From Candidatus Buchananbacteria bacterium (lineage in GTDB: Bacteria > Patescibacteriota > Patescibacteriia > 2-01-FULL-39-33): DNA of 64,000 nucleotides. Each line of letters begins with the position of its first letter. Positions within the stretch are counted from its first letter, which is position 1. Below are positions 1 to 64,000 of the stretch, one piece after another. Location: contig JBAYGU010000001.1 of NCBI GenBank assembly GCA_041666505.1, forward strand, positions 477 through 64,476. Direction: 5' to 3'. Both the position numbers and the translations under genes were made by a program. The notes under the pieces are model-generated. The model made no database searches, was not told the origin of the DNA, and worked only from the letters and a program-made list of their open reading frames with translations.

Positions 1-276
1 TACATCAACGCTTTCCTGGCGAGCGTCATGGACGAGACTCTTCCCCAACCGAGGGACCAACATAACCACATCGACCGGTTTCTTGATCTTGCAGGCATCG
101 ATTGTGTCGACGGCCGCACGCGCAACCAACTTGGGCGCACACATCACCGTTCGACCGAGGCCGCCGAAGAAATTGGACACACCGTCGGCCACCTTGCCTT
201 GATCAGCGTAAGCGGTAAACGGCATGGCGACGGCGAACAACAGGGCGAATACGAGGACAAGACTGAACTTCTTCAT
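1..276 (-). CDS. Partial (window-truncated) small secreted protein with N-terminal signal peptide (MKKFSLVLVFALLFAVAMPFTA...)
   Basis: Minus-strand ORF starts at ATG 276-274 and is preceded by a strong SD (AAAGGAGACT). It stays open to the window edge and has a classic signal peptide. GC is about 58%, well above the window average. It is preferred over the plus-strand shadow ORF 28..282, which lacks an RBS. Confidence 0.4.
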   Translation of the reverse strand, partial: MKKFSLVLVFALLFAVAMPFTAYADQGKVADGVSNFFGGLGRTVMCAPKLVARAAVDTIDACKIKKPVDVVMLVPRLGKSLVHDARQESVDV

Positions 277-452
277 GAATAGTCTCCTTTTGAGGGCTGT
301 GGTTTAGGTAAATATACGTAAATCAATCAAAAATAGCTGAAATTATGAATTTTTTCACTTCATCTTACATCTCCTTCTGTTAACGTACACTAAGATCAAT
401 TGGAACTATGCGAGAGAATCTTATGTTATTTCACTAATTTTGTCAATACCCC

Positions 453-1355
453 CTACATTAAACCGAATTCCTTGATGTTTTCATCGCACATAGCCTGCCA
501 TTTGGCGATTTCCGCCTGGCCGGCATCATCCTTAAATAGATGTTTAAATCGTTTTTGAACCTTCAAAAAGTTCTCAATCGGCTCTTTTTTGTTGATTTTC
601 ATCTTATTTGTCAATTCGCCATTAACATACTCAATAATCGGGTAATAACCGGTCTGAACTGCCGATTTGGCGGCATTGGGCGTATCTTTCGGCTCAATGC
701 CCCAGCCAGGCACGCACGGCACGTAAATCTGGATGTATTTTGGCCCCTTCATCGTTAAAGCTTTAGTGATTTTAGCCACAACGTCATAAGGATAGCCGAT
801 CGAAGCCGTGGCGATATATGGAATATGATGCGCCAGAGCGATCTTGATCATGTCTTTCTTGCGCGTCGGATTGCCGAAGGATTTTTTGCCGGCCGGAGCA
901 GTCGTGGTGCTAGCATCCAGAGGCGTCGAGCCGCTAGTCTGATTGCCGGTATTCTCATAAGCCTCATTGTCATAACAGACATACAAGACATTATCGCCTC
1001 GTTCCCACAAGCCTGAAATATGGCCCAAGCCGATATCGAAAGTCGCGCCGTCGCCGCCGGCAGCAATAATATTTATGTTTTCATCTTTTTTCTGATTCTT
1101 CAGCGCGTAATATATTCCCGACGCTAAAGTCGAAGGATTCTCAAACAGCGAATGGATCCACGGAATTTTGAATGACGTCATCGGATATTGCGTCGTTGTC
1201 ACCTCGCTGCAACCGGTGGCATTAGCCATGATGGAATTCTTGCCGGCTGTATCGACTAACAATCGTGCCGCAATAATCATGCCACAACCGGCGCAAGCGC
1301 TATGGCCGGGATTCAATAAATGGGGTAGAGGAGATTTGTATTTTGTTTGTGGCAT
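453..1355 (-). CDS. porB: Pyruvate/2-oxoacid:ferredoxin oxidoreductase beta subunit (TPP-binding)
   Basis: GCGMIIAARL and GDGATFDIGLGHISG motifs are typical of the POR beta subunit. It is the last gene of a porG-D-A-B operon. Confidence 0.85.
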   Translation of the reverse strand: MPQTKYKSPLPHLLNPGHSACAGCGMIIAARLLVDTAGKNSIMANATGCSEVTTTQYPMTSFKIPWIHSLFENPSTLASGIYYALKNQKKDENINIIAAGGDGATFDIGLGHISGLWERGDNVLYVCYDNEAYENTGNQTSGSTPLDASTTTAPAGKKSFGNPTRKKDMIKIALAHHIPYIATASIGYPYDVVAKITKALTMKGPKYIQIYVPCVPGWGIEPKDTPNAAKSAVQTGYYPIIEYVNGELTNKMKINKKEPIENFLKVQKRFKHLFKDDAGQAEIAKWQAMCDENIKEFGLM

Positions 1356-1502
1356 ATTTACCCAGTTGAATAATTTAAATTTTTTTACAAAAATTTAAAT
1401 AAAATTTTATTAATATATTTTTACTGAAACAATTAATCCGATTTAATATTGTATTAGCATGAATAAATTTATCCTACTAAAATTTTTATTCAACCGGGAA
1501 AT

Positions 1503-2639
1503 TTACTTCCCAACAAATACTGTTTCCTCTTTGCTTTTCTTCGCCAGCGCGTAAACATTCTTGATCATGTCCTTAGTAATATCGCGGCCGCCCAAGCCCA
1601 TAATAAATCCAATTATCTTTGCTCTTGACTTGCCATAAAAAGCGCGGCGGATTTCTCCGGCAAAAATTCCTTCCTCGCCCAGAGATAAAGATTTATCGAT
1701 CACTGCGATATTTTTCTTCTTGCCGATCAATCTTATTATCTCGTCTGACGGGAACGGCCTGAGCGAAGTGATTTTAAGCACGCCGACTTTCTTGCCCGCC
1801 TCATTAAGCTCATCCGCCGCCTCTTTGATCGTGCCAAGGACAGAACCCATAGCCACGATTACAGTTGTCGCCTCAGGATCGCCGTAATATTCAGCCAAGG
1901 ATAATTTCCGGCTGAAGACTTTTTCGAATTCCAACATTTCCTCGGCAATGACCGCTTGGGATTTAACAATGTCCTCATGCAGCTCCTGCCGGATTTCCAT
2001 ATAATGCGCCGGCGTGGCGAATGAGCCAAAAGTCTTGGGATCGTTCACATCAAGAATTTCCTCAGGCTGCCACTCGGGCAGATATTTTCTTATCTGTTCG
2101 CGCTCGGGAACATCGACTGGCTCGACAGTATGAGTCAGAACGAAGCCGTCCATATTGACCATAACGGGAATCGATAACTTCTCAGCCACTTTATAAGCCA
2201 AAACATGCAGATCGCAGGTTTCCTGATTCGTCTCGCCGTATAGCATCAGCCAACCGGCATCGCGCATCACCACGGCATCCTGCTGATCATTCCAGATATT
2301 GATCGGTCCGGAAATGGCGCGATTGGCGTCAGTCATGACGATCGGCAGCCTCAAGCCGGCAATATTAAATATGACTTCCGTCATAAGCAATAAGCCTTGC
2401 GAAGACGTGGCGGTATATGTCCTAGAGCCGGCCGCTGACGCGCCGATCAGAAGAGATATGGCGGCGAATTCGCTTTCCGTCCGGACATATTCGTAATCTG
2501 CCTCGCCGTTAGCCTTGAACTTCGCCAAATCTTCCACGATATGTGTCTGCGGCGTTATGGGATAAGCCGACACCACGCCCGGCCCAATATTGTTTACTGT
2601 CTCAGCAACAGCTCTGCTGCCTTCTAGTATTTTTTTCAT
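1503..2639 (-). CDS. porA: Pyruvate:ferredoxin oxidoreductase alpha subunit
   Basis: N-terminus MKKILEGSRAVAETV...AYPITPQT is characteristic of PorA. It sits adjacent to the delta and beta subunits. Confidence 0.85.
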   Translation of the reverse strand: MKKILEGSRAVAETVNNIGPGVVSAYPITPQTHIVEDLAKFKANGEADYEYVRTESEFAAISLLIGASAAGSRTYTATSSQGLLLMTEVIFNIAGLRLPIVMTDANRAISGPINIWNDQQDAVVMRDAGWLMLYGETNQETCDLHVLAYKVAEKLSIPVMVNMDGFVLTHTVEPVDVPEREQIRKYLPEWQPEEILDVNDPKTFGSFATPAHYMEIRQELHEDIVKSQAVIAEEMLEFEKVFSRKLSLAEYYGDPEATTVIVAMGSVLGTIKEAADELNEAGKKVGVLKITSLRPFPSDEIIRLIGKKKNIAVIDKSLSLGEEGIFAGEIRRAFYGKSRAKIIGFIMGLGGRDITKDMIKNVYALAKKSKEETVFVGK

Positions 2640-2642
2640 ATT

Positions 2643-2918
2643 TTATTTGTTTTCTTCCTTCATCATAATCGCTTTAACAGGGCAGACTTCGGCACAGATG
2701 CCGCAGCCCTTGCAGTAATCCAGATCGGCCTCATAGATATTCTGATTCCTCGAATTTTTTTCCCCGGTATCGAAGCAAATGCCCTCAGGGCAGACCATGC
2801 CGCACAGCTTGCAGCCGATGCAGACTTCATGATCGAATTCAGGATAGCTTTCTTCGCGCCAATTGCCGGTTTGGACCTTGCTGGTCGTTCCCGGCTCGCA
2901 TGTTAATATGTTTTTCAT
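2643..2918 (-). CDS. porD: POR delta subunit, 2x[4Fe-4S] ferredoxin
   Basis: Two CxxCxxCxxxCP motifs (CIGCKLCGMVCP and CKGCGICAEVCP). Confidence 0.8.
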   Translation of the reverse strand: MKNILTCEPGTTSKVQTGNWREESYPEFDHEVCIGCKLCGMVCPEGICFDTGEKNSRNQNIYEADLDYCKGCGICAEVCPVKAIMMKEENK

Positions 2919-2921
2919 ACT

Positions 2922-3461
2922 CTAGTTATTACTCATTACTTCGAATCCGCGCTTGGCGGCAGCCACGTTCTTATCCGCGATATCGCCGGAAAATCGGTTG
3001 CGAATCGCTTTTTCCACCGCATCTAATTCTATCAATCCCGACATGGCGGCGAAAGCGCCCAGCAGCACAGTATTGATGATTGGCCGTCCAATCACTTCCC
3101 TAGCTATGCCGGTGGCATCCAGATCCCTGATTTTCACTCCTCGCGGCACAGTGCAGACATATTCTTTGCAGGAGTTCATCAGGATAGTTGCGGTTTTTTT
3201 TAAATCAGACAAAATAGCTCCGCCTTCCAAAAGCGATGTGTCTTGGACAATGGCATAATCAGGCGCGTAAACTTGGGCGCGCAAGCGAATTTCCTTGTCG
3301 TCTATCCTGACAAACGCCGTGACAGGCGCGCCACGACGCTCCACACCGAAATTCGGAAAGGCCTGAGCTGTCTTGCCGCCGTAATAAGCGGCTTCCGCCA
3401 AAAGTTCCGCCATCGTTACCGAGCCTTGGCCGCCGCGGCCATGAATTCTGATTTCTATCAT
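2922..3461 (-). CDS. porG: POR gamma subunit
   Basis: N-terminus MIEIRIHGRGGQGSVT is typical of the PorG/PorC family. It is the first gene of the operon. Confidence 0.8.
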   Translation of the reverse strand: MIEIRIHGRGGQGSVTMAELLAEAAYYGGKTAQAFPNFGVERRGAPVTAFVRIDDKEIRLRAQVYAPDYAIVQDTSLLEGGAILSDLKKTATILMNSCKEYVCTVPRGVKIRDLDATGIAREVIGRPIINTVLLGAFAAMSGLIELDAVEKAIRNRFSGDIADKNVAAAKRGFEVMSNN

Positions 3462-3491
3462 AAAATAGTTTTTAGTTTGTAGAAAATAGCG

Positions 3492-4370
3492 CTATTTATT
3501 CAGTTCTTTGAACTTAACAATAATCTGCTCCCAAGTCTCCTGCGTTACCGCGCCTTCAAGCTTCTTGCCATTGACGAAAAAAGTCGGCGTACCGCGCACT
3601 CCTAAGTCCAGAGCATCAGACATATCTTCCAGTAGTTGCGGCTTGTATTTTTCCTTATTGACGCAATCCTGCAGCTTATTCCAATTCAATCCGGACATCA
3701 GAGCGATCTGCTTGAAATCGTCCAGCTTGGAAATCTGCCCTTGCATGGGATATAAGCGGTCATGCAGCGGCCAGAATTTACCCTGCTCCAAGGCGCACAA
3801 GCCGGCTTCGGCGAACATCATGGAATTCTGGTCGATGACCGGATAATTGCGGAATATGAATAATACATCTTTCGCATATTTATTGGTGATAGCCCGGAAA
3901 ATCGGAAATTCCGCCAAACAAGTCGGGCATTGGAAGTCAGCAAACTCGACGATAACCAGACTTGATGAAGTATTGCCTAATTGCGGCCGGCCGGATTTTT
4001 CCGCCAGCTGGCGATTCTTGTCTTTTGATCCTGCAACATCAATTAGTGCTGTCGATGAAACTGAGGAATCAGCAGTCGAACTCGTTGAATTTATTTTCCC
4101 CGATAAGCCGCTTAACAGCTCATTTTCTATAATCGCTCCGGATGTTTCTTTTTGGGCTGTTTTAAGGAAGTTTTTTAATTCAGCATCGCGGTTAGATATT
4201 TCCGCATAAACCGCGCTGATAAATACGGCTGCAATGATAATAGCCAAAATAGCCAAAATAATCCAGAGCCAGCCAATCCGGCGCTTTTGAGCAATTTTCG
4301 ACGAGGCATACAGATTGCTTACCGGATCTGGAGAGGCAGAATGATTGAATTGTTGATTATTAAAATCCAT
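3492..4370 (-). CDS. DsbA-like thiol:disulfide oxidoreductase, membrane-anchored
   Basis: N-terminal TM helix and a thioredoxin-fold CPTC active site (FADFQCPTC). Confidence 0.7.
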   Translation of the reverse strand: MDFNNQQFNHSASPDPVSNLYASSKIAQKRRIGWLWIILAILAIIIAAVFISAVYAEISNRDAELKNFLKTAQKETSGAIIENELLSGLSGKINSTSSTADSSVSSTALIDVAGSKDKNRQLAEKSGRPQLGNTSSSLVIVEFADFQCPTCLAEFPIFRAITNKYAKDVLFIFRNYPVIDQNSMMFAEAGLCALEQGKFWPLHDRLYPMQGQISKLDDFKQIALMSGLNWNKLQDCVNKEKYKPQLLEDMSDALDLGVRGTPTFFVNGKKLEGAVTQETWEQIIVKFKELNK

Positions 4371-4501
4371 AATAATATCTGTATATTAACATAAATACGC
4401 TCAACTGACAAAAAATCGTTAAATCAGTATTATCGCCGAATTGCTTGCGTTATATCCGCCAAAGGAATAAAATTATACCATTAACGCATTAACGCAACTC
4501 T

Positions 4502-4735
4502 ATGCCAAACCCAGAAAAAATGTCTCCAGTGAAATTTCATGACCCATTAGATGAAGAAAGAGCGAAAAAAGCAAGAACTTATGAGGGCAGCAAAATCAAT
4601 GAAACAACGCCCGACGGCATCCCGGTTTATATTACGCCTAGGCCTGATAAAATGGACGAACAACTAAAGCAACGGAACCAGGAAGATTTCGAGTTGGCGG
4701 AAAAAAACAGGGAATATATTGCGAATGAAAAATAG
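4502..4735 (+). CDS. Small acidic hypothetical protein
   Basis: 77-aa ORF with no recognisable motifs, followed by a hairpin terminator. Confidence 0.3.
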   Translation: MPNPEKMSPVKFHDPLDEERAKKARTYEGSKINETTPDGIPVYITPRPDKMDEQLKQRNQEDFELAEKNREYIANEK

Positions 4736-4753
4736 CTAATAACGGCTCCAAAA

Positions 4754-4796
4754 AATCCTCTCGTCTGCCAGGCGGCTGATCAAGAGGATTTTTTTA
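4754..4796 (+). terminator. Rho-independent terminator (AATCCTCT...AGAGGATT + T-run)
   Basis: 8-bp perfect stem followed by TTTTTTT. The right arm overlaps the last codons of the convergent acyltransferase gene. Confidence 0.5.
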
Positions 4797-5979
4797 TTCT
4801 GAAAATTCTGTTTTCTATCAGCAGCGCCAAAAGATGGAACAGATAAGCGATCAGCAAGAGCAAGGGCAGATACAGCGCAGTCGCCAGCCAGGGCGGCAAG
4901 AAGCGATAAAAAATATCATAGCGGCTGACTAGCGGCCAATGCCACAGATAAATTTCGAAGGAATAAATGCCGACTAGCTCCAAAAAGTTGGATTTGGTCT
5001 TCTTGAAAATGAAAAAAAAGATGACGCAGAACATGGTGAAAAGCGCATAGCCCTGCTCGAGCAAAATCCCCTTGCCGACTCCCGAGTGATACGCCGTCTG
5101 CCAGGCCAATCCAGCCAAAATAATCAGGATTACCGCTCGCCAACCGGCAGAAAGAGAGCTAGCCGCATTAATTACTCTAGCAACCGGCTTAGAGCATATA
5201 TCCGCGCCCTTAACGAAGGCCGACAGCAGCCAACGATATGACAAACACTTGCCATTCCGTAAGCAAACCGCGCAAACCGCTTGCGGCGACACGATCAATG
5301 CGGCGAATACGACGCCAAGCGGAAATGCCAGAAAATGGGTCTTATATAATCCAATCATCTGCTCCGTAAGCGGCACATTAGGGATGAAGGGCAATAAACT
5401 CACGGCAGATACTGCCACAATCGACCAGCGCGGATGTTTCGGCTGGAAAACAAAAGGAAAGACGATATAATAAAATAGCAGCGGCGTCAAAAACCAAAGC
5501 GGTGAATTGATAGAAGCGAAGAGATCAGCCTTCGGGAAAAAACCTATGAAAGCAGACGCGATTTCTTGCCAGCCGTAGATGCGATTCAAAAATAATGCAT
5601 CAGAGATTAAAATAACAATGAGAAAAATCCAAAGGGGCAGAAATATCTTGATGACTCGCTTGAGATAAAATTCCAACGGCTTTTTCGGATGATAAATCGC
5701 TGAGGCCGCCAAGCCGTAACATGACAGAAACAAAAATAAATTTACCGCCACGCCGGCCCAAATGCCCAAAGGAAAAAGAAAATCAGTGCCCAGAAATTTG
5801 CCGTAAGTCAGATGCGCGAATAAAATTCCCAAAATCGCCAAGCCGCGCAGCTCATTGGACGTCTCCTTGCCCATAGGGCCGCTGTCGCTTTTTTTGCGAG
5901 TGAAAATAAAAACTGCCGCCAAAAAAATGACGGATAAAATAACAGTTTGCAGGCTCCAATAATTATCGAATAGCATCAT
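4780..5979 (-). CDS. Acyltransferase family 3 (OafA-like) integral membrane protein
   Basis: Multi-TM protein with an RGLAILGILFAHL motif, consistent with the AT3 family R..G.A...V..H signature. Confidence 0.6.
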   Translation of the reverse strand: MMLFDNYWSLQTVILSVIFLAAVFIFTRKKSDSGPMGKETSNELRGLAILGILFAHLTYGKFLGTDFLFPLGIWAGVAVNLFLFLSCYGLAASAIYHPKKPLEFYLKRVIKIFLPLWIFLIVILISDALFLNRIYGWQEIASAFIGFFPKADLFASINSPLWFLTPLLFYYIVFPFVFQPKHPRWSIVAVSAVSLLPFIPNVPLTEQMIGLYKTHFLAFPLGVVFAALIVSPQAVCAVCLRNGKCLSYRWLLSAFVKGADICSKPVARVINAASSLSAGWRAVILIILAGLAWQTAYHSGVGKGILLEQGYALFTMFCVIFFFIFKKTKSNFLELVGIYSFEIYLWHWPLVSRYDIFYRFLPPWLATALYLPLLLLIAYLFHLLALLIENRIFRIKKSS

Positions 5980-6694
5980 AAATCAAATTTGCCCATACGT
6001 CGTAACCTTTGCCCGAAGGATGAAAATCATCCGAGGCGTATAGCGCCTTATCGGCGCCAAATAAATTTTTTGTCGAATGAATATCGATGGGAGTGATGCC
6101 GAATTCTTTCGCAACTTCGCTCAAGACTTTGTTAAAATTATCAGTTTTATAATTAAAATACAGATTATACGGCGGCAGTAACAATGAATCCGTGCCCAGA
6201 TACGGCAGATTGATCAAGACTATTTTTGCCTTAGTCTTGTTTTTTAATTCGCTTAATATCAAAGTTAAATTCTTACGGTAGTTATCCAATGAGACAAAAT
6301 TATGCAGATCATTAATGCCGATAAGAAGCGTGACTAAATCCGGCTGAGCCTTGACCGCCTCGGCCAACTGATTATCGATGACGTCCTGCGACAAGGCGCC
6401 GGGAATGGCAAAATTCATCAGCTCTACTGAAGTCTGATTGCTCGACATCTTGCCCGCCACAATGGCCGGCCAGGACTGGCCAGTATTATCCGCGCCCGTT
6501 CCATAAGTCAGGCTGTCACCCAACGCGACGTATTTGATATTTTCCGCTTTTTTTTCTGTCGTCATAATGATTGCCTCAGGCTGCTTAAGCTGATCAAACT
6601 TGCTATAAACATGTGCGTAAGCGCGATTAAAATAAACGCCGATTAACACCGCCGTAATTGCCAAGGTTAAAATGATGGCTTTTTTCCTTTTCAT
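5963..6694 (-). CDS. SGNH/GDSL hydrolase, signal-anchored
   Basis: GDSLTYG block I and a DDFHPS catalytic block. It is adjacent to the AT3 gene, as in split OafA-type O-acyltransferases. Confidence 0.7.
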   Translation of the reverse strand: MKRKKAIILTLAITAVLIGVYFNRAYAHVYSKFDQLKQPEAIIMTTEKKAENIKYVALGDSLTYGTGADNTGQSWPAIVAGKMSSNQTSVELMNFAIPGALSQDVIDNQLAEAVKAQPDLVTLLIGINDLHNFVSLDNYRKNLTLILSELKNKTKAKIVLINLPYLGTDSLLLPPYNLYFNYKTDNFNKVLSEVAKEFGITPIDIHSTKNLFGADKALYASDDFHPSGKGYDVWANLIYDAIR

Positions 6695-6763
6695 GACTTA
6701 ATCTTAGCAAATATGCGGATAAATAAAAAGGCCTCCCAATAGAATTGAGAGGCACAGCTAAAA

Positions 6764-7381
6764 TCAAAGGTACTGGAAAAGTTCTTTTAAACTGGCAATG
6801 CTGCCCTCAGTATATGAACCAGATCGATTCAAATGGACCGCTTTCATGCCGGCATCTCTAGGCGGACCGACATCCTTAATGAATTGATCACCAGTCATCA
6901 ATATACACTGCGGTTCAAGGCCGAGCCGGCTGATCATAATCTGATAAATCCGCGGATCGGGCTTAACTAGTCCAACATCGCAAGAAAATACCATATACTC
7001 GAAATACTCGTCTAACTTAAAATTATATACTACCCGTTTATAAGGCGTGGCAAGATTGGATATCAAACCCAATCTTAAGCCCATGTCTTTCAGACCCTTC
7101 AAGACTCCTATGACTTCTGGAAATAGGATGGCATGATCGATATCAGTATCCAAATCATGCTTCAACTGTTCGCAATCGATTATGCAGCCTGGACGCAATT
7201 TTTCCGCCAAAGATTGAAAGCTTTCAAAATTCTGAGTCATGCTCAGCATCCTGGCTTCCTTCATTTCTGCCGGCGTCAATCCTAGCGTCGTAAACAACTG
7301 TCTGAAAGGCTTCCGCTCATTGGCAGAAAAACGGACCAACGTGCCATATAAGTCAAAAACTACAGCTTTTATCTCACCCAT
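6764..7381 (-). CDS. HAD-superfamily hydrolase
   Basis: N-terminal VVFDLYGTL (HAD motif I) and a downstream GD motif. Confidence 0.65.
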   Translation of the reverse strand: MGEIKAVVFDLYGTLVRFSANERKPFRQLFTTLGLTPAEMKEARMLSMTQNFESFQSLAEKLRPGCIIDCEQLKHDLDTDIDHAILFPEVIGVLKGLKDMGLRLGLISNLATPYKRVVYNFKLDEYFEYMVFSCDVGLVKPDPRIYQIMISRLGLEPQCILMTGDQFIKDVGPPRDAGMKAVHLNRSGSYTEGSIASLKELFQYL

Positions 7382-7470
7382 GTCATTTCTCCTTTTCTTT
7401 TTCCTTCAGTTTAATGAACGATTTTCAGTCTCCGTAGCTTATCACAAATAGATTATATATTCAAGGGTAC

Positions 7471-7508
7471 ACAAAAAAGCGACCCGTTCTGGCCGCTTCT
7501 TTTTTTTA
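7471..7508. terminator. Bidirectional hairpin terminator downstream of ileS
   Basis: AAGCGACC-cgttct-GGCCGCTT stem flanked by A-run and T-run. Confidence 0.45.
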
Positions 7509-10500
7509 AACTTTTACGATTTTTATCTTTACCTTCTCGCCGTTGATATTGACCGGCTTTTCATCGTTTTCCGCTTCAGCCACGCTATCGGCCAAAACCG
7601 ATTTAAGCAGCTCGGCGGATAATGCCGGATCAGCGAATACCTTACGAGCGATCTCACCGTCGCTATGCCAGCCGATCGTTATGCGGTCTTGGATCGTCAA
7701 CCCGGCATCCTTGCGCAAGCCGTTGATCGTCCTGACCAGTTCCCGCAGCACGCCTTCGGCTTTCAATTCCTCAGTCAATTCAGTATATAGCACGATACGT
7801 ATATTTTTTGAGAAAATAGTGTCTTTAATATTTTCACCACTCAAATTAATAGTATCATTAAATTCAAGGTGAATACTCCGTGGTTTTTCTGAAGATTTTA
7901 TTTCTAAATCTTTTTTAAATTCCACAACCTTAACATTTACTTCATCTGCAATAATTTTTGAATATATTTCATCCATAACCATGCCATAAACTTCAAGTTT
8001 ACTTAATGGCTGACGAATTTTAATCCCATTTTGGGCTCGCGAAGCCAATCCCAGCTCGACAATCTTCTTGACTTGCTCCATCTGCTCCAAAACATCAGTT
8101 CCAATTTTCCCCACTTTGGGCCACTTGGCTAGATGGACGGACTCCAATTCCCCACCAGCCCTCTTGTAAGCTTGCTCGGCGATAAACGGCGTAAATGGCG
8201 CCATGACTTTAGATAATTCCAAGATAGCGTGGCGGAAAGCTGCGATCGCCTGCTTCTTATCCGCTTCATCTTCACCCTTAAAACGATCACGGCTGCGCCT
8301 CAGCCACCAAGTCGAGAATTCATCGATGAATTCCTGGATCGGACGGACGGATCGCGGCAGATCATAAGCCTCCATCGACTTCGTCACCTCCGCGATTAAG
8401 GAATCCAATTTAGCCAGCAGCCACTGGTCCAGGACATTATCGAATTGGGAATTCTTCTCCCCCTTTACGAAAGGGGGAGCTAGAGGGGGTTTTGAAGTGT
8501 CTTCAGTCTTATATAGCTCGTAAAAACTGATAATATTATTGAGCAGCATCACGACTTTCTGCATCGCCTCCTTGACCCCGGCTTCGGAAAAATTCATGTT
8601 CTCGGCCTGCATGACGGGCGCCGATAATAAATAATACCTGAGTGCGTCAGCGCCGTATTTTTCCATGATGACTTCCGGCTCCGGATAGTTCTGCAATTTC
8701 TTCGCCATTTTTTTGCCGTCCTCGGCCAAAACGATGCCATTAACTATGACGTTGTCGAAGGCGCGGCTGCCCTTTATTGCCGAGGCGATCATATGCAGAT
8801 AATAGAACCAAGCGCGGGTCTGATCGACGCCCTCGGCGATGAATTTAGCCGGAAAACTGTGCTCAAATTCTTTCTTATTCTCGAAGGGGTAATGCTTCTG
8901 CGCATACGGCATCGAGCCGGAATCGAACCAGGTATCGAGCACATCGGGGATGCGCTTCATCTCTCCCTGGCACTTATGGCATTTGACCGTAACTTTATCG
9001 ATATGATGCTTATGCAAATCAGTGATTTTCTCGCCGCTGTCATGCTCCAATTCTGCGACAGAGCCATAGACCTTCATCTCGCCGCAGCCGCATTTCCAGA
9101 TCGGCATGACGCTCGCCCAGAATCTCTGGCGAGAAATTGACCAATCCCGCGCTCCCTCCAGCCATTTACCGAACCGGCCTTCCTTGATATGCTCTGGCGA
9201 CCAATTAATATCCTCGGCCAGCTTCATCGCCTTGTCTTTGACGTCCGTAACTTTGACGAACCAGGAAGACGTGGCGTAATTGATCAGCGGCGTGTCGCAG
9301 CGCCAGCAATGCGGATAGCTATGCTCGTATTTTTCCTTGGCGAACAGTAGCCCCTTGCCGGCCAGATATTTGATGATCATGACATCGGTTTTTTGCGTAT
9401 CTTCTGACGGCTTGACGTTCTCGCCGGCGAAGTCAGTTACTTCAGCGGTAAAATTGCCGCTCATGGTAACATTCTGGATGAAAGGCAAATTCCTTTCCTT
9501 GCCCAAGCGCATGTCATCTTCGCCAAAGGCCGGCGCGATATGTACCACGCCCGTACCATCCTCAGTAGTTACAAAATCTGCACTGACGATAGTATAAAGA
9601 TTGTCAATATTATTCAATTTTGCTTTAGCTTCAGCAGATTCATAATACGGAAATAATGGTCTGTATTTCTTTCCGACTAAAGATTGACCAGAAAATTCTT
9701 CAATAATTTTAAAGCCATATGGTTCTAATGCCATTAATCGATTATCTTTAATAAGAATAAATAAACGATCTTTTTTATCTGGTTCTTCGGTATCTAATTT
9801 AATTTTAAAATAAGTCTTTTCTGGATTAACAGCCAAAGCCACATTGGCCGGCAAAGTCCAAGGCGTGGTCGTCCAAGCCAAGACATAAGTGCCAGGTTCA
9901 TCAACTAATTCGAACTTGGCTGTCGCGCTCAGATCTTTGATATCGCGATAGCCTTCGCTGACTTCCTGCTGCGACAAAGTCGTCTCGCAGCGCGGGCAGA
10001 CATGCATTGATTTGTAGCCTTCATAAACCAAGTCCTTATCGTATAGTTCCTTGAACACCCACCAGACGGTTTCCATGTAATCCAGATCCATCGTCTTGTA
10101 TGGATTATCCATATCCGCCCAGCGGCCGAATCTGCCGATCGTAATTTTCCACTCCTCTGTATATTCCAAAACCTTACTGCGGCAAGCCTCATTGAATTTA
10201 TCCACGCCGTATTTGAGAATGTCCTTTTTCGATTTGAAGCCGAGCTGCTTCTCAATAATGTTCTCGATCGGCAAGCCGTGGCAATCCCAGCCCCAGCGGC
10301 GCGCGACATGGTAGCCCTTCATAGTCCAATAGCGTGGTACGACATCCTTCATGGCGCTGCCGACCAAGTGGCCATAATGCGGCGTGCCGGTGGCGAAAGG
10401 CGGACCGTCGTAAAAAGAATAAGCCGGACCGTTCTTGGTCTGCTCCAAAGACTGTTCAAAAATTTTGTTCGTTTTCCAAAATTCCTGGACTTCATGCTCA

Positions 10501-10574
10501 TTCTCGACTATGGAATTCAATTTTGTTTCTGTCATAATGTAAGAATAATACCAAAAAATACCTCTAAAAGTCAA
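7506..10574 (-). CDS. ileS: Isoleucyl-tRNA synthetase (long, type-2-like, 1022 aa)
   Basis: HYGH (HIGH motif), a KMAKK (KMSKS-like) motif and a zinc-finger CxxC pair. Carries a 13-aa repeat-encoded insert (see repeat at 8456-8494). Confidence 0.9.
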   Translation of the reverse strand: MTFRGIFWYYSYIMTETKLNSIVENEHEVQEFWKTNKIFEQSLEQTKNGPAYSFYDGPPFATGTPHYGHLVGSAMKDVVPRYWTMKGYHVARRWGWDCHGLPIENIIEKQLGFKSKKDILKYGVDKFNEACRSKVLEYTEEWKITIGRFGRWADMDNPYKTMDLDYMETVWWVFKELYDKDLVYEGYKSMHVCPRCETTLSQQEVSEGYRDIKDLSATAKFELVDEPGTYVLAWTTTPWTLPANVALAVNPEKTYFKIKLDTEEPDKKDRLFILIKDNRLMALEPYGFKIIEEFSGQSLVGKKYRPLFPYYESAEAKAKLNNIDNLYTIVSADFVTTEDGTGVVHIAPAFGEDDMRLGKERNLPFIQNVTMSGNFTAEVTDFAGENVKPSEDTQKTDVMIIKYLAGKGLLFAKEKYEHSYPHCWRCDTPLINYATSSWFVKVTDVKDKAMKLAEDINWSPEHIKEGRFGKWLEGARDWSISRQRFWASVMPIWKCGCGEMKVYGSVAELEHDSGEKITDLHKHHIDKVTVKCHKCQGEMKRIPDVLDTWFDSGSMPYAQKHYPFENKKEFEHSFPAKFIAEGVDQTRAWFYYLHMIASAIKGSRAFDNVIVNGIVLAEDGKKMAKKLQNYPEPEVIMEKYGADALRYYLLSAPVMQAENMNFSEAGVKEAMQKVVMLLNNIISFYELYKTEDTSKPPLAPPFVKGEKNSQFDNVLDQWLLAKLDSLIAEVTKSMEAYDLPRSVRPIQEFIDEFSTWWLRRSRDRFKGEDEADKKQAIAAFRHAILELSKVMAPFTPFIAEQAYKRAGGELESVHLAKWPKVGKIGTDVLEQMEQVKKIVELGLASRAQNGIKIRQPLSKLEVYGMVMDEIYSKIIADEVNVKVVEFKKDLEIKSSEKPRSIHLEFNDTINLSGENIKDTIFSKNIRIVLYTELTEELKAEGVLRELVRTINGLRKDAGLTIQDRITIGWHSDGEIARKVFADPALSAELLKSVLADSVAEAENDEKPVNINGEKVKIKIVKV
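8456..8494. repeat. Partial palindromic mini-element (RPE-like half copy) inside the ileS coding sequence
   Basis: CTCCCCCTTTACGAAAGGGGGAGCTAGAGGGGGTTTT. The same unit occurs at 32806, 40967 and 50111. It is translated in frame as KPPLAPPFVKGEK. Confidence 0.65.
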
Positions 10575-10578
10575 CTAA

Positions 10579-10619
10579 AAACACCCCCGATCGCCGACTG
10601 GCGAAAATCGAAGGTGTTT
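10579..10619 (-). terminator. Hairpin terminator downstream of the ferredoxin gene
   Basis: AAACACC...GGTGTTT stem with an inner CGCCGACTGGCG hairpin, followed by a T-run on the minus strand. Confidence 0.4.
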
Positions 10620-10630
10620 AGAAATAATGA

Positions 10631-10825
10631 TTATTCCTTGGAAATGGCCTGTACTGGGCAAGCGCTGATAGATTCATCGATCTTGGCGACAAAGGCGTCA
10701 TAATCGGCTTCCAATACATGAGCGATCATTCGACCGTCAATTTCAGAAATCTTGAATACTTCAGGGCACAAGGCTTCGCAAGTGCCGCAAGCGATGCAGC
10801 TGTCGTTGATGACTGGTTTGGACAT
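10631..10825 (-). CDS. Small [4Fe-4S] ferredoxin
   Basis: CIACGTCEALCP plus a second cluster-binding half (SACPVQAI). Confidence 0.7.
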   Translation of the reverse strand: MSKPVINDSCIACGTCEALCPEVFKISEIDGRMIAHVLEADYDAFVAKIDESISACPVQAISKE

Positions 10826-10837
10826 AATTAACTATTG

Positions 10838-11221
10838 TTATTTATTTTTTAATATTTCTTTGACCTTCTGTGCCAGGGTTGCCGGCGTGTAATCGGATTT
10901 TATGAGGTAGCCGTTGACGCCTAATTTCTGCGCCTTTTCCTGATCCTTTTTCTGCGTCAAATTGCTCCAGATATAGACCTTGATTTTCTTCAAATCTTTA
11001 TCCTTCCTTATCTTAACAAATAATTCAAAACCGTCAATCTCCGGCATCATGACATCCAATAAAACCAGATCCGGCGTTTCTTGCTTCAAGACATCAATGG
11101 CCTTGGCGCTATCATTGATAACCACAGTCTCAATGCCGTCCATAACCAGCCGCATACTGTAAATTTCAGCCAAATCTTTTTCGTCCTCGATCAAGGCGAT
11201 TTTACATTTATTTTCAGACAT
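10838..11221 (-). CDS. Single-domain response regulator (CheY-like receiver)
   Basis: Receiver-domain pattern with phospho-acceptor context LLDVMMPEIDG. Confidence 0.75.
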   Translation of the reverse strand: MSENKCKIALIEDEKDLAEIYSMRLVMDGIETVVINDSAKAIDVLKQETPDLVLLDVMMPEIDGFELFVKIRKDKDLKKIKVYIWSNLTQKKDQEKAQKLGVNGYLIKSDYTPATLAQKVKEILKNK

Positions 11222-11287
11222 AATATTTGAGTATATAAAGATATTATATCACAAATCCTGGCAGAATTACACAATACTTTGACAATC

Positions 11288-12997
11288 CTACATCCGTTCA
11301 ACCGTATCGATGCCCAGTATGGCTAAGCCATTGATAAGCACCTGCCGGACGGAAACTATCAGTGCCAAACGCGCATCGCGGATATTTTCCTTCGACTTGA
11401 GAATCGGCACTTCCTGATAATAGCTGGAAAACTTCTTTGCCAGCTCGAACAGATACTGCGCCAACTGGCTCGGTTCGAATTCCGCTGCGGCATCGGCAAT
11501 GATTTCCGGAAACTGCGCCAGCTTGATGATTAATTCTTTTTCGTGCTGTTCTGTCAATAATAAATAATCCGCTGACTTTACATTATTGGATTCGGCTTTT
11601 CTTAAGATGCTATTAATGCGCGTTACGGTATATTGCAGATACGGCCCGGTATAGCCGTCGAACGACAGCGCTTCTTGCATGTCGAAAACGATGGCATTGC
11701 TGCGGCCGCTTTTGATCATCGAGAACTTGATGGCAGAAAGCGCGATTTTTTCCGCAGTTTTCTTCACTTCCTCCTCCGGCCAATCCTCATGGCGCTTCTT
11801 CGTTTCTTCTTCGGCCGCTTTAAGCATCTCGCCGAAAAAATCCTCAAATAATACGACGTTGCCTTTGCGTGATGACATCGCCCCTTCCGCCAAGGTAACA
11901 AATTCATAAGCGATCAAAGCCGTTTTCTTCTTAAAGCCGATGACTTCGAGCGTCTTGAAGAACTGCTTGAAGTAAAAGCTTTGCCGGCTATCGATGACTA
12001 CATATGACGCATCAATTTTGTATTTCTCAAATTTCAATTTGGCCAGCGCCAGCTCCTTAGTAGAGTAAAGCGACGAGCCGTCTGACTTCAAGAGTAGTAA
12101 TTGCTTCAAACCGTATTTATCCAAATCGATAATAACTGCGCCTTGTGAACGCTCGGCGATCTTTTTTTCCAAAAGCTCCGCCACCATTAATTTGCCCGGC
12201 TTTTCGACTTCGCTTTCATAAAAAAACTTGTCGAACTTAACGCCCAGAGTCTTATAGATGCCGTCGAATTCTTCCAATGACCAAGTGCGGGTTTTTTTCC
12301 ATAGCGCGGTAAAATATTTATCGCCGCTTTCCAATTTCTTCTGCACTTCGGCGGCTTCCTTCTTATTCTCCTCGCTCGCTTCGCACAGATTGACCGCCTC
12401 AGTATAAAGTTTGCCTAAGTACTGCCCCTTATGCTCTGCCGGCTCCGGTTCATCCTTGTGGAATTTATCCAGCGCCCAAAGAGTCTTGGCGACGTGCGAG
12501 CCGATATCGCCGATGTAATTGGCAGCGATTACCTTCTTGCCGAAAAACCGATATAAATTTACCAGCGATGAGCCCAAAACCACATTCCTCAGATGCCCGA
12601 TATGGAATTCCTTATGAGTATTAGGCTGGGAATATTCGATCATCACTTTTTCCTTGTCGGATTTGATGGCACCGTAAGCGCTGCCCTTCTTCTCGATTTC
12701 CTTCAGCACTTTAGCCGGCAGCAATTTATCATTCAGATAAAAATTCAGATACGGCCCGAGATTCTGCACCGATTTGATCATGCCTTTGGGGCGGATCTTA
12801 TCCTTCAATTCCTGCGCGATCTGGTTCGGCGAGATTCTCAGAAGCTTAGTCAAATAAAAGCAAGGCACGGAAAAATCACCCATACCAGGCTCGGGCGGAC
12901 GGGTTATCTCCAGTTTTGACTTATCGATCTCTTGGCCGACCGCTCCCGCAACCGCCTCGATAATCTCATGTTTGATTTTTTCTATGGCGTAATCCAT
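11288..12997 (-). CDS. argS: Arginyl-tRNA synthetase
   Basis: HIGH motif (HIGHLRN) and a DALR anticodon-binding C-terminus ending ...DTVERM. Confidence 0.9.
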   Translation of the reverse strand: MDYAIEKIKHEIIEAVAGAVGQEIDKSKLEITRPPEPGMGDFSVPCFYLTKLLRISPNQIAQELKDKIRPKGMIKSVQNLGPYLNFYLNDKLLPAKVLKEIEKKGSAYGAIKSDKEKVMIEYSQPNTHKEFHIGHLRNVVLGSSLVNLYRFFGKKVIAANYIGDIGSHVAKTLWALDKFHKDEPEPAEHKGQYLGKLYTEAVNLCEASEENKKEAAEVQKKLESGDKYFTALWKKTRTWSLEEFDGIYKTLGVKFDKFFYESEVEKPGKLMVAELLEKKIAERSQGAVIIDLDKYGLKQLLLLKSDGSSLYSTKELALAKLKFEKYKIDASYVVIDSRQSFYFKQFFKTLEVIGFKKKTALIAYEFVTLAEGAMSSRKGNVVLFEDFFGEMLKAAEEETKKRHEDWPEEEVKKTAEKIALSAIKFSMIKSGRSNAIVFDMQEALSFDGYTGPYLQYTVTRINSILRKAESNNVKSADYLLLTEQHEKELIIKLAQFPEIIADAAAEFEPSQLAQYLFELAKKFSSYYQEVPILKSKENIRDARLALIVSVRQVLINGLAILGIDTVERM

Positions 12998-13092
12998 ACC
13001 AAAACTATAGCAAAAATATGCTTAAATATCAAGATTAATGCTTTACAAATAAAAAAGGCACAGACTTCATAGTCCGCGCCATAAATGTGCGT

Positions 13093-13827
13093 TTATTCCT
13101 GTTTTGCTTCCGGCTGATCCAATTTATCCAGCCAATCCTGCAGCTGCAGCCTCATGGTAAAATCTGCGCAAGTGGGCAGCCATTCTTTGACCGCCTCCAG
13201 ACCGACCACAACCTGCCAATCACATTCGCTTGTTATCATGTGCAACAGGGAATAAATCAATTTCTGCAATTCGGGTAAAACAACATCCTGTTCATTGTCT
13301 GTATTTGATGACACAATATTCCCGCCGCTTTCCAAACTACTCATTTTTTTGACATACACATACATGGTGTCTGATTCAAAGTTAAAATACAACCGACCGT
13401 CTTCTAAAATACCAAAATCCACCGCGTAATGCGGAACAGGCCCAAGCGGCGGTATTAGCGGCATCATTAACCCCGATCCAGATAATATATCATCAGCGCT
13501 CATGTAATGTTTCATGGATCTCTCACGAGTCTCGCGATGAATGATAAATACCGGCTCGCCCTTATGCAAGGATACCTCTTGATATAAATCCTTAAGATAC
13601 TTCGATACTAAACCGCCAGAGAAATTAGTTTTATCCATTAAGCTAGGATGAAGCGCCAGATAATCCGTTATAATGTCACCTGTTGATTCGCCCGCCCCGA
13701 TTCTAACGGCCAAAGCTTCCAAATCAGCTCTTTTTCTTTCCTTGGCCGCCTGGGTCTGCTGATCCAATCGGGCAACCAATTCTTCTGTGCACATTATCTG
13801 CTTAAACAACTTTTCCGCCTCACTCAT
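13093..13827 (-). CDS. Hypothetical protein (244 aa)
   Basis: Long ORF with no recognisable motifs and slightly elevated GC. Confidence 0.4.
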   Translation of the reverse strand: MSEAEKLFKQIMCTEELVARLDQQTQAAKERKRADLEALAVRIGAGESTGDIITDYLALHPSLMDKTNFSGGLVSKYLKDLYQEVSLHKGEPVFIIHRETRERSMKHYMSADDILSGSGLMMPLIPPLGPVPHYAVDFGILEDGRLYFNFESDTMYVYVKKMSSLESGGNIVSSNTDNEQDVVLPELQKLIYSLLHMITSECDWQVVVGLEAVKEWLPTCADFTMRLQLQDWLDKLDQPEAKQE

Positions 13828-13993
13828 GACAAATCCTCCTCCGTTGTTGTTTTAAATACCCAAATTGATTTAATCAATTGTAATATGCGATATTTACAAA
13901 CAAATACTAGCATCAGATCGCCATTTCGTCAATCCTCCCATTAGAATTGACTAAAATGCGCGAAAAGAGTATATTTCAATAAAGATACCAATC

Positions 13994-14093
13994 TACGAAT
14001 GGTACGAATAATACTAATGAATACGAATTTTTATTGAATTTATTCGTACCTATTTGTATCATTAGTAAATTAGTATATTCGTATCTTTCAAAT
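13994..14093 (+). promoter_or_regulatory. Cluster of five TACGAAT/ATTCGTA heptamer repeats in the thrS leader
   Basis: Three direct copies (13994, 14003, 14022) and two inverted copies (14042, 14087) within 100 bp upstream of the thrS ATG. The same motif is triplicated upstream of ymdB. Confidence 0.35.
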
Positions 14094-14102
14094 AATAAAA
14101 AT

Positions 14103-15833
14103 ATGTCCAAAAACAACGAGGCTTTAGACAAAATCCGCCACTCGACTTCGCACATACTGGCTTACGCCGTGCGTGAGCTTTTCGGCGAGGAAGTAAAATT
14201 TGCCATCGGCCCGACGATCGATGACGGCTTTTATTACGATTTTGATTTAAATGATCAAACTTTCACGCCGGAAGACCTGAAGAAAATCGAGAAAAAGATG
14301 GAAGAAATTATCAAGAAGAAACTGCCGTTCGAAAAATCAGAGCTATCGATCGCCGATGCGGAAAAGAAAATGTCCGGCCAACCGTATAAGCTGGAACTGA
14401 CCAAAGACTTAGCGGCCGCTGGAGAATCAACAGTCAGTTTTTACACTGTCGGAGATTTTACCGATCTCTGCCGCGGCCCTCATGTCGAAACCACCAAGGA
14501 GCTCGGCGCTTTAAAATTAATGAAAATCGCCGGCGCTTATTGGAAAGGCAACGAAAAGAATAAGATGCTGCAAAGGATCTACGGCACGGCCTTCGAAACA
14601 AAAGATCAATTAGCCGAATATCTTAAAATCTTGGAAGAAGCGGAAAAACGCGATCACAGAAAATTAGGCAAGGAGTTAGGTTTGATTTCCTTCCACGATG
14701 AAGGCCCCGGCTTTCCTTTCTTTAAACCGAAGGGCATGGTTATTTGGAATGAGCTTTTGAACTACTGGCGCGAAATGCATGAAGCGGCAGGCTATGATGA
14801 GATCAAGACGCCGATAATGCTCTCCCAGCACCTCTGGGAGACTTCCGGCCATTGGACCAATTATCGCGAGAACATGTATGAGACAATCATCGACGAAACC
14901 AAATTCGCCATCAAGCCGATGAATTGTCCGGGCGGATTCCTGATGTACAAGGAAGACATACATTCCTATCGCGAACTGCCGCTGAGATGGGGCGAGATCG
15001 GCTTAGTGCATCGCCATGAACTCTCCGGCGTCTTGTCCGGGCTGTTCCGCGTCCGCGCTTTCCATCAGGACGATGCGCACATCTTCATGCGGCCCGACCA
15101 GATCAAAGACGAGATTTTGGGCGTCTTGAATCTAGTTGATAAGATGTACGCCACCTTCGGCCTGACATATACTCTGGAACTTTCCACTAAGCCGGAAAAA
15201 GCCATCGGCTCCGATGAGGCTTGGGAAACGGCTACCGCCGGTTTGACGGAAGCGTTAAACAGCACTGGCAAGGAATACGAAATCAATGAGGGCGACGGCG
15301 CTTTCTACGGTCCGAAAATCGACATCAAGATCAAAGACGCCATCGGCCGGACTTGGCAATGCGGCACCATCCAGCTCGATATGAATATGCCTGACCGCTT
15401 CGATCTGACTTACACCGATTCCGACGGACAGGAAAAGCGTCCGGTCATGATCCATCGCGTCATTTACGGCTCGATGGAAAGGTTCTTCGGCGTGCTCATC
15501 GAGCACTTTGCCGGCGCTTTCCCGCTCTGGCTCTCTCCGGTGCAGGCGATGATCATTCCGGTCTCGGAAAAATTCAATGATTACGGCGATAAAGTATTTG
15601 CTGATATGAAGGCCGCCGGCATCCGCGTCGAAATCGATAAATCCGATGAATCGCTGGGCAAGCGCATCAGGAACGCGGAGAAGCAAAAGACTCCCTACAT
15701 ATTAGTCGTGGGCGAAAAGGAAGTCGAAGCGAAAACGATCGCCGTCCGCAAGCGCAGCGAAGGCGATCTCGGTAGCAAGGATACAAATGAATTCATCGAA
15801 GAAATAAAAAATGAAATTGCGGATAAGAAATAG
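14103..15833 (+). CDS. thrS: Threonyl-tRNA synthetase (lacks N-terminal TGS domain)
   Basis: HSTSHILA editing-domain motif and the class II core RDHRKLGKELGL..FHDEGPGFPFF. Start is taken at ATG 14103 (MSKNNE...) rather than the track's upstream TTG start at 14034. Confidence 0.9.
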   Translation: MSKNNEALDKIRHSTSHILAYAVRELFGEEVKFAIGPTIDDGFYYDFDLNDQTFTPEDLKKIEKKMEEIIKKKLPFEKSELSIADAEKKMSGQPYKLELTKDLAAAGESTVSFYTVGDFTDLCRGPHVETTKELGALKLMKIAGAYWKGNEKNKMLQRIYGTAFETKDQLAEYLKILEEAEKRDHRKLGKELGLISFHDEGPGFPFFKPKGMVIWNELLNYWREMHEAAGYDEIKTPIMLSQHLWETSGHWTNYRENMYETIIDETKFAIKPMNCPGGFLMYKEDIHSYRELPLRWGEIGLVHRHELSGVLSGLFRVRAFHQDDAHIFMRPDQIKDEILGVLNLVDKMYATFGLTYTLELSTKPEKAIGSDEAWETATAGLTEALNSTGKEYEINEGDGAFYGPKIDIKIKDAIGRTWQCGTIQLDMNMPDRFDLTYTDSDGQEKRPVMIHRVIYGSMERFFGVLIEHFAGAFPLWLSPVQAMIIPVSEKFNDYGDKVFADMKAAGIRVEIDKSDESLGKRIRNAEKQKTPYILVVGEKEVEAKTIAVRKRSEGDLGSKDTNEFIEEIKNEIADKK

Positions 15834-15905
15834 CATAAAAAAAATCACCTTGGATTATACCAAGGTGATTTTAATTGCGAGCAATCTTTCTATCTTCCAA
15901 GCCGC

Positions 15906-16340
15906 TCATATGCGATCAATAAACAGCGCGGCTTTTTCCAAAAGCTTCTTGATGTCTTCATGCTTGGCTGATTTGATCGCTTCCGGCAAGCTCATCCAAG
16001 ATCCGCTCAAGCCTTCGGCCTGCCTTTCGCTTGTTTCTGCAAAATCATTCTCTAGCAGCTTGGCGAGATAATAATAGATGACTTTGAAGGCTTTTTCCCC
16101 GTCCAATTCGAATTCGAATTCGATCTTGCCGAGCAATCCGCCATCGACCAATTCGATATCCTTATATCCCGTCTCTTCCGTTATTTCTCGCAAAGCGGCC
16201 TATTCCACGCTCTCGCCTTCTTCGACGTGGCCTTTCGGCAGGAGCCATTCGTCGCGCTCCTTCTTATAAATCATATAGACTTTCTTCTGCCGCGGATCAT
16301 ATAATACTCCTCCGGCCGTAACATGTGTTTTCATATTCAT
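15906..16340 (-). pseudogene. Nudix hydrolase interrupted by an in-frame TAG inside the Nudix box
   Basis: ATG 16340 overlaps the upstream gene stop (ATGA). Translation reads ...GHVEEGESVE-TAG(16200-16202)-AALREITEETGY, a perfect GX5EX7REUXEEXGU box except for the stop at a position usually E or Q. Confidence 0.5.
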
Positions 16341-17176
16341 ATATTATTCCTGATAGCAGCTGTTATGGCTTTTGCTTCTCCTTGCGCATAATAGCAAGGT
16401 AAAATTTTAGTTAATCTGCCGATCAAGACATTACGTTTTCTAGCGAGAAGAATATTATCCAACGGAGGCAACGGCTCGATATTTGAAAAAACCCGTCTTG
16501 ATGTGCCCCTAATCTTCCTGTTCATCTCTTCGAACAGATGCCAGTCGAATTTCTCACTCGTCCATCTATCCCAACTTAGTTCATTGGGGACGGAAGTGAC
16601 AAAAGGGTAAACAAACATTGCTATCGGCAATTCCATCTTTTTGCGCAAAGCTAACTTATCATAAACATTCTTTTTACCCTTATTAAAATAAGCGCTGCCA
16701 ACTCCCCCGACGACCATTGAATGCTTCAAGTCAATGACGACTTTTTCGTCAGCAAACCAAATACAATCCGCTTGTTCGCTGAAATACTTAGCTAAAGCAG
16801 TCTTGCCCATACCGCTGGCGCCGCCCCAAAAAATAATCGCCCTTCCTCCGACTTCGACTGCCGCGCCATGCATACAATAGTAGCCTCTGCTTTGTCTAGC
16901 ACGTTCCAATAAATATTCCGCCAGCGATAAGACATCATTGACATCAACTGACTTATTTCGATATTCAGCCCGAGGATATTTTAACATTATTCGACTCGCT
17001 CCTCTTTCTAAATCCAATATCACATCTGTTTTATTTCCCGATTGATCGATAATTACCTCAGGAATATAACGATATAAAAAATCAGACTTAATCAGTTTTT
17101 CAATATCTTCTGGATTATTGCTCCTCACCAATACCGATGCGCCGCATGAGCTAATTCTTAGAAAATGTCTTTTCAT
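16337..17176 (-). CDS. HPr kinase C-terminal-domain-like P-loop protein
   Basis: HGAAVEVGGRAIIFWGGASGMGKTALAKYF matches the HprK core (hG..v...G.GvLi.G.SG.GKS..AL). Confidence 0.5.
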   Translation of the reverse strand: MKRHFLRISSCGASVLVRSNNPEDIEKLIKSDFLYRYIPEVIIDQSGNKTDVILDLERGASRIMLKYPRAEYRNKSVDVNDVLSLAEYLLERARQSRGYYCMHGAAVEVGGRAIIFWGGASGMGKTALAKYFSEQADCIWFADEKVVIDLKHSMVVGGVGSAYFNKGKKNVYDKLALRKKMELPIAMFVYPFVTSVPNELSWDRWTSEKFDWHLFEEMNRKIRGTSRRVFSNIEPLPPLDNILLARKRNVLIGRLTKILPCYYAQGEAKAITAAIRNNI

Positions 17177-18269
17177 AAATTTTTTCCACTTGTTTGATTC
17201 TTATTTGCCAGCTCCATTTGCCCGCAGCCGCTATTCTGGCATTTCTGCCAAGACTGTCAGCTAAAACAGAGTCAGCCAACAATCTGTTCATTGCTTCGGC
17301 TAATGCGATGGCATTTCGGGGAGCGACCAATAATCCGTTACCGCCATTTTTTAAATATTCCGACATGCTGCAAGCAGTAGTGGTTATGACTGGCCGACCG
17401 CAAGCTCCAGCCTCCAGCATAGTAGTTAATATTCCCTCACGGTCATATGAGGGCAATACTACCATTAAGGCTGAATTATAAAGCGAGGGCAAATCCTCAT
17501 CTTTAACGTAACCGAGAAAATGAACATTTTGGGTCAATTTTTTTTCCTTGGCCAACTTACGCAAATTGCCCTCTTCTGGCCCACTACCAGCTATGGCAAC
17601 CCTTATCGCCTTATTTCTTAACTTGGCCAATGCCTCGATCAAATAATTGATTCCCTTGGTTTCAATAAGCCTTCCAACATAAAGCGCGTCATATTCGATA
17701 TCCGTCTTCATCGGGATAAAATGATCAGCATCAATTCCATTAACGGCCACGGAAATTGTTCTTATCGGCGCCATATCCAGCCATTTTTGCTTTATCAATT
17801 CTGAAACGGAAATAAATGCTGAAGGAATCGTTGCGCACAGATCATGCATGTAATTGCTTTGCAGCGGATATCCATGAAGATGCAGAACCGACTTCTGGCC
17901 GAAAGGCACCGCGATAGAATCTAAATAATTATGGACGGCTATTAAATCAAAATGCTGACGTAAAAAATAGCAATAAGCTAATCTGCCGACATGTAAGCTC
18001 TCATAATCCCACCGTATCCATCTCTGACCAGGTAGTTCGCCATAAATCCACTCAAATTCTTCCGGCAAATCAATATAAGCTACCTTAACTTGAGGATTTT
18101 CCTTAAGAAATTTCAAAAAATATCCGCTGGATTTTATATATTTTGCCCGGACAGTCACCAGCGTCACTTGATGACCTGCCAATGAAAGGAATTTTGCATG
18201 CTGCAAAGGAACGACTTCTCCGCCTCCGACATAATAGCTGGCTCTCGGCTGATATATGGCAATTTTCAT
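17151..18269 (-). CDS. Glycosyltransferase family 4 (GT-B, group 1)
   Basis: C-terminal GT1 signature ...PSYDREGILTTMLEAGACGRPVITT. Confidence 0.75.
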   Translation of the reverse strand: MKIAIYQPRASYYVGGGEVVPLQHAKFLSLAGHQVTLVTVRAKYIKSSGYFLKFLKENPQVKVAYIDLPEEFEWIYGELPGQRWIRWDYESLHVGRLAYCYFLRQHFDLIAVHNYLDSIAVPFGQKSVLHLHGYPLQSNYMHDLCATIPSAFISVSELIKQKWLDMAPIRTISVAVNGIDADHFIPMKTDIEYDALYVGRLIETKGINYLIEALAKLRNKAIRVAIAGSGPEEGNLRKLAKEKKLTQNVHFLGYVKDEDLPSLYNSALMVVLPSYDREGILTTMLEAGACGRPVITTTACSMSEYLKNGGNGLLVAPRNAIALAEAMNRLLADSVLADSLGRNARIAAAGKWSWQIRIKQVEKIYEKTFSKN

Positions 18270-18769
18270 AGTCGATTCCTTTCAAAAAATCTTATGAATG
18301 ATTCAATCTGCGCCTGGCCGGTAACCGATGATTTCATCCATTCGATATATTCCGGCAATTCCGCAGGAGAAACGAAATTACGTTCCGACGTTTCAAACTC
18401 AGCTCTGAATTCTCCGATATCAGATAATCTGCAAAAAAATCGCAATTGGAAATATTCCCGGCCTTCGATCGAATCATTGTTCGGATCATTGACTTCGACA
18501 TAGCCTATAAGCTTAAAATCTTTTATGGAGCAATCAGCCTCTTCCATAATCTCTCTTTTCAGCGACTCCTCCAATGTCTCTCCTGATTCCGGATGTCCTC
18601 CCGGCAATCCCCATCCGTGTTTATTCTTTATGATTAAAACCTTATCCTCGTTATCCAGACAAAAAGCGCTAACTTGGGAAATATTTTTTCCGACAGGAAT
18701 ATTTTCTGCTTCTTGCCAAGTGAGCGTAAGATCTCTGCCTGCAAATGTCGTTTTTTCGCTGATTAGCAT
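18266..18769 (-). CDS. Nudix hydrolase (intact)
   Basis: Nudix box GGHPESGETLEESLKREIMEEAD. Confidence 0.75.
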   Translation of the reverse strand: MLISEKTTFAGRDLTLTWQEAENIPVGKNISQVSAFCLDNEDKVLIIKNKHGWGLPGGHPESGETLEESLKREIMEEADCSIKDFKLIGYVEVNDPNNDSIEGREYFQLRFFCRLSDIGEFRAEFETSERNFVSPAELPEYIEWMKSSVTGQAQIESFIRFFERNRL

Positions 18770-18782
18770 AAATAATATTTTA

Positions 18783-19367
18783 TTAATTTTCGTTGAATAT
18801 TTCCCAAAGCTCCGTCGGCAGATTGCCTTTCTTCTTTAATCGATCGAATTTATCTCCCAATATCATCCTTAAATCACTTAATGCCTCATCTGCGCTGTCT
18901 GCTGTATGGATGACATTCTTCTGCGTCAGAACGACTGATAATTCGTCCTGCCGCGGATGAGCGCCATTCTGCCACAGCTTTAGATCCTCATCGGATACTT
19001 TTGAATCCCGCTGTAATTTCTGCCTGATAACACCGTCACCCGTTTCTTTTTTTTTCAGACTGGACAATACCCGTTGGGCTTCCAAGCCGTCGCCTCCGAC
19101 CAGCAAAACAATCACCTCATGACTAGACAGATATTTTCTCATTGCCGGATAAAAATGCTGATTGATTGAATCAGCATAAATATAATCGACCGCTTGCGGC
19201 GATAATTTTACTTTATCTTCATAAACGATCATTAAGCCGTTTTCTTTTAAAATAGATTCTATCGCCGGCAAATCATCTATATATTCCGGCTTTATGAAAG
19301 CAAATGCTATTTCCTTTTTGGGCATTAAGTCTTTGATTTCTTGCCCTGGCGGATATTCTCTTATCAT
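18783..19367 (-). CDS. Nucleoside-diphosphate-kinase-like protein (divergent, N-terminal extension)
   Basis: AFAFIKPEY (compare NDK FIMIKPDG) and NVIHTADS (compare NDK NIIHGSDS, catalytic His). Confidence 0.5.
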   Translation of the reverse strand: MIREYPPGQEIKDLMPKKEIAFAFIKPEYIDDLPAIESILKENGLMIVYEDKVKLSPQAVDYIYADSINQHFYPAMRKYLSSHEVIVLLVGGDGLEAQRVLSSLKKKETGDGVIRQKLQRDSKVSDEDLKLWQNGAHPRQDELSVVLTQKNVIHTADSADEALSDLRMILGDKFDRLKKKGNLPTELWEIFNEN

Positions 19368-21103
19368 ATATTCCTCTCGATTATTTCTAATAAACCGGCT
19401 TCGCCCGGTTTTTGAGCGACGTATTGGCTACGCCTCCTGTAAAAGGATTTCGCATTCATGATAGCGCAAAATTTTATTTTGCGCCAATTGCCATCGACAG
19501 TCTCGTTATCACTGATGAAAATCGCCTGCTTGCCGCTAAAATAGACGTTAATCAATCGGTCTAGAGCCGAGATCTTTGATACGCCAGGATTGTCCACTGT
19601 TATCTTTGCCGGCTTGGATAATAAATTTATCTTATGATCAGGCAATTCCCTCTGAAGCATGGCATATATATTCTTGGCCAATCCATAATTGGGCTGCCCA
19701 TTACATCTTGCATAAATACTGGCAGAATATTTCCTTTTTGCGCTGACAAATATCAAATATTTTTCTTTTTGAATATTAATAATATTCTTGTCATAACCGG
19801 TTACTACTCGATACCCCGCGCCTTTATAATTATCTTTCAATAAGCTTGAAATAGTCCGCCTCAATCGCCTATCAGAATGCGGAGCTTCTTTTTTTAAGCC
19901 ATGGGGCGTTAACTTGAAATATGAACCACCCTCGCAGATAATAGGGCCGTTTAATCCAAAATCATAATAAACGCTTTTCGCCTCAGCCCAGGGACGATTA
20001 GTATTCAATCCGAATATAACGCCGTCTTTCGTAAGATTTCTAATCTTATTTTTTAATTTTACAAAAGAAACGGCATCGTCGGATACCAATGTGCCGTCGA
20101 TATCGAAAAAAACCAGCGGATATGCTTTTTTCTTGGTGCTAACGGCCGCCTTCCATTGAGTAGGCGGCTCATAAATACCTATATTAAGCAGCAGGAATTC
20201 TAATTTAAGGCACATCCAGAAAAACCCCTTCATTGCCAAGTAAATCAGCCAGATTAAACCGTCGCCAAAACCTGATTTTTGCCATTTCTTCCAATCAGTG
20301 CGTCGGTTCAGATGCGGCCAAAGATAATTATATTCGGGGAACCAACACTTCATTTTTTCCATTTCGATATTGCGGCGGCGATAGACATTAAGCCAATCAT
20401 AGAATGAACTGATCGGCCAGGAATAGCATTTTGCCTTGGCAACCTGCCTTATGGAATTCAAGCCGAATTTGTCAATGAAGTAACTCGACATGAACACATC
20501 GTCTGCAGACAGCAATATGCCGTTGCTGCAATATTTCAGCATCATTTTACTCCGACGACAATTTTTTGCCCGCCTGGACACCTCATAATCAGTGGGAATA
20601 TGCCAATGACGAGTTGCAAATAACCGCCCATGAAAATACTGGCGCGGCGAAAGCATTGCCTGCGAATCATACAATCTGCCGATTTTTTCGGCTAAATTCA
20701 TATTAATTTTATCCTTAGCCAAGGATACTGTTTTAGCATAGGTAACGGCCAACTGAGAATTGCCTTTTAATGCGTCAACGAGCAACTTTATGGAATCTTC
20801 GGCAATTAGACCATCAGCATCAGGAAACACGAAAATTTCCGCCGGAAATTTATTGACAATCATGCGCTGGGCATTGACTAGGCCGGGACGGCTCCTGATT
20901 AGTTCACAGGCGATTTTAGGGTGGTCTTTTTTGAAACGCCTGAATTCCTTTTCAGTGTCATCCGTACAGCCGTTAACGCAAACGACGATTATATATTTTT
21001 TTATTCGACAAAAAATAACAGCCTTGCTGATCGATTCCAGGGCTGAGTAAATATTGGTTGCTTCATTTTTTGCCGGAATTCCAACGGTTAACGAATACTT
21101 CAT
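19364..21103 (-). CDS. Bifunctional GT2 glycosyltransferase / HAD-IIB-like phosphatase fusion
   Basis: N-terminal GT-A fold (VGIPAKNE...DADG) and C-terminal HAD motifs (VFFDIDGTLV, GLNTNRP, ISDNETVDG). Confidence 0.65.
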   Translation of the reverse strand: MKYSLTVGIPAKNEATNIYSALESISKAVIFCRIKKYIIVVCVNGCTDDTEKEFRRFKKDHPKIACELIRSRPGLVNAQRMIVNKFPAEIFVFPDADGLIAEDSIKLLVDALKGNSQLAVTYAKTVSLAKDKINMNLAEKIGRLYDSQAMLSPRQYFHGRLFATRHWHIPTDYEVSRRAKNCRRSKMMLKYCSNGILLSADDVFMSSYFIDKFGLNSIRQVAKAKCYSWPISSFYDWLNVYRRRNIEMEKMKCWFPEYNYLWPHLNRRTDWKKWQKSGFGDGLIWLIYLAMKGFFWMCLKLEFLLLNIGIYEPPTQWKAAVSTKKKAYPLVFFDIDGTLVSDDAVSFVKLKNKIRNLTKDGVIFGLNTNRPWAEAKSVYYDFGLNGPIICEGGSYFKLTPHGLKKEAPHSDRRLRRTISSLLKDNYKGAGYRVVTGYDKNIINIQKEKYLIFVSAKRKYSASIYARCNGQPNYGLAKNIYAMLQRELPDHKINLLSKPAKITVDNPGVSKISALDRLINVYFSGKQAIFISDNETVDGNWRKIKFCAIMNAKSFYRRRSQYVAQKPGEAGLLEIIERNI

Positions 21104-21123
21104 ACGACGGTGTAAAGCATCTT

Positions 21124-22752
21124 TTAACTGATCTTTTTTGCTTGCTTCCTATCCGCCATCGGCAATGAAAAACAGAACTTGCTGCCTTTGTTTTTACCGG
21201 GCGATTCCACCCAGATGCGGCCGCCCATATTCTCTACCAGGACGCGCGCGTAATATAAGCCCAAGCCAGTCCCCTCGGTATTGACCTTGGCCGAATCCTT
21301 GCCGCGGGTGAATTTGTTGAATAATCGTTTGATGTCGTCAGCATCCATACCCATGCCGGTATCTTGAGAAGTAAAAACGACAGACGTGCCCTCTTGATGC
21401 AGGCCGACCATGATCTCGCCTTGCTTGGTGTATTTGATGGCATTATCGATTATATTGGAAACGATGTCTTTTATCTTCTGCGCGTCCGCCGCGACTTTCG
21501 GCACCTTTTCTTTACTCATGAAGGCCAGCTTCAATTTGCGCGCCTTGGCTTTCTCTTGGAAATCATTGACCATCGACTTGGCGACTTCCGTCAGATCCAC
21601 TGGCTCGATAGTGAACTCAATCCTGCCCGCCTCGATACGCGATATATTAAGTAGGCTTTCCACTAAATTAATTAATCGTTCGGTCGAGACGAATATCTTG
21701 TCGATGCTTTCCTTGACTGGTTTAGTCATCTTGCCAAAACTGCCTTCCAAAAGCATCGAAGAATAGCCTTTGATGATCGTGAGCGGCGTCCTCAGCTGAT
21801 GCGAGGAGATCGACAGGAATTCCGATTTGGATTCATCTAATCGCTTCAATTCCTTGTTGGCGCTCGCCAAATCCTTCGTGACTTTATTCAATTTTTTATT
21901 AAGCGCTTCCATTTCCTCGCGGCGATGGACTTCGTGAAGTACTGAGCGAACAAGCAACACGGCAAAGAATAAGGTAATAATAAATATGACCACCCTGAAA
22001 TAAACAGAAATTTGCGATGTTTGAAATATTTGTAAAAAAGTTATAACTATTAAAAATACAGAGAATAATTCCGTTGCAATTACTTTAATATTCATCAAGT
22101 GGTGCTTGATTATCGCATAAGCCACTGCTGCGACGTAAAAAGTTACCAATATATTAGTAATGGGCGGAATGGGTATTTTATACCACAAAAAATAATTAGT
22201 AGACCCGCCGATAAATCCGATTGTCATTCCGACTAATACATAAATAATTTGAATTTTTATGATTCCCTCTGATTGAATATATTTCTTATAAAGTAGAGAA
22301 CAAGAATAGACTACGTAAAAAAACCAAATAATCAAAAAAGGGGCGAATGCTGGACCGGCCATTGGCCAAAACTTAAAAGTTAAAATCGGTTCGACGCCAA
22401 TGACAAATAGGGGGGTAAAATCAAGTATTAAAAAGATGAGGGAAATGATGAACGTCAGAATCAAAAATTTTCTTCTTTTTGGAAGCAAACCGACAAAAGA
22501 ATAAATAAAATATAAATAAGTAAATGGAATAAAAATAGCTGGAGCCATCAATAGACGGCACCAAAATAAGGCTGAGATCGGATCACTGGCCAATTGCCAA
22601 TAATAATATCCGATGCTCCAAAAAGCCACAGTAAAAGCAAAAAGTGAAAAGGAGGCATTAACTTTGTCTTCTTTATTGCTAAAAAAAACAAAAGTACCCA
22701 GAAATATACTGCTAAAAAAATTAATTATTGCAACGATGGCGTAAATATTCAT
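21124..22752 (-). CDS. Membrane sensor histidine kinase
   Basis: About 7 N-terminal TM helices, an H-box (SHQLRTPL) and HATPase_c G-boxes (GTGLGL). Confidence 0.8.
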   Translation of the reverse strand: MNIYAIVAIINFFSSIFLGTFVFFSNKEDKVNASFSLFAFTVAFWSIGYYYWQLASDPISALFWCRLLMAPAIFIPFTYLYFIYSFVGLLPKRRKFLILTFIISLIFLILDFTPLFVIGVEPILTFKFWPMAGPAFAPFLIIWFFYVVYSCSLLYKKYIQSEGIIKIQIIYVLVGMTIGFIGGSTNYFLWYKIPIPPITNILVTFYVAAVAYAIIKHHLMNIKVIATELFSVFLIVITFLQIFQTSQISVYFRVVIFIITLFFAVLLVRSVLHEVHRREEMEALNKKLNKVTKDLASANKELKRLDESKSEFLSISSHQLRTPLTIIKGYSSMLLEGSFGKMTKPVKESIDKIFVSTERLINLVESLLNISRIEAGRIEFTIEPVDLTEVAKSMVNDFQEKAKARKLKLAFMSKEKVPKVAADAQKIKDIVSNIIDNAIKYTKQGEIMVGLHQEGTSVVFTSQDTGMGMDADDIKRLFNKFTRGKDSAKVNTEGTGLGLYYARVLVENMGGRIWVESPGKNKGSKFCFSLPMADRKQAKKIS

Positions 22753-22823
22753 AAAAACAAATTAAAAACCCGAGTCAATGCTTTTATTATAGCATTTTCT
22801 CGGGTTGATTCAAAATGTTCGAC

Positions 22824-23783
22824 TTATTTCTCGGCAATAAGAATGCCATGAATGCGCAACGGTTCATAGATTATTCGATAATCCTTAAATCCTGCTTTTT
22901 CGGCTATTTCCACTAGATCGCTAGGATCGCGATAGATCATGGGCCAATTGATGACCCAATGAAGGAAGTGTTGTTCCGGATTCGGAGCGATATTGCATGT
23001 CAGATATACACCATCGGGCTCTAGTGATTCCCGGATCTTTTCCGACAATCGTATCGCCTTTCCTTGTTCGATGTAATCAAGTAGCCCCAACATCTCAATG
23101 ATCTGCGGTTTGAAGTCGACCGCTACCATGGCCACTGCCGCAACACTAATCTGTTTTATTTCGATTTGACTACATACACCATAGCACTTAGCCAAATTTC
23201 TGGCATATTCCAGCGCATCCTTATCGATATCGACAAGAATCGCCTTAACGATTACACCCCTGTGTTTAAACTCGGCAATAATTTCAATCACTGCTTGAGC
23301 CGAACCGCAAGCCAATGAAATCAATCTGACTTCACCATGACCACTAAATCTCAATATTGCCCGTCGCACCTCTTGCCGCACCAACTTGTAACGATTACGA
23401 ACAGCCTGAGCGTTCATCATGCCAATCCAGAAATTATCTATAATCTTTCTCCAGCCGAAACTGAAATTGTGATTGTAGATAATGTCCAAGGCTTTCCACG
23501 AAGCCGCACCATCCTTGATCTGACGATTACCAGGCCCCAAGCCATCAAACCACATAGTGTTGGTCTGTGGCCTATCGATTCCAAATTTCTTATACACCAA
23601 TTTCTTAGCGATCACGTACAGTGTGAGCAACCAAGAAATTGGCAGGGTGAGTATGTAAAGCCAGCGGCGATGCTCATAGGAATCCAGCTTAATCGGTTGA
23701 ACAAATGAGGCTTCAATATTACCCGACTCTGACATTTCCGGAGCCGTAGCTATTTCCACCCCAGAGAGAGTATATTTATTCAT
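22824..23783 (-). CDS. Class I SAM-dependent methyltransferase with N-terminal TM helix
   Basis: Motif I-like LISLACGSAQAV plus an acidic loop VDIDKDAL. Confidence 0.55.
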   Translation of the reverse strand: MNKYTLSGVEIATAPEMSESGNIEASFVQPIKLDSYEHRRWLYILTLPISWLLTLYVIAKKLVYKKFGIDRPQTNTMWFDGLGPGNRQIKDGAASWKALDIIYNHNFSFGWRKIIDNFWIGMMNAQAVRNRYKLVRQEVRRAILRFSGHGEVRLISLACGSAQAVIEIIAEFKHRGVIVKAILVDIDKDALEYARNLAKCYGVCSQIEIKQISVAAVAMVAVDFKPQIIEMLGLLDYIEQGKAIRLSEKIRESLEPDGVYLTCNIAPNPEQHFLHWVINWPMIYRDPSDLVEIAEKAGFKDYRIIYEPLRIHGILIAEK

Positions 23784-23805
23784 TTCTATTTTCCCTTCCT
23801 TTCTT

Positions 23806-24990
23806 CTAGAACTTCACAGTTCCGCTAATTGCACCTGTCCAGACGTCAGCAGAAATTTCCCGGCCGTCAGCCTTATTGCTGCCCCAGCCGCGGGAAAGTC
23901 CCACTGTCAGGTCCCACGACTTCGCGATTTGATAATTGAGCCGACCGGCGACAAACACTCCGTCCGTATCCGGCGTCATGAAGTCCGCCGTCTGGTCAGG
24001 AACTGCTGCGGACATATAGCCCGTGCCGCCGCCGATCGTCAGGCGATCATTCACTTTGTAACTAGCGCCGACTCGGGCCGCCCAATTATCCGCCCAACCG
24101 GTCTTGACCGGCTTGGTGAACGTGAGCTTGTCGAATTTGATATCGACCGACTCCAACGAACTCTTGGAGTAGCCGTACCAAGTCCAATCAGCCACTAAGA
24201 GCAATCGATCAGTCGCCTTCCAAGCTCCGGAAACTTCGAGTTCGTCCGGAAATTGGAAATCAGCTTTGATCTCATCCCGCAAATGGAACGGACTCAGGAT
24301 TTCCGTGCGGCCATTCAAACGCGCCTTAATGCTCGAAGTATAATTCATTCCGAACGCCCAATTCTCATTCGGCTGATAAAACACGCCAACGGCCGCGCCG
24401 ATTCCGGCTCCGATCGCTTTCGTGTCCGTCTCGATCGGCAGGTTATGCCGATTGATGTCGAATGGCCCGTGCCACGTCAGCATAGTGTCGGCAATTATCA
24501 AGCCGAGTCCGATTGACCACTGATCGTTTAATCTCTGAGTAACGTACGGTTCAATGTACGTCCCGGATATAAGAGTCCGAGAATCTATCCTGCCGAAGCT
24601 TTTTTCGAAGCTCGCACCCATGCCGAATTCCGTCCGGATCTTCAAGCCGGTGACGGTATCGCCATCGACCCTTTGAGCCCAGCACAGATACGGCAATGTA
24701 TGCGCCACGTTCTTCGACTCAATAGTTCGACCAAATCGATCCGTAATACGGAATTTCGGCACCATGGTTTCGAAACCGAATTCCAATTGGCTGCCATCAA
24801 TCTGGATCATACTGCCCAGATTCTCCGGCAGCCATGGTCCGTCCGGATTCGAGCCATTGCCGACACCTGTCGGCCCAGTTACAGCCAAGCGATCCAATCC
24901 TCCGCCATAGGCCAAAGGATTAAACATTACGGCCATAATGGCCAAAAGTACCAACAAAATTAACTTTACTGAATTGTAATGAACTTGCAT
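23806..24990 (-). CDS. FadL/OmpP1/TodX-like outer-membrane beta-barrel protein
   Basis: Signal peptide, amphipathic beta-strand periodicity and a C-terminal ...ISGTVKF ending in Phe. GC of about 56% far exceeds neighbouring genes. Confidence 0.55.
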   Translation of the reverse strand: MQVHYNSVKLILLVLLAIMAVMFNPLAYGGGLDRLAVTGPTGVGNGSNPDGPWLPENLGSMIQIDGSQLEFGFETMVPKFRITDRFGRTIESKNVAHTLPYLCWAQRVDGDTVTGLKIRTEFGMGASFEKSFGRIDSRTLISGTYIEPYVTQRLNDQWSIGLGLIIADTMLTWHGPFDINRHNLPIETDTKAIGAGIGAAVGVFYQPNENWAFGMNYTSSIKARLNGRTEILSPFHLRDEIKADFQFPDELEVSGAWKATDRLLLVADWTWYGYSKSSLESVDIKFDKLTFTKPVKTGWADNWAARVGASYKVNDRLTIGGGTGYMSAAVPDQTADFMTPDTDGVFVAGRLNYQIAKSWDLTVGLSRGWGSNKADGREISADVWTGAISGTVKF

Positions 24991-25137
24991 TTCTTTTCTC
25001 CTATTTCTCTGCTATTTTAGCAGTTTTTGACAGCTACCAACAGTTATCCACAATATTCTGACTAACATAAAATTATAGCAAATAATAACACTTTTGTCAA
25101 TGAATGATTAAATATTTACTAATTTTACGCAAAAAAA

Positions 25138-25164
25138 CCGCCGAATCGCTTCGGCGGCCATGAA
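25138..25164 (-). terminator. Rho-independent terminator (CCGCCGAA-tcgc-TTCGGCGG + T-run)
   Basis: Perfect 8-bp stem. An identical copy lies at 30073-30099. Confidence 0.6.
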
Positions 25165-25166
25165 TG

Positions 25167-25862
25167 TTATTTCTCGCTTTCCAGTCGAGCTTTTAATAAA
25201 AATATCGTATCGGTTCGCAATTTCGCTCGAGCCCAATCTTTTTGAGAAGCCGTCAACATCTCTCCCAGGCCATCGAGAATATGGCGATTGTCCATCTTTT
25301 CCAACATCTTAATGCATTTAGCTACAACTTCCTCAAAAGTCAGCTTAGCACGATTTTCCACTAATTTCTTATTGATCGGCCACATGTTTTTGGCAAAAAA
25401 ATAAACGTCATAGACATCGCGACTCGTCTTGCCTATCCTCTCATACATCGCCATGAGTTTATTGGCGAACATATCTTCCTTAACCATAACCGGCATAGAG
25501 ATGCCCAGCAACGTTTTCACTTCGTATTTCGATCCGAAATTCCGTCGATTGACTTCGATTTTTATATTCTGAGACTTCAAGTCATGCGCGATAATAACGA
25601 TCAGATTAAATCTCTTAATCTTGGAATCAATGATCTTACCGTAGCCTGCGGCTATCTTTTGGATTTTTTCAAACACTTCCTTTTCCTTATCAACAACCAA
25701 AAGATCAAGATCGATATCGACGGAGTTGCGATCCAGGCCGTAAAACATCAAAGCCGCCGTTCCGCCTTTAAAACCCAAATACGGGGACAGCGAAGTGTCA
25801 GAAAAAATATCTTTCAATATCTGCAATAGAATATTCTTATGTTTGGGATAGTCTAATGTCAT
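25167..25862 (-). CDS. abiEii: AbiEii/AbiGii-family nucleotidyltransferase toxin (type IV TA)
   Basis: Hallmark LGFKGGTAALMFYGLDRNSVDIDLDL. Confidence 0.7.
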   Translation of the reverse strand: MTLDYPKHKNILLQILKDIFSDTSLSPYLGFKGGTAALMFYGLDRNSVDIDLDLLVVDKEKEVFEKIQKIAAGYGKIIDSKIKRFNLIVIIAHDLKSQNIKIEVNRRNFGSKYEVKTLLGISMPVMVKEDMFANKLMAMYERIGKTSRDVYDVYFFAKNMWPINKKLVENRAKLTFEEVVAKCIKMLEKMDNRHILDGLGEMLTASQKDWARAKLRTDTIFLLKARLESEK

Positions 25863-26476
25863 ACGGTTTGAATGTTATCCAGTTTATCGTTTTTATAATA
25901 ATTGAAATATTTTTCAACTTTCTTAGCCATTCTTTGATTGCGGTAAATCGGCAAAATTTCAAAAACTTTTTTCCAGTCCAAAACGCTCAGATTGTCGAAA
26001 TGATAATCCTTGCTGATATATATCCGATCCAAAAATGCCCGCTCTTTTGTCGCGACAGCCACGCCATTTACATGCTCGATCCCCGCCGTATTGCTCAGAA
26101 CAAAATCCTTCATCCTGATAAACGATATTTTTTGCCCGTCCGCCTCAATCTCCCTCGTAACATAGGAAGCAACAAAAATATTTCCGTAATACTGGAAATT
26201 CACTCCGGTCCGAGTCAAGACTGTTTCAAAACTGACATAAGAGGGAGTATAGATCCGCGTAGCCAATTCAAAACGATCATAATTCTTATCCTTGGCATAA
26301 ATGCCGCGATGGACCCTGATTAATTTTCCCCTTTTTACATAATTGCTCAATCTAACCCTGATTTTAGCCTCTCCTATTTCACCCCACAGCAAAGAAATGT
26401 CTTTTGTGGAAAAGACAGTTTTTGGCGATCTGAGCAACATATCGATATATTGGCCTTTTGTGAGTTTATTAACCAT
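25859..26476 (-). CDS. abiEi: AbiEi-family antitoxin/transcriptional regulator
   Basis: RGKLIRVHRGIYA signature of the AbiEi N-terminal domain. It overlaps the toxin by 4 nt. Start is taken at MVNKL (26476) rather than the longer track ORF ending at 26545. Confidence 0.65.
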   Translation of the reverse strand: MVNKLTKGQYIDMLLRSPKTVFSTKDISLLWGEIGEAKIRVRLSNYVKRGKLIRVHRGIYAKDKNYDRFELATRIYTPSYVSFETVLTRTGVNFQYYGNIFVASYVTREIEADGQKISFIRMKDFVLSNTAGIEHVNGVAVATKERAFLDRIYISKDYHFDNLSVLDWKKVFEILPIYRNQRMAKKVEKYFNYYKNDKLDNIQTV

Positions 26477-26517
26477 ATACTTACTAGATGTTAGTTTAAA
26501 ACTTACTAACAGTACAA

Positions 26518-26545
26518 TTATAGCACATATATAAAATATATGCAA
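26518..26545 (-). promoter_or_regulatory. Putative sigma70-type promoter for abiEi (TTGCAT-16/17-TATAAT)
   Basis: On the minus strand, TTGCAT lies at 26545-26540 and TATAAT at 26523-26518, about 45 nt upstream of ATG 26476. The recurring TTTTTGTCTAAAATTAGCTAA motif lies immediately upstream. Confidence 0.35.
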
Positions 26546-26591
26546 GTATTTAATAATTAGCTAATTTTAGACAAAAAGATACCAGAATTAA

Positions 26592-28046
26592 CTAATGCCT
26601 CATTTTCGATGTAAATAATCTGGTCGGTTCAAAATCAGTCTGAGCAAAATTAATGCCCAATTTCATCAGCCACACAAAATATATTACTCCCGGATCATCT
26701 CTAAGTTGTTTCGCTATGAATTTGTCCACCAGATTATCAACCGCTTTCACGCTCAATTTATCAGAAAAGCTCGGCAGTTCTTTGGTCAAAAAATTTATGA
26801 TATTTGTATTGAACTCACCCTTATCCAAACGATCCAATTGAGAGGCAGCAAAATCATAATGCGGATTCAATTCCAAAGCCATATGTAATAATTCCTCTCC
26901 GGCGGGATTGCCTGCAGCCAACATAGACGATCCTTTATTGGCAAATAAGCGATAAATTTCCCGATCGGTTGTTTTTGATGATAATAATTCCTGGAAACCC
27001 TTATCATATGATTCCATTGCCAGCCCTGGCTTTCCCTGTTTAGTAGCTTTCATCGCTTTCTCCGCATAATCCATCCAGCCTTCAGAACTGAATATCCCGC
27101 TAATATAACGAGGGGTTGATTGATCGCGATCCGGCCTGACTTTCCCCTTCATCTCATGCGGGCATTTACCACTAAGTGATTTATGCGGGGAATAATTGCT
27201 AAGATCGCAAGACGCTTTCACCAATAAATCCATGTCATCTTTTTTCAGGTCATGATGAGCCAAACCCATTAAGATCGAAATAGGGAAAGTCGCTAAATCA
27301 TCATTAGCGGTTTTATTAATCCATTTCTTGACTTGACTCACAGAAACAAAAGGCGAGATGCCGCATACATTAAAGGCTGCCTCCGCTTGCTTTTCTGCCT
27401 TTTGTTCGTTCATCGTCAGATCAATTTTGTCGCTTGCATTTTCCGCCTCATCGGCTTGCTGTCTGCCAGGCTTATAAAGAATTTCATAAACCACCTGGGG
27501 CGTTATAATATCACCAGATTTCCTAAAATATTTTTTTGCCTGCTCGGTCATCATTGTATCCAGCATTTGGCATGTGCCACTGGCGAATTCATAACGTTCT
27601 CCGATCTTAGCTACTCGACAAATAATCGTCTGACCCGGAAGAAGCAATCTGGCTCCCGCATATTCCCGCACCGCATACTCCTTATCCTGTTGCAGGCTTT
27701 CAACTTCTATCCGCCCGGGTTTGACTGAGGTGACAGAGAAAAAACCATATTCATTATCTAACATATCCCTTAAATCCGATAATTCATTATCAGTTAACCT
27801 AAGAGGATTATTTTTAACAAAATCAGACAGCGGCGTCTTGCCATTAGACAGCTTGAAATCAAATACCAGCCATTCCATAAAAAGCATATTAACCGGATCC
27901 ATGTCATCATCGGCAATCAAATCGCCATCTACGACATCACCAATGGAGCGGCCAAAAAATTCCAAACTTGCTCTTTTAATATCCGCATTACGCCCGAGAT
28001 CGTAAAGATAATGATCTAGGACGTCAGAAATTGCATTTTTTCTCAT
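26592..28046 (-). CDS. Hypothetical 484-aa protein with C-terminal TPR-like repeat, flanked by AbiE modules
   Basis: No recognisable catalytic motif; positioned between two type IV TA pairs. Confidence 0.4.
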   Translation of the reverse strand: MRKNAISDVLDHYLYDLGRNADIKRASLEFFGRSIGDVVDGDLIADDDMDPVNMLFMEWLVFDFKLSNGKTPLSDFVKNNPLRLTDNELSDLRDMLDNEYGFFSVTSVKPGRIEVESLQQDKEYAVREYAGARLLLPGQTIICRVAKIGERYEFASGTCQMLDTMMTEQAKKYFRKSGDIITPQVVYEILYKPGRQQADEAENASDKIDLTMNEQKAEKQAEAAFNVCGISPFVSVSQVKKWINKTANDDLATFPISILMGLAHHDLKKDDMDLLVKASCDLSNYSPHKSLSGKCPHEMKGKVRPDRDQSTPRYISGIFSSEGWMDYAEKAMKATKQGKPGLAMESYDKGFQELLSSKTTDREIYRLFANKGSSMLAAGNPAGEELLHMALELNPHYDFAASQLDRLDKGEFNTNIINFLTKELPSFSDKLSVKAVDNLVDKFIAKQLRDDPGVIYFVWLMKLGINFAQTDFEPTRLFTSKMRH

Positions 28047-28082
28047 ATTTTTCGTTATGATTATTCTTGTATGATTACAGGC

Positions 28083-29372
28083 CTACTTCAACAGATCATC
28101 CAGCTCGCAAGACAGCAAGGCGGATTTATTTAGCAAGATCTGCTCATTGGGATTCAGATTATCCGCAGTCATCCGAATAAGCTTGGTGGTGATGCTGTCG
28201 CCTAACATAATCCTGCCGGTTTTCTTGAAATATTTCTCTGTCATTTGAAAAAAGTGGGTCGCATACTGTTTGAGAACTTCCTGCGGAGCGAGCCGACTAC
28301 TTATACCGTTATTCGTAAATTCTGTAATCTTCATTAAATTATCATCTATCATATTATTCATTTTACCATCTGTCGCAATAATCCAATCTTCATCAATCGC
28401 ATATTTAACAAGAACAATTTTCCCATCATCTGTTTCATACAAAAATTTAAACAAAAAAATATCCTTAAACATATCCTCAAAAATTACCAACTTTTGAAGA
28501 ATTTTAATATCTCTAATTTTATATTCATCCAAAAGACGCAGATAGCTCTCTCGCCAATTCTTTAACCAATTGGCAATGAAAGCCTGATCCAAGAAAAGCG
28601 GGGTCAAATCATGTTTGAGATTGGCATCCGTCTTCGGACTGTTTAAAATTTTTATCGTAACCTTGTCGAATAATTCTTTCGGATTCTTAATATCGATACC
28701 TTTGGCGATGAGATAATCGAAATCAGGCACGATTTTTTTGCCCATATACCACAGCAGGTCATAAATATCGCGCCCTTTTTCTTCATAAATTTCTTTCCCT
28801 GTCCCGCGAGAGCCGCGCAGAAAAATTGCGGCTAATTTGCTTGCCATGAGCGCACCCATATTATATGTCCAGATGACAAATGACAACTGTCCGCGATTTA
28901 TCGGCTGGCGGTCAATTACGGTTTTAGAAGCGGCAAAATGATTCAAATCAATTTTTACGTGGATCTGATCCGAAGGCCAGCCAAGGCTAAGTTCCTTGCC
29001 GACATGGAACTTCAAGATCAATCCTCTGCCGGCAGTTATTTTTAACGTTAAGAAACCGGCTCCGGCTCCATATGTATTTGCAAAATAATCTTCAATCTCC
29101 CTTTTCAATTCGCCCAAAAATTCCTCTGTCACCTCATGAGAAACCTCAAAATCCAAATCAACCGACATACGATCCAGGCCATGGATTATGCGCAGCGCGG
29201 AACCGCCATACATGACCCAATCGCCGTATTCCTGATGATGATAAATAAAATTCAGGACATAAAACTGCAGCTCTTCTTCAAGGGCGTTAAGGCGCGTCTC
29301 GGCATCGATACCGCCATAAGCTGACAGGCTCTCGATTTTCCTTTTCAAAATTGCGATTATCTGTTCGCTCAT
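28083..29372 (-). CDS. AbiEii-family nucleotidyltransferase (second, 429 aa)
   Basis: VMYGGSALRIIHGLDRMSVDLDFEV. Confidence 0.65.
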   Translation of the reverse strand: MSEQIIAILKRKIESLSAYGGIDAETRLNALEEELQFYVLNFIYHHQEYGDWVMYGGSALRIIHGLDRMSVDLDFEVSHEVTEEFLGELKREIEDYFANTYGAGAGFLTLKITAGRGLILKFHVGKELSLGWPSDQIHVKIDLNHFAASKTVIDRQPINRGQLSFVIWTYNMGALMASKLAAIFLRGSRGTGKEIYEEKGRDIYDLLWYMGKKIVPDFDYLIAKGIDIKNPKELFDKVTIKILNSPKTDANLKHDLTPLFLDQAFIANWLKNWRESYLRLLDEYKIRDIKILQKLVIFEDMFKDIFLFKFLYETDDGKIVLVKYAIDEDWIIATDGKMNNMIDDNLMKITEFTNNGISSRLAPQEVLKQYATHFFQMTEKYFKKTGRIMLGDSITTKLIRMTADNLNPNEQILLNKSALLSCELDDLLK

Positions 29373-30004
29373 ATGAGTATATTTTTAACAAATGAATAAA
29401 ATTTTTCCTGCTCTTCGATATCCATCTCGTCAAAATCAATGCGCAATTCCTCGATCATTGGATCAATATCTTCCAGCTTAATGCCGCGGAACTGGCGAGT
29501 TCTGAAATACAGAAGATCAAATAATGCTTTCGCCGGAGAAGCGATAAAAAAATCAAACCCCCCTGCATCAGATCCAGGCCTTCCCGTTACTAAGTGAAAA
29601 TCAGAAAAGAGCTCTTTTTTAATCGACTGATAGGCGAAATTGCCCGCCTTGGCCTGATAATCCTTAGTTACTTTAATGGTTACTGATGTGATAGAATTGA
29701 TCGATTCGGTCGCTAAGCCATAATACTGCAAGGCTGCCCAAGAACTGATATAAGACGGCACACGGATAATATTAGCAAGATAAAATGAATATGAACCGTC
29801 ATGCTTATACTTATCATAAAAAGCAGAGGTTACATATAAACCGTTTTTTAGCTGAAAAATCTCATTATATTTCAAAAATCGGCTGATATATGTGTCAACC
29901 GTGGAATCCTTAAGCCCCAACTGCTTACCGAGCTGATATACGGCGTTTTTATTGAAGTGGGGTAATGTTTTTAACTGCTCAAGCAGGTTTTTCTTGCTTT
30001 TCAT
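29369..30004 (-). CDS. AbiEi-family antitoxin (second)
   Basis: LKNGLYVT and an AbiEi-like C-terminal domain. It overlaps the downstream NTase gene by 4 nt. Confidence 0.6.
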   Translation of the reverse strand: MKSKKNLLEQLKTLPHFNKNAVYQLGKQLGLKDSTVDTYISRFLKYNEIFQLKNGLYVTSAFYDKYKHDGSYSFYLANIIRVPSYISSWAALQYYGLATESINSITSVTIKVTKDYQAKAGNFAYQSIKKELFSDFHLVTGRPGSDAGGFDFFIASPAKALFDLLYFRTRQFRGIKLEDIDPMIEELRIDFDEMDIEEQEKFYSFVKNILI

Positions 30005-30072
30005 ATATATGACATAAGTGTATCATATATGAAACATAATGTCAATACAATAAATATTAGCTGAATTTAGAC

Positions 30073-30099
30073 AAAAAAACCGCCGAATCGCTTCGGCGG
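30073..30099 (-). terminator. Terminator downstream of coaC (apparently identical hairpin to 25138-25164)
   Basis: CCGCCGAATCGCTTCGGCGG preceded by A7 (T-run on minus). Confidence 0.6.
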
Positions 30100-30119
30100 C
30101 AGATAACTGCTAACAACCT

Positions 30120-30704
30120 CTAATCTTCCATTCTCCAATCAGAATGGCCCTCGAAAAGTTTCTGAACGTCATCGATTGCATTAACGATATCGCCGATATT
30201 AGCCATGGCACCCATGCCGATATCGCCGCAAGCCAGCATTTTTTCAACCGGAGGCACAATGACCAAATGCGGATATCGACGCCTCAATCGCTCTAAATGC
30301 TCTTTTGTGAGCCGGTTTTTCCACATGTCAGTGTTCATCGCCGGAGCGATGACAATCGGACGAAACCGAGTCCACGCATAAAAAATGCAGGTTAAGTAAT
30401 TATCGGCAATGCCCAGAGCGAGCTTAGTTAAAGTATTTGCCGTCAGCGGTGCGATGACAAACACTTCGCCCCAATGCTCCATATCGATGTGGCCGACTGG
30501 CCCATTCTTAATAAATCCGCCTGCTGGCCATTCGTCTTTATCTTTGTATATGCCAGCATGCGGCTCGGGAATGAAATACAACGCCGGCGTAGTGGCAACT
30601 ACTCTGACTTCATGGCCGGCGGCCACCATTGCGGCGGCCATTTTGTGAGTCAATGTTGCAGCAGCCACGCTGCCCGTAACTCCAAGAATTATTCGCTTTC
30701 CCAT
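30120..30704 (-). CDS. coaC: Flavoprotein, phosphopantothenoylcysteine decarboxylase-like
   Basis: GKRIILGVTGSVAAA flavoprotein fold. It lies directly after a standalone coaB. Confidence 0.65.
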   Translation of the reverse strand: MGKRIILGVTGSVAAATLTHKMAAAMVAAGHEVRVVATTPALYFIPEPHAGIYKDKDEWPAGGFIKNGPVGHIDMEHWGEVFVIAPLTANTLTKLALGIADNYLTCIFYAWTRFRPIVIAPAMNTDMWKNRLTKEHLERLRRRYPHLVIVPPVEKMLACGDIGMGAMANIGDIVNAIDDVQKLFEGHSDWRMED

Positions 30705-31369
30705 TGCATTGTCTCCCTGATTTTTTCTTCGATTCCCTGGGGCAATCCCCCGCGATCAACTCGAAGTGTTTCTTCTTTAGTCACGATAAACGCATATTCC
30801 TTTGATGTCTCCAAGCAATTGGCGACGATCATGTCGGCATCACTATCGAGCATGCTTTTCTTGGCAATTTCCAAAAGCCGGTCATCGGAAATTCCGACTT
30901 GCAGCTTGAATTTAACCAAGCATTCTTCGTAGCCCCAAGGCTCACGAATTAAATCGACGATCTTCGGCGTCTTGATTAAGCGCAGATATAACACTTCGAA
31001 ATCAGAGGAAATTTTGCCGCTGTTATCCAATTCGATAAGAGCACCGGATTCATTCTGGAAGCAGACTCCGTCGACCTTATAGTCGCTGACAGCCGACGAA
31101 TGAATTACGATATCAAATCGATTGTTGCAAATCTCCTGTTCCATCAATTGGAGCAATTCATCAAAAGTCTGATATCTAATAATGCGATTCAGATTATTAA
31201 CATCAGGAATCAAACCGGGATTGGAAGTCAACAGTGTAACCTCATATCCATTATCGGCAAAATACATCGCGATATTTGTTCCCGTCCGGCCTTTGAAAAT
31301 ATTCGTGATCGCCCGGACCTGATCGATGGGCGTCAAAGTCGCTCCCGCTGTAACAAGTACTTTCTTCAT
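30689..31369 (-). CDS. coaB: Phosphopantothenate--cysteine ligase domain protein
   Basis: KKVLVTAGATLTPIDQVRAITNIFKG DFP-domain N-terminus. Confidence 0.7.
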   Translation of the reverse strand: MKKVLVTAGATLTPIDQVRAITNIFKGRTGTNIAMYFADNGYEVTLLTSNPGLIPDVNNLNRIIRYQTFDELLQLMEQEICNNRFDIVIHSSAVSDYKVDGVCFQNESGALIELDNSGKISSDFEVLYLRLIKTPKIVDLIREPWGYEECLVKFKLQVGISDDRLLEIAKKSMLDSDADMIVANCLETSKEYAFIVTKEETLRVDRGGLPQGIEEKIRETMQWESE

Positions 31370-31393
31370 CTTGCTATCCTCCTGAACTTAGTC

Positions 31394-32263
31394 TCACCAA
31401 GAAATCTTCAAAAGCCTCTGAGCATTGCCGCCCAATATTTTATTCTCATCATCCGGCGAAAGATTCAACGACGCGACGATTTCCAAAGTGTCGCGATAAG
31501 ACTGGATTGGAAAATCCGTCGCGAACATGATACGATCGATGCCGTTGGGCAGTTCGATGAATTGCTTGATCTGACTAGTAATGAATTTCCGATACTCCGG
31601 CGTGTCTTCGGAACTGCCCGAGACGAACTGCCCGGAAATATCAGTCATGACATTAGGGCAATCGATCATCACCTGGCGCAAAATATCGAAATACGGGTTG
31701 GCCAGATGGCAAGCAATGAAGTTGACTTCCGGATAACGAAGAGCCAGAAGCCGCAGACGTTCCGGATTTGCCAAGTGCGCCCTTTCATCCAAGGGGCAAA
31801 GAGGGCGGCCGCATCGGCCTTGGCCGATTACTCTAACATCCTTGGGACAGCAATGATACAATTCGCCCAAATGCATCGCAATCGGCAGATCATATTCCTG
31901 AGCCAGCCGGCAAATTCGCCCGACTGCCCGACAATCCAATTCGAATTTCTGATAACCCGGGTACAGCTTGAAGCCGCTTAAACTCCCAGCATCGGCCATA
32001 ACTTCTAATTCAAAAGTCGATGGTTTATCGGCGCTCAAATCCAGACTGCCGAACATACGAAACAGGCTGTCGCCCATTATCCGCTCGTGCAAATCGAGAT
32101 TAGAAAGCCCTGTGCCCTTGAGCGGAAAATACGTCGCCATCAAGACGATTACCTTGATATAGTACATCTTGGCGTATTCGCGCAGATCATCCAGATCGGC
32201 ATCTGCCGTGTGCAAACCCTTCATTTGATGCCTAGAAGTATGCGCGTGCATATCGATTATCAT
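31394..32263 (-). CDS. Amidohydrolase-2 family TIM-barrel metal-dependent hydrolase
   Basis: N-terminal MIIDMHAHT with downstream His/Asp ligand positions. Confidence 0.6.
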   Translation of the reverse strand: MIIDMHAHTSRHQMKGLHTADADLDDLREYAKMYYIKVIVLMATYFPLKGTGLSNLDLHERIMGDSLFRMFGSLDLSADKPSTFELEVMADAGSLSGFKLYPGYQKFELDCRAVGRICRLAQEYDLPIAMHLGELYHCCPKDVRVIGQGRCGRPLCPLDERAHLANPERLRLLALRYPEVNFIACHLANPYFDILRQVMIDCPNVMTDISGQFVSGSSEDTPEYRKFITSQIKQFIELPNGIDRIMFATDFPIQSYRDTLEIVASLNLSPDDENKILGGNAQRLLKISW

Positions 32264-32364
32264 GGCTTTTCTCCTTCCTTTATCAGTTGTTATTCAAATG
32301 TAAAGTGCAATAGCGCATCTTAAACTATTATCGGAGTTTTGTCAATCAAAAAAACCGGTCAATT

Positions 32365-32472
32365 GGGGCTGTCCCAAAACTCCGTTTTTGGTGATTTTGC
32401 AAAAAATTTTTAGCTAATTTTAGCTTCTGTTTTTTGAAAAATTCCTGAAAAATCGAGTAATGGGACAACCCC
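32365..32472 (+). mobile_element. 108-bp MITE, copy 1 (TIR GGGGCTGTCCC / GGGACAACCCC), TSD AATT
   Basis: Appears identical (by eye) to the reverse complement of 61235-61342 and is flanked by an AATT direct duplication. Confidence 0.7.
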
Positions 32473-32474
32473 AA

Positions 32475-32795
32475 TTAGCCGATTTTTCTCGCTTTCTTCT
32501 CCGCAATCTCTTTTTCCAGCTTCACCGCCATATCAAAATCATCTTCCTTGCGTATCTTGTCATTCCTTACAAAACCGCAGGTTTCGCAGCGATGGCTGAT
32601 GATCCACTCGTGGCGGCGGTAATACAAATCAACCGGCCGCATCATGCCGCCGCAGACAGCGGAGCGATCGCCCGGATCAACGTCGACATGCTTGGACCAA
32701 AGGCATTTGGGGCAATGATTGGTAAAACCGGTGCCTTTGACCTTGTAGCCGCACTTAGCGCAAGTGAAATCTTCGATATTTTTGATAAAAGCCAT
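32475..32795 (-). CDS. RNHCP-domain zinc-ribbon protein
   Basis: CAKCG...TNHCPKC...CETCG cysteine pattern. Confidence 0.6.
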   Translation of the reverse strand: MAFIKNIEDFTCAKCGYKVKGTGFTNHCPKCLWSKHVDVDPGDRSAVCGGMMRPVDLYYRRHEWIISHRCETCGFVRNDKIRKEDDFDMAVKLEKEIAEKKARKIG

Positions 32796-32805
32796 ATTAT
32801 TATTA

Positions 32806-32843
32806 AACCCCCTCTAACTCCCCCTTTCGTAAAGGTGGAGAAT
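32806..32843. repeat. RPE-like half element abutting the RNHCP start codon
   Basis: AAACCCCCTCTAACTCCCCCTTTCGTAAAGGTGGAG. On the minus strand its G-rich arm (GAGGGGG) sits 9-12 nt upstream of the RNHCP ATG as a Shine-Dalgarno. Confidence 0.6.
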
Positions 32844-33012
32844 AATTGTCTTGACAGTATAGCATATCTTTTGATATAATTTCAATACTAATTAAAAGAA
32901 ACCCGTAAAGACTCGAAAAAACGGGGCTCTGGAATGATTTAGGCCAGATAATAGCTATAAGTCAGGCTATCATCGCGTCCATTCAGGGTTAAAATATGGC
33001 TACAATACGAAT

Positions 33013-34308
33013 ATGATTTTTGGCAACAAAGATTCAATCATGGCAAAACTGCTCGACGAGAAGCAGTATTTTAATTTGCCCAAATTAGGCGACCTCGTCA
33101 AAGGCAAGGTAATTTCCATCGACAACAACGAGATCCACATCGACCTGAGCGGCATCGCTACGGGCGTGGTCCGCGGCAGAGAACGCTACGATGAAGGCGA
33201 CCAATACAAAAACTTGAAAACCGGCGACATAGTAGAAGCAACTGTCTTGGAATTAGAAAACGAAAATGGCGAAGTCGAATTATCATTCCAATATGCCGGC
33301 AAGCAGAAATCCTGGCAGACATTGATCGACTTAATGAAAGCCGGCTCGATCGTGCAAGCGGTTATCACCGAAGCCAATAAGGGCGGCTTGATGGTTAAAC
33401 TCGAAAGCGTTCCCGGCTTCTTGCCGGTATCGCAATTATCTCCGGAACATTATCCTCGCGTACCGGGCGGCGACAAGAATCGCATCTTTGAGATCTTAAA
33501 AACTTACATCGGCAAGAAATTCGACGTCAAAGTATTCGACGTCAATGAAGGCGAAGATAAATTAATCGTCTCGGAAAAAGCAGCTTGGGAAGAGACCCAG
33601 AAAGATGTCATCGGCAAATACAAAATCGGCATGTCCGTTGAGGGCTCAGTTACAGCAGTAACTGACTTCGGCGTCTTCGTCGAATTCGCCGACAAGCTCG
33701 AAGGCTTGATTCATATCTCGGAAATCGCCTGGCAGCGCATCGACAATCCGCATGACTTCGTAAAAGTCGGCGAAAAGATTAAAGCAGAAATCATCGGCAT
33801 CGAGAACTCCAAGATTTTCCTATCAATGAAAAAACTGGAGCATGATCCTTGGGTCGGCATCGAGAAGAAATTCAAGATCGGCGACAAGATTACCGGCGAG
33901 ATCATCAAAGTCAATCCGTTCGGCTTATTCGTCGAATTGGAAAAGAACATCCAGGGCTTGGCGCACGTCTCTCAATTATCAGACAAGGGCCAAGTCAATC
34001 CGGTCGATATCGCCAAGGTCGGCGAGAAAAAGGAATTCTATGTCGTATCTCTCGAACCGAAGAACCATCGCTTGGGACTGAGCTTAACCAAGCCGAAGAC
34101 TAAGGGCGAGCCGAAAACCGAAGCTGCTGAAAAAGCAGAAACTCCAGCTGAAGAAGCGAAGGAAGAAAATAAAGAAGAGAAGAAAAAACCGGCGAAGGAA
34201 AAGAAACCGAAGAAAGAAAAGAAGAGCGAAGAGCCGAAAGAAGAAATCACTTCGGAAAAAATCGCCGAGGAAATTGACGAAACCAAGGATATTCCTCTCT
34301 CAGAATAA
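33013..34308 (+). CDS. rpsA: 30S ribosomal protein S1 (four S1 domains) with Lys/Glu-rich C-terminal tail
   Basis: Repeated S1 OB-fold motifs (G..V.G.V....FG.FV) and a 70-aa KE-rich low-complexity tail. Confidence 0.85.
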   Translation: MIFGNKDSIMAKLLDEKQYFNLPKLGDLVKGKVISIDNNEIHIDLSGIATGVVRGRERYDEGDQYKNLKTGDIVEATVLELENENGEVELSFQYAGKQKSWQTLIDLMKAGSIVQAVITEANKGGLMVKLESVPGFLPVSQLSPEHYPRVPGGDKNRIFEILKTYIGKKFDVKVFDVNEGEDKLIVSEKAAWEETQKDVIGKYKIGMSVEGSVTAVTDFGVFVEFADKLEGLIHISEIAWQRIDNPHDFVKVGEKIKAEIIGIENSKIFLSMKKLEHDPWVGIEKKFKIGDKITGEIIKVNPFGLFVELEKNIQGLAHVSQLSDKGQVNPVDIAKVGEKKEFYVVSLEPKNHRLGLSLTKPKTKGEPKTEAAEKAETPAEEAKEENKEEKKKPAKEKKPKKEKKSEEPKEEITSEKIAEEIDETKDIPLSE

Positions 34309-34334
34309 TCCATCATATATATATACATAAAAAA

Positions 34335-34391
34335 AATCCCTCCGAATTCTATTATCCGCCGAAAGGCGGAGACCGAACGGGGGGATTTTTT
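34335..34391 (+). terminator. rpsA terminator (nested hairpin + T-run)
   Basis: AATCCCTCCG...CGGGGGGATT outer stem, inner CCGCCGAAAGGCGG, then TTTTTT. Confidence 0.55.
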
Positions 34392-34474
34392 ATTGGTTGA
34401 TTTTTTCCGCCAATGTGCTAAGGTGTAATCGCGCACATTAAATTCTATAAGATCATAAAACCTCAAAAAGGAGA

Positions 34475-35482
34475 ATGATAATGAAACTGATAGTCGATCT
34501 GATGGGCGGCGATAATGCGCCGACTGTCGTAATCAAAGGCATAGAGCTGGCTTTAAAGCTGGGATTCGTCCAGCCCGATGAAATTACTATGGTAGGCACG
34601 GATGAAGCACTCGATTCGGCAAGACGGATAAAAAGCTTGAGGCAGTTAGAATATATAATCTGCAAAGACGCAATCGGCATGGGCGAAAAGGTCCCAGTAA
34701 CTACGGTAAAAAGAAAAAAGGATTCCTCAATTGTCGTAGGATTGCATAGACTTCGCGATAATAATTCTGATGGCTTAGTTTCTGCCGGCAACTCAGCGGC
34801 TCTCACCTTCTTAGCGACATTCATGCTGGGGCGAGTTGCGCACGGATTGTTTCCGGCTATTGCCGTTCCGATGCCGAATATTTTCGGACAATGCTTATTG
34901 CTGGATATCGGCGCCAATGCGCACGCTACAGCAAAAAATCTTTTGCAGAATGCTCAAATGGGCGCTATTTATGCCAAGAATTGCATGGGCAAAGAAAATC
35001 CGAAGATTGGCCTAATCAATATTGGCGAAGAGGTAGATAAGGGCAATAAAACTGTCCATGACGCCTATGATTTATTAGTTAAAAGTGGCTTGAATTTTAT
35101 CGGCTTCATCGAAGGCCGGGATATCTTTATGGGTAAAGTCGATGTAGCAATAACAGACGGCTTTACCGGTAATACGATTTTAAAATCTAATGAAGGCCTG
35201 GTTAAACTGCTAGATGGGGCGATTCGCGCAGAATTCAAAAAACATTATTTATCCTACTTCTCTTTCCTAGCATATCCGTTTATTCTACCGATGAAAAAAG
35301 CTTTGAAAAAACGCTTTTTCGATGAGGAAACGGGCGGGGCTATATTATTGGGCGTCAATAAACCGGTAATTTTCGCTCATGGCAATTCACAACCTCTGGC
35401 AATTGCCAATGCTATTAGACAAGCAAAAATCGAAGTTGAGGCCGGAATTGTTAATGAGATAAAGCGGGGAATTAATAATTAA
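34475..35482 (+). CDS. plsX: Phosphate acyltransferase PlsX
   Basis: LMGGDNAP, FTGNTILKSNEG and GVNKPVIFAHGNS motifs. Confidence 0.85.
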   Translation: MIMKLIVDLMGGDNAPTVVIKGIELALKLGFVQPDEITMVGTDEALDSARRIKSLRQLEYIICKDAIGMGEKVPVTTVKRKKDSSIVVGLHRLRDNNSDGLVSAGNSAALTFLATFMLGRVAHGLFPAIAVPMPNIFGQCLLLDIGANAHATAKNLLQNAQMGAIYAKNCMGKENPKIGLINIGEEVDKGNKTVHDAYDLLVKSGLNFIGFIEGRDIFMGKVDVAITDGFTGNTILKSNEGLVKLLDGAIRAEFKKHYLSYFSFLAYPFILPMKKALKKRFFDEETGGAILLGVNKPVIFAHGNSQPLAIANAIRQAKIEVEAGIVNEIKRGINN

Positions 35483-35651
35483 AGCACCTTAAAGTTGAGA
35501 GATCGCCTCTCAACTTTTTTAATTATTCTCACATGCTTGCATAATATCAGATTTTAGTATAGGGTAAGGTCAGTAATAAATAAGAGAGCCCCTTACAATT
35601 GCAATTATTTTAAGCTGCCCTTTAATCCCAACCCCAGAAAAGGAGTGCCTA

Positions 35652-37178
35652 ATGGATGTCTCGCTTAAATTCCTCGGCGGACTGGCAACAACGGAAAATC
35701 TTACCGGTTCCTGCACGGCAATCGAAGTCAAACGTGGCAAGCAAACAACGGTATTTTTGATCGATGCCGGACTAGTTCAGGGCGATAACAAAAACTTCCT
35801 TAGAAACAACAGAAGGATTCTTGAATACGTTGAACCGAAAAGAATCGACTTCGTCATCCTGACGCACAGTCATATTGATCATATCGGCCTATTGCCGCTA
35901 TTAGTCAGCCGAGGCTTCCGAGGCAGAATCGTCTGCACCGAGCAAACGGCCGACCTAATGCCGATCATGCTTGAAGATTCCTACAAAGTTCAAAAAGGCT
36001 TGGCTTGCAGGAACGAGCGACGGAACAAAGCACGCGCTAATGCCGGATCTTTTAAGAAACGTAGTAAGCAAAAAGAGAAAGTAGGAAAAAGTCGAAATTC
36101 GCAGCCGCATCAAAGAGAGCAACTCTTCCAATTTGAAGACGTGCAGAAGACACTTAAACTGATCTATTCGGCCAGCTACGGCAAACAAATAAAACTGGCT
36201 AAAGGTATAACCCTGCAATTCCATCCTTCAGGACATATTTTAGGCGGAGCAATTTGCACCATCGAAACTATCGACCCCCGCAATAAGAACCGTTCTCGAT
36301 TGGCTTTTAGCGGCGATTTGGGCAGACAAGAAGGATTACTCCTTCTACCTCCCGAAAAACTAAATATCCCTGTTGACTATTGGTTTACAGAGTCAACCTA
36401 CGGCGGCAAACAGCACCCTTCAAGAACAGAAGAAATATCCAAGCTATTTGGGCTAATTGCTGAAGCCGAAAAAGAGGGCAAAAGAATCATTATTCCTTCC
36501 TTCGCTTTGCAGCGAACACAAGAACTGATTTATCTGCTTTCAGCAGCTATGGAGCGGAATGAAATACCAAGAATACCTATCAATCTAGATTCACCGATGG
36601 CGATTGCTATCACGGAAGTTTTCGCTAAATATTGGGATTTAGGCGCCTTCAGTAATAAATTCTTACTTGGATTCAATCCATTCAGCGAAAATACCAATCC
36701 GAACCTCAAATTCCACAGGAGCCCCGAAGAATCAGCCGAGCTAATGCGCCAACCAGCCCCGCGAATCATCATTGCCAGCTCTGGTATGTGCGACGCTGGA
36801 AGAATTCGTGACCATCTTCGCGCTAATCTAGGAAGCGAAATGGCAATCATCTGTCTTGTAGGCTATATGGCTCCGACCAGTCTCGGCGCAAAACTGAAGA
36901 AAAAGCCGCTATTCGTACAAATGAATGAAGATAACATTAAAATCCAATCAAAAATTGAACATTTCGAAAGCTTTTCTGCCCACGCAGACAGCGTCGAGCT
37001 AGTCAATTATGCCCAATCAGTATTTAGCGGCAATAAAAGATCCCTGAATATCATTATTCTGCACGGAGAAACCGATAACGGCAAGTCTTTAAAAGACAAA
37101 CTGGAAGAACGGTTTAGAGGTCGCGATGTTGCGATCTTACTGCCGAAACTTGGCGATTCTATGACTTTGCCTCTCTAA
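35652..37178 (+). CDS. MBL-fold beta-CASP ribonuclease (RNase J-like) with a Lys/Arg-rich insert
   Basis: ILTHSHIDHIG (HxHxDH) and ESTYGG beta-CASP motif. Contains a KR-rich ~40-aa insert. Confidence 0.65.
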   Translation: MDVSLKFLGGLATTENLTGSCTAIEVKRGKQTTVFLIDAGLVQGDNKNFLRNNRRILEYVEPKRIDFVILTHSHIDHIGLLPLLVSRGFRGRIVCTEQTADLMPIMLEDSYKVQKGLACRNERRNKARANAGSFKKRSKQKEKVGKSRNSQPHQREQLFQFEDVQKTLKLIYSASYGKQIKLAKGITLQFHPSGHILGGAICTIETIDPRNKNRSRLAFSGDLGRQEGLLLLPPEKLNIPVDYWFTESTYGGKQHPSRTEEISKLFGLIAEAEKEGKRIIIPSFALQRTQELIYLLSAAMERNEIPRIPINLDSPMAIAITEVFAKYWDLGAFSNKFLLGFNPFSENTNPNLKFHRSPEESAELMRQPAPRIIIASSGMCDAGRIRDHLRANLGSEMAIICLVGYMAPTSLGAKLKKKPLFVQMNEDNIKIQSKIEHFESFSAHADSVELVNYAQSVFSGNKRSLNIIILHGETDNGKSLKDKLEERFRGRDVAILLPKLGDSMTLPL

Positions 37179-37188
37179 GAAAAAACAA

Positions 37189-37215
37189 ATCCCAGCCATG
37201 AAGAATGGCTGGGAT
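37189..37215. terminator. Bidirectional terminator between convergent genes
   Basis: ATCCCAGCCAT-gaagaa-ATGGCTGGGAT with flanking A/T runs. Confidence 0.55.
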
Positions 37216-37238
37216 ATTTTAATTCATATTTTGTTTTT

Positions 37239-37508
37239 TTATTCCTTCTTGTCCCAGAAAGCCTCTGCTTCCTCTTCCATTTTCTCTAAGCGAGTGTAAT
37301 AATCGGCGAATTCATTCAAATGGGCCAGAGCGATTTTGCCAGTGGTAAAAGCGCCGTCATTAGTGACATTAGTCTGCGGATCCCTGGTGCCATGTTCTAA
37401 TTCCACATCCATGCCCATACGGAATTGCTCCACATCGAATTTCGTCCAATCGATTCCCAATCTCTCTCCTGTTTCCTTCGCCTCCTCGGCGGAAAATATT
37501 GTCTTCAT
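37239..37508 (-). CDS. Small hypothetical protein (89 aa)
   Basis: Acidic ORF with a 4-nt overlap with the upstream phosphohexomutase gene. Confidence 0.35.
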   Translation of the reverse strand: MKTIFSAEEAKETGERLGIDWTKFDVEQFRMGMDVELEHGTRDPQTNVTNDGAFTTGKIALAHLNEFADYYTRLEKMEEEAEAFWDKKE

Positions 37509-38884
37509 ATTAATTCTAATATTTGTTTTTTAATTTTTTCTAATGTTTCTTTGCTTACTGCTTCGATATTTAATCTGATTACCGGCTCGGTATGCGACGG
37601 CCTGATATTGAAGAACCATAATCTATCCACCGCCGTTACGGATAAACCGTCGATCAGACTGATCTTATCCCGAGGAAATAACTTCTTGATCTCTTGGGAG
37701 ATTTGATCGAATCGAGCGGTCTTAAAATTCAACTCGCCAGAAATTTGATAATTAGATGATATCGGCTTTATCGCCTCGGATAATTTTAATTTATTTTGTT
37801 TTAAATACTTCAAGACTAATAGGACAGAAATTATCGCATCGCCATAGACAAATTGCTTCTTGTTTTTCAAGTTAAAATTATACATGAAGTGGCCGGAATT
37901 CTCGCAGCCGAACAAGAGTTTTTTTTCTGTCATCGTCTTGATAAAATTCGCATAACCGGCGCGATGCACCAATATTTTGCCACCACTATCTCTGATCGCT
38001 TTTTCTATTGCCAGATTGAGGCGGGCATCAGCAACGATTGTCGCGCCTTTCTTCATGGCCAGTATTATCTGCGACATCAGGCAATTGATATGGTACGGCT
38101 CAACGAATCTGCCTTGCTCATCGATAAAAATAGCGCGATCGGCATCACCATCGAATATTACGCCCAAATCAGCTTTCTTCGCTTTGACTTGACTTATTAT
38201 AACCGCTCTATTTTCTTTCAATAACGGATTCGGTCCATGGCCGAATTTCTTATCGCTGGCGCGAAAATTTATCGCCGTAAATTTCAAAGGTAAGGCATCA
38301 AATATCACTTCCGCCAAACGTCCGCCCGATCCGCCAGAAGCATCTAGAATTATATTAAAGTCTTTGATATCACTGGGCTTAATAAAAGATAAAGCGAATT
38401 TCTTATAATCCAAGGCAATAGAAATAAAATCAACTTGCTCGCTTTTCGTTGTAAATTTAATTCCTGACGGAATTTTATTAATTTCCTGGTTAGCAAATTT
38501 TTCCAATATTTTTGATCCGGAATTAAGACCGAATACCCGCCCCTTGCTGTCGCAGAATTTAAAGCCTGTTTCTCCTGTCGGCGAATGCGATGCGGTTACC
38601 ATCACTCCACCCGGAAATTTCTTGGTTCCGACGGCAAAAAATAATTCCGGCGTAGCGCAGACTCCGAGATCGTATATCTTAATTCCGCCCTTTGAGAGTC
38701 CCGCCACCAGCGGCCAGAAAGCCTTCTCTGATTCTTTTCGAGCATCGCGGCCGATGGCTATTTTCTTCGCTTTAATGACTTTAGCAAACGCCAAGCCAAG
38801 AGCATAAGCGGCATTATCGCTGATCTCCTCGGGATATTTCCCTCGTATATCGTATTCTTTAAAAATTGTAGGTGTAATTATCAT
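37505..38884 (-). CDS. Alpha-D-phosphohexomutase (phosphoglucomutase/phosphomannomutase/GlmM family)
   Basis: Active-site loop GVMVTASHSPTGETG. Confidence 0.8.
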   Translation of the reverse strand: MIITPTIFKEYDIRGKYPEEISDNAAYALGLAFAKVIKAKKIAIGRDARKESEKAFWPLVAGLSKGGIKIYDLGVCATPELFFAVGTKKFPGGVMVTASHSPTGETGFKFCDSKGRVFGLNSGSKILEKFANQEINKIPSGIKFTTKSEQVDFISIALDYKKFALSFIKPSDIKDFNIILDASGGSGGRLAEVIFDALPLKFTAINFRASDKKFGHGPNPLLKENRAVIISQVKAKKADLGVIFDGDADRAIFIDEQGRFVEPYHINCLMSQIILAMKKGATIVADARLNLAIEKAIRDSGGKILVHRAGYANFIKTMTEKKLLFGCENSGHFMYNFNLKNKKQFVYGDAIISVLLVLKYLKQNKLKLSEAIKPISSNYQISGELNFKTARFDQISQEIKKLFPRDKISLIDGLSVTAVDRLWFFNIRPSHTEPVIRLNIEAVSKETLEKIKKQILELI

Positions 38885-38896
38885 AACCTTATGTTA

Positions 38897-39679
38897 TCAT
38901 TTTTTAACCGCGATGGCTAACAGATTATCGCCGGTCAAGATGGAAACCGATCCCCGGCTTTTGCTGGCATAACTCAAATAATCAATTGAGAACCCGGCTG
39001 ACGTCAGGAGATTTTTCATCTCTCTTTTCGTAAATGAATGTACGTATCTGACGTGCCACTCGCTTTGGCGCAAGTTGGCCTTCCAGGGCACGAAAGCGTC
39101 AGAAATATTGTAGACTCCGAGATTGAATTTTTCAACCAGATTGAACAGATATGGATAGTAGCGGAAATATTTGCGGCCATTAACATTCCACAAATTCCAA
39201 TTACTGATCACTAAGCGTCCGCCCGGCTTTAAGGCCTGATATAAATCTTTCAATATTTTTAATCTTAATGCGCGCGTAGGAATATGATGCAAGGCGGCAA
39301 TCATTAATTCGAGATCAAATTGATTCGAGGCCAAATGCAAATCAACCGCATCCGCAACTTCGAACTTGAAATCAGACTTATTCTTATACCGGTTTTGAGC
39401 GATTTCTATCAGCTCTTGGGAATTATCTAAGCCGAGATACTCGACTCCGGAATTATCAAAAAGTTGAGCCATGCGTCCGTTGCCGCAGCCAAGGTCTAAA
39501 ACATTGTCTCCCCTTTTTACATACTTGGCGAAATCTCCGAATCCCTCCCACCATTTGCCGCGGGTATCAGAAAAATCAGCTGCAATTTCATTATAAATCT
39601 TCGGCGTTTCCTCTAATATGCGATTGACATTTTGTCGTTTCATAAGTATAATAAGGTTTAAACTATGCCAGAAATCCAT
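38897..39679 (-). CDS. Class I SAM-dependent methyltransferase
   Basis: VLDLGCGNGRMAQ motif I. Confidence 0.7.
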   Translation of the reverse strand: MDFWHSLNLIILMKRQNVNRILEETPKIYNEIAADFSDTRGKWWEGFGDFAKYVKRGDNVLDLGCGNGRMAQLFDNSGVEYLGLDNSQELIEIAQNRYKNKSDFKFEVADAVDLHLASNQFDLELMIAALHHIPTRALRLKILKDLYQALKPGGRLVISNWNLWNVNGRKYFRYYPYLFNLVEKFNLGVYNISDAFVPWKANLRQSEWHVRYVHSFTKREMKNLLTSAGFSIDYLSYASKSRGSVSILTGDNLLAIAVKK

Positions 39680-41338
39680 TCACAAATCATTCTAGACATC
39701 ATCAAAGGCAAGCCGCAAAGCGATGCTGATCTTTTTAATATTGTCAGAAAATCCACCGCTGGCCTCAAAATGGCTCCGCCGCCCAAGGCCGTACTGTTAA
39801 AAGCTTACCATAAACTGGCAAAAAGTGGAAAAATAAAATCGAACACAAATATTGCTCAATTACTAACTAAGCGAGCCGTGCGTACTCTTTCCGGCGTAGC
39901 AGTTATTTCTGTCTTAACCAAACCGACAACTTGCCCCGGAAACTGCCTTTTCTGCCCGACCGAGAAAAATATGCCTAAATCATACCTTTCCAACGAACCG
40001 GCGGTCATGCGGGCTATTTTAAACGATTTTGACCCCTTCAGACAGGTCGAAATGCGCCTTAAAGCGCTTAAAGCCAATGGCCACTCGGTAGACAAGATCG
40101 AGCTGATCGTCATGGGCGGCACCTGGAGCTACCATACACCAAAATACCAATCCTGGTTCATCAAACGTTGCTTCGAAGCAGTCAACGGCAAAGAAGCCAA
40201 AACTTTGGCGGAAGCACAGAAAAAAAATGAATCAAGTAAGCACCGCGTCATCGGCCTAACTCTAGAAACCCGACCAGATTATATCGACGAAGAAGAAGTG
40301 AAGCGACTAAGAAATCTTGGCTGCACCCGGGTAGAATTAGGCATCCAGCATATTGACGACAAGATATTGAGATTGAATCGCCGCGGCCACAACACCAAAC
40401 AAAGTATCAATGCTATCAAGTTACTCAAGAATGCCGGTTTTAAAATCAATCTTCATCTGATGCCGAATTTATACGGCTCGACGCCAGCCAAAGATTTAGC
40501 AATGTTTAAAAAAATCTATACTGACGGCAATTACATGCCGGATATGGTCAAAATCTACCCCTGTGTCGTCAATGAGCATGCCGATTTATACAAATTATAT
40601 AAGCAGAAAAAATATAAGCCCTACACGCAAAAGCAATTGACTGATTTGATAGTCAAAATAAAAAAAATCACTCCGCCCTGGGTGCGCATCGCCCGATTGA
40701 TCCGCGATATTCCCGAGGAATCGATTGTCGCCGGCAACAAGACGACTAATCTGCGGCAGCTAATAGCGCTCACCGCATCTAAGGATGGCTGGAGCTGCAA
40801 GTGCATCAGATGCAGAGAAGTCGGAAGATCACATAACATGGAACATGGAACATTAAATGCAAAATTAGTCAGTAGAAAATATCAAGCAAATGGCGGTACG
40901 GAATATTTTTTAAGTTATGAATCGCCCGACAAAAAAATTCTTTATGCCTTCTTGAGGCTTCGGATCAAACCCCCTCTAACTCCCCCTTTCGTAAAGGGGG
41001 AGAAAAACTTCCTAACATCAATTCAGCAAGGGAACGATTCCTCCCCTTTACGAAAGGGGAGGCTAGGAGGGGTTTATCTGCCTGAACTAAATGGAGCAGC
41101 CTTGATCCGTGAGCTGCATACTTATGGTCAGGCGACGGAAATCGGCTCTAAGGGCAAAGTCCAGCACCTCGGACTGGGACAAAGACTACTTTCGGAAGCA
41201 GAAAAAATCACCCAGCAAAATAACTTGAATAAAATTGCTGTCATTTCCGGCATCGGCGTCCGCAGTTATTACAAGAAATTCGGCTATAAACTCGAAGGGA
41301 CTTATATGGTGAAAAATTTAACAAAAAAGACAAAATAA
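39665..41338 (+). CDS. elp3: Elp3-like radical-SAM / GNAT acetyltransferase (tRNA wobble-uridine modification family)
   Basis: CPGNCLFCP radical-SAM cysteine triad and a C-terminal GNAT (QHLGLGQRLL). Carries a ~37-aa repeat-encoded insert. Confidence 0.8.
   Translation: MPEIHSQIILDIIKGKPQSDADLFNIVRKSTAGLKMAPPPKAVLLKAYHKLAKSGKIKSNTNIAQLLTKRAVRTLSGVAVISVLTKPTTCPGNCLFCPTEKNMPKSYLSNEPAVMRAILNDFDPFRQVEMRLKALKANGHSVDKIELIVMGGTWSYHTPKYQSWFIKRCFEAVNGKEAKTLAEAQKKNESSKHRVIGLTLETRPDYIDEEEVKRLRNLGCTRVELGIQHIDDKILRLNRRGHNTKQSINAIKLLKNAGFKINLHLMPNLYGSTPAKDLAMFKKIYTDGNYMPDMVKIYPCVVNEHADLYKLYKQKKYKPYTQKQLTDLIVKIKKITPPWVRIARLIRDIPEESIVAGNKTTNLRQLIALTASKDGWSCKCIRCREVGRSHNMEHGTLNAKLVSRKYQANGGTEYFLSYESPDKKILYAFLRLRIKPPLTPPFVKGEKNFLTSIQQGNDSSPLRKGRLGGVYLPELNGAALIRELHTYGQATEIGSKGKVQHLGLGQRLLSEAEKITQQNNLNKIAVISGIGVRSYYKKFGYKLEGTYMVKNLTKKTK
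40967..41075. mobile_element. Full-length ~109-bp palindromic mini-element (RPE-like) inserted in-frame in the elp3 GNAT domain
   Basis: Terminal inverted repeats AAACCCCCTCTAAC / GCTAGGAGGGGTTT and two internal stems CTCCCCCTTTCGTAAAGGGGGAG / CCTCCCCTTTACGAAAGGGGAGG. The ORF stays open across it. Confidence 0.7.
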
Positions 41339-41384
41339 GCTATACTGTTGCTAGTTAATTAGAACTTAACTGAAAGGAGAATTT

Positions 41385-41849
41385 ATGGGCATCAATACAA
41401 CAATTACCAATGAGATTGGAGTTTTTCAGACAATGATCGCCTCCGGACCAGTGATAATTCAAAATCGAGATGGCATAGAAAAAACCCTGCTAGTCAAGCA
41501 CGGCGACAAGCCGCTAGCCGAATTGAAGTGGAAATTTTGCGGCGGAAAAATATTCGCGGAAATGGACCTTGAAGCAAACGCCATTCGTGAAGCAAAAGAA
41601 GAAATCGGAGTAACGGTCAAATTAATCAAGCCATTGAAGCCCATGATAATCTGGAATGAGATTCCGGAAACCGGTTCTGAGAAACCACAAGCGATCGTCT
41701 TAATCCATTACTTAGCGGAAATTTCAGAGGAACCGATTATGGGAAAAGAAGTTTTGGCAATGGAATGGCACGATATCAATAATTTGCCCAATGACTGCGC
41801 GCCAAATGTTAAGCCAGTAATTGAAGAATATCTCCAAGAATACAAATAA
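41385..41849 (+). CDS. Nudix hydrolase (third in window)
   Basis: GGKIFAEMDLEANAIREAKEEIGV Nudix-box variant. Confidence 0.6.
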   Translation: MGINTTITNEIGVFQTMIASGPVIIQNRDGIEKTLLVKHGDKPLAELKWKFCGGKIFAEMDLEANAIREAKEEIGVTVKLIKPLKPMIIWNEIPETGSEKPQAIVLIHYLAEISEEPIMGKEVLAMEWHDINNLPNDCAPNVKPVIEEYLQEYK

Positions 41850-41867
41850 TATAAACAGCACAAAAAA

Positions 41868-41899
41868 ATCCCGTTCGCCGTGGCGAATCGGGATTTTTT
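41868..41899. terminator. Bidirectional terminator between the Nudix gene and hup
   Basis: ATCCCGTTCGCC-gtgg-CGAATCGGGAT with A7/T6 flanks. Confidence 0.55.
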
Positions 41900-41907
41900 A
41901 ATGCAGA

Positions 41908-42261
41908 TTATTCTTGTGCAGGCTCTTGGGGAGCGGATTCCGCTTCTACGACCGGTTCTTCCATAACCGGAGCGACTTTGCCCTTGCCTTTCAAAGCATC
42001 CTTCAGGTTCTTGCCGGCTTTGAATTTGGCAACGACTACCGTAGGAATCTTGATTTTTTCCTGCGGATTCCTCGGATTGATGCCTTCGCGGCCTTTACGC
42101 GCTCGAGCGGAAAAAGTGCCGAAGCCGGTCAATACGACTTCGTTGCCGGCTTTCATTTCAGCTGTCGTGATGTCAGTCAAAGCGCTTAATGCGGCTTCGG
42201 CTTGCGCCTTAGTAATGCCGACTTTGTCGGCGATTTTTTGCGCGAGTTCTGTTTTGTTCAT
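41908..42261 (-). CDS. hup: HU-family DNA-binding protein with extended basic/acidic C-terminal tail
   Basis: MNKTELAQKIA...GFGTFSARARKGREGINPRNPQEKIKIP. Confidence 0.85.
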   Translation of the reverse strand: MNKTELAQKIADKVGITKAQAEAALSALTDITTAEMKAGNEVVLTGFGTFSARARKGREGINPRNPQEKIKIPTVVVAKFKAGKNLKDALKGKGKVAPVMEEPVVEAESAPQEPAQE

Positions 42262-42274
42262 ATTGATATGAATT

Positions 42275-42312
42275 AATTAACATTGATAATTTCTAATTAA
42301 CATTGATAATTT
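42275..42312. repeat. Perfect 19-bp tandem duplication (TAATTAACATTGATAATTTC x2) upstream of hup
   Basis: Spans the ymdB stop codon and the hup 5' region. Confidence 0.5.
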
Positions 42313-43108
42313 CATTGATTCTTTCGATTTTCACCGTCTTGCGGCTCTTCTCATCGATTTCCAGATATACCGCATTGAATGTCGCGACGCCCTGGGATGG
42401 CAGATCGTGTTTCTTCGATGATTGCCCTGTCTTCATGAAAAGATGGTAAATCTGCTGCTTATCAGCTCCGATTATCGAGTCGTAATATCCTACCATGCCG
42501 GCATCGGTTATGAATCCCGTGCCCTCAGGCAAGATCTTCTCATCAGCTGTCTGGATATGCGTGTGAGTGCCGAGAACAGCCGCAACTCTCCCGTCGAAAT
42601 AATTGGCCAACGCCGCTTTTTCTGAAGTTGCTTCCGCATGAAAATCAACCAGATAAATTCCCTGCCTATCGGAGGATATTATCTTTTCTAAGGTCTTGAA
42701 AGGATCGTGCAAGATTTCTTTCTTCTCCCTTTCCCAGCCATAGAATACCTTACCCATTAAGTTTACCACATTTAGCTTAATTTCGCCAATACTGTACTCA
42801 ATATGGCCCATACCGGCGAGCTTGGCTGCAAAATTAGCCGGCCGGATCAATTTATTTTCAGGATTTTCCAGCATCTCATCGCTGCCGCCCTTCTCCCAAA
42901 TATGATTGCCGGAAGTAAACATATCGACTCCAGCGTCTTTCATCTCATCTAATGTCTTCTGCGTCGCGCCGATGCCATGAGCCAGATTTTCCGCATTAGC
43001 GATGATCACATCGGGCTTATATTTACTTTTTAACGTCGGCAAATAATCCCGCACCGCATTGCGGCCGATTTTTCCCACTATGTCTGCTATAAAAATAATT
43101 TTTATCAT
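42293..43108 (-). CDS. ymdB: YmdB-like metallophosphoesterase
   Basis: MIKIIFIADIVGKIGR...GNHIWEKG, typical of the TIGR00282/YmdB family. Confidence 0.75.
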   Translation of the reverse strand: MIKIIFIADIVGKIGRNAVRDYLPTLKSKYKPDVIIANAENLAHGIGATQKTLDEMKDAGVDMFTSGNHIWEKGGSDEMLENPENKLIRPANFAAKLAGMGHIEYSIGEIKLNVVNLMGKVFYGWEREKKEILHDPFKTLEKIISSDRQGIYLVDFHAEATSEKAALANYFDGRVAAVLGTHTHIQTADEKILPEGTGFITDAGMVGYYDSIIGADKQQIYHLFMKTGQSSKKHDLPSQGVATFNAVYLEIDEKSRKTVKIERINEIINVN

Positions 43109-43114
43109 GATTGA

Positions 43115-43147
43115 ATTAATTCGTAATTTGAAATTCGTAATTCGTAA
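43115..43147. promoter_or_regulatory. Three ATTCGTAAT repeats in the 43-nt htpX-ymdB spacer
   Basis: TTCGTAA at 43120, 43134 and 43141. Shares the heptamer with the thrS leader repeats. Confidence 0.35.
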
Positions 43148-43151
43148 TTGA

Positions 43152-44036
43152 CTATGCCATCGCTCTCAATTTCTTTATCCTGTCTTCAACTGGAGGGTGA
43201 GTGGAGAAAGCCCGTGCTAGAAATTTTCCCGAGCCCTTGAAGGGATTGGAAATATACATATGCGCCGTGGCAGTCGAAGCGCTGGAAAGCACAGCCGGAT
43301 CGGCAGAAATTTTTTCCAAAGCGCGGGCCAAGCCTTCCGGATAGCGAGTCAGAAGCGCTCCGGAAGCATCCGCCAAATATTCCCTGCGGCGGGAAACTGC
43401 AAGCTGAATAAGCTGGGCGATTATCGGCGATAAAATTATTAAAATTATGCCGACAATCATTAGCCAATTTGCCCCGCTATTATTATCATCTTTCCTGCCC
43501 ACGCCGAATAATGATCCGCGAAAAAAGAAATCAGCCATGATTGAAATCATGCCGACCAAGACGATCACGATCGTCATCAGCCTGATGTCATAATTCTTGA
43601 CATGCGAAAGTTCATGCGCAATAACGCCTTCCAGTTCCTCATTCTCCAAGCGATTGATGGCGCCGGCCGTAACGGCAATCGAGGCATGCCTGGGGTCGCG
43701 ACCGGTAGCAAAAGCATTTATCGCTTCCTCTGGAATGACGTAAACTTTGGGTGATGGCAAACCGGCAGTAATGCAAAGATTCTCCACCATATTGCAGATA
43801 TAAGGATTGTCGGTTTTTTCTACCAATTGCGCCTTGGCGCTCCACAAAGCCACTTTATCCCCGCCATAATAGGAAAACAGCGTCATAACCAATGAGACGA
43901 TGGCCGCCAGAACCAGGGCGCTCGGACCGTAATTGAAATAATAGCCGATAAACCAGCCCAGTCCCAGGACGATGGCGATGAAAATTATGATTAGCGCCCA
44001 AGTCCGGCGCTTATTAGAATCGATTTGATTATACAT
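43152..44036 (-). CDS. htpX: Zinc metalloprotease HtpX (M48)
   Basis: HELSHVKNYD HExxH motif and four TM segments. Confidence 0.85.
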   Translation of the reverse strand: MYNQIDSNKRRTWALIIIFIAIVLGLGWFIGYYFNYGPSALVLAAIVSLVMTLFSYYGGDKVALWSAKAQLVEKTDNPYICNMVENLCITAGLPSPKVYVIPEEAINAFATGRDPRHASIAVTAGAINRLENEELEGVIAHELSHVKNYDIRLMTIVIVLVGMISIMADFFFRGSLFGVGRKDDNNSGANWLMIVGIILIILSPIIAQLIQLAVSRRREYLADASGALLTRYPEGLARALEKISADPAVLSSASTATAHMYISNPFKGSGKFLARAFSTHPPVEDRIKKLRAMA

Positions 44037-44064
44037 ACCTCTAATAAATTAAGAATTATAGATA

Positions 44065-44370
44065 TCAACTCCTTGCCAATATGGCAAAAGGTAATAAATA
44101 ATTTTGTATCGCTTTCAAACTGACTGAAAAATAATTACTATCAACGTAACAATCAGCAATAGCCTCACGCAAAATTCCCAATTCTCTGCTCCGTCCAAAA
44201 TTACGACTATCAGTTAAAGTCAAATCAATAAGCTCCAAAGCGCGTTCTAAGCAATTATTTCGATTTTCCAACTTATTCGTTTTCTCCCAATTGGCTGCGC
44301 GTGAAATTTCAGCTAATAAATTGCCTAATTGTTGCGGCAACGTCATTTGATGCCATTTTTCTTCTATCAT
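44065..44370 (-). CDS. Hypothetical protein (101 aa)
   Basis: ATGA-coupled to the upstream 114-aa ORF. Confidence 0.35.
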   Translation of the reverse strand: MIEEKWHQMTLPQQLGNLLAEISRAANWEKTNKLENRNNCLERALELIDLTLTDSRNFGRSRELGILREAIADCYVDSNYFSVSLKAIQNYLLPFAILARS

Positions 44371-44711
44371 AAAACTATTTTTTCAAATATTTCAAAAATC
44401 TTCTTCCTAATTTCCGGCAATTGAATTTCCGTCGAGCGATTATTATCTTTGGGTCTGATATTAATCAGAGAATCATAAATTAATATGCTGTCCGCTGGGT
44501 TATCAGGATAAATATTAAAACCCCACAAATCTACCTGCCGGCTTCCCTTAGCCAATAATAGCTGCTCTCCATCAGCATGAAATTCCCCGCCGATAGCCAA
44601 AATACCTAGATTAATATCGGCAACAGCCTTGACCATTTCGCCATAGCTTTCTTCTGCCAGTTTCCTTACTTCCGCCCAAGTTATTTGATTTTCGACTATT
44701 ATTATATTCAT
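44367..44711 (-). CDS. Hypothetical protein (114 aa)
   Basis: First gene of a three-gene minus-strand unit with htpX. Confidence 0.35.
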   Translation of the reverse strand: MNIIIVENQITWAEVRKLAEESYGEMVKAVADINLGILAIGGEFHADGEQLLLAKGSRQVDLWGFNIYPDNPADSILIYDSLINIRPKDNNRSTEIQLPEIRKKIFEIFEKIVL

Positions 44712-44779
44712 AAATTATATAGTATTTGCCTGCCATTTACTTAACAATATCTTAGCAAAAATAGGCCAAAAAATCAAAA

Positions 44780-44800
44780 GCCCGTCCTTTTCAGACGGGC
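44780..44800 (-). terminator. Terminator downstream of the HEPN-like gene
   Basis: GCCCGTC-cttttca-GACGGGC; T-run on the minus strand. Confidence 0.5.
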
Positions 44801-44808
44801 GGATAATA

Positions 44809-45168
44809 TCATACTTCAAATGAAATGGCGACTTGTCTCGCGAATCGGTAAAAACGATCCGCCTCTAATTTAAGTTTTGAAATCACCTGCCGATATCCAT
44901 CTTCATTTGGATGTCTTAATTGATCTGCAAAATCTGCGTTATATTGGCTGTCACAGCCAACCAACTCACGGAATAATTGGGGCAAGCCGAATTCTTCATG
45001 GCCAATCAAATCCAAATATTTTTCAATAACCAAATTTCTGGAATCATTCTCCATATCACAGCCACGCAAAGTCAGTACTTTTCTGGCTATATGAATCGGC
45101 GATTCCAGCATTTTCTGAAAATATTTATGTTGAGCTGGCGCAGACATCGTATCTTGACTCTTGATCAT
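44809..45168 (-). CDS. HEPN-like putative toxin partner of the adjacent nucleotidyltransferase
   Basis: Size and position fit a HepT/MntA-type pair. A weak R-x(n)-H motif is present. The true start may be an internal Met (MSAPAQ...). Confidence 0.4.
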   Translation of the reverse strand: MIKSQDTMSAPAQHKYFQKMLESPIHIARKVLTLRGCDMENDSRNLVIEKYLDLIGHEEFGLPQLFRELVGCDSQYNADFADQLRHPNEDGYRQVISKLKLEADRFYRFARQVAISFEV

Positions 45169-45358
45169 AAACTACTAAAAAATCAAGATCACTACGCCGA
45201 TTATGACAGCCCCAAAGGACCGAACCAAACAATAATCCGCCATGAATGTCTTTATTGCCGATGATTTCCGCCTTCATAATATCGGCTAAATCATCAAATG
45301 ATGATAATTCCGGTACCCTTTTGCCAGCAATATCTTCCCAACTGAAGACTTTTCCCAT
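45125..45358 (-). CDS. Minimal nucleotidyltransferase (MntA-like)
   Basis: GS-x9-SDLD motif (LFGSVLWGCHNRRSDLDFLVVY). Start is taken at ATG 45358 after a strong SD AAAGGAGAGG. Confidence 0.6.
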   Translation of the reverse strand: MGKVFSWEDIAGKRVPELSSFDDLADIMKAEIIGNKDIHGGLLFGSVLWGCHNRRSDLDFLVVYDQESRYDVCASST

Positions 45359-45452
45359 TTTTCCTCTCCTTTCGTTTAACTTATTTGACTTAAATGTTAA
45401 TGGACGATTCAAATCAGTATAGCAAATAAAAACAAAATTGTCAAAAATCAAA

Positions 45453-45473
45453 AGCCCCGGACAAACCGAGGCT
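45453..45473 (-). terminator. lemA terminator
   Basis: AGCCCCGG...CCGAGGCT stem with a T-run on the minus strand. Confidence 0.4.
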
Positions 45474-45490
45474 TTTGTGGAGTATTTTTT

Positions 45491-46048
45491 TTAAAACTTA
45501 ACCTGCACGACTTCTTTTTCTCCAGCGGAGGCTTCGAAGAAATCATATTTCTTAAATTTCAGCATGCCGTTGATGATATTGGTCGGGAAGACCTGGATCA
45601 TGGTGTTGAAATCACGGACGTTGCCATTATAGAAGCGGCGAGCGGCCTGGATCTTGTTTTCCGTGTCTGAGAGCTCATCCTGCAATTTCAGGAAATTGGT
45701 ATTGGCCTTCAAATCCGGATAGCTTTCCGCCAAGGCGAAAATCGATTTCAATGTCTGGGACAGCGCGTTCTCGGCTTGGGCCTTGTTGGCGGCCGAGCCG
45801 TCAACAGACATGGCGCTGTTTCTCGCCTCGATCACTTTCTGCAAAGTGCCCTGTTCGTGCGCGGCATAACCCTTGACCGTTTCCACCAGATTGGGAATTA
45901 GGTCATAGCGGCGCTTGAGCTGGACATCGATGTCTGACCATGCCTCATCGGTGCGATTCTTGGCTCTGATCAAGCCGTTGTAGACTAAGACTAACCACAC
46001 TGCAATAATCGCGATTATGGCGATTACTATCCACCAGATGTTTGACAT
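45491..46048 (-). CDS. lemA: LemA-family membrane protein
   Basis: N-terminal TM helix followed by RAKNRTDEAWSDIDVQLKRRYDLIPNLVETVKGY. Confidence 0.8.
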   Translation of the reverse strand: MSNIWWIVIAIIAIIAVWLVLVYNGLIRAKNRTDEAWSDIDVQLKRRYDLIPNLVETVKGYAAHEQGTLQKVIEARNSAMSVDGSAANKAQAENALSQTLKSIFALAESYPDLKANTNFLKLQDELSDTENKIQAARRFYNGNVRDFNTMIQVFPTNIINGMLKFKKYDFFEASAGEKEVVQVKF

Positions 46049-46101
46049 AGGATTTTTTAATATTTAATATTCAATATTGAATATTGATAATACTCAAAAT
46101 T

Positions 46102-47628
46102 TTATCTTGCATATTCAACCACTCTCTTCTCCCTAATGACATTGACTTTGATTTCGCCCGGATATTTGAGTTCGGCTTCGATCTTTTCGGCGATATCCTT
46201 GGCCATCTTGATGGCGCCCAAATCATCGATCTGATCAGGCGTGACAAAGACGCGGACTTCCCGGCCGGCGGCAATAGCATAGACTTTTTCCACGCCGGTG
46301 AAAGACAAGGCGATTTTCTCCAATTCCTCCAACCGTTGCAGATAATTCTCGTAAGAATCCTTGCGAGCGCCTTCACGAGCGCCGCTAATGGCATCTGCCA
46401 CCTTGACGATGACCGCTTCCAAAGTCGACGGCTTGTCATTATGATGCTCGAAGACGCCGACAATGACATCATCCTGCACATTGAATTTCTTACAGATGTC
46501 GCGGCCGATTTCCGGATGAGTTCCGGCAACTTCATGATCGACAGCCTTGCCAATATCATGTAGTAAGCCTGATTTCTTGGCCACAGCCACATTAGCGCCC
46601 AGTTCCTCCGCCAACATGCCGGAAAGAATCGCCACTTCAGTGGAATGATTCAAAATATTCTGGCCATAAGATGTCCTGTATTTTAAACGGCCCAAAATCT
46701 GGACTAATTTCGGATCTAATCCGGCGATACCGAGTTCATAAACAGCATTCTCACCGGCTTTCTTTATTTCGACCGCCAATTCCTGTTTGGCTTCTGCAAT
46801 AGTTTCTTCTATCCGTCCCGGATGGATGCGGCCGTCAAAAATCAATTTTTCAATCGCCCGCTTGGCCACTTGGCGCCTGATCGGAGAGAATGATGAAAGA
46901 GTTATGGCTTGAGGCGTGTCATCAATAATAATTTCTACGCCGGTCAGCTGCTCTATTGTCTTAATATTTCTGCCTTCACGGCCGATGATCCTGCCCTTCA
47001 TTTCGTCTGACGGCAAAGATACGGTCGATGACGTGGTTTCTGCGGCATGGCTCGAAGCGCAACGCTCAATGACGACAGACAAGACTTCCTTAGCTTTCTT
47101 CTCAAACTCATCGGATGCGCCCTCTTCCAATTTCTTGATGCGCTGCACCAGATTTTCCGCAATCATCTTTTCTGCGTTGTCCATCAAGATCTTTTCTGCT
47201 TCCGGCTTGGTGAAGCCGGCAATTTTTTCTAATTTCGCCAACTGATCCTCTTTGATCTTCTGGATTTCTTCTTTCGATTTGATGATCTTTTCTGCCTTGT
47301 CGGCTAAATCAGTTTTTTGATTCTCCAGATCCAACAGCTTCTGGTCGAACATTGTTTCGCGCTTTTCCAATCTAGTCTTAGCGCCTTCCATTTCCACTTT
47401 GACTTGTTTGGCTTCAACTTTGGCATCCTCAATTATCTTGATTGATTTTTCCTGCGAAGCCAAAAGCATTTCCTTCTGCTTCGCTTTAGCCTCAACGATC
47501 ATTTTTTCCACTTTCGCCTCGATGCTATCCTTCCGTTTCTGCGCCCAGGATTTGCGTACCAAATAGCCTCCGGTCATGCCGATGGCGAATGTAATGATGG
47601 CAATTACTGCCGAAATGATTATTTCCAT
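46102..47628 (-). CDS. rny: Ribonuclease Y
   Basis: N-terminal TM helix, coiled coil, KH domain (GRIIGREGRNIKT) and HD domain. Confidence 0.85.
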   Translation of the reverse strand: MEIIISAVIAIITFAIGMTGGYLVRKSWAQKRKDSIEAKVEKMIVEAKAKQKEMLLASQEKSIKIIEDAKVEAKQVKVEMEGAKTRLEKRETMFDQKLLDLENQKTDLADKAEKIIKSKEEIQKIKEDQLAKLEKIAGFTKPEAEKILMDNAEKMIAENLVQRIKKLEEGASDEFEKKAKEVLSVVIERCASSHAAETTSSTVSLPSDEMKGRIIGREGRNIKTIEQLTGVEIIIDDTPQAITLSSFSPIRRQVAKRAIEKLIFDGRIHPGRIEETIAEAKQELAVEIKKAGENAVYELGIAGLDPKLVQILGRLKYRTSYGQNILNHSTEVAILSGMLAEELGANVAVAKKSGLLHDIGKAVDHEVAGTHPEIGRDICKKFNVQDDVIVGVFEHHNDKPSTLEAVIVKVADAISGAREGARKDSYENYLQRLEELEKIALSFTGVEKVYAIAAGREVRVFVTPDQIDDLGAIKMAKDIAEKIEAELKYPGEIKVNVIREKRVVEYAR

Positions 47629-47957
47629 ATATCTCCTTCATGCTGAAAAGGAGAATTTCTGAGCGTGCTTACGCGGTGCTGTCCTGCCGTTTCAAATACG
47701 GCGATGAAATGAGAGGTTATTTACCGAATTGGCAATAAAAATACACGGCTTTAATCGCCGTTTTTAACGCTATTTAACTTTTGCTGAGACTTTCGGTAAA
47801 GAGTTTTCATGAGATTAATTCGCTAAAATTGGACAAAAAACCGCATAACGCCATGCCATCAGAAATTCCGCTGTTTCTACATTATTATTAATACTGCATT
47901 CATTATATCAATAAATACTGCAATAGTCAATTACAAAGAATCACTACATTTTGCGGG

Positions 47958-48533
47958 TTATTTAACGATTTTATCGATTACGCCGTAATCGATCGCCTCT
48001 TCGGACGACATGAAGTAATCGCGATCGGTATCTTTCTCTATCTGGGCCAAGGTCTTATTGGTATGCTTGGTCAAAATCTTATCCAACTTGCTTTTGACTT
48101 TCAGGATATGCTCGGCGCGGATCTTGATATCGGTCGCCTGTCCTTCGGCTCCGCCCATAACCTGATGGATCATAATCTCGGAATTAGGCAAGCTCAATCT
48201 TTTGCCTTTGGCGCCGCCAGCGAGAATGACCGCCGCCATGGAAGCGGCCGTACCGACGCAAATCGTCGAGACATCAGCCTTGACGTGCTGCATCGTATCG
48301 TAAATGGCCAGGCCAGCAGAGACTGAGCCGCCAGGTGAATTGATGTATAATTTAATGTCTGTCTTGCCATCTTCGCTGTCCAAAAACAACAGCTGGGCGA
48401 TGACCGTATTGGCGACAGCGTCATCGATCGGCGAGCCCAAGAAAATTATGCGATCCTTAAGCAGGCGCGAATAGATGTCATAAGCACGCTCGCCTTGCGA
48501 AGTTTTTTCTAGAACTGTCGGGATCAAGTACAT
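47958..48533 (-). CDS. clpP: ATP-dependent Clp protease proteolytic subunit
   Basis: [18 protein letters not shown] and the catalytic triad context. Confidence 0.9.
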
Positions 48534-48536
48534 AAA

Positions 48537-48764
48537 TTATCTGTTTAATAATTCAAAATATCTCTCGCGGCTGATGCCGGCTGTGCGCAATAAATTCCTA
48601 ATTATAAAAACCGGAACCTCATCATACCTCGGAATGACCAAAGGACGAAAAGCGCCGGCCCTAATATATATAATATGATCGCCTTTTGTGCGGCTGTATA
48701 CAAAACCTTCAACCAAGAAAATATCGCAAAGCTTGATATAGCTGATGGGCGACATTTTCGGCAT
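48537..48764 (-). CDS. hicA: HicA-like mRNA interferase toxin
   Basis: YcfA/HicA pattern ...SRTKGDHIIY...RNLLRTAGIS. Confidence 0.55.
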   Translation of the reverse strand: MPKMSPISYIKLCDIFLVEGFVYSRTKGDHIIYIRAGAFRPLVIPRYDEVPVFIIRNLLRTAGISRERYFELLNR

Positions 48765-48767
48765 AAA

Positions 48768-49094
48768 TTAAATGGCCAGCTTCATTTTTTCGTAAGCAAT
48801 GATTTCCGGCGCCTGCCAAAAACGGTCAAAAATGAATCCTGACTCCTTTAAAATACTGTCCAAGGTGCCGAGTTTTTCCGCCTCTTCAAAAAATAATTCT
48901 ATTGCCTCGGTCAAATTATTCCTGGCTGATTCGACAGTAACGCCGCAAGATGAAATATCCAATTGCGGCGCGTAAGCGACAAATTTATCGCCCTCCTGCC
49001 AAATTTCACTATTAAATTGTATATTAGTGTTTGCCATAATTATTGGTTCATTAATTACAATATAATCTTTTCCCGCTATTATGTCAAATGACAA
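48768..49094 (-). CDS. hicB: HicB-like antitoxin
   Basis: UPF0150/HicB pattern AYAPQLDISSCGVTVESARNNLTEAIELFFE. Lies directly upstream of hicA. Confidence 0.5.
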   Translation of the reverse strand: MSFDIIAGKDYIVINEPIIMANTNIQFNSEIWQEGDKFVAYAPQLDISSCGVTVESARNNLTEAIELFFEEAEKLGTLDSILKESGFIFDRFWQAPEIIAYEKMKLAI

Positions 49095-50037
49095 TCAGTT
49101 CCCCATCCTTTTCAACCACCTGCCAATTGACGGTAAAGCCTGAGGCTTTTTTGTGGCCGCCGCCGCCGAATTGCGAGCAAAAAGCCAACAAGTCGATATC
49201 TTCCCGCTTGGTGCGCCAGCTGGCCTTGACCCGGTTCGGGCTGATGCGGAAAAGCGCCGTCGCGTTGACATCGACTATGGCATTTAGGAAATTCGCCAAA
49301 CCGTCGAGCTCGTCTTCCTTGACCCGGTGATTCTTAAAATCATCATCGAAGATATAAGTATAAGCGATATTCAATTCCTTATTGAATTTTATCCGCGACA
49401 GGATTTCTCCCCACAGCCGCAAGCCCTCAATCGTCTTATTCCTGACGACATAATTGAAGATCTGATGTATCTTGATGCCGACTTTTATCAGCTCGGATGC
49501 AATCTTGATCGTTTCGCTTTTAGTCGTATTATGGATGAAGCCGGAAGTGTCACCCAAGATGCCGGCCAGAAGATTGGTCGCCACGCGCTTATCGATCGGA
49601 TAACCGATAGCCAGAAAATAATTATAAGCGATCTCGCAAGTCGAGCTGGCCTTGGCATCAATCAAATTCACTAAACCATAAGAGTTATTGGAAATATGAT
49701 GATCAATATTTAAAATTGCCTTTCCCTTGAATAGCTCCTCATCCAAGCGGGTATTGCTGATCGAGCCGCAGTCGAGAAAAAAATACAAATCCCAACGTTC
49801 GTCAAAAACGCTCTTATCGCAAGTTACTTCATCAATGCCTGGCATGAAATGCAGGTACGACGGTGCTATATCAGCTGTATAGACTTTTACCTCTTTGCCT
49901 AGTGATTTTAAGTAAATATAAAAGCTCAAATTGGCGCCCAAAGTATCCTCATCCGGCCGTTGATGGCCGATGAGCAGAATCCTTTGCGAGCGCAATAGCA
50001 ACTGATCAATTTGTCGATAAATATCTGTCATAAACAA
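49084..50037 (-). CDS. nrnA: DHH-family phosphoesterase (NrnA-like nanoRNase / pAp phosphatase)
   Basis: LLIGHQRPDEDTLG and NIDHHISN motifs. Confidence 0.7.
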   Translation of the reverse strand: MFMTDIYRQIDQLLLRSQRILLIGHQRPDEDTLGANLSFYIYLKSLGKEVKVYTADIAPSYLHFMPGIDEVTCDKSVFDERWDLYFFLDCGSISNTRLDEELFKGKAILNIDHHISNNSYGLVNLIDAKASSTCEIAYNYFLAIGYPIDKRVATNLLAGILGDTSGFIHNTTKSETIKIASELIKVGIKIHQIFNYVVRNKTIEGLRLWGEILSRIKFNKELNIAYTYIFDDDFKNHRVKEDELDGLANFLNAIVDVNATALFRISPNRVKASWRTKREDIDLLAFCSQFGGGGHKKASGFTVNWQVVEKDGELIVI

Positions 50038-50110
50038 TTCATCAGCTTAACTTATTATCGGTATTCTGTCAAACTAATAATTATGATATAATTTACTTAT
50101 TAGATATTTT

Positions 50111-50224
50111 CCCTCCCCTTTTTTCAAAGGGGAGGCTAGGAGGGGTTTTGTTGGAATTAATTAAACCCCCTTTCGATGCTCCTTATGGTCGCATCCGAAT
50201 CCCCCTTTGAAAAAGGTGGAGAAT
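50111..50224. repeat. Two tandem partial RPE-like units in the intergenic region upstream of the PGI/PMI gene
   Basis: CCTCCCCTTTTTTCAAAGGGGAGGCTAGGAGGGGTTTT (50111-50149), followed by AAACCCCC...CCCCCTTTGAAAAAGGTGGAGAATAAT (50164-50224). Confidence 0.6.
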
Positions 50225-50247
50225 AATGCAACTCAATAATTAAATCT

Positions 50248-51315
50248 ATGAACCTAGATAACATACAGGCCATAAGGAAGCTGGACAAGGAAAATGTCGC
50301 AGCCTCGATCAATAATCTGCCCAAGCAATTGATGGCCTCATGGGAAACGGCGAAGAAAATAAAAATACCGCCAACATTCGGCAAGGCGGAGAATATTATT
50401 TTCTGCGGCATGGGCGGATCCAATTTGGCATCCGAACTATTAAAACGAGTCTATGGCGCAAAAATCAAAGTGCCGATGGTGCTCGTCCGCAGCTATAATC
50501 TGCCAGCCTTCGCCGGAAAAAATTCACTCATAATCATCGACAGTTATTCCGGCAATACCGAAGAAACCGTAAATTGCCTTAACCAAGCAATCAAATTAAA
50601 AGCAAAAATTATTTGCATTTCCAGTGGAGGCAAGATCGAGCAGTTGGCCAAGCGCAATAAATTAGTTCACTTTAAGCTCAACCCGGCATACAACCCATCA
50701 GGACAGCCACGCTATGATGTCGGCTCGCAATTAGGTACGACGCTCGTGATTTTCAACAAATTAAAATTCATTTCCATTTCCGACAAAGAAATTTCTGATG
50801 TTTCTGCCAAATTGATCGAATTGGGAATAAATATCTCGCCATCGGCAAAACTGAGATTAAATTTTACCAAGCAGATGGCGCAAAGACTCATTGGCAATAG
50901 CATATATATTGTCTCCAGCGAATACCTATCCGCCAACGCCCATATCCTCTCCAATCAAATCAATGAAAGTGCCAAGCAACTCGCCAGCCCCTACAAGATT
51001 CCCGAATTGAATCATCATTTTTTAGAGGCACTTACGTATCCGAAAAAAATCATCCGTGATACAGCTTTTATATTCTTAGTCTCAATGGATTTCAATGAGC
51101 GGATTATGAAACGTTTTATTACTACAAAGAGAATACTAGATCAGAAGGGCATCGCCAATTACACTATTACCGCCAAGACGCAAGGAGCCTTGAATCAATC
51201 CTTGGAAATACTGGCCATCGGCAGTTGGGTCAGCTTTTACCTTGCCATGGCCAACGGTGTTGACCCGGCAGAGATACCATGGGTCGATTACTTCAAGCAG
51301 GAACTGGAAAAATAA
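50248..51315 (+). CDS. Bifunctional phosphoglucose/phosphomannose isomerase (SIS domain)
   Basis: Two SIS domains; CGMGGSNLASEL and the C-terminal PGI/PMI-type domain. Confidence 0.75.
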   Translation: MNLDNIQAIRKLDKENVAASINNLPKQLMASWETAKKIKIPPTFGKAENIIFCGMGGSNLASELLKRVYGAKIKVPMVLVRSYNLPAFAGKNSLIIIDSYSGNTEETVNCLNQAIKLKAKIICISSGGKIEQLAKRNKLVHFKLNPAYNPSGQPRYDVGSQLGTTLVIFNKLKFISISDKEISDVSAKLIELGINISPSAKLRLNFTKQMAQRLIGNSIYIVSSEYLSANAHILSNQINESAKQLASPYKIPELNHHFLEALTYPKKIIRDTAFIFLVSMDFNERIMKRFITTKRILDQKGIANYTITAKTQGALNQSLEILAIGSWVSFYLAMANGVDPAEIPWVDYFKQELEK

Positions 51316-51322
51316 ACTGAAT

Positions 51323-51354
51323 AAAAAAAGAGGCGTCGAATCGGCGCCTCTTTT
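51323..51354. terminator. Bidirectional terminator between convergent units
   Basis: GAGGCGtcgaatcggCGCCTC flanked by A7 and T4. Confidence 0.6.
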
Positions 51355-51368
51355 ATAAAATGCAAATA

Positions 51369-51776
51369 CTAGCCCTTCAAAACATTATTAGTCAAATTAT
51401 CCATAACGAAGGCAGTGATAGCATAAGCAGCAAAAATAATAATGATACCAATAATAGCCTGCTGGATCATTTTTTTCGCTTTTTCTACTTTCTTGCCTTC
51501 TCCGCCATCAGTCATCCAAAGGAACCCAGCCCAAATAATGTAAAGTACCAAAAGCACGCCTAAAAATCCGATTAATATTGATACTAAACTTCCAATCCAT
51601 AAAACCAAATCCTGACTAGTTCCGGTACCAGAAAGCTGCGCATTAGTGTTAAAAGCATTCAAATTAGCCAGCCAACCATCATTGGCGCCAAAAGCCACCA
51701 ACGGCATGCCCATCAGCACGCTCAATCCGGCAAACGATGTCAAATACTTGCCGTATTTTTTTAATGTTTTCTTCAT
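51369..51776 (-). CDS. VirB2/TrbC-like small membrane protein, paralog 1
   Basis: Sec signal peptide followed by two TM helices with a conserved LW.GF.WMT..GE..KVEKAKKMI core. Tandem with four paralogs. Confidence 0.5.
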   Translation of the reverse strand: MKKTLKKYGKYLTSFAGLSVLMGMPLVAFGANDGWLANLNAFNTNAQLSGTGTSQDLVLWIGSLVSILIGFLGVLLVLYIIWAGFLWMTDGGEGKKVEKAKKMIQQAIIGIIIIFAAYAITAFVMDNLTNNVLKG

Positions 51777-51807
51777 AGTTTTTTTTATTTTAGTTATTAT
51801 ATTTTTA

Positions 51808-52248
51808 TTAATATGGATATACCTGCCCCGGCCCTCCCGGAAATAAAGGATCTAATATTGGCTGACCAGATTGGTTTGTCGTCTTGCTTAAACTGCTCAT
51901 CACGAATTGCGTAATACCATAAGCGGCGAAAACTATTATCAATCCGATCACCGCATTTTTTATCATGTCTTTGGCAGTCTGCACTTTTTTAGCATCATCC
52001 GCGGATAAAAATCCCCACATTATGCCGGCATAAATCAGCACCAGCACCAAGGCGACGCCTAAAAGAGATAAGACAACCCCGACTATAGAGCCGATAAACT
52101 TGACTATGTCGGAATTTTTCTTCAAGTCTGATCCGGCAGCGACATCCAAATTACTATACAAGCCGCCAGCCAGCGCGAACTGCGCGCCAAAAACCAAAAA
52201 AATGACAACAAATGAGATGATTGAATTTCTTATGTATTTATGATTCAT
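51808..52248 (-). CDS. VirB2/TrbC-like small membrane protein, paralog 2
   Basis: Same architecture as paralog 1 (IYAGIMWGFLSADDAKKVQTAKDMI). Confidence 0.5.
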   Translation of the reverse strand: MNHKYIRNSIISFVVIFLVFGAQFALAGGLYSNLDVAAGSDLKKNSDIVKFIGSIVGVVLSLLGVALVLVLIYAGIMWGFLSADDAKKVQTAKDMIKNAVIGLIIVFAAYGITQFVMSSLSKTTNQSGQPILDPLFPGGPGQVYPY

Positions 52249-52307
52249 AACGTAATTCTTATTCCAAGGGGCTCGATAAATCGAAGCCCCTATGGAATAA
52301 AATATTA

Positions 52308-52694
52308 TTAAGCGCCGATAGTGGTGCCTGTAATGGTTTGCAATTGAGAGAAAACAAAACTGGCGATAGCGTAAGAAGCAAAAATAATTATCAAGCCGAT
52401 AATGCCTGAGTAAATCATTTTCTTGGCCTTGTCTACCTTATCCGGCTCGCCGACTGCAGTCATCCAAATGAAGCCTCCCCAAAGGATGATAAGGACTGCG
52501 ATAACGCCCAAGAATCCAAGGATAACCTGGATTATGCCTTTGATCAAATCACTTAAGGTAGTGGTGCCCAGTCCCAAATCAGTCATCTGTGGAATATCTC
52601 CGGCAGCTCCGGCGATAGTCGGCAAGGCTAATAGCCCCAGCACGCCCAGAGTCATGGCTCCGGCAAACATTTTTTTCGTTGTAATTTTTTTCAT
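52308..52694 (-). CDS. VirB2/TrbC-like small membrane protein, paralog 3
   Basis: ILWGGFIWMTAVGEPDKVDKAKKMI core; AxA signal cleavage site. Confidence 0.5.
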   Translation of the reverse strand: MKKITTKKMFAGAMTLGVLGLLALPTIAGAAGDIPQMTDLGLGTTTLSDLIKGIIQVILGFLGVIAVLIILWGGFIWMTAVGEPDKVDKAKKMIYSGIIGLIIIFASYAIASFVFSQLQTITGTTIGA

Positions 52695-52839
52695 GTTTTC
52701 ACCCCCTTTCTCTGTCCAGTGCCCGCCGACCGCCGGTCGCCAATGGCGGAAGCGAGTACGGATAGCAGAGGAAATTGAGACGGCAATTCGGCCATCCCTT
52801 AATATATGAATTAATTATACAGTAAATTGAGCGACATTC

Positions 52840-53190
52840 CTAGCCAGGCGCTTGCAAGACATTCCTTAAGAAGAAAGTGATTACAGCGTAGGCAGTGAAT
52901 ATTATGAATAAGCCCAAAACCGCGTATTTCATCATCTCTTTGCCTTTGTCCACATTCTTCGGATTGACACCCGCCAGCAGATACAGCAATCCGCCATATA
53001 TGAATGCTATGAGAGCGAGAACGCCGGAAATTCCTAATGCCGCTTGAATGAATCTATTGGCTAGAAGCGGAATTGGATTACCAGATTCCAAGCCCAAGGG
53101 ATCGCCTATTTGAACGGCCGCTGCTGCAATTGAGGGCAGGATCAATGAGCCTAAAGCTAATATGGAAAATATTATTTTTTTCATAAACAT
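52840..53190 (-). CDS. VirB2/TrbC-like small membrane protein, paralog 4
   Basis: IYGGLLYLLAGVNPKNVDKGKEMM core. Confidence 0.5.
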   Translation of the reverse strand: MFMKKIIFSILALGSLILPSIAAAAVQIGDPLGLESGNPIPLLANRFIQAALGISGVLALIAFIYGGLLYLLAGVNPKNVDKGKEMMKYAVLGLFIIFTAYAVITFFLRNVLQAPG

Positions 53191-53211
53191 TACAATTTTT
53201 AATTAAGCAAA

Positions 53212-54003
53212 TTAATCAGTATATTCGCAAGAACAATTAAAGTAACCCGGCTGACTCGGAGAAGTAACCGCATTGAATGACCTTGAAACAGTATTAAGTC
53301 TTGTACATACAGCCAAACAAGAAACTTGTGCTTTTTCATCTCCATTAGCTCTTAACGAATCAGTCTTATAAAATGTAGTAACCGCTTGAATTTGTCCATC
53401 AGGCCTAACCGTTCCTGCTGGAACCTCAGATGACCCTGTTGAACCAGTAGCCGCCGCACTCGGAGCCTGAGTATCATATCCTTGGCAAACGCCCCAGCCG
53501 GCTGAACCGCTCACATTCCCGGTTATTTTCGATAACATATTCATTTTATCCGTGCCGCCGATGAGTGTCAGGATAACAAAATTCATAATGGAATAGCCAC
53601 CGAAAATAAAAGCCAAACCAATTATAACCGCCTTTAAAGTTCCTTTGGCTTTTTCCAGATTGGCGGGATTAAATGATACAGTCAAATACATTAAACCGGC
53701 ATAAACGAACATCAAGATAGCCACTGCGCCACTAACAGCCACAATCATATTGGACGCGTTAACGAATACTTGGATGAAATCGCACAAGCCGCATGGCCCG
53801 GAAGCAACAAATGCCGTAGCAGCCTGAGGACCATTCTGTCCCTGAATCGTAGTCGGAGTCTGAGCGCCGCCAGTCGCGCATTTTACATTCGCCAAAATCG
53901 AATTGGACATATCAATTGCCGCCCAAGCCGGAGTCGCAAAAAAAATTGCGGCGATAAGCGCCATGGCGATACTAATTGACTTGATTGGCTTAGAAATAAT
54001 CAC
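53212..54003 (-). CDS. Enlarged VirB2/TrbC-like paralog with Cys-rich extracellular N- and C-terminal extensions
   Basis: Central VYAGLMYLTVSFNPANLEKAKGTLK core. Flanked by CATGG...GPCGLCDF and CQGYD...CLAVC...NCSCEYTD regions. Confidence 0.45.
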   Translation of the reverse strand: MIISKPIKSISIAMALIAAIFFATPAWAAIDMSNSILANVKCATGGAQTPTTIQGQNGPQAATAFVASGPCGLCDFIQVFVNASNMIVAVSGAVAILMFVYAGLMYLTVSFNPANLEKAKGTLKAVIIGLAFIFGGYSIMNFVILTLIGGTDKMNMLSKITGNVSGSAGWGVCQGYDTQAPSAAATGSTGSSEVPAGTVRPDGQIQAVTTFYKTDSLRANGDEKAQVSCLAVCTRLNTVSRSFNAVTSPSQPGYFNCSCEYTD

Positions 54004-54017
54004 AAGGGATAGATAAA

Positions 54018-55421
54018 TTAATTAGATGGAGAAACAATCGTCTGAGCGATTTTCTGAGTCACAATCTGAATTACATCATTAATGCCCTGCGGATCAACTA
54101 CTAATAGGAATCTTTCGGCCATTTCCTTGAAAGCCTGTTCGGCGGCGAGAGCGTCCATGCCATAATACCAAGTCTTGGCAGTCAATGTCTGAGTCGAAGC
54201 TGCATGAAGATCTTCATTTTCCTGCTGCCCGGTTATCAGAGCCTTCTGGGCTGTCGGAGCATTAGTCACCGCCAGATACTTGGTGATTTCTTCCGGCTGA
54301 TTCAAGAAAAGCAGGAAGTTCCAAGCCTCATTCGTATATTTAGATTTTTTGGAAACTGATTCCAGCCAATAATTGGCATAATTGACGGTCGGATTACCCG
54401 GAATCTGCGGGATCGGCGCAATGCCGAAATTCACGCGCGAACTGGCGCGAATCTGGGCTAAGTGATAATTATAGCCGAAAAAGAATCCGACCTTGCCCGC
54501 CATGAAGGCCTGCAAAGAATTGGGCATGGTATTGTTCCAGGAGTAGACGCTTTTTACCGGTGAGGCGAAATCGGCATAGAACTGCAAAGCAGTCTGTCCA
54601 GGATTTACCCGTTTGCCGTCTTTCGTAATGCCAGAGAAGAAGGTGGGCATGTTCCTGACATCGCTCATGATGGCGCCGCTTTGCATCATTAAGACCGAGA
54701 TTATATCGAAGCTTCTTTCTACATTGAATCCCGTTCCCAAGGCGGTTCCGGATTGGATGATATTATTCTCGAACTCGAATTTAGTCGCCTTAATGACTGC
54801 TTCTTGAAAGGCGCTCCATGTTGTCGGAATCTGCGTGATGCCGGACTGGTTAGTTATATCCTTGTTATAGAACATGACCAAGCTATCAAGCGACAGCGGC
54901 AAACCGTAAACTTGATCGCCGATTACGGCATCATTGTAAATGGTATCCGCATATTTATCCTTTATCTGCCTTAAGGTGGGCGCCGTTTCATTCCTGATTT
55001 CTATGACTTTTTCCTTATTCAAATTGAAGAAACTTCCCTTCTCGATGATATAGCCCATCTTGATCTGAGCCGGCATAGGCTGGATCTTTGCCTGGTATTT
55101 CCTTAGCCAGCTTTCCGGTATGGAAAAAATATCCGGCCCGCGATCTTCGGCCAAAGCGTTGATAAGCTCCGTCTCATATTCCTCATAGCGGAACTTGCGG
55201 TAATTTATGGTGATATTCGGGTGTACTGTTTGATAATCCTTGATGACCTGATCGAACGCATCCTGATCATCCCAGACGCGCCAATAATTAAGCGTAATCG
55301 GCTTGACCGCCGCCTGCTGTTCCGCCGTCGTCAGCTTGCAGCCGAAGCCGGACACAGTCAAAAAAACTGCCGCCAGAAAGAGGTAGAGAATTTTATTTAA
55401 TGTCTTCTTCGTCATTGGCAT
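54018..55421 (-). CDS. Extracellular solute-binding protein (ABC-type, family 1), lipoprotein-like
   Basis: SBP_bac_1-like profile with a signal/lipobox-like LTVSGFGC. Start is taken at the MPMTKK Met rather than the track's longer N-terminus. Confidence 0.65.
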   Translation of the reverse strand: MPMTKKTLNKILYLFLAAVFLTVSGFGCKLTTAEQQAAVKPITLNYWRVWDDQDAFDQVIKDYQTVHPNITINYRKFRYEEYETELINALAEDRGPDIFSIPESWLRKYQAKIQPMPAQIKMGYIIEKGSFFNLNKEKVIEIRNETAPTLRQIKDKYADTIYNDAVIGDQVYGLPLSLDSLVMFYNKDITNQSGITQIPTTWSAFQEAVIKATKFEFENNIIQSGTALGTGFNVERSFDIISVLMMQSGAIMSDVRNMPTFFSGITKDGKRVNPGQTALQFYADFASPVKSVYSWNNTMPNSLQAFMAGKVGFFFGYNYHLAQIRASSRVNFGIAPIPQIPGNPTVNYANYWLESVSKKSKYTNEAWNFLLFLNQPEEITKYLAVTNAPTAQKALITGQQENEDLHAASTQTLTAKTWYYGMDALAAEQAFKEMAERFLLVVDPQGINDVIQIVTQKIAQTIVSPSN

Positions 55422-55458
55422 AATTTGCAATCTCAATATACATTTATTATAACACATT

Positions 55459-58400
55459 TTATGGAACTGCAATAGCATTATCCACTTCGCCAGCTGGCGG
55501 TACTTCAAAAATATCTTTAGTATTAATTGCGGTAAATCTTTTTTTCAATCCTTCAAAGGCCGTTTCAGCTGCCCTATTTTGAAAGGTGCGTCTGTCTTCA
55601 TTAAAATAAGACGCCTCCACTAACTTCTTAAGTTGTTCCGTTTTTTTCGAGTCAAAATGGATATCATTAATTTCTTCCGTAGTCAGGCCGCTGAGCCATT
55701 CCCTGGTCTTTTTTTTCTGATCATCCCGAAGCTTTCCTTTATTAAGCAGGATTTCCTTTACTAATTCTTCCAGTGTCTGGCGCTTGGCTTTTGTTTCAGA
55801 AACTTCAACTTTTGGTTCTTCCACTGCTGTCTCAGACTTTATTTCAGTCACGCTTCTTTCACCTTCCTGAAAAGTAATTCCCGGGATTTCCTTTTCCACT
55901 ATCGGCAAGCCTATCGGAACATTGCCTGCTTTTTTTTGTCTCAAATCTTCCAATGCGATACGGCCTCCAGTTTCACCTGCTCCGCCTTTCGGATTATTTG
56001 CGCCAACGGCTTCCGATTCCATATCTTTAGTCCGCGGTCCTTCTAATGGCCGCCTAGGATCGAAGGGCAAAACTGGCGGCACATCCCAATCCTTGCCGAT
56101 CGGCAGCTCAGGGTTTTTCATATCGAATGAGTAGCTGAATTTATTCGTTACTGATCCCGACATAACTCCCGCATCGATATTCTTACCGGATATCGTCGCC
56201 AAAACATGGCTATTGCCGGCATCATCAATAATCCTCAATTCGCCGAAACGGAAAGGTATATTGCCATCCTGCATGCTGTTTTTGGCGCCGAATAATTTAG
56301 AAATGGAATCCCCCAGATTAATCTTGCCTGAGCCGTCAGTCGAATCAGTCAGATAGCTTAAGCCCGCTTTATTGTCTCCCTCTGTCGGGAATATCGCCAC
56401 TTTAAGATGTTTGGCCAGTTCCCCTTTGCTCGCCCATTCAGCCAATTGATCCCTTAATCCGGCCAATTTCGTATCCACGCTGCCGTCAGGATTAGTGCCG
56501 AATTCTTTGACCGCGTCCTTGGCGTTTGCCGATAAATTCTCCAATATTCTAGAAGCATCGACCACGACATTGCCGGACGCATCCTTATTCATATAGAACA
56601 TCTGCTGCTTGCCCTCATGCTCGATCAAGCGATTGAAGAATGATGACATTTTCTTGCCCGGTTCATCATGCCAATCAGCCCGAGCATGCTTAGCCAGCCC
56701 TTCCTGCAGCTTGCTGGCCACGCTGACATTTTCCGTTACTTGCGTGTGAGTCTCATTAGGTATTATTCCGCTTTCTTTTAATGACTTCAATAATTCCGGA
56801 TCGATTCGACCAGTCTTGGGATCGAGTTCAATAGGACTTTTTATAATTGAATTTCCTTTGCTATCCAATAACTGGCCATCTCTGAATGCCAGATGCTGCA
56901 CGGCGCCTTCGCCGGCCGTTCCGTGATCGCCTTTGAACCAATGATACATATGTTCCAGGGCGCTTTCCGCTTTAGACGTTCTGCCCAATACATGCTCGCT
57001 GAATTGCCCAGTTATCCATTGGCCGATCGCACCCGCAGCCAAGCCAGTTCCTGCGCCTATTAAAAAACTCTTTTTTCTTTCCCAGCGTTTATAAGCCTCG
57101 AAATTATTATCGTTTTGTTCGATATTGCCGGTTAAATCAGCTTTGATTTCATTTATCAGCGCTTGCATTTCATGACCATCGGGCGACAGATTGAATTTTT
57201 TTCTGATATCTTTTAACGCCACTTTCAAATCCTTCATAGCGATCAGCTTTGTCTTATGCGCTTCGCCTTCCGCCTCAGAAACGCCGATCAAGTCGACTGA
57301 TTTTTCTTTTTCCAACTCAATGCGCGCCATCACATCAGCGATGGCTTTTTTATCCTCATCGGTCAAATTCTCCCTGGCCATGATTTCCGCCAGGCTCGCC
57401 TGCAATTGCTCGGCGCGCTTAAGGTCATAATTAAATTCCCTGATTTTATTCGTTCTTTTGGCATCATCATCAACTTCAATGCCCAAAGTCGAACGACGCA
57501 AATCCATTCCTCGATCATACTGCAGATCGCGAGAACGGCGCATGGCAGTAAACGTTCCGCCCATGCCGGCACCGATTAAAAGCGGCGCCAGCCACGGCGC
57601 TACTCCGGCAACAGTAACTAGCCCGCCCATTGCCGCCAATCTGGCCGTACCCTTGCCAATCACAGCGCCCGCGATTCCGCCGACTACGCCATAAGTCACA
57701 GGATTAGCTATTACTTTATTGAGTATGGGAATATTTTCTGTCGCGTCGACGAATTTTTCATACCACTTCAAAACCGGCTTCGGCTTGGTTTCATACAAGT
57801 CTTTCTGTTTCAATCCTAACTGAATATCCAAAGCCATCTCCGCCTTGACCTGCATTTCTATATTTGCCGCCTGTTCCGGACCAAATTCCTTTCCTAATTC
57901 TTTCACCTGGCTCTCCACTTGTTTCCGATAACCTTCAGCCAAAGCGAATAAATTATTGGCATACATCAAGCCTTCGGCTTCATCCTCCCGGCCGGTTGCG
58001 CCGAACTTCTTATTCTTGTTTTTCAATAGGGCGATAACCCGCACCTCTACGGTCTGATCGAACTCAGCGCGAGTCATATCGGAAGTGGCATAATCGACGA
58101 ATAATTGACCGACCACCAAATTGATTTCGTCATCTTGCACTAAGTCGCCTTTTTCATCAGCATCCATAACCTCATGAGTGAACTCTTCCAAAACAGCGTC
58201 CAATATCTCATATGATTTGTCAATATTTTCTGATTTGATTCCGCTGGTCAGCATCCTGGCTTCTATTTCCGCCATTAGATTCTTATTGTCCTTGATCGCC
58301 GCCAAAGCCTCTTTGTAATATTTCATCAAATAGCCCTTTTCGCCCAAGCGGACTGCAGCCCGCGTCAAAAAATTAGATTGAGATTTATCCAGCATGCTTC

Positions 58401-60045
58401 TGAGTTTCTGCTCCGCTTCACGCCAAGCCATGGCTTTGACAATTTCCGAGATATCAACGATGAAAATCTTTTCTCGCGATTTTTTAATGACTTCTAACTC
58501 TCCGGCGTTTTCCGGCTTGTGTTCGATCTGCAACTGTTCGACAATCGGATCAACAATCACCTTTTCTTTCGGAACAACTTCCAACTCGCTGGCGTTTCTT
58601 GAATCATGAGTAATTTGCAAAGGCGGTTTTATAACTCTTTTTTTAGGCGGTATGACTTCCAACTCGCCAGTACCCGGCTTGTGTTCAATCTGTAATGGTT
58701 CGTCATATGTGATCTCCAATGGCTTAATTTTCGGTTTTTCTTCCGGTTTCTTATCTTCCTGCAAAACAATCTCTCGACGTTTGCTCATCGCCTCCATAGC
58801 CAGCTGGTAATCCTTGTCAGCATCTCCGGTCGAACGCATATCCAACGACGCCAATACAGCTTCTAATTCCGTCCGCCAATGCTGTTCATCTCCCTTCATG
58901 TCCGGACGAATTTCAAAATATCCCCTGCTATTGGCTTGCAAGGTCTCAATTATACCGTTAATTTTCTTTAATTCCTCATCCAGCTTCTTCAATTTATCCC
59001 GATTAACCTCGCCTTCGCCGTCTTGAGCCGCTTTTTCCGTTACCTGCCTCAATGCTTCACCGGTCTGCAAAGGAAAATTATCAGAATCGACCGCATAATC
59101 AACGCCATCCTGATTAAGCGCCGCACTATTGCCCGCCTCCTTATCGGCCTTGGCCCAAGTCTGCCTCGTGGCATCTACCCATTGCCTTACCCTGCCCCTA
59201 ATAGCGCTTTTATTCGTTGATAAGCCATTATAAACTTGGTGCCAAGCGATTTTTTCTTGATGTTCCTGATCCGTCCCCTCCTTATCGCGTCCGATCTTTT
59301 CCAAAGTCTGTTCATACTGCTTCTTCAGATCTTTCGCCAATCTCGCCATGCTTTCCAAATCCTTTTTACGTTCTGCCAGCTTTCCGGCTTCCGTCTCCTG
59401 GCTCTTGGCAATAAGCTTCAGCTCCTCAATCAAGTCATCAACCGGAATGCCTTCGCGCTGGGAGCGATCATCCACTTTGACCTCAAAAGTCAGGTCAGCG
59501 CTGTCTTGAGCTTTATTTTTTGCATTCTCAACGCTTTTTATGATCCATTTTATGCGGTCGGATTTCTGCGCTTCGGGCAGATTCTTCAATATTTCCAGTC
59601 CTTCATCTACCTGGCTGATTATTTTTCTTCTAATCTCAATATTATTCGCAACTTTTTCCGGAGCCTGTTCGCTTACGTTAACAGTAGTTTCCGATTTCGA
59701 AGAAACTTCAATTTTTGCCTCGAACTCGGCTTTTAAGGCAGCGGCTTCGCGCTGGATCGCCTCAATCTCTTGCATGTCTTTTTGAAGATCCAAATCAGAT
59801 TCCTTGATTCCCAGCTCCCTTAATTCGGCCAATATCCTTTTTAAATCACCCTCAGTTTCCGCATTGATCTTATCAGCGCTTTCTTCCATTTTCTGTTTGA
59901 GCTTATCAAGAATTTCGCCCAAAGACTCCCGCCTGGCCAAGGCAACGTCTTCTGGATTTTTTATTTCTTCGATTTTTGCATCTTTAGACTCATCCATATT
60001 TATCCTATTTAATTTTTGACAGGATCCTTCTAATTTTTTCGTCAT
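55459..60045 (-). CDS. Giant (1528 aa) coiled-coil membrane protein with central glycine-zipper TM hairpin and internal ~25-aa repeats
   Basis: Uninterrupted 4.6-kb ORF. The N-terminal ~780 aa are charged and coiled-coil. A TM block (GVVGGIAGAVIGKG...LLIGAGMGGTF) follows. Three PLQIEHKPGTGELEVIPPKK-like repeats are present. Confidence 0.6.
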   Translation of the reverse strand: MTKKLEGSCQKLNRINMDESKDAKIEEIKNPEDVALARRESLGEILDKLKQKMEESADKINAETEGDLKRILAELRELGIKESDLDLQKDMQEIEAIQREAAALKAEFEAKIEVSSKSETTVNVSEQAPEKVANNIEIRRKIISQVDEGLEILKNLPEAQKSDRIKWIIKSVENAKNKAQDSADLTFEVKVDDRSQREGIPVDDLIEELKLIAKSQETEAGKLAERKKDLESMARLAKDLKKQYEQTLEKIGRDKEGTDQEHQEKIAWHQVYNGLSTNKSAIRGRVRQWVDATRQTWAKADKEAGNSAALNQDGVDYAVDSDNFPLQTGEALRQVTEKAAQDGEGEVNRDKLKKLDEELKKINGIIETLQANSRGYFEIRPDMKGDEQHWRTELEAVLASLDMRSTGDADKDYQLAMEAMSKRREIVLQEDKKPEEKPKIKPLEITYDEPLQIEHKPGTGELEVIPPKKRVIKPPLQITHDSRNASELEVVPKEKVIVDPIVEQLQIEHKPENAGELEVIKKSREKIFIVDISEIVKAMAWREAEQKLRSMLDKSQSNFLTRAAVRLGEKGYLMKYYKEALAAIKDNKNLMAEIEARMLTSGIKSENIDKSYEILDAVLEEFTHEVMDADEKGDLVQDDEINLVVGQLFVDYATSDMTRAEFDQTVEVRVIALLKNKNKKFGATGREDEAEGLMYANNLFALAEGYRKQVESQVKELGKEFGPEQAANIEMQVKAEMALDIQLGLKQKDLYETKPKPVLKWYEKFVDATENIPILNKVIANPVTYGVVGGIAGAVIGKGTARLAAMGGLVTVAGVAPWLAPLLIGAGMGGTFTAMRRSRDLQYDRGMDLRRSTLGIEVDDDAKRTNKIREFNYDLKRAEQLQASLAEIMARENLTDEDKKAIADVMARIELEKEKSVDLIGVSEAEGEAHKTKLIAMKDLKVALKDIRKKFNLSPDGHEMQALINEIKADLTGNIEQNDNNFEAYKRWERKKSFLIGAGTGLAAGAIGQWITGQFSEHVLGRTSKAESALEHMYHWFKGDHGTAGEGAVQHLAFRDGQLLDSKGNSIIKSPIELDPKTGRIDPELLKSLKESGIIPNETHTQVTENVSVASKLQEGLAKHARADWHDEPGKKMSSFFNRLIEHEGKQQMFYMNKDASGNVVVDASRILENLSANAKDAVKEFGTNPDGSVDTKLAGLRDQLAEWASKGELAKHLKVAIFPTEGDNKAGLSYLTDSTDGSGKINLGDSISKLFGAKNSMQDGNIPFRFGELRIIDDAGNSHVLATISGKNIDAGVMSGSVTNKFSYSFDMKNPELPIGKDWDVPPVLPFDPRRPLEGPRTKDMESEAVGANNPKGGAGETGGRIALEDLRQKKAGNVPIGLPIVEKEIPGITFQEGERSVTEIKSETAVEEPKVEVSETKAKRQTLEELVKEILLNKGKLRDDQKKKTREWLSGLTTEEINDIHFDSKKTEQLKKLVEASYFNEDRRTFQNRAAETAFEGLKKRFTAINTKDIFEVPPAGEVDNAIAVP

Positions 60046-60187
60046 CGATCTTTCTCAAGACTCGGCTGACTGCCGCATCCTTTTCTTTTTTTAATGCCAG
60101 CAATCTGCTTTCAAACTCAAGATAAATCGCCTCCAGTTCCTCTGGAGTCTTGATTGATGCAGCAGCATTATTTCTTTTGGCCGGCAT
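60005..60187 (-). CDS. Small basic hypothetical protein (60 aa)
   Basis: Sits immediately upstream of the giant gene in the same operon. Confidence 0.3.
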   Translation of the reverse strand: MPAKRNNAAASIKTPEELEAIYLEFESRLLALKKEKDAAVSRVLRKIDDEKIRRILSKIK

Positions 60188-60196
60188 ATAAGAAAA

Positions 60197-60514
60197 TTAA
60201 GCGTTCAAATATACAGCGCGGAATTCCAACATTGCCGCCGCCGTTATTTCTTCGATATTCTTCACTCGTCCCTTTAAAAACATCTGGAATTCCGGCTGGG
60301 AATAATCAACCGAGCCTTCCAGCATGCGATTCAGCTCTTGCGCCGTCTCCTCATCCAACTCCTTAGTTATGGATGAAAAAATAAAAGCCTGCAGGCGCGG
60401 ATACATACTGTTTACCATCGCCTCTTTTAATTCCGGAGACAAGTTATCGAACTTTTTTTCCTCGATTACTTTTTCCAAAAAAGCCCGTATTTCTTCTGGG
60501 ATAATTGTCGACAT
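60197..60514 (-). CDS. Hypothetical protein (105 aa), first gene of the cluster operon
   Basis: Acidic helical protein preceded by an AT-rich divergent promoter region. Confidence 0.35.
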   Translation of the reverse strand: MSTIIPEEIRAFLEKVIEEKKFDNLSPELKEAMVNSMYPRLQAFIFSSITKELDEETAQELNRMLEGSVDYSQPEFQMFLKGRVKNIEEITAAAMLEFRAVYLNA

Positions 60515-60686
60515 ATTTTATCGGCGCTAAAAATTTAATTGGCTTGTTCTATAAATATATTATACAACTTTTTTTAAAAATAATAAAATACCACTTATAT
60601 GCAATCAGACATATGATGATAAAAAAAATATTATTGCAAATTTGACGTTTGACGATAACGCTGATAAAAGCTAATATTATCTTAGA

Positions 60687-61208
60687 ATGATTGGAAATTA
60701 CCCTATGCCCACAGCCAAGAAAATCGGAGTCAAATTGGTCAAACAGACGCCTGGCTATTGCGGTCCGGCCAGCCTGAAGATGGTCTTAGATTATTTCGGC
60801 GTCAAAAAAAGCCTGGAAGCCTTGGCTAAAATGTCGAGCACGCCTGCTGCCGGAAAAACTGCCGGCGCCTCAGGCAAGAATCTTCTGGCGGCGGCCAAAA
60901 AATTAGGCTTTTCCGGCTCCATGAAAGACTGGGCGAACTTCAGTGATATCCGCAAATACGTCGAGAAGCAAGGCATCCCGGTCATCATTAGCTGGTTTTC
61001 AGGCTACGAGAGCCACTTTTCCGTCGTCGTTAAGATCGATAAAGATAATATTTATTTCCTGGACCCGGAATACTGCGCGCTCAGGAAAATGAGCCTGAAG
61101 AGATTCGAGAAGATCTGGTTCGAATTTGAAGGCGGACTTGGCCAGTCAACGCCCAAGCTCATCGTCAGGCGAATCATCGTCATCCAGCCGAAAAAATCTT
61201 CCAAATAA
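60687..61208 (+). CDS. Standalone peptidase C39-like (papain-fold) domain protein
   Basis: QTPGYCGPASLKMVLDYFG (catalytic Cys context) and a downstream His (ESHFSVVV). Confidence 0.55.
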   Translation: MIGNYPMPTAKKIGVKLVKQTPGYCGPASLKMVLDYFGVKKSLEALAKMSSTPAAGKTAGASGKNLLAAAKKLGFSGSMKDWANFSDIRKYVEKQGIPVIISWFSGYESHFSVVVKIDKDNIYFLDPEYCALRKMSLKRFEKIWFEFEGGLGQSTPKLIVRRIIVIQPKKSSK

Positions 61209-61234
61209 ATTTCATAAAAAACAGTCTGCCGTGG

Positions 61235-61342
61235 GGGGTTGTCCCATTACTCGATTTTTCAGGAATTTTTCAAAAAACAGAAGCTAAAATTAGCTAAAAA
61301 TTTTTTGCAAAATCACCAAAAACGGAGTTTTGGGACAGCCCC
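61235..61342 (-). mobile_element. 108-bp MITE, copy 2 (inverted), TSD GTGG, inserted in the loop of a pre-existing terminator
   Basis: Reverse complement appears identical (by eye) to 32365-32472. Flanked by GTGG direct repeats inside the palindromic CAGTCTGCC...GGCGGACTG + T7 terminator. Confidence 0.7.
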
Positions 61343-61384
61343 GTGGCGGACTGTTTTTTTATTAGCTGAATTGATGAAAGATTC

Positions 61385-62482
61385 TTATCCGCTAATCCTC
61401 TTTCTGAATCTTCCGGTCATACCGACCGCCTTGCCTTTCGCCAAAATAGCGAAACGGCCGGCCGGCCTGCCGATCTCGTCGGTGATATACTTGATATTAG
61501 TATAAGTGGAAGGATAGCCGACCAACTCCATGAAGCCGGCTCCCCTGACTTTTTCTGCGCCAAAGCTGCCTTCGACTTTGAGCGGGCCTTCCCAATAATT
61601 AATCGAACCGAACAGCATCTCCTGATTATCTATCTTAGCTGTCAGATTGAGTTCGATATTCTTCTTTGCTATCTTTATTTTCCAAGCCAGCGGATAAGCC
61701 GCTTGGCTTTTCGGGCTGACCCATTTCTTGGCCAGCGGGATTATCTCAATATCCCGATAATTCTCCTGCCTGCCGTCTGCATAGCAGATATCGGCAAAAT
61801 AAGTCTTAGTTTTGCCATCATCATAAACGCAGCACACGGCTTCTGTGCCATTGTCCAGCTGGATTGAAAACCAATCCCAGCGATCCTGCGAATACTCAGT
61901 ATCCGCCCATTGATGATCCATCCACGATTTGCCGGCAACCTCGATCCACTTATCTTTAATTTTTATTCTGCCCTCTGTCTGTAAGCTGGTCAGAGAATAA
62001 TAGTAAGTTTTTTTCGACTGCAGATCCACGTAACCCTTACCGCCTTCTAGCAGCGGTTTCTTAGTCGAAGTCAGCGTCAATTCAATATCTTCATTTTTTA
62101 AAAAATACTTCGACTCGCTAATTTTTTCTATGACACAATTAATATAGCCATTTTTTATTTCCGGATTCAGATAATTGATGAACAGCTCGGGTCGGGAAAA
62201 GCTGTCATCAGAGACAACAGAAAAAGGCGCTATCCGATGCTGGAATTCTTTTCTCTTCAGATCAGTCAAAAGCGAATGCGAGAAATATGAAATCTTCAGC
62301 GGGATTTTGCTCAAGAATGGGATTTTGACTTTTTTCACATCCACCTTGAACAGGCAATCCATATATGAATACTCATTGCCCTTCTTGTCCTTAAGGTGTC
62401 CATTGAAATACCACCATTCGACAATGCAATCGTGGGCAGATTCGTCTGTCGGAAATTTTATCGGCCTGAATCCCTTGTGCAT
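61385..62482 (-). CDS. CrtC/AttH-like (lipocalin-like hydratase family) protein
   Basis: N-terminal FPTDESAHDCIVEWWYFNGHL matches the P.DH..H...EWWY.NGHL family signature. Confidence 0.55.
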   Translation of the reverse strand: MHKGFRPIKFPTDESAHDCIVEWWYFNGHLKDKKGNEYSYMDCLFKVDVKKVKIPFLSKIPLKISYFSHSLLTDLKRKEFQHRIAPFSVVSDDSFSRPELFINYLNPEIKNGYINCVIEKISESKYFLKNEDIELTLTSTKKPLLEGGKGYVDLQSKKTYYYSLTSLQTEGRIKIKDKWIEVAGKSWMDHQWADTEYSQDRWDWFSIQLDNGTEAVCCVYDDGKTKTYFADICYADGRQENYRDIEIIPLAKKWVSPKSQAAYPLAWKIKIAKKNIELNLTAKIDNQEMLFGSINYWEGPLKVEGSFGAEKVRGAGFMELVGYPSTYTNIKYITDEIGRPAGRFAILAKGKAVGMTGRFRKRISG

Positions 62483-62510
62483 ATATTGTATTTTAATTTA
62501 CCGCGAAATA

Positions 62511-62834
62511 TCACGACAAAGGCAGAGTCTGTTTATGCAGCTTGGCATTCCTGCCGGCAATCAAAACCATTGCCAACCAGACAACGACTATTGCTGCGGT
62601 CATAATTACGCCTAATGTCAAAATTTCTCTCAGCATCGCGATCGGATTATTTGCAGCTGTTAAAAAGGGTAAATAAGGTACGATTTCTCCGCTGGCGATA
62701 TGATCGACTATAAGCATTAACGTACCTCCCCAGAGCATCGACATCAGCCATTCGGGATGTAATTTCTGAGGAATTTTTTTGTTCACTGCCGTCACTGCCA
62801 TTGCAGCGACTGCCGGCGCTATGAAACATGCCAT
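62511..62834 (-). CDS. Small integral membrane protein (3 TM)
   Basis: Hydrophobic ORF with no recognisable motifs. Confidence 0.3.
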   Translation of the reverse strand: MACFIAPAVAAMAVTAVNKKIPQKLHPEWLMSMLWGGTLMLIVDHIASGEIVPYLPFLTAANNPIAMLREILTLGVIMTAAIVVVWLAMVLIAGRNAKLHKQTLPLS

Positions 62835-62873
62835 ATATTGGAATTAATAAATAATTATCTAACAAGCTTAGTA

Positions 62874-63197
62874 TTATAAAAGACTTGGATTTCTGCTTGG
62901 ATTATTATCTTCAATCAATTTTCCGACTTCTCTTAAAAGTGCAGTAACGTCTTTATGCGCTTGAGTTATTTCTTGTTGTGATACCGGGTTAGAATCGCCA
63001 TATTCAAGTTGCTGTCTTTTATTTCGCATTTTCTGAATCCTTATAAATTCATTTTCTAACCTTCCATCCATTAATTGGGCGGCAAAGTTAATAATCTTAT
63101 AATGGTGGCTTTTTGTGCTTTGTCTTACTCTGTAACCAAAAAATATAAGCACTCCTTCACAAATAATTCTGGCAGCATCATAAATAGTAATATACAC
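62874..63197 (-). CDS. HEPN-like protein, possibly N-terminally truncated (GTG start)
   Basis: Downstream partner of the NTase gene. The in-frame upstream region (to 63282) encodes helix-like sequence but has no start codon. Confidence 0.35.
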   Translation of the reverse strand: MYITIYDAARIICEGVLIFFGYRVRQSTKSHHYKIINFAAQLMDGRLENEFIRIQKMRNKRQQLEYGDSNPVSQQEITQAHKDVTALLREVGKLIEDNNPSRNPSLL

Positions 63198-63275
63198 ATT
63201 ATCTTCCGCGTCTTTTAAAGCCCTTGCGTTTTCTGCAAAGTTAAGCTTTCCTTGAGCCTTAGCTAATTTTTTAGC

Positions 63276-63306
63276 GCTGAATCAATAGACGGCTCGATTG
63301 ATTCAG
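63276..63306. repeat. Perfect 11-bp inverted repeat hairpin (GCTGAATCAAT-n10-ATTGATTCAGC) between the NTase and HEPN genes
   Basis: Seen directly in the sequence; no adjacent T-run. Confidence 0.5.
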
Positions 63307-63308
63307 CA

Positions 63309-63761
63309 TCAATGTCCAATAAGGTTGGCATAATCATTAAAATTTCCTTTTAAGATTATCATTTCATTATTAAAAACATTCATAAAAAAACTATCTTTTT
63401 CCACTAATTTTTTATTTATTTCTCCTTTATCGAAAATGTGATAATTAATTTCTCTATTAAGTTCCCTTTCTAGTGCTACGGTTTTTTCGGTAAATAAATT
63501 GGCATCTGGATTGCCAATAATCATTAAGTCAATATCACTATCTGTTACTTCCTGATTTTTAGCCATCGATCCAAAAATAAATGCGCATTCTATATCAGGA
63601 AATATATTAACTAGCTCATGCAGACGATACTGCAGGCCAATGGTTTTAGAAATTATACTCTTTAATTCATTATACAGCGGATAATTTTTATTTAACTTAA
63701 AAAAACGTAAATTTCCCTTACGTTCATCTTCTAATACGCCATCCTCTACAAGACCATCCAA
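63309..63761 (-). CDS. Nucleotidyltransferase-domain protein (MNT-like)
   Basis: IFGSMAKNQEVTDSDIDLMIIG (GS...DxD). The upstream region encodes a winged-helix-like segment in frame but has no start codon. Confidence 0.55.
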   Translation of the reverse strand: MDGLVEDGVLEDERKGNLRFFKLNKNYPLYNELKSIISKTIGLQYRLHELVNIFPDIECAFIFGSMAKNQEVTDSDIDLMIIGNPDANLFTEKTVALERELNREINYHIFDKGEINKKLVEKDSFFMNVFNNEMIILKGNFNDYANLIGH

Positions 63762-64000
63762 ATGCCTCTGATAATATGCCGGTTCTTTATTGAGGCTCTT
63801 TGCAATTTCTCTAAAATAATAAACCCCGTCCGGATTCTTAAAAAAGAAATTTAGGATTTCGCCCTTGCCATTTTATAGGAATTCTAACATAAATACATTG
63901 TATCATATTTGTTTACAATCGTAAACATTTTGTGTACAATCTTAGTAAATTATCTAAATTGAGACAAAAATTAGTAAATACCGACTGGCGGTGTTTATTG

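Follow-up and report, generated by a model that had tools for sequence, protein, structure and literature searches.

An inverted pair of putative BoxC/PIT-type repeat units lying in frame within the Elp3 gene of a CPR bacterium

The Elp3 gene and its insert

The window, that is, the whole 64-kb stretch of DNA analyzed here, comes from a CPR bacterium (Patescibacteria, Cand. Buchananbacteria; about 43% GC) and carries an open reading frame whose orthologs bear the name Elp3. The bacterial enzyme of this name is a radical-SAM and GNAT/KAT protein that modifies U34 of tRNA.

39665–41338, plus strand: Elp3 host gene, an ORF of 557 aa with its reading frame intact

The product possesses the Pfam domains Radical_SAM and Radical_SAM_C, and its orthologs are mostly 520–530 aa long. 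Segment 40967–41075 lies in frame within the ORF. A sequence-only reading had described it as a palindromic repeat which colonizes the gene in frame, after the manner of the Rickettsia palindromic elements (RPEs) but in a non-rickettsial genome; the sequence agrees with that description and the frame is intact. An addition of about 37 residues had also been claimed. There is an in-frame gain, but the insert proper comprises 36 aa (K435–V470, or 12 + 12 + 12 codons) and, because the loop of the closest orthologs is itself about 7 aa long, the net gain relative to them is 29 aa.

Solved Elp3 structures align with the window protein on both sides of the insert, and it retains the residues invariant across 40 orthologs; the enzyme is probably still functional despite the insert. 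In the AlphaFold model residues 440–469 have pLDDT values below 50 and no secondary structure, flanked by confident strands at 426–434 and 478–486, and the 36-aa insert is predicted to be disordered. Read through, the pair of repeat units (A and B) described below would appear as a disordered 36-aa excursion of a β-hairpin turn, presumably the turn immediately before the strand with the catalytic Glu in the acetyltransferase domain. A position within the acetyl-CoA blocking loop was considered and rejected: that loop (Dmc 390–406) follows the ELHxYG motif, while the insert occupies the preceding turn.

Exhaustive phmmer searching with the 36-aa insert gave 0 matches at E <= 0.001 among 1.84 billion representative proteins, and when all unit translations free of stops were joined into one query, 66 candidates shared words with it, none of which scored. 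All that these negatives establish is that no conserved protein module corresponds to the insert. If the insert is translated, the predicted tryptic peptides include GEKNFLTSIQQGNDSSPLR and PPLTPPFVK.

Two inverted units

The segment had been presented as a 109-bp element with terminal inverted repeats and two internal stems. The sequence, the arms and the stems are all present; the conserved module, however, is the arm of 36–38 nt, which occurs as two sub-types placed head-to-head. Positions 40967–41075 are an inverted pair of two 36–38-nt units with a non-conserved 33-nt spacer, and not a single 109-bp element.

40967–41004, plus strand: unit of type A, with the C-rich strand on plus, AAACCCCCTC-TAA-CTCCCCCTTT-CGT-AAAGGGGGAG(AA)
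41005–41037, plus strand: spacer of 33 nt between Elp3 units A and B
41038–41075, minus strand: unit of type B, inverted, with the G-rich strand on plus, (TT)CCTCCCCTTT-ACG-AAAGGGGAGG-CTA-GGAGGGGTTT

The arms, each of 38 nt and 33 nt apart, are 82% complementary, and each contains a perfect 10-bp stem with a 3-nt loop. Laid out by eye, a unit consists of a C-stem, a loop, a G-stem, a 3-nt loop and a mirror G-stem (10+3+10+3+10 = 36 nt), the second loop on the G-rich strand being TTA in type A and CTA in type B. Unit A translates as KPPLTPPFVKGE and unit B as SSPLRKGRLGGV, and the spacer plus the flanking AA/TT encodes KNFLTSIQQGND. The type A unit differs from the copies at 8455 and 32805 by 0–1 mismatches, and the type B unit is one mismatch from B-type units of other metagenome loci (e.g. 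L015, L018, L020 and L008).

Folded as RNA with ViennaRNA, which allows Watson-Crick and wobble pairs only and no triplex, the segment reaches −59.9 kcal/mol (z = −6.3), and 0/200 shuffles were as stable. A triplex-motif finder which uses architecture only (8-nt stems, at most 1 mismatch) returned five window sites (8457, 32806, 40968, 41040 and 50112) versus 0–1 in 20 local shuffles; its match to unit A spans 40968–41002. A 17-nt core has 7 matches in the window versus 0.10 expected.

One might still suppose that the segment is a single MITE-like element of 109 bp, complete with terminal inverted repeats and internal stems, which transposes whole; it does fold in its entirety into one long hairpin, and its arms resemble terminal inverted repeats. 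The arms, however, are found alone at 8455 and 32805 and represent two distinct sub-types, each conserved over many loci, no target-site duplication was seen, and the spacers of the doublets (the window and loci L007, L014, L018 and L024) vary in sequence and range from about 10 to about 40 nt in length. The apparent terminal repeats are two independent units, and transposition of the whole segment as a MITE is quite improbable. The similarity of the 33–37-nt spacer to ancestral loop DNA was not significant (P about 0.11–0.13). From spacer comparison, one double insertion and two single insertions are indistinguishable for the Elp3 pair.

Other copies in the window

A search for copies recovered four further related units, one in the gene for IleRS and three intergenic; three of the six window units lie inside ORFs.

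8455–8492, minus strand: solo type A unit, in frame in IleRS (ORF 7506–10574, minus strand)
32805–32842, plus strand: solo type A unit, intergenic, between the divergent RNHCP and S1 genes
50110–50147, minus strand: type B variant, intergenic, between the DHH and PGI/SIS genes, first loop TTTTTC
50163–50225, plus strand: type A unit with expanded second loop, intergenic, recognized by reading the sequence and by a partial profile match

The IleRS unit, with the peptide KPPLAPPFVKGE, sits in the linker that joins the catalytic domain to the anticodon-binding domain, where the Pfam domains stop at residue 660 and resume at 716, and the net gain over the closest orthologs is exactly 12 codons. 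Unit 32805–32842 lies immediately upstream of a conserved TTGACA-N17-TATAAT promoter. In 50163–50225 a 28-nt insert, itself palindromic, stands in place of the 3-nt second loop (CTAAC region); together with 50110–50147 this unit makes an outward-facing pair, and a similar expansion of the second loop occurs in the Elp3 loop of locus L055. Scanning the window with Rfam at gathering thresholds returned no family, and among species-representative genomes, a set which does not include the source genome, there was only one exact unit match.

These copies bear on two other explanations of the Elp3 segment. The extra 36 aa might be an ordinary lineage-specific loop extension, possibly adaptive, which resembles the repeats by chance. 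Loop length does vary among Elp3 orthologs, and a single strand separates the site from the regulatory acetyl-CoA blocking loop that follows; yet an identity of 37–38/38 nt to the IleRS and intergenic copies, which are non-homologous sites, effectively refutes this idea, and both the lack of a match among the representative proteins and the predicted disorder speak against it as well. Equally far-fetched is a repeat-induced mis-join in a metagenome contig. Assemblers can be confused by short repeats, and a look-up found the exact window Elp3 protein on record in no other assembly. Against this, neither the frame nor the conserved strand on either side is disrupted, a second, independent JGI assembly (locus L057) has the IleRS copy of this contig with identical protein and DNA, and similar doublets occupy the same Elp3 loop in orthologs found in other samples.

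Filled and empty sites

For 3/3 loci tested (Elp3, IleRS and the 32805 intergenic region) both filled and empty sites were observed. Compared with the syntenic loci L022 and L025, the 32805 copy adds about 42 nt as a clean insertion; in these two relatives 28 kb contain no unit. Neither a target-site duplication or other direct repeat nor an excision footprint was seen at any of the three filled sites. Alignment with the orthologous sites shows that the units are insertions, near-identical in unrelated contexts, with the host frames kept. From such presence and absence only, we infer that the units are mobile.

That the Elp3 segment is specific to its lineage proved true in part. The loop is empty of the segment in the closest orthologs, but at the same junction the relative P0001/L024 bears a doublet that has diverged, and the insertion could therefore be old and homogenized and not recent. 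Other lineages have different inserts in the same loop; with the L024 doublet these make it a recurrent permissive site, struck in several lineages, and not the scene of a single event. Elsewhere in CPR genomes in-frame copies were found in Pol I, Dus (twice), TsaE, MurB, a Mur ligase and other Elp3 genes, and coding regions hold about half of the CPR copies.

The units may be regarded as selfish or neutral DNA which spreads within and between genomes. A genic copy would then survive where the net insert is a whole number of codons (12 for a 36-nt unit), where the reading frame is free of stops, as four of the six are, and where the site is a tolerant surface loop or inter-domain linker. By reading, 4/6 unit frames lack stops; five are in actual use in real genes, locus L014 using a normally closed one in which its TAG is CAG. 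The C- and G-runs encode Pro/Gly-rich, loop-forming peptides, which would aid tolerance. Such insertions would be a source of protein length variation, adding 12-codon Pro/Gly-rich loops to enzymes of translation, replication and cell-wall synthesis, and unit-derived loops call for caution in CPR protein annotation and structure modelling.

Relationship to known repeat families

RPEs are single elements of about 100–150 bp restricted to Rickettsia. They were reportedly described by Ogata et al. in 2000 (cited in PMC3733652), and our comparison is with the description only. Like RPEs, the CPR units are palindromic, lie in frame in conserved genes where they are read through as extra surface segments, and have intergenic copies of the same family as well. 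Unlike RPEs, which move as one, they consist of a 36–38-nt module with no conserved spacer, show triplex-type mirror symmetry, stand solo or in A/B pairs and occur in several phyla.

A closer counterpart is the BoxC repeat, also known as PIT (potential intrastrand triplex) or TM_ECO (Bachellier, 1990s; Hoyne/Maher 2000; Holder et al. 2015, PMC4666352). E. coli repeats of this kind have been on record since the 1990s, with neither a function assigned nor a spreading route known. The triplex motif of Holder et al. is a C-G-G mirror of 34–37 nt in which the second loop is TTA (type A) or CCG (type B), and published inverted pairs are always A + B (PMC4666352). TM_ECO was reported to be “always intergenic”, and no mobility gene was seen to accompany it (PMC4666352).

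The window units share the three-block order of C-stem, loop, G-stem, 3-nt loop and mirror G-stem, with a first loop of 3–6 nt and a mirrored second G-stem; they share the length (36-nt core versus 34–37 nt), the TTA second loop of type A, the existence of two sub-types, and inverted pairs that are always A + B with short variable spacers (4/4 doublets: window Elp3, L007, L014 and L018). In both groups copy number is patchy between close relatives and no promoter or terminator role is known. The differences are that the type B second loop is CTA in the window units rather than CCG, that their 10-nt stems end in T.A-T triads, and that window and other CPR units lie in frame within essential genes whereas TM_ECO is reported as intergenic only. 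Nor do the window stems (CTCCCCCTTT / AAAGGGGGAG) match the TM_ECO consensus CCCTCNCCC N3-6 GGGNGAGGG N3 GGGNGAGGG, a pattern which as a regular expression finds E. coli loci only. The architecture is therefore shared and the sequence family different: since CTCCCCCTTT fails to match CCCTCNCCC, membership rests on architecture and the pairing rule and not on sequence homology.

By architecture the units would thus belong to the BoxC/PIT/TM intrastrand-triplex repeats, a refinement of the earlier suggestion of an independent RPE-like case. RPE-like behavior outside Rickettsia was borne out; the architecture, though, is one already described (PMC4666352) and not that of a new RPE-like family. 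What appears to be at work is a BoxC-type repeat acting like Rickettsia RPEs in minimal CPR genomes. We would put at roughly three in four the probability that the segment is an inverted A/B pair of BoxC/PIT/“triplex-motif” units, spreading as selfish or neutral DNA and tolerated in frame, the assignment of a DUF559 mobilizer being less secure. Published work on triplex motifs had neither in-frame genic copies nor a recurrent DUF559 neighbor, and the latter provides a new lead.

DUF559 endonucleases as candidate mobilizers

DUF559 (YcjD-like) genes are flanked by triplex-type units at 8 motif-retrieved loci and at 11/11 protein-retrieved loci, and E. coli ycjD adjoins TM_ECO #9. Every variant of the gene has a unit variant of its own alongside it, frequently as inverted copies on either side; in Deinococcus the flanks are near-perfect 55-nt inverted repeats, and in the 33%-GC loci every unit stands beside the DUF559 gene. 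By analogy with REP/RAYT, the spreading activity may, less securely, be that of a DUF559 endonuclease (Vsr fold, PD-(D/E)xK) encoded elsewhere, in which case the window copies would be non-autonomous. When the window and about 150 kb of CPR DNA were translated in all six frames, a DUF559 HMM had no match in them; the same 150 kb yielded neither a RAYT nor any other transposase, and Pfam scanning of about 56 window ORFs, all but three at the 3' end (55459–60045, 61385–62482 and 63309–63761), gave no transposase, RAYT or DUF559.

The REP/BIME/REPIN and RAYT literature (PMC3733652, PMC3116915, PMC3333891) offers a parallel, and one could propose that the units are themselves REPs or REPINs mobilized by a RAYT, an IS200/IS605-type Y1 HUH transposase. 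Both groups are small GC-rich palindromes of 20–40 nt, the unit being of REP size, with inverted doublets and alternating clusters as in BIMEs and REPINs; REPs inside genes are on record (PMC3733652), and in both a small nuclease gene can be bracketed by its own repeats, as in a “REPtron”. The REP tag, however, is a GTAG or CGTC tetranucleotide at one end of the palindrome (PMC3733652), and the units lack it: their stem is preceded by an unpaired TAA/TAG triplet within C-TAR-C, and they have an extra mirror block absent from REPs. Furthermore, the gene repeatedly bracketed encodes a PD-(D/E)xK DUF559 endonuclease and not a Y1 transposase, for which the Pfam-scanned window ORFs were negative. 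Mobilization by a RAYT is accordingly improbable.

Alternatively, the DUF559 association may be real with its causality reversed or absent: DUF559 genes could be selfish, homing-type genes which insert at or beside motifs already present, or both could accumulate in unstable intergenic DNA, the motifs being spread by some other route, such as recombination, repair or replication errors at non-B DNA. Holder et al. linked TM sites to local rearrangement (PMC4666352), the Vsr/DUF559 clade contains a homing endonuclease, the unit-rich CPR DNA scanned yielded no DUF559 gene, and E. coli ycjD occupies the sapF–fabI site in place of the eef operon. The matching of unit variant to DUF559 variant, often inverted on both sides as with the Deinococcus 55-nt repeats, is on the other hand the pattern of a cognate enzyme and its site, and the adjacency of all units to the gene in the 33%-GC loci also tells against this account, which we consider unlikely though worth serious attention.

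Our own suggestion is tentative and falls short of an even chance: BoxC/PIT-type repeats may be non-autonomous partners of DUF559 endonucleases, forming in at least five phyla a system like REP/RAYT with a different enzyme. If true, such a partnership would explain how these enigmatic repeats move and how they reach in-frame sites in CPR housekeeping genes. The recurrent adjacency, that of ycjD and TM_ECO #9 included, makes DUF559 a concrete candidate which can be tested in E. coli.

The paaD–paaZ spacer of Deinococcus measures 83 nt without the DUF559 gene and 521 nt with it; a base-exact empty-site junction was not obtained because the intergenic DNA is too diverged. The E. coli sapF–fabI site gives no clean ycjD empty site, since strains without ycjD carry the eef operon there. 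Viral contigs have mostly bare hairpins in high-GC DNA, and only one of them (L035) carries a true unit family together with a DUF559 gene.

The Elp3 segment and its copies

Re-reading of positions 40967–41075 agrees with the sequence-only reading, and the segment does lie in frame, within ORF 39665–41338 (557 aa), whose product is a radical-SAM/GNAT Elp3. The source contig belongs to a Candidatus Buchananbacteria (Patescibacteria/CPR) MAG. Two 38-nt arms, 82% complementary and separated by 33 nt, each form a perfect 10-bp stem with a 3-nt loop. The segment is far beyond chance, since a 17-nt core occurs seven times in the window versus 0.10 expected and RNA folding gave -59.9 kcal/mol (z = -6.3). 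The palindromic repeat was taken to be a single 109-bp element; its in-frame nature stands, but the module is the 38-nt arm, which also occurs alone. A copy search within the window and a profile search gave the following units.

Repeat units of the window
40967–41004, plus strand, first Elp3 arm (type A)
41038–41075, minus strand, second Elp3 arm (type B), a 7-mismatch variant in inverted orientation
8455–8492, minus strand, solo unit, 38 nt as the Elp3 arm, 0–1 mismatches
32805–32842, solo unit, 38 nt as the Elp3 arm, 0–1 mismatches
50110–50225, intergenic, two more units (profile search), one with its central CTAAC replaced by a 28-nt palindromic insert

The G-rich strand of the unit reads CTCCCCCTTT-ACG-AAAGGGGGAG-TTA-GAGGGGGTTT, a 10+3+10+3+10 layout of 36 nt or 12 codons. 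Among 20 metagenome loci fetched by the core motif, units sort into sub-types A (…CCCCCTCTARCTCCCCC…) and B (…CCCCTCCTARCCTCCCC…) and further variants, arranged singly, as inverted pairs or in alternating clusters. All four clear doublets, that is, two units head-to-head (window Elp3 and loci L007, L014 and L018), pair A with B. Their spacers vary in length and sequence, so the doublet does not transpose as one unit of fixed interior. In two units, 50163–50225 (28 nt) and about 11315–11370 of locus L055 (18 nt), extra palindromic inserts sit exactly at the second loop, the 3-nt TAA/TAG position, where breaks or insertions may preferentially occur.

Relationship to known repeats

The unit has the architecture of the BoxC/PIT/“TM” intrastrand-triplex repeats (Holder et al. 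2015, PMC4666352). These C-G-G mirror motifs of 34–37 nt have TTA as the second loop in type A and CCG in type B, and their inverted pairs are “always” type A plus type B; the motif occurs 3610 times in 262 proteobacterial genomes, with 23 copies in E. coli K-12, and cyanobacteria are rich in similar motifs (PMC4666352). A finder based on architecture only recovered five of the six window units, the four uninterrupted 38-nt copies among them, with 0–1 matches in 20 shuffles. The stem sequence differs from the consensus of the E. coli set (TM_ECO) and the window units therefore form a separate sequence family within this kind. They represent a CPR form of an already known type of repeat.

The published TM elements were “always located intergenically,” were without promoter or terminator activity and were “not associated” with mobility genes (PMC4666352). 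The in-frame location of the window units is like that of Rickettsia palindromic elements (RPEs), and like that of REPs, occasionally found in genes (PMC3733652). The RPE-like behaviour proposed earlier is supported, with its anatomy corrected, by in-frame insertions relative to orthologs. Such colonisation of essential genes is a behaviour unreported for the BoxC/PIT/TM kind.

Filled and empty sites

Elp3 orthologs are mostly 520–530 aa long, and alignment showed the 36-aa segment to be missing from the closest (74–78% identity). Of the approximately 37 residues thought to be added, the loop extension is real (36 aa in the window), but the net gain is 29 aa, as the closest orthologs have about 7 aa. 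The DNA site is empty in loci L022 and L025; in L024 (protein P0001) this junction, directly after the “RI” codon, is occupied by a diverged doublet. The intergenic copy at 32805 immediately precedes a conserved TTGACA-N17-TATAAT promoter and, compared with the syntenic L022 and L025, amounts to about 42 nt of cleanly inserted DNA. In IleRS, the unit at 8455–8492, between the catalytic and anticodon-binding Pfam domains, supplies exactly 12 extra codons (EDTS[KPPLAPPFVKGE]KNSQF) in a linker of 9 residues in the closest orthologs. No units were found in 28 kb of syntenic relatives. By these comparisons, the units are insertions relative to orthologous sites. The IleRS copy recurs in an independent JGI assembly; the exact window Elp3 product had no record in a look-up in other assemblies, and the Elp3 copy is that of one assembly.

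Tolerance and spread of in-frame copies

Since the unit measures 36 nt, or 12 codons, its clean insertion never shifts the frame. By direct reading four of its six frames are stop-free, and the two closed frames hold the 3-nt loop TAA/TAG. Five of the six are in use in real genes, including one that is normally closed: it reads through a B unit of L014 (Dus), which has CAG in place of TAG. The C- and G-runs give Pro- and Gly-rich peptides, e.g., KPPLTPPFVKGE and SSPLRKGRLGGV. The Elp3 insert lies between the FLRLR and ELHTYG strands of the KAT domain, a loop of 12 residues in archaeal Elp3. In an AlphaFold model of the window protein (mean pLDDT 82.8) strands 426–434 and 478–486 are confident and residues 440–469 unstructured (pLDDT <50), and the residues invariant in 40 orthologs are kept. 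We infer that the insert is translated and the enzyme active.

In-frame units are general in CPR, being found also in Pol I (three units), Dus (two loci), MurB, a Mur ligase, other Elp3 genes and, at the same site in two loci, TsaE; the FolD N-terminus probably holds another. In 21.7 kb of L054 there are nine strict motifs: four lie within genes and another spans the Elp3 stop codon. Insertions recur in the Elp3 loop, with a doublet in opposite arrangement (P0021/L053), another doublet (P0106/L054), a unit with an expanded second loop (P0053/L055) and, in other orthologs, unrelated palindrome-type inserts.

Unrelated palindromic families are also inserted in frame in housekeeping-gene loops of other CPR lineages, namely in L001 UvrB (3647–5641), Elp3 ortholog P0010 and IleRS orthologs P0178 and P0204; example peptides are ...SRDPSAPLRCGRDDN..., ...SLRFGRDDS..., ...SRDSSVATLPQNDR... 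and ...TLPAGRQES.... B-type units 37/38 identical to the window Elp3 arm occur in L008, L012, L016, L003 and L013, contigs of 33% GC with an AmiC-like amidase neighbour and gene content that looks non-CPR, which would imply that a nearly identical unit is shared across phyla.

Association with DUF559 endonucleases

Eight loci fetched by DNA motif alone contain a DUF559 (PF04480) endonuclease gene (108–145 aa) tightly bracketed by units. When DUF559 genes were instead retrieved from PLSDB by protein similarity, same-architecture units, with a sequence variant of their own at each locus, lay beside the gene in 11/11 inspected loci: Pseudanabaena, Synechocystis and Picosynechococcus (two each), Deinococcus, Photobacterium, Azospirillum, Sinorhizobium and E. 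coli. A strict finder placed the motif within 250 bp of the gene in 8/12 protein-retrieved loci, with 16 motifs in 10.2 kb near the gene versus 9 in 23.6 kb elsewhere, seven of these nine being one array. The Deinococcus gene lies between paaD and paaZ with near-perfect 55-nt inverted repeats on both flanks; in a related strain this site is an 83-nt spacer only. The TAG of the unit is the DUF559 stop codon in L039, L043 and L049. E. coli ycjD adjoins TM_ECO #9; with just 18 TM loci in the 4.6 Mb, such adjacency has a chance expectation of roughly 0.35% (back-of-envelope: 18 loci x about 900 bp / 4.6 Mb).

This relation is an association only. Causality may instead run the other way, with the nuclease gene homing to the motifs; one member of the Vsr/DUF559 clade is a homing endonuclease (PMC3424549). 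About 150 kb of CPR DNA yielded no DUF559 gene, and our literature search found no paper tying DUF559 or YcjD to these repeats. As a spreader of units, DUF559 is a testable candidate for their long-missing mobility factor.

BREX PglX-type methyltransferase genes contain, or are in frame with, DUF559 and its flanking units in L041 (Synechocystis B12 plasmid) and L042 (Pseudanabaena galeata plasmid), the L042 region being annotated as a single 4.8-kb CDS. DUF1156 genes adjoin L040, L043 and L049. At E. coli sapF-ycjD-fabI (L052 1361–1600) the ycjD stop codon falls within a degenerate motif; next come a decayed, incomplete second copy of the ycjD 3′ end and, after it, the intact TM_ECO #9. In phylogroups A, B1 and C, ycjD takes the place of the eefRABCD operon at the sapF-fabI site (PMC12817139).

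Other features

An Rfam gathering-threshold scan of the 64 kb gave zero matches, with no tRNA, rRNA or riboswitch family detected. In the relative L053 (7256–8680) a reverse transcriptase (RVT_1) beside a bAvd gene, diversity-generating-retroelement-like, lies just upstream of Elp3; the window lacks this pair. An identical 20-nt GC hairpin (CCGCCGAATCGCTTCGGCGG) at 25138–25157 and 30080–30099 brackets a block of about 5 kb (25167–30004) with two AbiEii toxin genes and three ORFs without Pfam match; this may be an inserted defence island, or the hairpin a duplicated terminator. Patescibacteria are usually considered to be without an outer membrane, and the FadL/TodX-type outer-membrane transporter at 23806–24990 (minus strand; Toluene_X, E = 1e-30) is therefore unexpected. 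Five consecutive small genes at 51369–54003 (minus strand) all match T4SS_pilin (TrbC/VirB2-like), and are followed by a solute-binding protein and a 1528-aa ORF.

Follow-up and report, generated by a model that had tools for sequence, protein, structure and literature searches.

We think it probable that the minus-strand region from 51369 to 60514 of the window (the whole 64-kb stretch of DNA analyzed here) holds two adjacent, separately conserved modules on a Patescibacteria (Parcubacteria/Buchananbacteria-like) chromosome. Module B (51369-55418) would be an operon in which a family-1 solute-binding lipoprotein (SBP) precedes five divergent VirB2/TrbC-like pilins of PF18895, and module A (55459-60514) would be a triad of a DUF5663 gene, a gene for a 60-aa protein and a gene for a giant protein. 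The nine minus-strand ORFs listed in a preliminary description of this DNA are all present (Table 1).

Table 1. Features of the region and its borders; residue numbers of the giant are counted from its listed start at 60045.
Feature	Position	Strand	Size or residues	Remarks
C39-type peptidase	60687-61208			divergent from the cluster; PF03412 3e-16
DUF5663-like protein	60197..60514	-	105 aa	first gene of the triad
60-aa helical protein	60005..60187	-	60 aa	just before the large-protein gene
Giant protein	55459..59997	-	1528 aa as listed from 60045	
Giant, conserved N-terminal domain	58726..59688	-	aa 120-440	
Giant, three ~25-aa PLQIEHKP..GELEV repeats	58471..58695	-	aa 451-525	variable-copy linker
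Giant, Gly-rich hydrophobic hairpin	57550..57714	-	aa 778-832	Kyte-Doolittle peaks 1.64 and 1.77
Giant, third Gly-rich hydrophobic segment	57010..57066	-	aa 994-1012	conserved in homologues
Giant, PFDPRRPLE motif	56041..56067	-	aa 1327-1335	end of the conserved core
Giant, variable C-terminal tail	55462..56040	-	aa 1336-1528	
Extended -10-like element, TGtTATAAT	55446..55454	-		read from sequence
Family-1 (carbohydrate-type) SBP lipoprotein	54018..55418	-	466 aa	PF01547 4e-25
Pilin paralogue 1 (leading), enlarged, Cys-rich	53212..54003	-	263 aa	PF18895 29.1 bits, and alignment
Pilin paralogue 2	52840..53190	-	116 aa	PF18895 46.1 bits
Pilin paralogue 3	52308..52694	-	128 aa	PF18895 38.9 bits; NF045849 43.5 bits
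Pilin paralogue 4	51808..52248	-	146 aa	PF18895 40.8 bits; NF045849 45.9 bits (above cut-off 40)
Pilin paralogue 5, T4SS_pilin/VirB2-like	51369..51776	-	135 aa	PF18895 33.2 bits; NF045849 39.9 bits
Plausible bidirectional terminator	51325..51357	.		hairpin flanked by an A-run and a T-run; read from sequence

Because all five small proteins exceed the PF18895 (T4SS_pilin) gathering threshold in a profile search (29.1-46.1 bits against 26.6), the pilin call is right. Two further families lend support to the VirB2/TrbC identity proposed earlier: NCBIfam NF045849, the 'Mbov_0395 family pilin-like conjugal transfer protein' (cut-off 40), which describes a pilin-like family of Mycoplasma ICEs and is passed by two of the five, and PF04956 (TrbC), the family that had been named for the assignment. 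The latter just misses its threshold, with a best score of 27.6 bits against 27.9 in paralogue 3, where profile positions 1-97 of 98, in effect the whole profile, are covered.

The five are paralogues, as had been described, with pairwise BLASTP E values of 1e-7 to 1e-15 at 28-49% identity (49% between paralogue 4 and the 135-aa paralogue) and 25-29% identity to the 263-aa pilin in alignment. Each combines an N-terminal signal-like hydrophobic segment with two strong hydrophobic helices, in agreement with the Sec signal and two membrane helices assigned before. All have one-to-one orthologues in a related locus, L001 (42% identical for paralogue 5, 53% for paralogue 2). Since the paralogues are old and correspond one to one between relatives, each is probably a structural subunit in its own right.

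The Cys-rich enlargement reported for the leading paralogue lies outside its pilin core (residues ~82-146): the motif GPCGLCD stands before the first core helix and GWGVC after the second, and a C-terminal extension of ~110 aa holds more cysteines. Among related loci, too, the pilin that directly follows the SBP is the longest (median 153 vs 137 aa), and at least two cysteines occur in 52/64 first pilins against 31/114 later ones. This first pilin may be a specialized subunit. We infer that, after export through Sec and removal of an A-x-A signal peptide, the pilins would reside in the membrane as hairpins of helices. A chromosomal T4SS of the monoderm-conjugation type, which most Patescibacteria encode elsewhere and usually near dnaA, would then use them to build a pilus or channel extension toward a host cell. 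To our knowledge, PF18895 proteins have never been shown to form a filament.

The first gene of the operon was correctly recognized as a lipoprotein-like SBP. Its lipobox residues F25 and C27 are invariant among homologues, and its best relatives of solved structure are sugar- and oligosaccharide-binding proteins. Translation most likely starts at ATG 55418 and not at TTG 55508, from which the gene is listed as a 496-aa ORF. The 2465 homologues bear names from Patescibacteria, Parcubacteria and Buchananbacteria MAGs. Where a related metagenome locus extends 500 nt or more downstream of the SBP (SBP identity 45-82%), a pilin ORF comes next in 70 of 70 cases, on the same strand and with its start no more than 450 nt away; the SBP-associated arrays comprise 1-9 pilins. 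The same order is found in L001, L006, L007 and L008, and with partial ORFs in L002 and L089. The SBP is thus the conserved first gene of the unit, while the genes upstream of the unit differ (SMC, PNPase, BipA, DNA methylase). This arrangement appears to be unreported so far. The assignment to Patescibacteria, suggested by the names of the SBP homologues, is supported further by L006, a locus on a 958-kb Patescibacteria contig, which shares with the window the order pilins-PGI-DHH-ClpP-RNase Y-M48-YmdB.

No ABC permease or ATPase gene was found near the SBP. Together with the pilins, with which it would be co-transcribed, the lipoprotein probably acts at the cell surface by binding a glycan or oligosaccharide, which would come from the host envelope or be a nutrient. 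We know of no established role in any T4SS for an SBP lacking a permease.

The preliminary description took all nine genes for a single unit bounded by an AT-rich promoter region and a bidirectional terminator. Both borders can be recognized, the first as an AT-rich spacer at 60515-60686 and the second as a plausible terminator hairpin, for which a simple terminator scan gave no call; the hairpin lies between the last pilin and a convergent pgi-like gene. The unit itself is unsupported. In the 40-nt gap between the stop of the giant and the start of the SBP, the element at 55454-55446 is a perfect extended -10 match, and, judged by this consensus match, it is possibly the SBP-pilin operon's own promoter. 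Moreover, the triad lies on the strand opposite to the SBP-pilin unit in L002, L006, L008, L012 and L014. The nine genes share one strand, with short gaps, both in the window and in L001, and co-transcription is possible there.

Synteny likewise separates the two halves. The SBP-pilin order holds in the 70 loci with no need for the giant, and the DUF5663-giant pair occurs elsewhere with no pilins. The N-domain of the giant is present in only 4 of 85 SBP-containing sources (84 loci and the window), namely the window, L001, L002 and L019, so within these sources its adjacency to module B is limited to one lineage; L002 and L019 carry the same giant. In the closest relative, L009, whose SBP is 82% identical, the slot of the giant is taken by a different protein of 887 aa, and in L005 and L091-L094 the giant and DUF5663 are found with no pilin ORF. 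In ~13 loci, a module of small ORF and large protein stays beside the SBP-pilin unit even though inversions have occurred and the large protein has been exchanged. This persistence could reflect functional coupling beyond mere synteny.

These data bear directly on the earlier proposal that the nine genes jointly encode a new apparatus for filament formation or adhesion that is independent of a T4SS, in which the pilin-like proteins are the subunits, the giant serves as stalk or ruler and the neighboring C39 peptidase processes the subunits. The single strand and short gaps, the nine-gene order kept in L001, the absence of a T4SS ATPase from the 64-kb window and the large proteins with small partner ORFs in the ~13 loci would all be expected of such an apparatus. 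However, most related loci have the SBP-pilin operon without the giant, giants exist without pilins, the relative orientation of the halves flips among relatives, and an unrelated large protein takes the giant's place in the closest relative. The divergent peptidase is indeed present, but a C39 homologue stands beside just 2 of 95 loci (the window and its closest relative) and the pilin signal peptides are of the ordinary A-x-A Sec type, making a processing role unlikely. Overall, we regard a single apparatus as very improbable.

The giant protein itself is probably 1512 aa long. Its start is most likely ATG 59997 and not 60045, since this ATG has an AGGA 9 nt upstream, comes 7 nt after the stop of the 60-aa ORF and is where homologues begin. 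With the revised giant and SBP starts, neither the 60-aa/giant nor the giant/SBP gene pair overlaps. The protein had no match in Pfam, NCBIfam, PHROGs or PDB sequences. Its family is rare: a word-indexed search found only 7 homologues, and an exhaustive HMM search with the N-domain as query yielded 109 clusters at 50% identity.

Several features previously ascribed to this protein need revision. Its N-terminal half had been described as a ~780-aa coiled coil; residues 120-440 are instead confidently predicted (pLDDT 93.6) to form a folded helical domain with a small sheet. This domain contains two conserved modules, EGIPVDDL... and HWRTELEA..RSTG..DY.LAMEAM.KRRE, split in the window by a helical insertion. 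The three repeats exist, but in the N-terminal half rather than the C-terminal one, and their number differs between homologues. What had been called a glycine-zipper membrane hairpin is confirmed as a Gly-rich hydrophobic hairpin, and it is kept in homologues and across the family. To it must be added a third conserved hydrophobic segment, also rich in Gly, at residues 994-1012.

The conserved core ends at a motif, P[F..].[PA]..R.P[L..]E, that is present in 28 long family members, and beyond it the tails vary in length between 12 and 1127 aa. Among 27 members, the core is similar in 351/351 pairs and the tail in only 53/351. The window giant and P0135, for example, share 47% identity over 851 aa of core and have unrelated tails. 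Some tails carry kinase, PP2C, glycosyltransferase (GT9) or methyltransferase domains; a profile search recognized no domain in the window's 193-aa tail. Because the core is conserved and the tails are unrelated and partly enzyme-bearing, a stalk or ruler role is disfavored, and swappable enzymatic tails also count against the single apparatus. We infer that the giant is a polymorphic protein that associates with the membrane and has small partner proteins.

Of these partners, the 105-aa protein scores 20.6 bits against PF18908, under the threshold of 23.7, and its orthologues in L005, L006, L092 and L094 are recorded or score as PF18908. DUF5663 lies immediately upstream of a giant homologue in 10/10 contexts, mostly with no pilins nearby, and two genomes have two giant modules each. 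The 60-aa protein has a conserved C-terminal motif, DDEKI..IL..I, and orthologues at 56% (L001) and 43% (L002) identity; its HMM matches directly before large ORFs in L005, L006, L008, L009, L011, L012, L014, L089 and L091.

LXG toxins (Lap proteins), VirE2 (VirE1) and effectors with transmembrane segments (Eag chaperones) likewise have small helical partners encoded upstream. By this likeness, the modules might be coupled in another way: the giant could be a polymorphic effector that leaves via the Patescibacteria T4SS, inserts its hydrophobic segments into the host membrane and acts in or on the host through its variable tail. DUF5663 and the 60-aa protein would assist it as chaperones or adaptors, and its exit by this route would be why the gene sits beside a pilin array. 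A conserved N-domain and core with unrelated tails past a conserved motif, the enzymatic domains in those tails, the lack of a signal peptide, the constant DUF5663 neighbor, the duplicated modules and the persistence beside the array in one lineage despite rearrangements fit this idea. Yet T4SS and pilin genes are absent from the surroundings of most giant-family loci examined, a conserved immunity-like gene was not seen downstream, no secretion signal is known, and the window's tail has no recognizable domain. Kinase and PP2C tails would equally suit an ordinary membrane-anchored signaling protein. We therefore consider an effector unlikely.

In agreement with the earlier statement that no VirB4, VirD4 or VirB6 gene is adjacent, T4SS ATPase and channel families had zero matches among the scanned ORFs of at least 150 aa in the 64-kb window, and neither VirB4 nor VirD4 was found near the sampled SBP-pilin loci. 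Such surroundings would also suit 'pilins' that are never filamentous and instead form a T4SS-independent membrane complex with the SBP, such as an uptake or sensing device in which small two-helix subunits partner the binding protein. The strict gene order in 70/70 loci and an SBP with no classical permease or ATPase partner nearby are consistent with this, and one-to-one conservation of the paralogues fits a fixed hetero-oligomer. Nevertheless, we know of no precedent for a transporter made of an SBP and VirB2-like proteins. These proteins also reach the thresholds of conjugation-system pilin families, and we judge the complex quite unlikely.

For the two-module reading, dependence of the pilins on a T4SS rests on a published survey rather than on this organism, of which 64 kb were covered. 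That survey describes 441 Patescibacteria arrays in which 2-11 divergent genes for VirB2-like pilins stand together, with a mean identity of 25%; the arrays often lie away from virB4, with a pilin near virB4 in only 1135/1948 assemblies (PMC12102498). In 3035 genomes, 2474 virB4 genes were found, mostly near dnaA. By published surveys, genomes that do have virB4 commonly carry pilin arrays at a distance from it, which further weakens the case for a T4SS-independent apparatus. In Southlakia epibionticum, one VirB2-like pilin array is essential (PMC10633639). The homologous array of Saccharibacteria lies inside the T4SS cluster and the two are essential together (PMC10633639), which also argues against a membrane complex independent of the T4SS. 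The region had been put forward as a novel surface system, but because tandem arrays of 2-11 VirB2-like pilins have already been described in Patescibacteria (PMC12102498), the array is of a known kind: module B is this lineage's version of the 'VirB2 pilin array'.

The nine minus-strand open reading frames (ORFs) of the preliminary description are all present in the window, and most of what it said of them stands, including the pilin nature of the five small ones. The position of a repeat, the extent of a coiled coil and some start codons had to be revised. With the probable start codons, the listed overlap of the giant gene (encoding the 1528-aa protein, with residues numbered here from its listed start) disappears, and the gene for the solute-binding protein (SBP) no longer overlaps it. 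The 40-nt gap ahead of the SBP gene contains a perfect extended -10 element, TGtTATAAT. A simple promoter and terminator scan returned the same promoter counts as for shuffled sequence and missed the terminal hairpin.

Features of the window, of the giant protein and of related loci from other genomes and metagenomes (L numbers)
Feature	Location	Strand	Remarks
Low-GC stretch	22001-23000		GC 0.34, adjoined by AbiEii genes
FadL/TodX-type outer-membrane beta-barrel protein	23806-24990	-	PF03349, 1e-30
AbiEii nucleotidyltransferase toxin gene	25167-26545	-	one of the two has AbiEi antitoxin
AbiEii nucleotidyltransferase toxin gene	28083-29372	-
SBP gene and five pilin genes	51369-55418	-	SBP probable start ATG 55418
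First pilin gene after SBP	53212-54003	-
DUF5663-like (105 aa), 60-aa and giant genes	55459-60514	-	giant listed from 60045, probable start ATG 59997
C39/C70-like cysteine peptidase	60687-61208	+	173 aa, stand-alone, no ABC transporter domain
Giant, predicted helical domain	aa 120-440		pLDDT 93.6
Giant, PLQIEHKP..GELEV repeats	aa 451-525
Giant, third Gly-rich hydrophobic segment	aa 994-1012		conserved
Giant, PFxPRxPLE motif	aa 1327-1335
VirD4/TrwB-like protein	L004:2310-4244		644 aa, weak Pfam hits
Two DUF5663(+small ORF)+giant modules	L005:8602-21054		convergent
Two DUF5663(+small ORF)+giant modules	L092:9663-20440		tandem
Second large-protein family	L008:6264-9626
Second large-protein family	L009:4595-7258
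Second large-protein family	L011:1631-3367
Second large-protein family	L012:396-3377
Second large-protein family	L014:3053-6502

Profile searches bear out the earlier assignment of the small proteins as VirB2/TrbC-like. All five exceed the Pfam gathering threshold of 26.6 bits that we used to define membership of PF18895 (T4SS_pilin), with scores of 33.2, 40.8, 38.9, 46.1 and 29.1 bits. PF04956 (TrbC/VirB2), the profile suggested at the outset, comes second: its best score is 27.6 bits against a threshold of 27.9, covering profile positions 1-97 of 98, and the other pilins score 17-25 bits. Two of the five also pass NF045849 (Mbov_0395 family pilin-like conjugal transfer protein), with up to 45.9 bits. 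Hydropathy peaks mark a signal-like segment and two strong hydrophobic helices in each protein, and the alignment places a basic/charged loop motif common to all five, G..W....(P/G)KKV.KAK.MI, between the helices. From A-x-A motifs, we infer that the signal peptides are cleaved. Identity among the paralogues is 25-49%. Each has a one-to-one orthologue in the related locus L001, indicating that they are old and individually maintained. We also considered and rejected a kinship with phage tape-measure, chaperone or holin proteins, as PHROGs gave no hit for the giant, its two small partner proteins or two pilins.

Is this array part of a new machine? The preliminary description had noted that no type IV secretion system (T4SS) ATPase or channel gene is adjacent, and had taken this as a sign of something other than a canonical T4SS, possibly a new apparatus. 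The observation itself is confirmed: T4SS ATPase, channel, relaxase and ABC transporter families have no Pfam match among the scanned window ORFs of at least 150 aa, and VirB4, VirB3, VirB6, TrsD and VirD4 are missing near the sampled related SBP-pilin loci. The missing neighbours do not in themselves imply a new apparatus, because arrays far from virB4 are common in Patescibacteria (PMC12102498). A survey of 3035 Patescibacteria genomes with PF18895 and PF04956 reported 2474 virB4 genes, which occur in most Patescibacteria and usually lie near dnaA; of 1948 assemblies, only 1135 had pilin genes close to virB4 (Quinonero-Coronel et al. 2025, PMC12102498). Its 441 "VirB2 arrays" comprise 2-11 pilin genes in tandem, at a mean identity of 25% and a maximum of 54%. 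Five adjacent, divergent pilin genes place the window array within this class. The claim that these genes form a categorically new surface machine fails; the array is of an already known kind, and its pilins presumably serve a VirB4-type T4SS. In Southlakia epibionticum ML1, both a six-pilin array and the T4SS are essential, and what that T4SS does is still described as completely unknown (Wang et al. 2023, PMC10633639).

The surroundings are those of a chromosomal backbone, with tRNA ligases, RNase Y, ClpP, PGI, PlsX and PFOR. Rather than an integrative element or plasmid, the flanks show PGI, DHH, ClpP, RNase Y and tRNA ligase genes that are collinear with another Patescibacteria genome. In L006, on a 958-kb Patescibacteria contig, the order pilins-PGI-DHH-ClpP-RNase Y-M48-YmdB is the same as in the window. 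The SBP has 2465 homologues, and those that carry a taxon name are from Patescibacteria, Parcubacteria and Candidatus Buchananbacteria metagenome-assembled genomes (MAGs); from these, together with synteny with GCA_041650895.1, where the locus lies at about 710-732 kb of contig JBAZKF010000001.1, we infer a Patescibacteria origin for the window. Neither tRNA genes nor Rfam families at gathering threshold were detected in the 64 kb. Elsewhere in the window, the FadL/TodX gene lies at a GC of 0.47-0.51, compared with about 0.43 overall, on a contig that is otherwise monoderm Patescibacterium-like. It could have been acquired horizontally, stem from a chimeric assembly or reflect an envelope feature that was not expected here. 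The nearby AbiEii region may represent a small mobile or defence island.

While the pilin array is of a known kind, its SBP-led arrangement appears to be new. The SBP, a 496-aa ORF as listed, is a family-1 solute-binding protein (PF01547, 89.8 bits, 4e-25) whose lipobox residues F25 and C27 are invariant in 12 homologues and whose nearest solved relatives, from PDB profile matches, are sugar/oligosaccharide binding proteins. We collected 80 loci from metagenomes, each with an SBP orthologue (45-82% identity), and searched their ORFs using an HMM derived from 27 pilins. Wherever at least 500 nt followed the SBP, a pilin ORF on the same strand started no more than 450 nt past it (70 of 70 loci), and loci with at least 6 kb downstream held 1 to 9 pilins. 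L001, L006, L007 and L008 show this order too, and in L002 and L089 it is visible in partial ORFs where the contigs end. The upstream neighbours vary (SMC, PNPase, BipA, DNA methylase). Recurrent upstream ORFs of 900-1090 aa were candidates for VirB4 and were rejected on finding that they encode SMC; the remainder are PNPase, BipA and DNA methylase. Permease or ATPase genes for the SBP were found neither within 10 kb in L006-L008 nor among the scanned window ORFs.

The pilin that comes first after the SBP tends to be the longest; 52 of 64 such pilins are Cys-rich, compared with 31 of 114 later ones. In the window and in L009-L088, this first pilin usually carries C..C..CD before the first core helix and W.VC after the second, a pattern that suggests a disulphide-stapled specialised subunit. 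We found no mention of an SBP associated with pilin arrays in the open-access literature searched. An array that is always SBP-led across a large group of Parcubacteria type suggests that a step of glycan recognition or uptake is tied to the pilins, which is a testable lead. The one genetically tractable Patescibacterium cannot live as an epibiont without its T4SS and pilin array.

The nine genes had been described as a single unit. Synteny, strand flips and separate occurrence favour reading them as two modules placed side by side: the SBP with its pilins, and a triad of DUF5663-like, 60-aa and giant genes. The 105-aa window protein scores 20.6 bits against PF18908 (DUF5663; threshold 23.7), its L005 orthologue scores 26.0 bits, and the L006, L092 and L094 orthologues have precomputed, unmarked PF18908 hits; these proteins align over their full length. 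Against the PDB, the DUF5663 profile found nothing below E = 0.08. In 10 of 10 contexts (the window, L001, L002, L005, L089, L091, two in L092, L093 and L094), the giant is directly preceded by a DUF5663 gene, often with a 56-71-aa ORF in between. The giant-bearing loci L005 and L091-L094 yielded no pilin ORFs. Conversely, across 85 SBP-containing sources (84 loci and the window), the giant's N-terminal domain (N-domain) occurs only in the window, L001, L002 and L019, with L002 and L019 carrying the same giant. In L002 and L006 the triad is on the opposite strand to the SBP-pilin unit, as are a 60-aa-like ORF and a large protein in L008, L012 and L014. In L009, the closest relative, a different protein of 887 aa follows a 60-aa-like ORF in the giant's slot.

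Other large proteins also occupy this neighborhood. The 1027-aa (L006) and 1120-aa (L008) neighbors were rejected as divergent giants because they have no BLAST or N-domain HMM similarity to it; they belong to other large-protein families that have only the 60-aa partner in common with the giant. A second large-protein family of 578-1149 aa fills the giant's slot upstream of the SBP in close relatives. Its members are related through their C-terminal ~400 aa, each is preceded by a 60-aa-like ORF, and one has a precomputed FtsK_gamma hit. Two genomes carry two DUF5663-giant modules each, and one of the tandem giants in L092 ends in a Ser/Thr kinase domain.

On the other side of the triad, the divergent neighbor is a C39-type peptidase that had been proposed to process the pilins. 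The pilins have ordinary hydrophobic Sec signals rather than Gly-Gly leaders. Across 95 loci with a combined length of 1.17 Mb, only the window and L009 have a C39 homologue next to the locus. The processing role is thus unsupported, and on synteny we rejected the link of this gene to the locus.

The giant itself has no match in Pfam, NCBIfam, PHROGs or PDB sequences, and a profile of the whole protein had 0 hits against PDB sequences. Its repeats exist as described, but they lie in the N-terminal rather than the C-terminal half. That N-terminal half, described as coiled coil, includes a helical domain predicted with confidence, yet the N-domain model found no specific structural relative in a fold search. 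An AlphaFold2 model of aa 761-1528 from a 5-sequence alignment (pLDDT 42.7) was too poor for such a search. A word-indexed search returned 7 homologues only, and a genome-contig scan a single distant locus, in a MAG whose Gammaproteobacteria label is probably unreliable. Assembly GCA_964465205.1, labelled Gammaproteobacteria and the source of L004, has DUF5663 and giant genes; in L004, the VirD4/TrwB-like protein is encoded 8 kb upstream of P0007, a distant N-domain relative.

An exhaustive N-domain HMM search recovered 109 clusters among 1.84 billion representatives. Most members have 1200-2400 aa and share one layout: N-domain, hydrophobic hairpin, ~200 aa, third hydrophobic segment and a long C-terminal part. 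In at least 28 long members, the PFxPRxPLE motif closes the conserved core, and the tails beyond it range from 12 to 1127 aa. The core was similar in 351 of 351 pairs of 27 family proteins, the tail in only 53; P0184 and P0191, for example, share 50% identity over 1241 aa and have unrelated tails. Domain hits among 24 members scanned were PP2C (4), protein kinase (3), GT9 (2), DUF218 (1) and FkbM methyltransferase (1); the kinase, PP2C, GT9 and methyltransferase domains are carried by the tails. A shared N-terminal region with unrelated C-terminal domains is the pattern of polymorphic toxins and effectors, and the DUF5663-giant proteins form a polymorphic family not described before; we did not find it, with its swappable tails and partners, in the open-access literature searched.

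A conserved core with unrelated, variably enzymatic tails argues against the stalk or ruler role first suggested for the giant. It is compatible with a membrane-anchored protein whose enzymatic tails vary, and also with a polymorphic effector that is exported and has partners of its own. Should each of the three hydrophobic segments cross the membrane, the tail would lie outside the cell, a location that suits kinase and PP2C tails poorly unless the giant reaches another cell. Across the contexts, no gene, immunity-like or other, is conserved downstream of the giant. A more elaborate version of the effector reading makes the giant the first recognisable substrate family of the Patescibacteria T4SS: the DUF5663 and 60-aa partners would bind the N-domain for export, the Gly-rich segments would insert in the host membrane and the swappable tail (kinase, PP2C or glycosyltransferase in relatives) would act on the host, with the gene in this lineage sitting beside an SBP-led array that would make the contact structure. 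We regard this scheme as improbable. A family with a delivery-like conserved core, swappable enzymatic tails and small partners beside the array in one lineage is a testable lead.

Small helical partner genes are known for LXG toxins, with their Lap proteins (T7SSb), and for VirE1-VirE2. By analogy, the giant family combines a conserved N-terminal helical domain and a conserved motif ahead of unrelated tails with small helical proteins encoded directly upstream, in several modules in some genomes. There is no detectable homology: neither sequence nor fold searches matched the giant to LXG or to any known trafficking domain. It further differs from LXG and VirE2 in its very long conserved core (1000-1500 aa), its hydrophobic segments, the lack of an evident immunity gene and an export that is putative.

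The pilins resemble VirB2/TrbC (PF04956) and the Mycoplasma ICE family NF045849 (Mbov_0395/MMCAP2_0565) in size, signal peptide, two hydrophobic helices with a short basic loop between them, and profile similarity. In contrast to Gram-negative VirB2/TrbC, they fall just under the TrbC threshold, have no VirB3, VirB4, VirB5 or VirB6 genes adjacent and number five paralogues, one with Cys-rich extensions. To our knowledge, pilus formation is unproven in any monoderm. The SBP shares its fold family, backed by PDB profile matches, with MalE/GanS-type ABC transporter SBPs (PF01547), and its lipobox cysteine is typical of monoderm SBPs. Unlike those proteins, it has no adjoining permease or ATPase genes, and the gene that constantly follows it encodes a pilin. 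As a whole, the array matches Patescibacteria VirB2 arrays in its tandem genes for small Sec-signal, two-helix PF18895/PF04956-type proteins, its chromosomal location and its low internal identity, and such arrays can be far from virB4. The Southlakia array lies inside a T4SS cluster, whereas the window array is flanked by stretches free of T4SS genes, of at least 51 kb to one side and 3.5 kb to the other. What sets it apart from the described Patescibacteria arrays is the family-1 SBP lipoprotein gene at its head, an order kept in all 70 related loci.

Follow-up and report, generated by a model that had tools for sequence, protein, structure and literature searches.

A DUF5663-linked family of giant proteins in Patescibacteria, candidate cargo or accessory of a T4SS-like secretion system

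Adaptor-dependent cargos and transmembrane effectors

Modules in which an adaptor or chaperone accompanies a polymorphic cargo occur in T7SS, with LXG toxins and Lap1/Lap2, and in T6SS, with effectors and Eag or DUF4123 proteins. No T6SS or T7SS is known from Patescibacteria. Extended T4SS subunits of the VirB6/TraG type are large membrane proteins with long hydrophilic extensions. VirB6 proteins are polytopic, contain at least five helices and match Pfam TrbL/VirB6. Transmembrane effectors of T4SS carry one or two segments with short loops and moderate hydrophobicity, and are mostly Nin-Cin (PMC12981334 (review)). The substrates of the T4SS of Patescibacteria have been left unidentified in published work (PMC10633639; PMC12102498). 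Here a giant gene is described from a Candidatus Buchananbacteria contig (JBAYGU010000001.1), of which a stretch of 64,000 nucleotides, the window, was analysed.

The giant gene and its surroundings

The giant gene and its neighbours were located as follows:

60197..60514, minus strand: DUF5663 gene, the first of the operon, 105 aa, pI 4.6 (Pfam DUF5663, E 6.7e-4)
60005..60187, minus strand: gene for a basic helical 60-aa protein, pI 9.8 (translation and homologs at the same place)
55459..59997, minus strand: giant gene; product most likely of 1512 aa and 168.7 kDa
54018..55421, minus strand: orphan solute-binding lipoprotein (SBP_bac_1; lipobox SGFGC)
51369..54003, minus strand: five VirB2-like T4SS pilin genes, at 53212-54003, 52840-53190, 52308-52694, 51808-52248 and 51369-51776 (Pfam T4SS_pilin PF18895, E 1e-6 to 5e-12)

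The longest ORF of the giant gene is an uninterrupted frame of 1528 codons (minus strand, 55459..60045), present intact in the window as the first-pass annotation had reported. That it is a single gene, not several, is borne out by this frame and by close homologs, and no frameshift disrupting the ORF was found in the window. The gene is real: its length is far beyond chance, and conservation of the protein is evident from 89% identity with P0001 and from 386 related clusters. Its true start is most likely the ATG at 59997 (MDESKDA..., 1512 aa) and not 60045, because the close homologs P0001, P0003 and P0004 begin there. An AGGA sits upstream of this ATG, and the segment 59998-60045 overlaps the conserved 60-aa gene. 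In a near-identical contig from another sample one G->T change creates a stop codon, at which the gene is split. Spacing in the operon is tight. The 60-aa gene lies 9 nt past the DUF5663 stop and 7 nt ahead of the giant's ATG, and the true start of the lipoprotein gene lies ~37 nt beyond the giant's stop.

The co-occurrence with VirB2-like arrays that the first-pass annotation had proposed to look for holds for part of the family. Four non-redundant loci, not independent because they are related to each other, have 4-5 VirB2-like genes after or divergent from the giant: the window, L003 (with the same array), L001/L012 and L017. The lipoprotein gene adjoins the pilin arrays in L003, L012 and L017. 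Coupling-protein-like genes are found near the giant in three loci (L016/L009, L021 and L004), those of L016/L009 matching TrwB_AAD_bind (32.9 bits) and TraG-D_C (25.9 bits). About half of the informative loci, meaning those with enough flank to judge neighbours, have no T4SS genes within 8-10 kb (L010, L018, L019, L006, L020, L022). VirB4, VirD4 and VirB6 were not found among the large ORFs scanned in the window, where a C39-like peptidase, PGI and ClpP are further neighbours. The surroundings of the giant gene are chromosomal and housekeeping in many loci, and genes for envelope glycans (Wzz, Wzy_C, Polysacc_synt, PMT_2, GtrA, LytR) recur near relatives. The PADLOC anti-phage defence models gave no match for the giant, the DUF5663 protein, the 60-aa protein, the lipoprotein or the C39-like peptidase.

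A conserved pair with variable giants

As partner of the giant gene DUF5663 is universal; the link to pilins is lineage-specific. In every informative locus a DUF5663 gene adjoins the giant: it lies upstream in 14 non-redundant loci and, in L021, immediately downstream. The loci listed with DUF5663 are the window/L007, L001/2/12, L003, L005, L006, L008, L009/16, L010, L013, L014, L015, L017, L018, L019 and L020. Homologs of 56-65 aa occupy the position in between in L001, L003, L005, L006, L017, L019, L020 and L022, and in L018 a 62-aa gene without HMM match is called there. An independent search begun from a DUF5663 protein led to the same order, with a 62-aa gene and then a 1396-aa gene. The module was defined as a co-directional, adjacent DUF5663 gene, usually a basic ~60-aa gene between, and a giant gene of >1200 aa; the window holds this arrangement at 60197-60514, 60005-60187 and 55459-59997, respectively. 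The small partners are acidic (DUF5663, pI 4.5-5.0) and basic (~60-aa protein, pI 9.6-10.1). The DUF5663 assignment of the window's gene was confirmed in relatives; the first-pass annotation had not mentioned this partner.

The pair was also found ahead of giants without detectable similarity to the family:

L006, 14742-20387: unrelated giant behind the pair
L020, 7719-11888: unrelated giant behind the pair, with borderline hydrophobic windows only
L022, 10530-14720: unrelated giant behind the pair, with no hydrophobic segment

A conserved pair ahead of unrelated giants is what one sees where adaptors are conserved and their cargo is polymorphic.

Domain organisation and membrane topology

The following parts of the giant protein were distinguished (1528 numbering):

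58756..59661, minus strand: helical domain of the N-terminal part, aa 129-430, conserved and shared by some of the relatives
58459..58701, minus strand: Pro/Lys/Glu-rich linker with three repeats of 25-29 aa, aa 449-529
57544..57714, minus strand: bilobed Gly/Ala-rich hydrophobic region, aa 778-834
57004..57069, minus strand: third helix, moderately hydrophobic and Gly/Ala-rich, aa 993-1014
56041..56898, minus strand: conserved alpha/beta C-terminal domain, aa ~1050-1335 (AlphaFold2 pLDDT mostly 80-96)
55462..56040, minus strand: Gly/Pro/Glu low-complexity linker and KE-rich helical tail, aa 1336-1528

At the N-terminus, a hydrophilic and charged stretch, there is no signal peptide, in agreement with the first-pass annotation. 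The first ~780 residues appear not to be a coiled coil alone, because AlphaFold2 shows a confident folded helical domain among them. Long helices are predicted for aa 31-115 (H15-61 and H71-99 of the model), and aa ~129-420, with the motifs EGIPVDDL and HWRTELEA...KRRE, form a compact fold-back bundle with a beta-hairpin (pLDDT >95). A second model is mostly helical in its N-terminal part (aa 525-770), with mixed confidence. The three ~25-aa repeats exist as peptide repeats (consensus LQI[ET]H..x..ELEV), but their DNA lies at 58459-58701 and not, as first placed, at 58540-58760. Tandem Repeats Finder gave no match over this DNA, and the signal at DNA level is weak, with only 20-32-nt pairs of 84-86% identity. 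The copy number differs among close relatives; P0001, 93% identical in the repeat region, has two copies.

The paired Gly-rich hydrophobic helices could be placed at aa 781-797 and 803-834, with a basic loop of ~5 residues and glycine-zipper spacing, and the pattern is kept in 50 relatives. The pair has low pLDDT in the AlphaFold2 model and is followed by the conserved juxtamembrane motif RRSRDLQYDRGMDLRR. Kyte-Doolittle maxima of the hydrophobic segments are moderate (1.2-1.8). A third helix, overlooked at first, ends a helix of 61 residues in the AlphaFold2 model. The alpha/beta domain behind it (motifs WHDEPGK, FEGKQQM, GTNPDGSVD and PPVLPFDPRRPLE) is kept in about half of the relatives, and a PDB fold search with it gave no significant match. 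The tail is KE-rich as described, with 31% K+E in aa 1401-1500. The giant protein as a whole had no match in Pfam (E <= 0.01), NCBIfam, PHROG (E <= 0.1), PADLOC, PDB sequences or PDB folds.

An exhaustive profile search yielded 386 related clusters of 1200-2300 aa from Patescibacteria, all named 'hypothetical protein', and homologs carrying a source name include none of established function. The ends of these proteins are shuffled. In many relatives the tail position (aa 1336-1528 here) is taken by an enzyme domain: a GT2-like domain is C-terminal in 35 of 152 relatives, Ser/Thr kinase and PP2C domains occur there in others, and GT9 is also among the terminal domains. The same DHH-motif domain (~350 aa) sits at the N-terminal end of 6 relatives and at the C-terminal end of 5. 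After helix 3, the enzyme-tailed relatives have no hydrophobic segment strong or recurrent enough for a membrane helix.

The originally suggested order of cytoplasmic coiled coil, TM hairpin and exported C-terminal domain is not consistent in itself. A hairpin brings the chain back to the cytoplasm, so that export of the C-terminal part would be possible only through the third helix. Furthermore, the enzyme tails and the presence of the DHH-motif domain at either end argue against a simple cytoplasmic N-terminus and exported C-terminus. Over 50 sequences the flanks carry 6.1 K+R after helix 2, 5.3 before helix 3 and 1.9 after helix 3. From this positive-inside pattern the chain would be expected to cross the membrane three times and to end outside; neither a Nin-Cin hairpin nor cytoplasmic enzymes can be reconciled with that unless further assumptions are made.

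Comparison with described systems

Like the transmembrane effectors of T4SS and T3SS (Legionella TM effectors, chlamydial Inc proteins with their bilobed hydrophobic domain), the giant has no Sec signal and carries two close, moderately hydrophobic segments with a very short loop and long helical arms. The kinase, phosphatase and glycosyltransferase modules of its relatives are typical effector activities, and some members of the family have pilin or coupling-protein genes of a T4SS as neighbours. The giant agrees with the description of these effectors in segments, loop and missing Sec signal, while the third helix complicates the fit (PMC12981334). It differs in resembling no known effector in sequence or, to a significant degree, in fold, in its far larger size and highly conserved core, and in its producer, a monoderm-like epibiont that would have a bacterium as its target. 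A C-terminal secretion signal was not recognisable in it.

The likeness to adaptor-cargo modules lies in the one or two genes for small helical proteins that directly precede the gene of a very large one. The small proteins are conserved, while the cargo varies up to unrelated sequences and has variable termini. In contrast to those cargos, the giant has no LXG, PAAR, Rhs, toxin or other known trafficking domain in Pfam searches. No shared N-terminal motif was seen among the first 130 residues of 17 cargos read by eye, and no immunity-like gene is evident downstream, where the next gene encodes the lipoprotein. Membership of the LXG or polymorphic toxins was rejected, as Pfam found no LXG or toxin domain and a solute-binding lipoprotein gene follows.

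With extended VirB6/TraG proteins the giant shares its size, T4SS linkage and long hydrophilic extensions. A VirB6/TrbL channel subunit was nevertheless rejected, given three weak helices instead of at least five and no Pfam TrbL/VirB6 match. Hits to glycine-zipper or alpha-helical pore formers (ClyA family: XaxB, PaxB, MakA) fell short of significance and are such as any long hairpin of helices typically gives; the one to PaxB falls on the N-terminal domain, not on the hydrophobic region, and sizes and layouts differ.

Possible roles of the giant protein

It is tentatively suggested, from gene neighbourhood and analogy, that the giant is a membrane-inserting, chaperone-assisted cargo tied to a T4SS-like pilus. 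It would be the cargo subunit of a three-gene module of Patescibacteria, with the acidic DUF5663 protein and the basic ~60-aa helical protein binding it as a dedicated chaperone/adaptor pair. The pair may hold the signal-less giant competent and pass it to the T4SS-like pilus machinery for secretion. The glycine-zipper hairpin and the third helix would then anchor it so that its two ends share the nucleotide-containing side of a membrane, most plausibly that of the host cell at the epibiont-host contact, as with transmembrane T4SS effectors. At that membrane the variable terminal modules may act, the tail module being KE-rich and non-enzymatic in the window's giant and a glycosyltransferase, kinase or phosphatase in relatives. 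This reading is supported by the conserved pair of small acidic and basic partners with its narrow gaps, the polymorphic cargo, the absent signal peptide, the moderate hydropathy, the T4SS neighbours, the polymorphic termini with their nucleotide-dependent enzymes and the presence of several paralogs in one genome. Against it count the strongly conserved core, the juxtamembrane motif and the GT2 fusions, which would be just as typical of enzymes resident in a membrane, as well as the envelope-glycan genes nearby, the nonspecific fold searches, the positive-inside pattern and the loci without T4SS genes. Possible, if doubtful, is a resident scaffold at the cytoplasmic membrane face. The hairpin would anchor it in the producer's own membrane with both long arms cytoplasmic and the third helix in or on the membrane, not crossing. 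The DUF5663 and 60-aa proteins would be assembly or regulatory subunits, and the arms would organise or carry GT2, kinase and PP2C enzymes that serve envelope glycans, pilins or signalling. The need of the tails for ATP or NDP-sugars, with no convincing membrane helix beyond helix 3, the occurrence of the same domain at either end, the high conservation of core and juxtamembrane motif, the housekeeping setting of many loci and the recurrence of Wzz, Wzy_C, Polysacc_synt, PMT_2, GtrA and LytR genes close by all agree with such a scaffold. However, it leaves unexplained why the pair precedes unrelated giants, two of them with little or no hydrophobic segment, and does not directly account for the coupling-protein genes and pilin arrays that repeatedly adjoin; the positive-inside pattern at helix 3 moreover suggests a crossing.

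When the third helix is added to the first-pass model, a three-pass protein results with a cytoplasmic N-terminal arm and the C-terminal domain and KE-rich tail at the surface, where it could serve as a tether or adhesin together with the co-transcribed lipoprotein and pilins. We consider this rather unlikely. The three hydrophobic helices with their K+R flanks, the extracytoplasmic products of the later operon genes (solute-binding lipoprotein, pilins) and the lack of an enzyme tail in the window's giant speak for it. But GT2-like, kinase and PP2C domains stand directly after the same C-terminal domain in relatives and would be of no use on the cell's exterior, the DHH-motif domain is met both before and behind the membrane region, and the helices are short, Gly-rich and just moderately hydrophobic. 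A protein of scaffolding, ruler or tether type rather than an enzyme had originally been envisaged. No recognisable catalytic domain is present in the window's giant, in line with this; the ruler, in the tape-measure sense, found no support, with no PHROG match and no phage-structural Pfam hit among the neighbouring genes scanned in the window. Derivation from a phage or element tape-measure-like protein with two upstream assembly chaperones, like G/GT, is very improbable and already largely refuted, although the length, the helical content, the internal Gly-rich hydrophobic segments, the two small genes immediately upstream and the differing repeat copy number recall it. The small proteins give PHROG matches at chance level only, the giant fits no Pfam tape-measure family, and no tail-gene module adjoins: the window neighbours scanned are housekeeping genes, lipoprotein and pilins, and related loci have no annotated phage structural family. 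The folded alpha/beta domain and the enzyme tails are foreign to tape-measure proteins, and membership was rejected.

The family is thus a candidate for an unknown cargo or accessory of a T4SS-like secretion system, because a small acidic partner always adjoins and secretion-pilus genes often do. Several paralogs are possible per genome; L004 and L006 belong to one assembly.

Gene organisation of the module

The analysis defines a conserved gene module made up of a DUF5663 gene, a gene for a protein of ~60 aa and a giant gene, for which linkage to pilin arrays and coupling-protein genes was seen repeatedly. Within the window the giant comes third in a compact operon of co-directional genes, with intergenic gaps of 9, 7, about 37 and 14 nt in gene order from DUF5663.

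Genes of the operon (window coordinates)
60197-60514, minus strand: DUF5663 gene, 105 aa, pI 4.6
60005-60187, minus strand: basic 60-aa gene, pI 9.8
55459-59997, minus strand: giant gene, 1512 aa, 168.7 kDa, pI 5.3
54018-55421, minus strand: SBP_bac_1 protein, its real start giving a lipoprotein signal (SGFGC)
51369-54003, minus strand: five VirB2-like T4SS_pilin genes

The first-pass annotation had described the giant as a 1528-aa ORF at 55459-60045. This frame, on the minus strand, is indeed uninterrupted over 1528 codons, but its start is probably not at 60045. M17 (MDESKDA...) occupies the position at which the close homologs P0001, P0003 and P0004 start; its codon, ATG 59997, has AGGA upstream and lies 7 nt past the stop of the conserved 60-aa gene (60005-60187), with which the longer ORF would overlap. 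In view of the homolog starts, the AGGA and the overlap the giant was taken as 55459-59997, and ATG 59997 is probably its start. Residues are numbered here according to the 1528-aa reading unless the 1512-aa protein is stated. All full-length homologs are continuous end to end, in agreement with a single gene free of frameshifts. A near-identical contig from another metagenome (L007, JGI 3300037810) differs from the window by a single base in 7882 nt. This G to T change at window position 56421 (L007 position 4912) makes a TAA stop of the GAA codon (E1193 of the 1512-aa protein), and the L007 giant was consequently called as two proteins of 1192 and 313 aa. The stop codon reflects a sequencing error or else a naturally occurring nonsense allele; in the window the gene is intact. 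Scanning for promoters and terminators yielded counts near expectation, by which the operon was not defined.

HMMs based on the window together with the loci first obtained were run over all loci collected. In every locus with enough flank DUF5663 was found to adjoin the giant: 14 non-redundant loci have it upstream, whereas in L021 it lies directly downstream. Most loci with DUF5663 upstream have a basic ~60-aa gene in between. An independent test took as its starting point a DUF5663 protein that had been found irrespective of the giant; next to it come genes for 62 aa and 1396 aa, to which a family member is convergent. Furthermore, the pair of DUF5663 and ~60-aa genes occurs 5' of giants of 1389-1881 aa without detectable similarity to the family, indicating that the small pair is constant and the giant variable.

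DUF5663-linked giants outside the family
14742-20387 of locus L006, minus strand
7719-11888 of locus L020, minus strand
10530-14720 of locus L022, plus strand

The L020 and L022 giants show hardly any hydrophobic segment or none at all. Distant relationship of these proteins (e.g. L006 14742-20387) to the family was considered and rejected, as neither HMM nor BLAST gave a signal. All three are convergent to a family member, with a Wzz-like gene immediately upstream in L006 and L022. Among 17 DUF5663-linked giants whose first 130 residues were read, no common N-terminal motif was seen.

Distribution and conserved core of the family

The giant belongs to a family that is widespread and has been unannotated so far. 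Pfam, NCBIfam, PHROGs and PADLOC hold no family for the giant and, applied to it and its two partners, returned nothing useful except DUF5663; PDB sequences did not match the family profile, and literature on DUF5663 and DUF8128 yielded nothing on the family. A scan of genome contigs found one locus, and a metagenome profile scan with a 12-sequence alignment found 8 loci. Word-indexed homolog search retrieved only 7 relatives. The resulting impression of rarity is misleading, since searching 1.84 billion representative proteins exhaustively with a profile retrieved 386 clusters (50% identity) at E <= 1e-3, 120 of them at E <= 1e-30, mostly 1200-2300 aa long. Homologs of established function had been named as evidence that would overturn the initial reading of a scaffolding, ruler or tether protein; all source-named relatives are entered as 'hypothetical protein' and stem from Patescibacteria, Parcubacteria or Moraniibacteriota.

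Common to nearly all relatives is the part corresponding to aa ~510-1015 of the giant, which comprises a helical region, a pair of hydrophobic helices, a motif under strong conservation (RRSRDLQYDRGMDLRR), another helical region and a third hydrophobic helix. An N-terminal domain (aa ~129-430) and a C-terminal alpha/beta domain (aa ~1050-1335) are each present in a subset of relatives.

Segments and predicted structure of the giant protein

The charged N-terminus without a signal peptide and the KE-rich C-terminal tail were both found as first described. Hydropathy also confirmed two close Gly/Ala-rich helices (aa ~778-834), but helix 3 (aa 993-1014) had been overlooked; all three are kept in position and character in 50 relatives. 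The three reported ~25-aa repeats are real at the protein level, as units of 25-29 aa with the pattern LQI[ET]H...ELEV (aa 449-529, DNA 58459-58701), but their claimed visibility in the DNA is weak: Tandem Repeats Finder detected no DNA tandem repeat in the giant gene, and the repeat region contains only short pairs of 84-86% identity. Copy number varies among close relatives, as P0001, 93% identical in that region, has two copies versus three in the giant.

AlphaFold2 on family alignments gave usable models, with a mean pLDDT of 80.6 for aa 500-1345 and 84.2 for aa 17-499. In the model the N-terminal domain is a compact bundle of helices that includes a small beta-hairpin (pLDDT >95); the first ~780 residues, initially taken for a charged coiled coil, are thus predicted to be not merely that. 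The hydrophobic pair was modelled with low confidence, helix 3 forms the end of a 61-residue helix, and the C-terminal domain is mixed alpha/beta (pLDDT mostly 80-96). Fold searching was uninformative, Foldseek finding no match in the PDB at E <= 1e-3.

Topology and variable ends

Over 50 sequences, strongly basic flanks follow helix 2 (K+R 6.1) and precede helix 3 (5.3), whereas K+R past helix 3 is only 1.9. Flank charges alone would place the N-terminus inside and, after three membrane passes, the C-terminus outside, which would rescue the large 'exported domain' of the first-pass annotation. Its surface tether, completed with helix 3, is nevertheless judged improbable, because the variable ends argue otherwise. 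A GT2-like (DxD) domain is present in 35 of the best 152 representatives, without exception at the C-terminus, and one batch of 26 relatives included a protein kinase domain (3), PP2C (3) and GT9 (1). Relatives with enzyme domains have no strong or recurrent hydrophobic segment past helix 3; a few show isolated moderate hydrophobic windows in their tails. Moreover, six relatives have a DHH-motif domain of ~350 aa on the N-terminal side of the core and five have it on the C-terminal side, the copies in the two positions matching each other at E 1e-33 to 1e-51. Enzymes using ATP or NDP-sugars, together with one domain usable at either end, indicate that both ends reside in the same nucleotide-containing compartment. 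Either this is the cytoplasm of the producer, in which case helix 3 does not traverse the membrane, or it is that of another cell.

The DHH-motif domain is carried by P0007, P0015, P0017, P0021, P0024, P0027, P0036, P0044, P0045, P0108 and P0109. It has no Pfam match even at E <= 1 and, with its DHH...SATK motif, looks like an undescribed DHH-like family.

Association with T4SS genes

Patescibacteria represent a large share of uncultured bacterial diversity and live attached to host bacteria. VirB2-like arrays are an already known feature of these bacteria, and in the one species tested a T4SS-like system with such a pilin array was found to be essential for epibiotic growth; the substrates of the Patescibacterial T4SS have not been identified (PMC12102498; PMC10633639). 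The suggestion that homologs of the giant might co-occur with VirB2-like arrays holds for part of the loci: an SBP gene plus pilin array adjoins the module in four non-redundant loci, but not in all. Array and module run in the same direction in the window and in L003 but diverge in L001/L012 and L017. Coupling-protein-like genes adjoin the module in L016/L009 and L021 and lie further off in L004; the L016/L009 matches to TrwB_AAD_bind (32.9 bits) and TraG-D_C (25.9 bits) both exceed curated cut-offs. Six other informative loci have no T4SS genes within 8-10 kb, and no VirB4, VirD4 or VirB6 was detected among the large window ORFs scanned.

The SBP_bac_1 lipoprotein gene heads the pilin array in the window (54018-55421, minus strand), L003 (9652-11052), L012 (4542-5948) and L017 (6005-7402). 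None of these four non-redundant loci has an adjacent ABC permease or ATPase gene, and the lipoprotein seems to be part of the pilin module, not of a transporter. The first pilin-array gene of the window (53212-54003, minus strand) encodes 263 aa by its longest ORF, with a GTG start, about twice the length of the others. Its pilin domain covers residues 82-134 only, and the L003 counterpart has 207 aa.

Possible role of the giant

Tape-measure, VirB6, LXG and defence-system identities were considered, and membership tests placed the giant in none of the four; a tape-measure-like protein is a most remote prospect. T4SS transmembrane effectors have a described segment profile that the giant shares (PMC12981334), but its resemblance to these effectors and to adaptor-cargo modules is confined to their logic. 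Neither a family nor a structure nor a paper describing the giant or the DUF5663-linked module was found. Taken together with the membership tests, this led to the giant being rated as outside the known kinds, and the mechanism proposed for it would borrow known secretion logic.

Ranked first, though tentatively, is a reading that goes beyond gene linkage, in which the giant would be a chaperoned, membrane-inserting cargo linked to a T4SS-like pilus. DUF5663 and the 60-aa protein would form an adaptor pair, the giant would be delivered to a target membrane with its glycine-zipper hairpin as anchor, and its variable modules would act there. Several observations point this way: constant small partners with polymorphic, even unrelated, cargos, the lack of a Sec signal, a segment profile like that described for transmembrane effectors of T4SSs (PMC12981334), enzyme tails resembling effectors, the presence of several paralogs within one genome, and pilin or coupling-protein genes nearby. 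The main rival, considered somewhat doubtful, is a resident scaffold at the cytoplasmic face of the membrane. It accounts equally well for the enzyme tails and the conserved core and fits the envelope-glycan genes recurring nearby, but leaves the company of the small pair with unrelated giants unexplained. A bolder form of the cargo reading, regarded as rather unlikely, holds that DUF5663 and the basic 60-aa protein are dedicated adaptors marking substrates of the T4SS-like pilus. The family and the unrelated DUF5663-linked giants would then be giant transmembrane effectors put into the membrane of the host bacterium, glycine-zipper helices serving for anchoring or oligomerisation and variable enzyme modules acting on the host.

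If the effector reading is true, the long-sought cargo of a secretion system essential for epibiotic growth would have been found, and if the module consists of cargo and adaptor, what the Patescibacterial T4SS secretes becomes directly testable. A resident scaffold would still be among the largest conserved investments in genomes of ~1 Mb, and even then DUF5663 acquires its first context. The family-level picture thus offers a concrete, testable candidate for a cargo or accessory of the Patescibacterial T4SS.

Other genes in the window and related loci

In L018 the gene at 14485-15957, directly downstream of the relative P0015, has a Pfam match (E 1.4e-11) to the HopA1 effector family, which is familiar otherwise from type III effectors of plant pathogens. 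A stand-alone Peptidase_C39-like gene of the window (60687-61208, plus strand, 173 aa; C39 E 2.9e-16, C70 E 1.3e-10) is divergent from the DUF5663 operon, with an AT-rich spacer of ~170 nt between them. L007 has a C39-like gene as well (125-628, 167 aa, precomputed C39/C70 matches) and L003 has none. Past the window's C39-like gene lies a CrtC-like double-lipocalin gene (61385-62482, minus strand; CrtC N-terminal E 1.4e-28, Lipocalin_9 E 8.7e-30). Elsewhere, an AbiEii-type nucleotidyltransferase toxin gene (28083-29372, minus strand; Pfam E 5.2e-19) overlaps by 4 nt at its start with the end of an ORF (29369-30004) that may be its partner. Neither a tRNA gene nor an Rfam family reaching its gathering threshold was detected over window positions 1-64000; the great majority of genes are encoded on the minus strand, and the GC skew is persistently negative.
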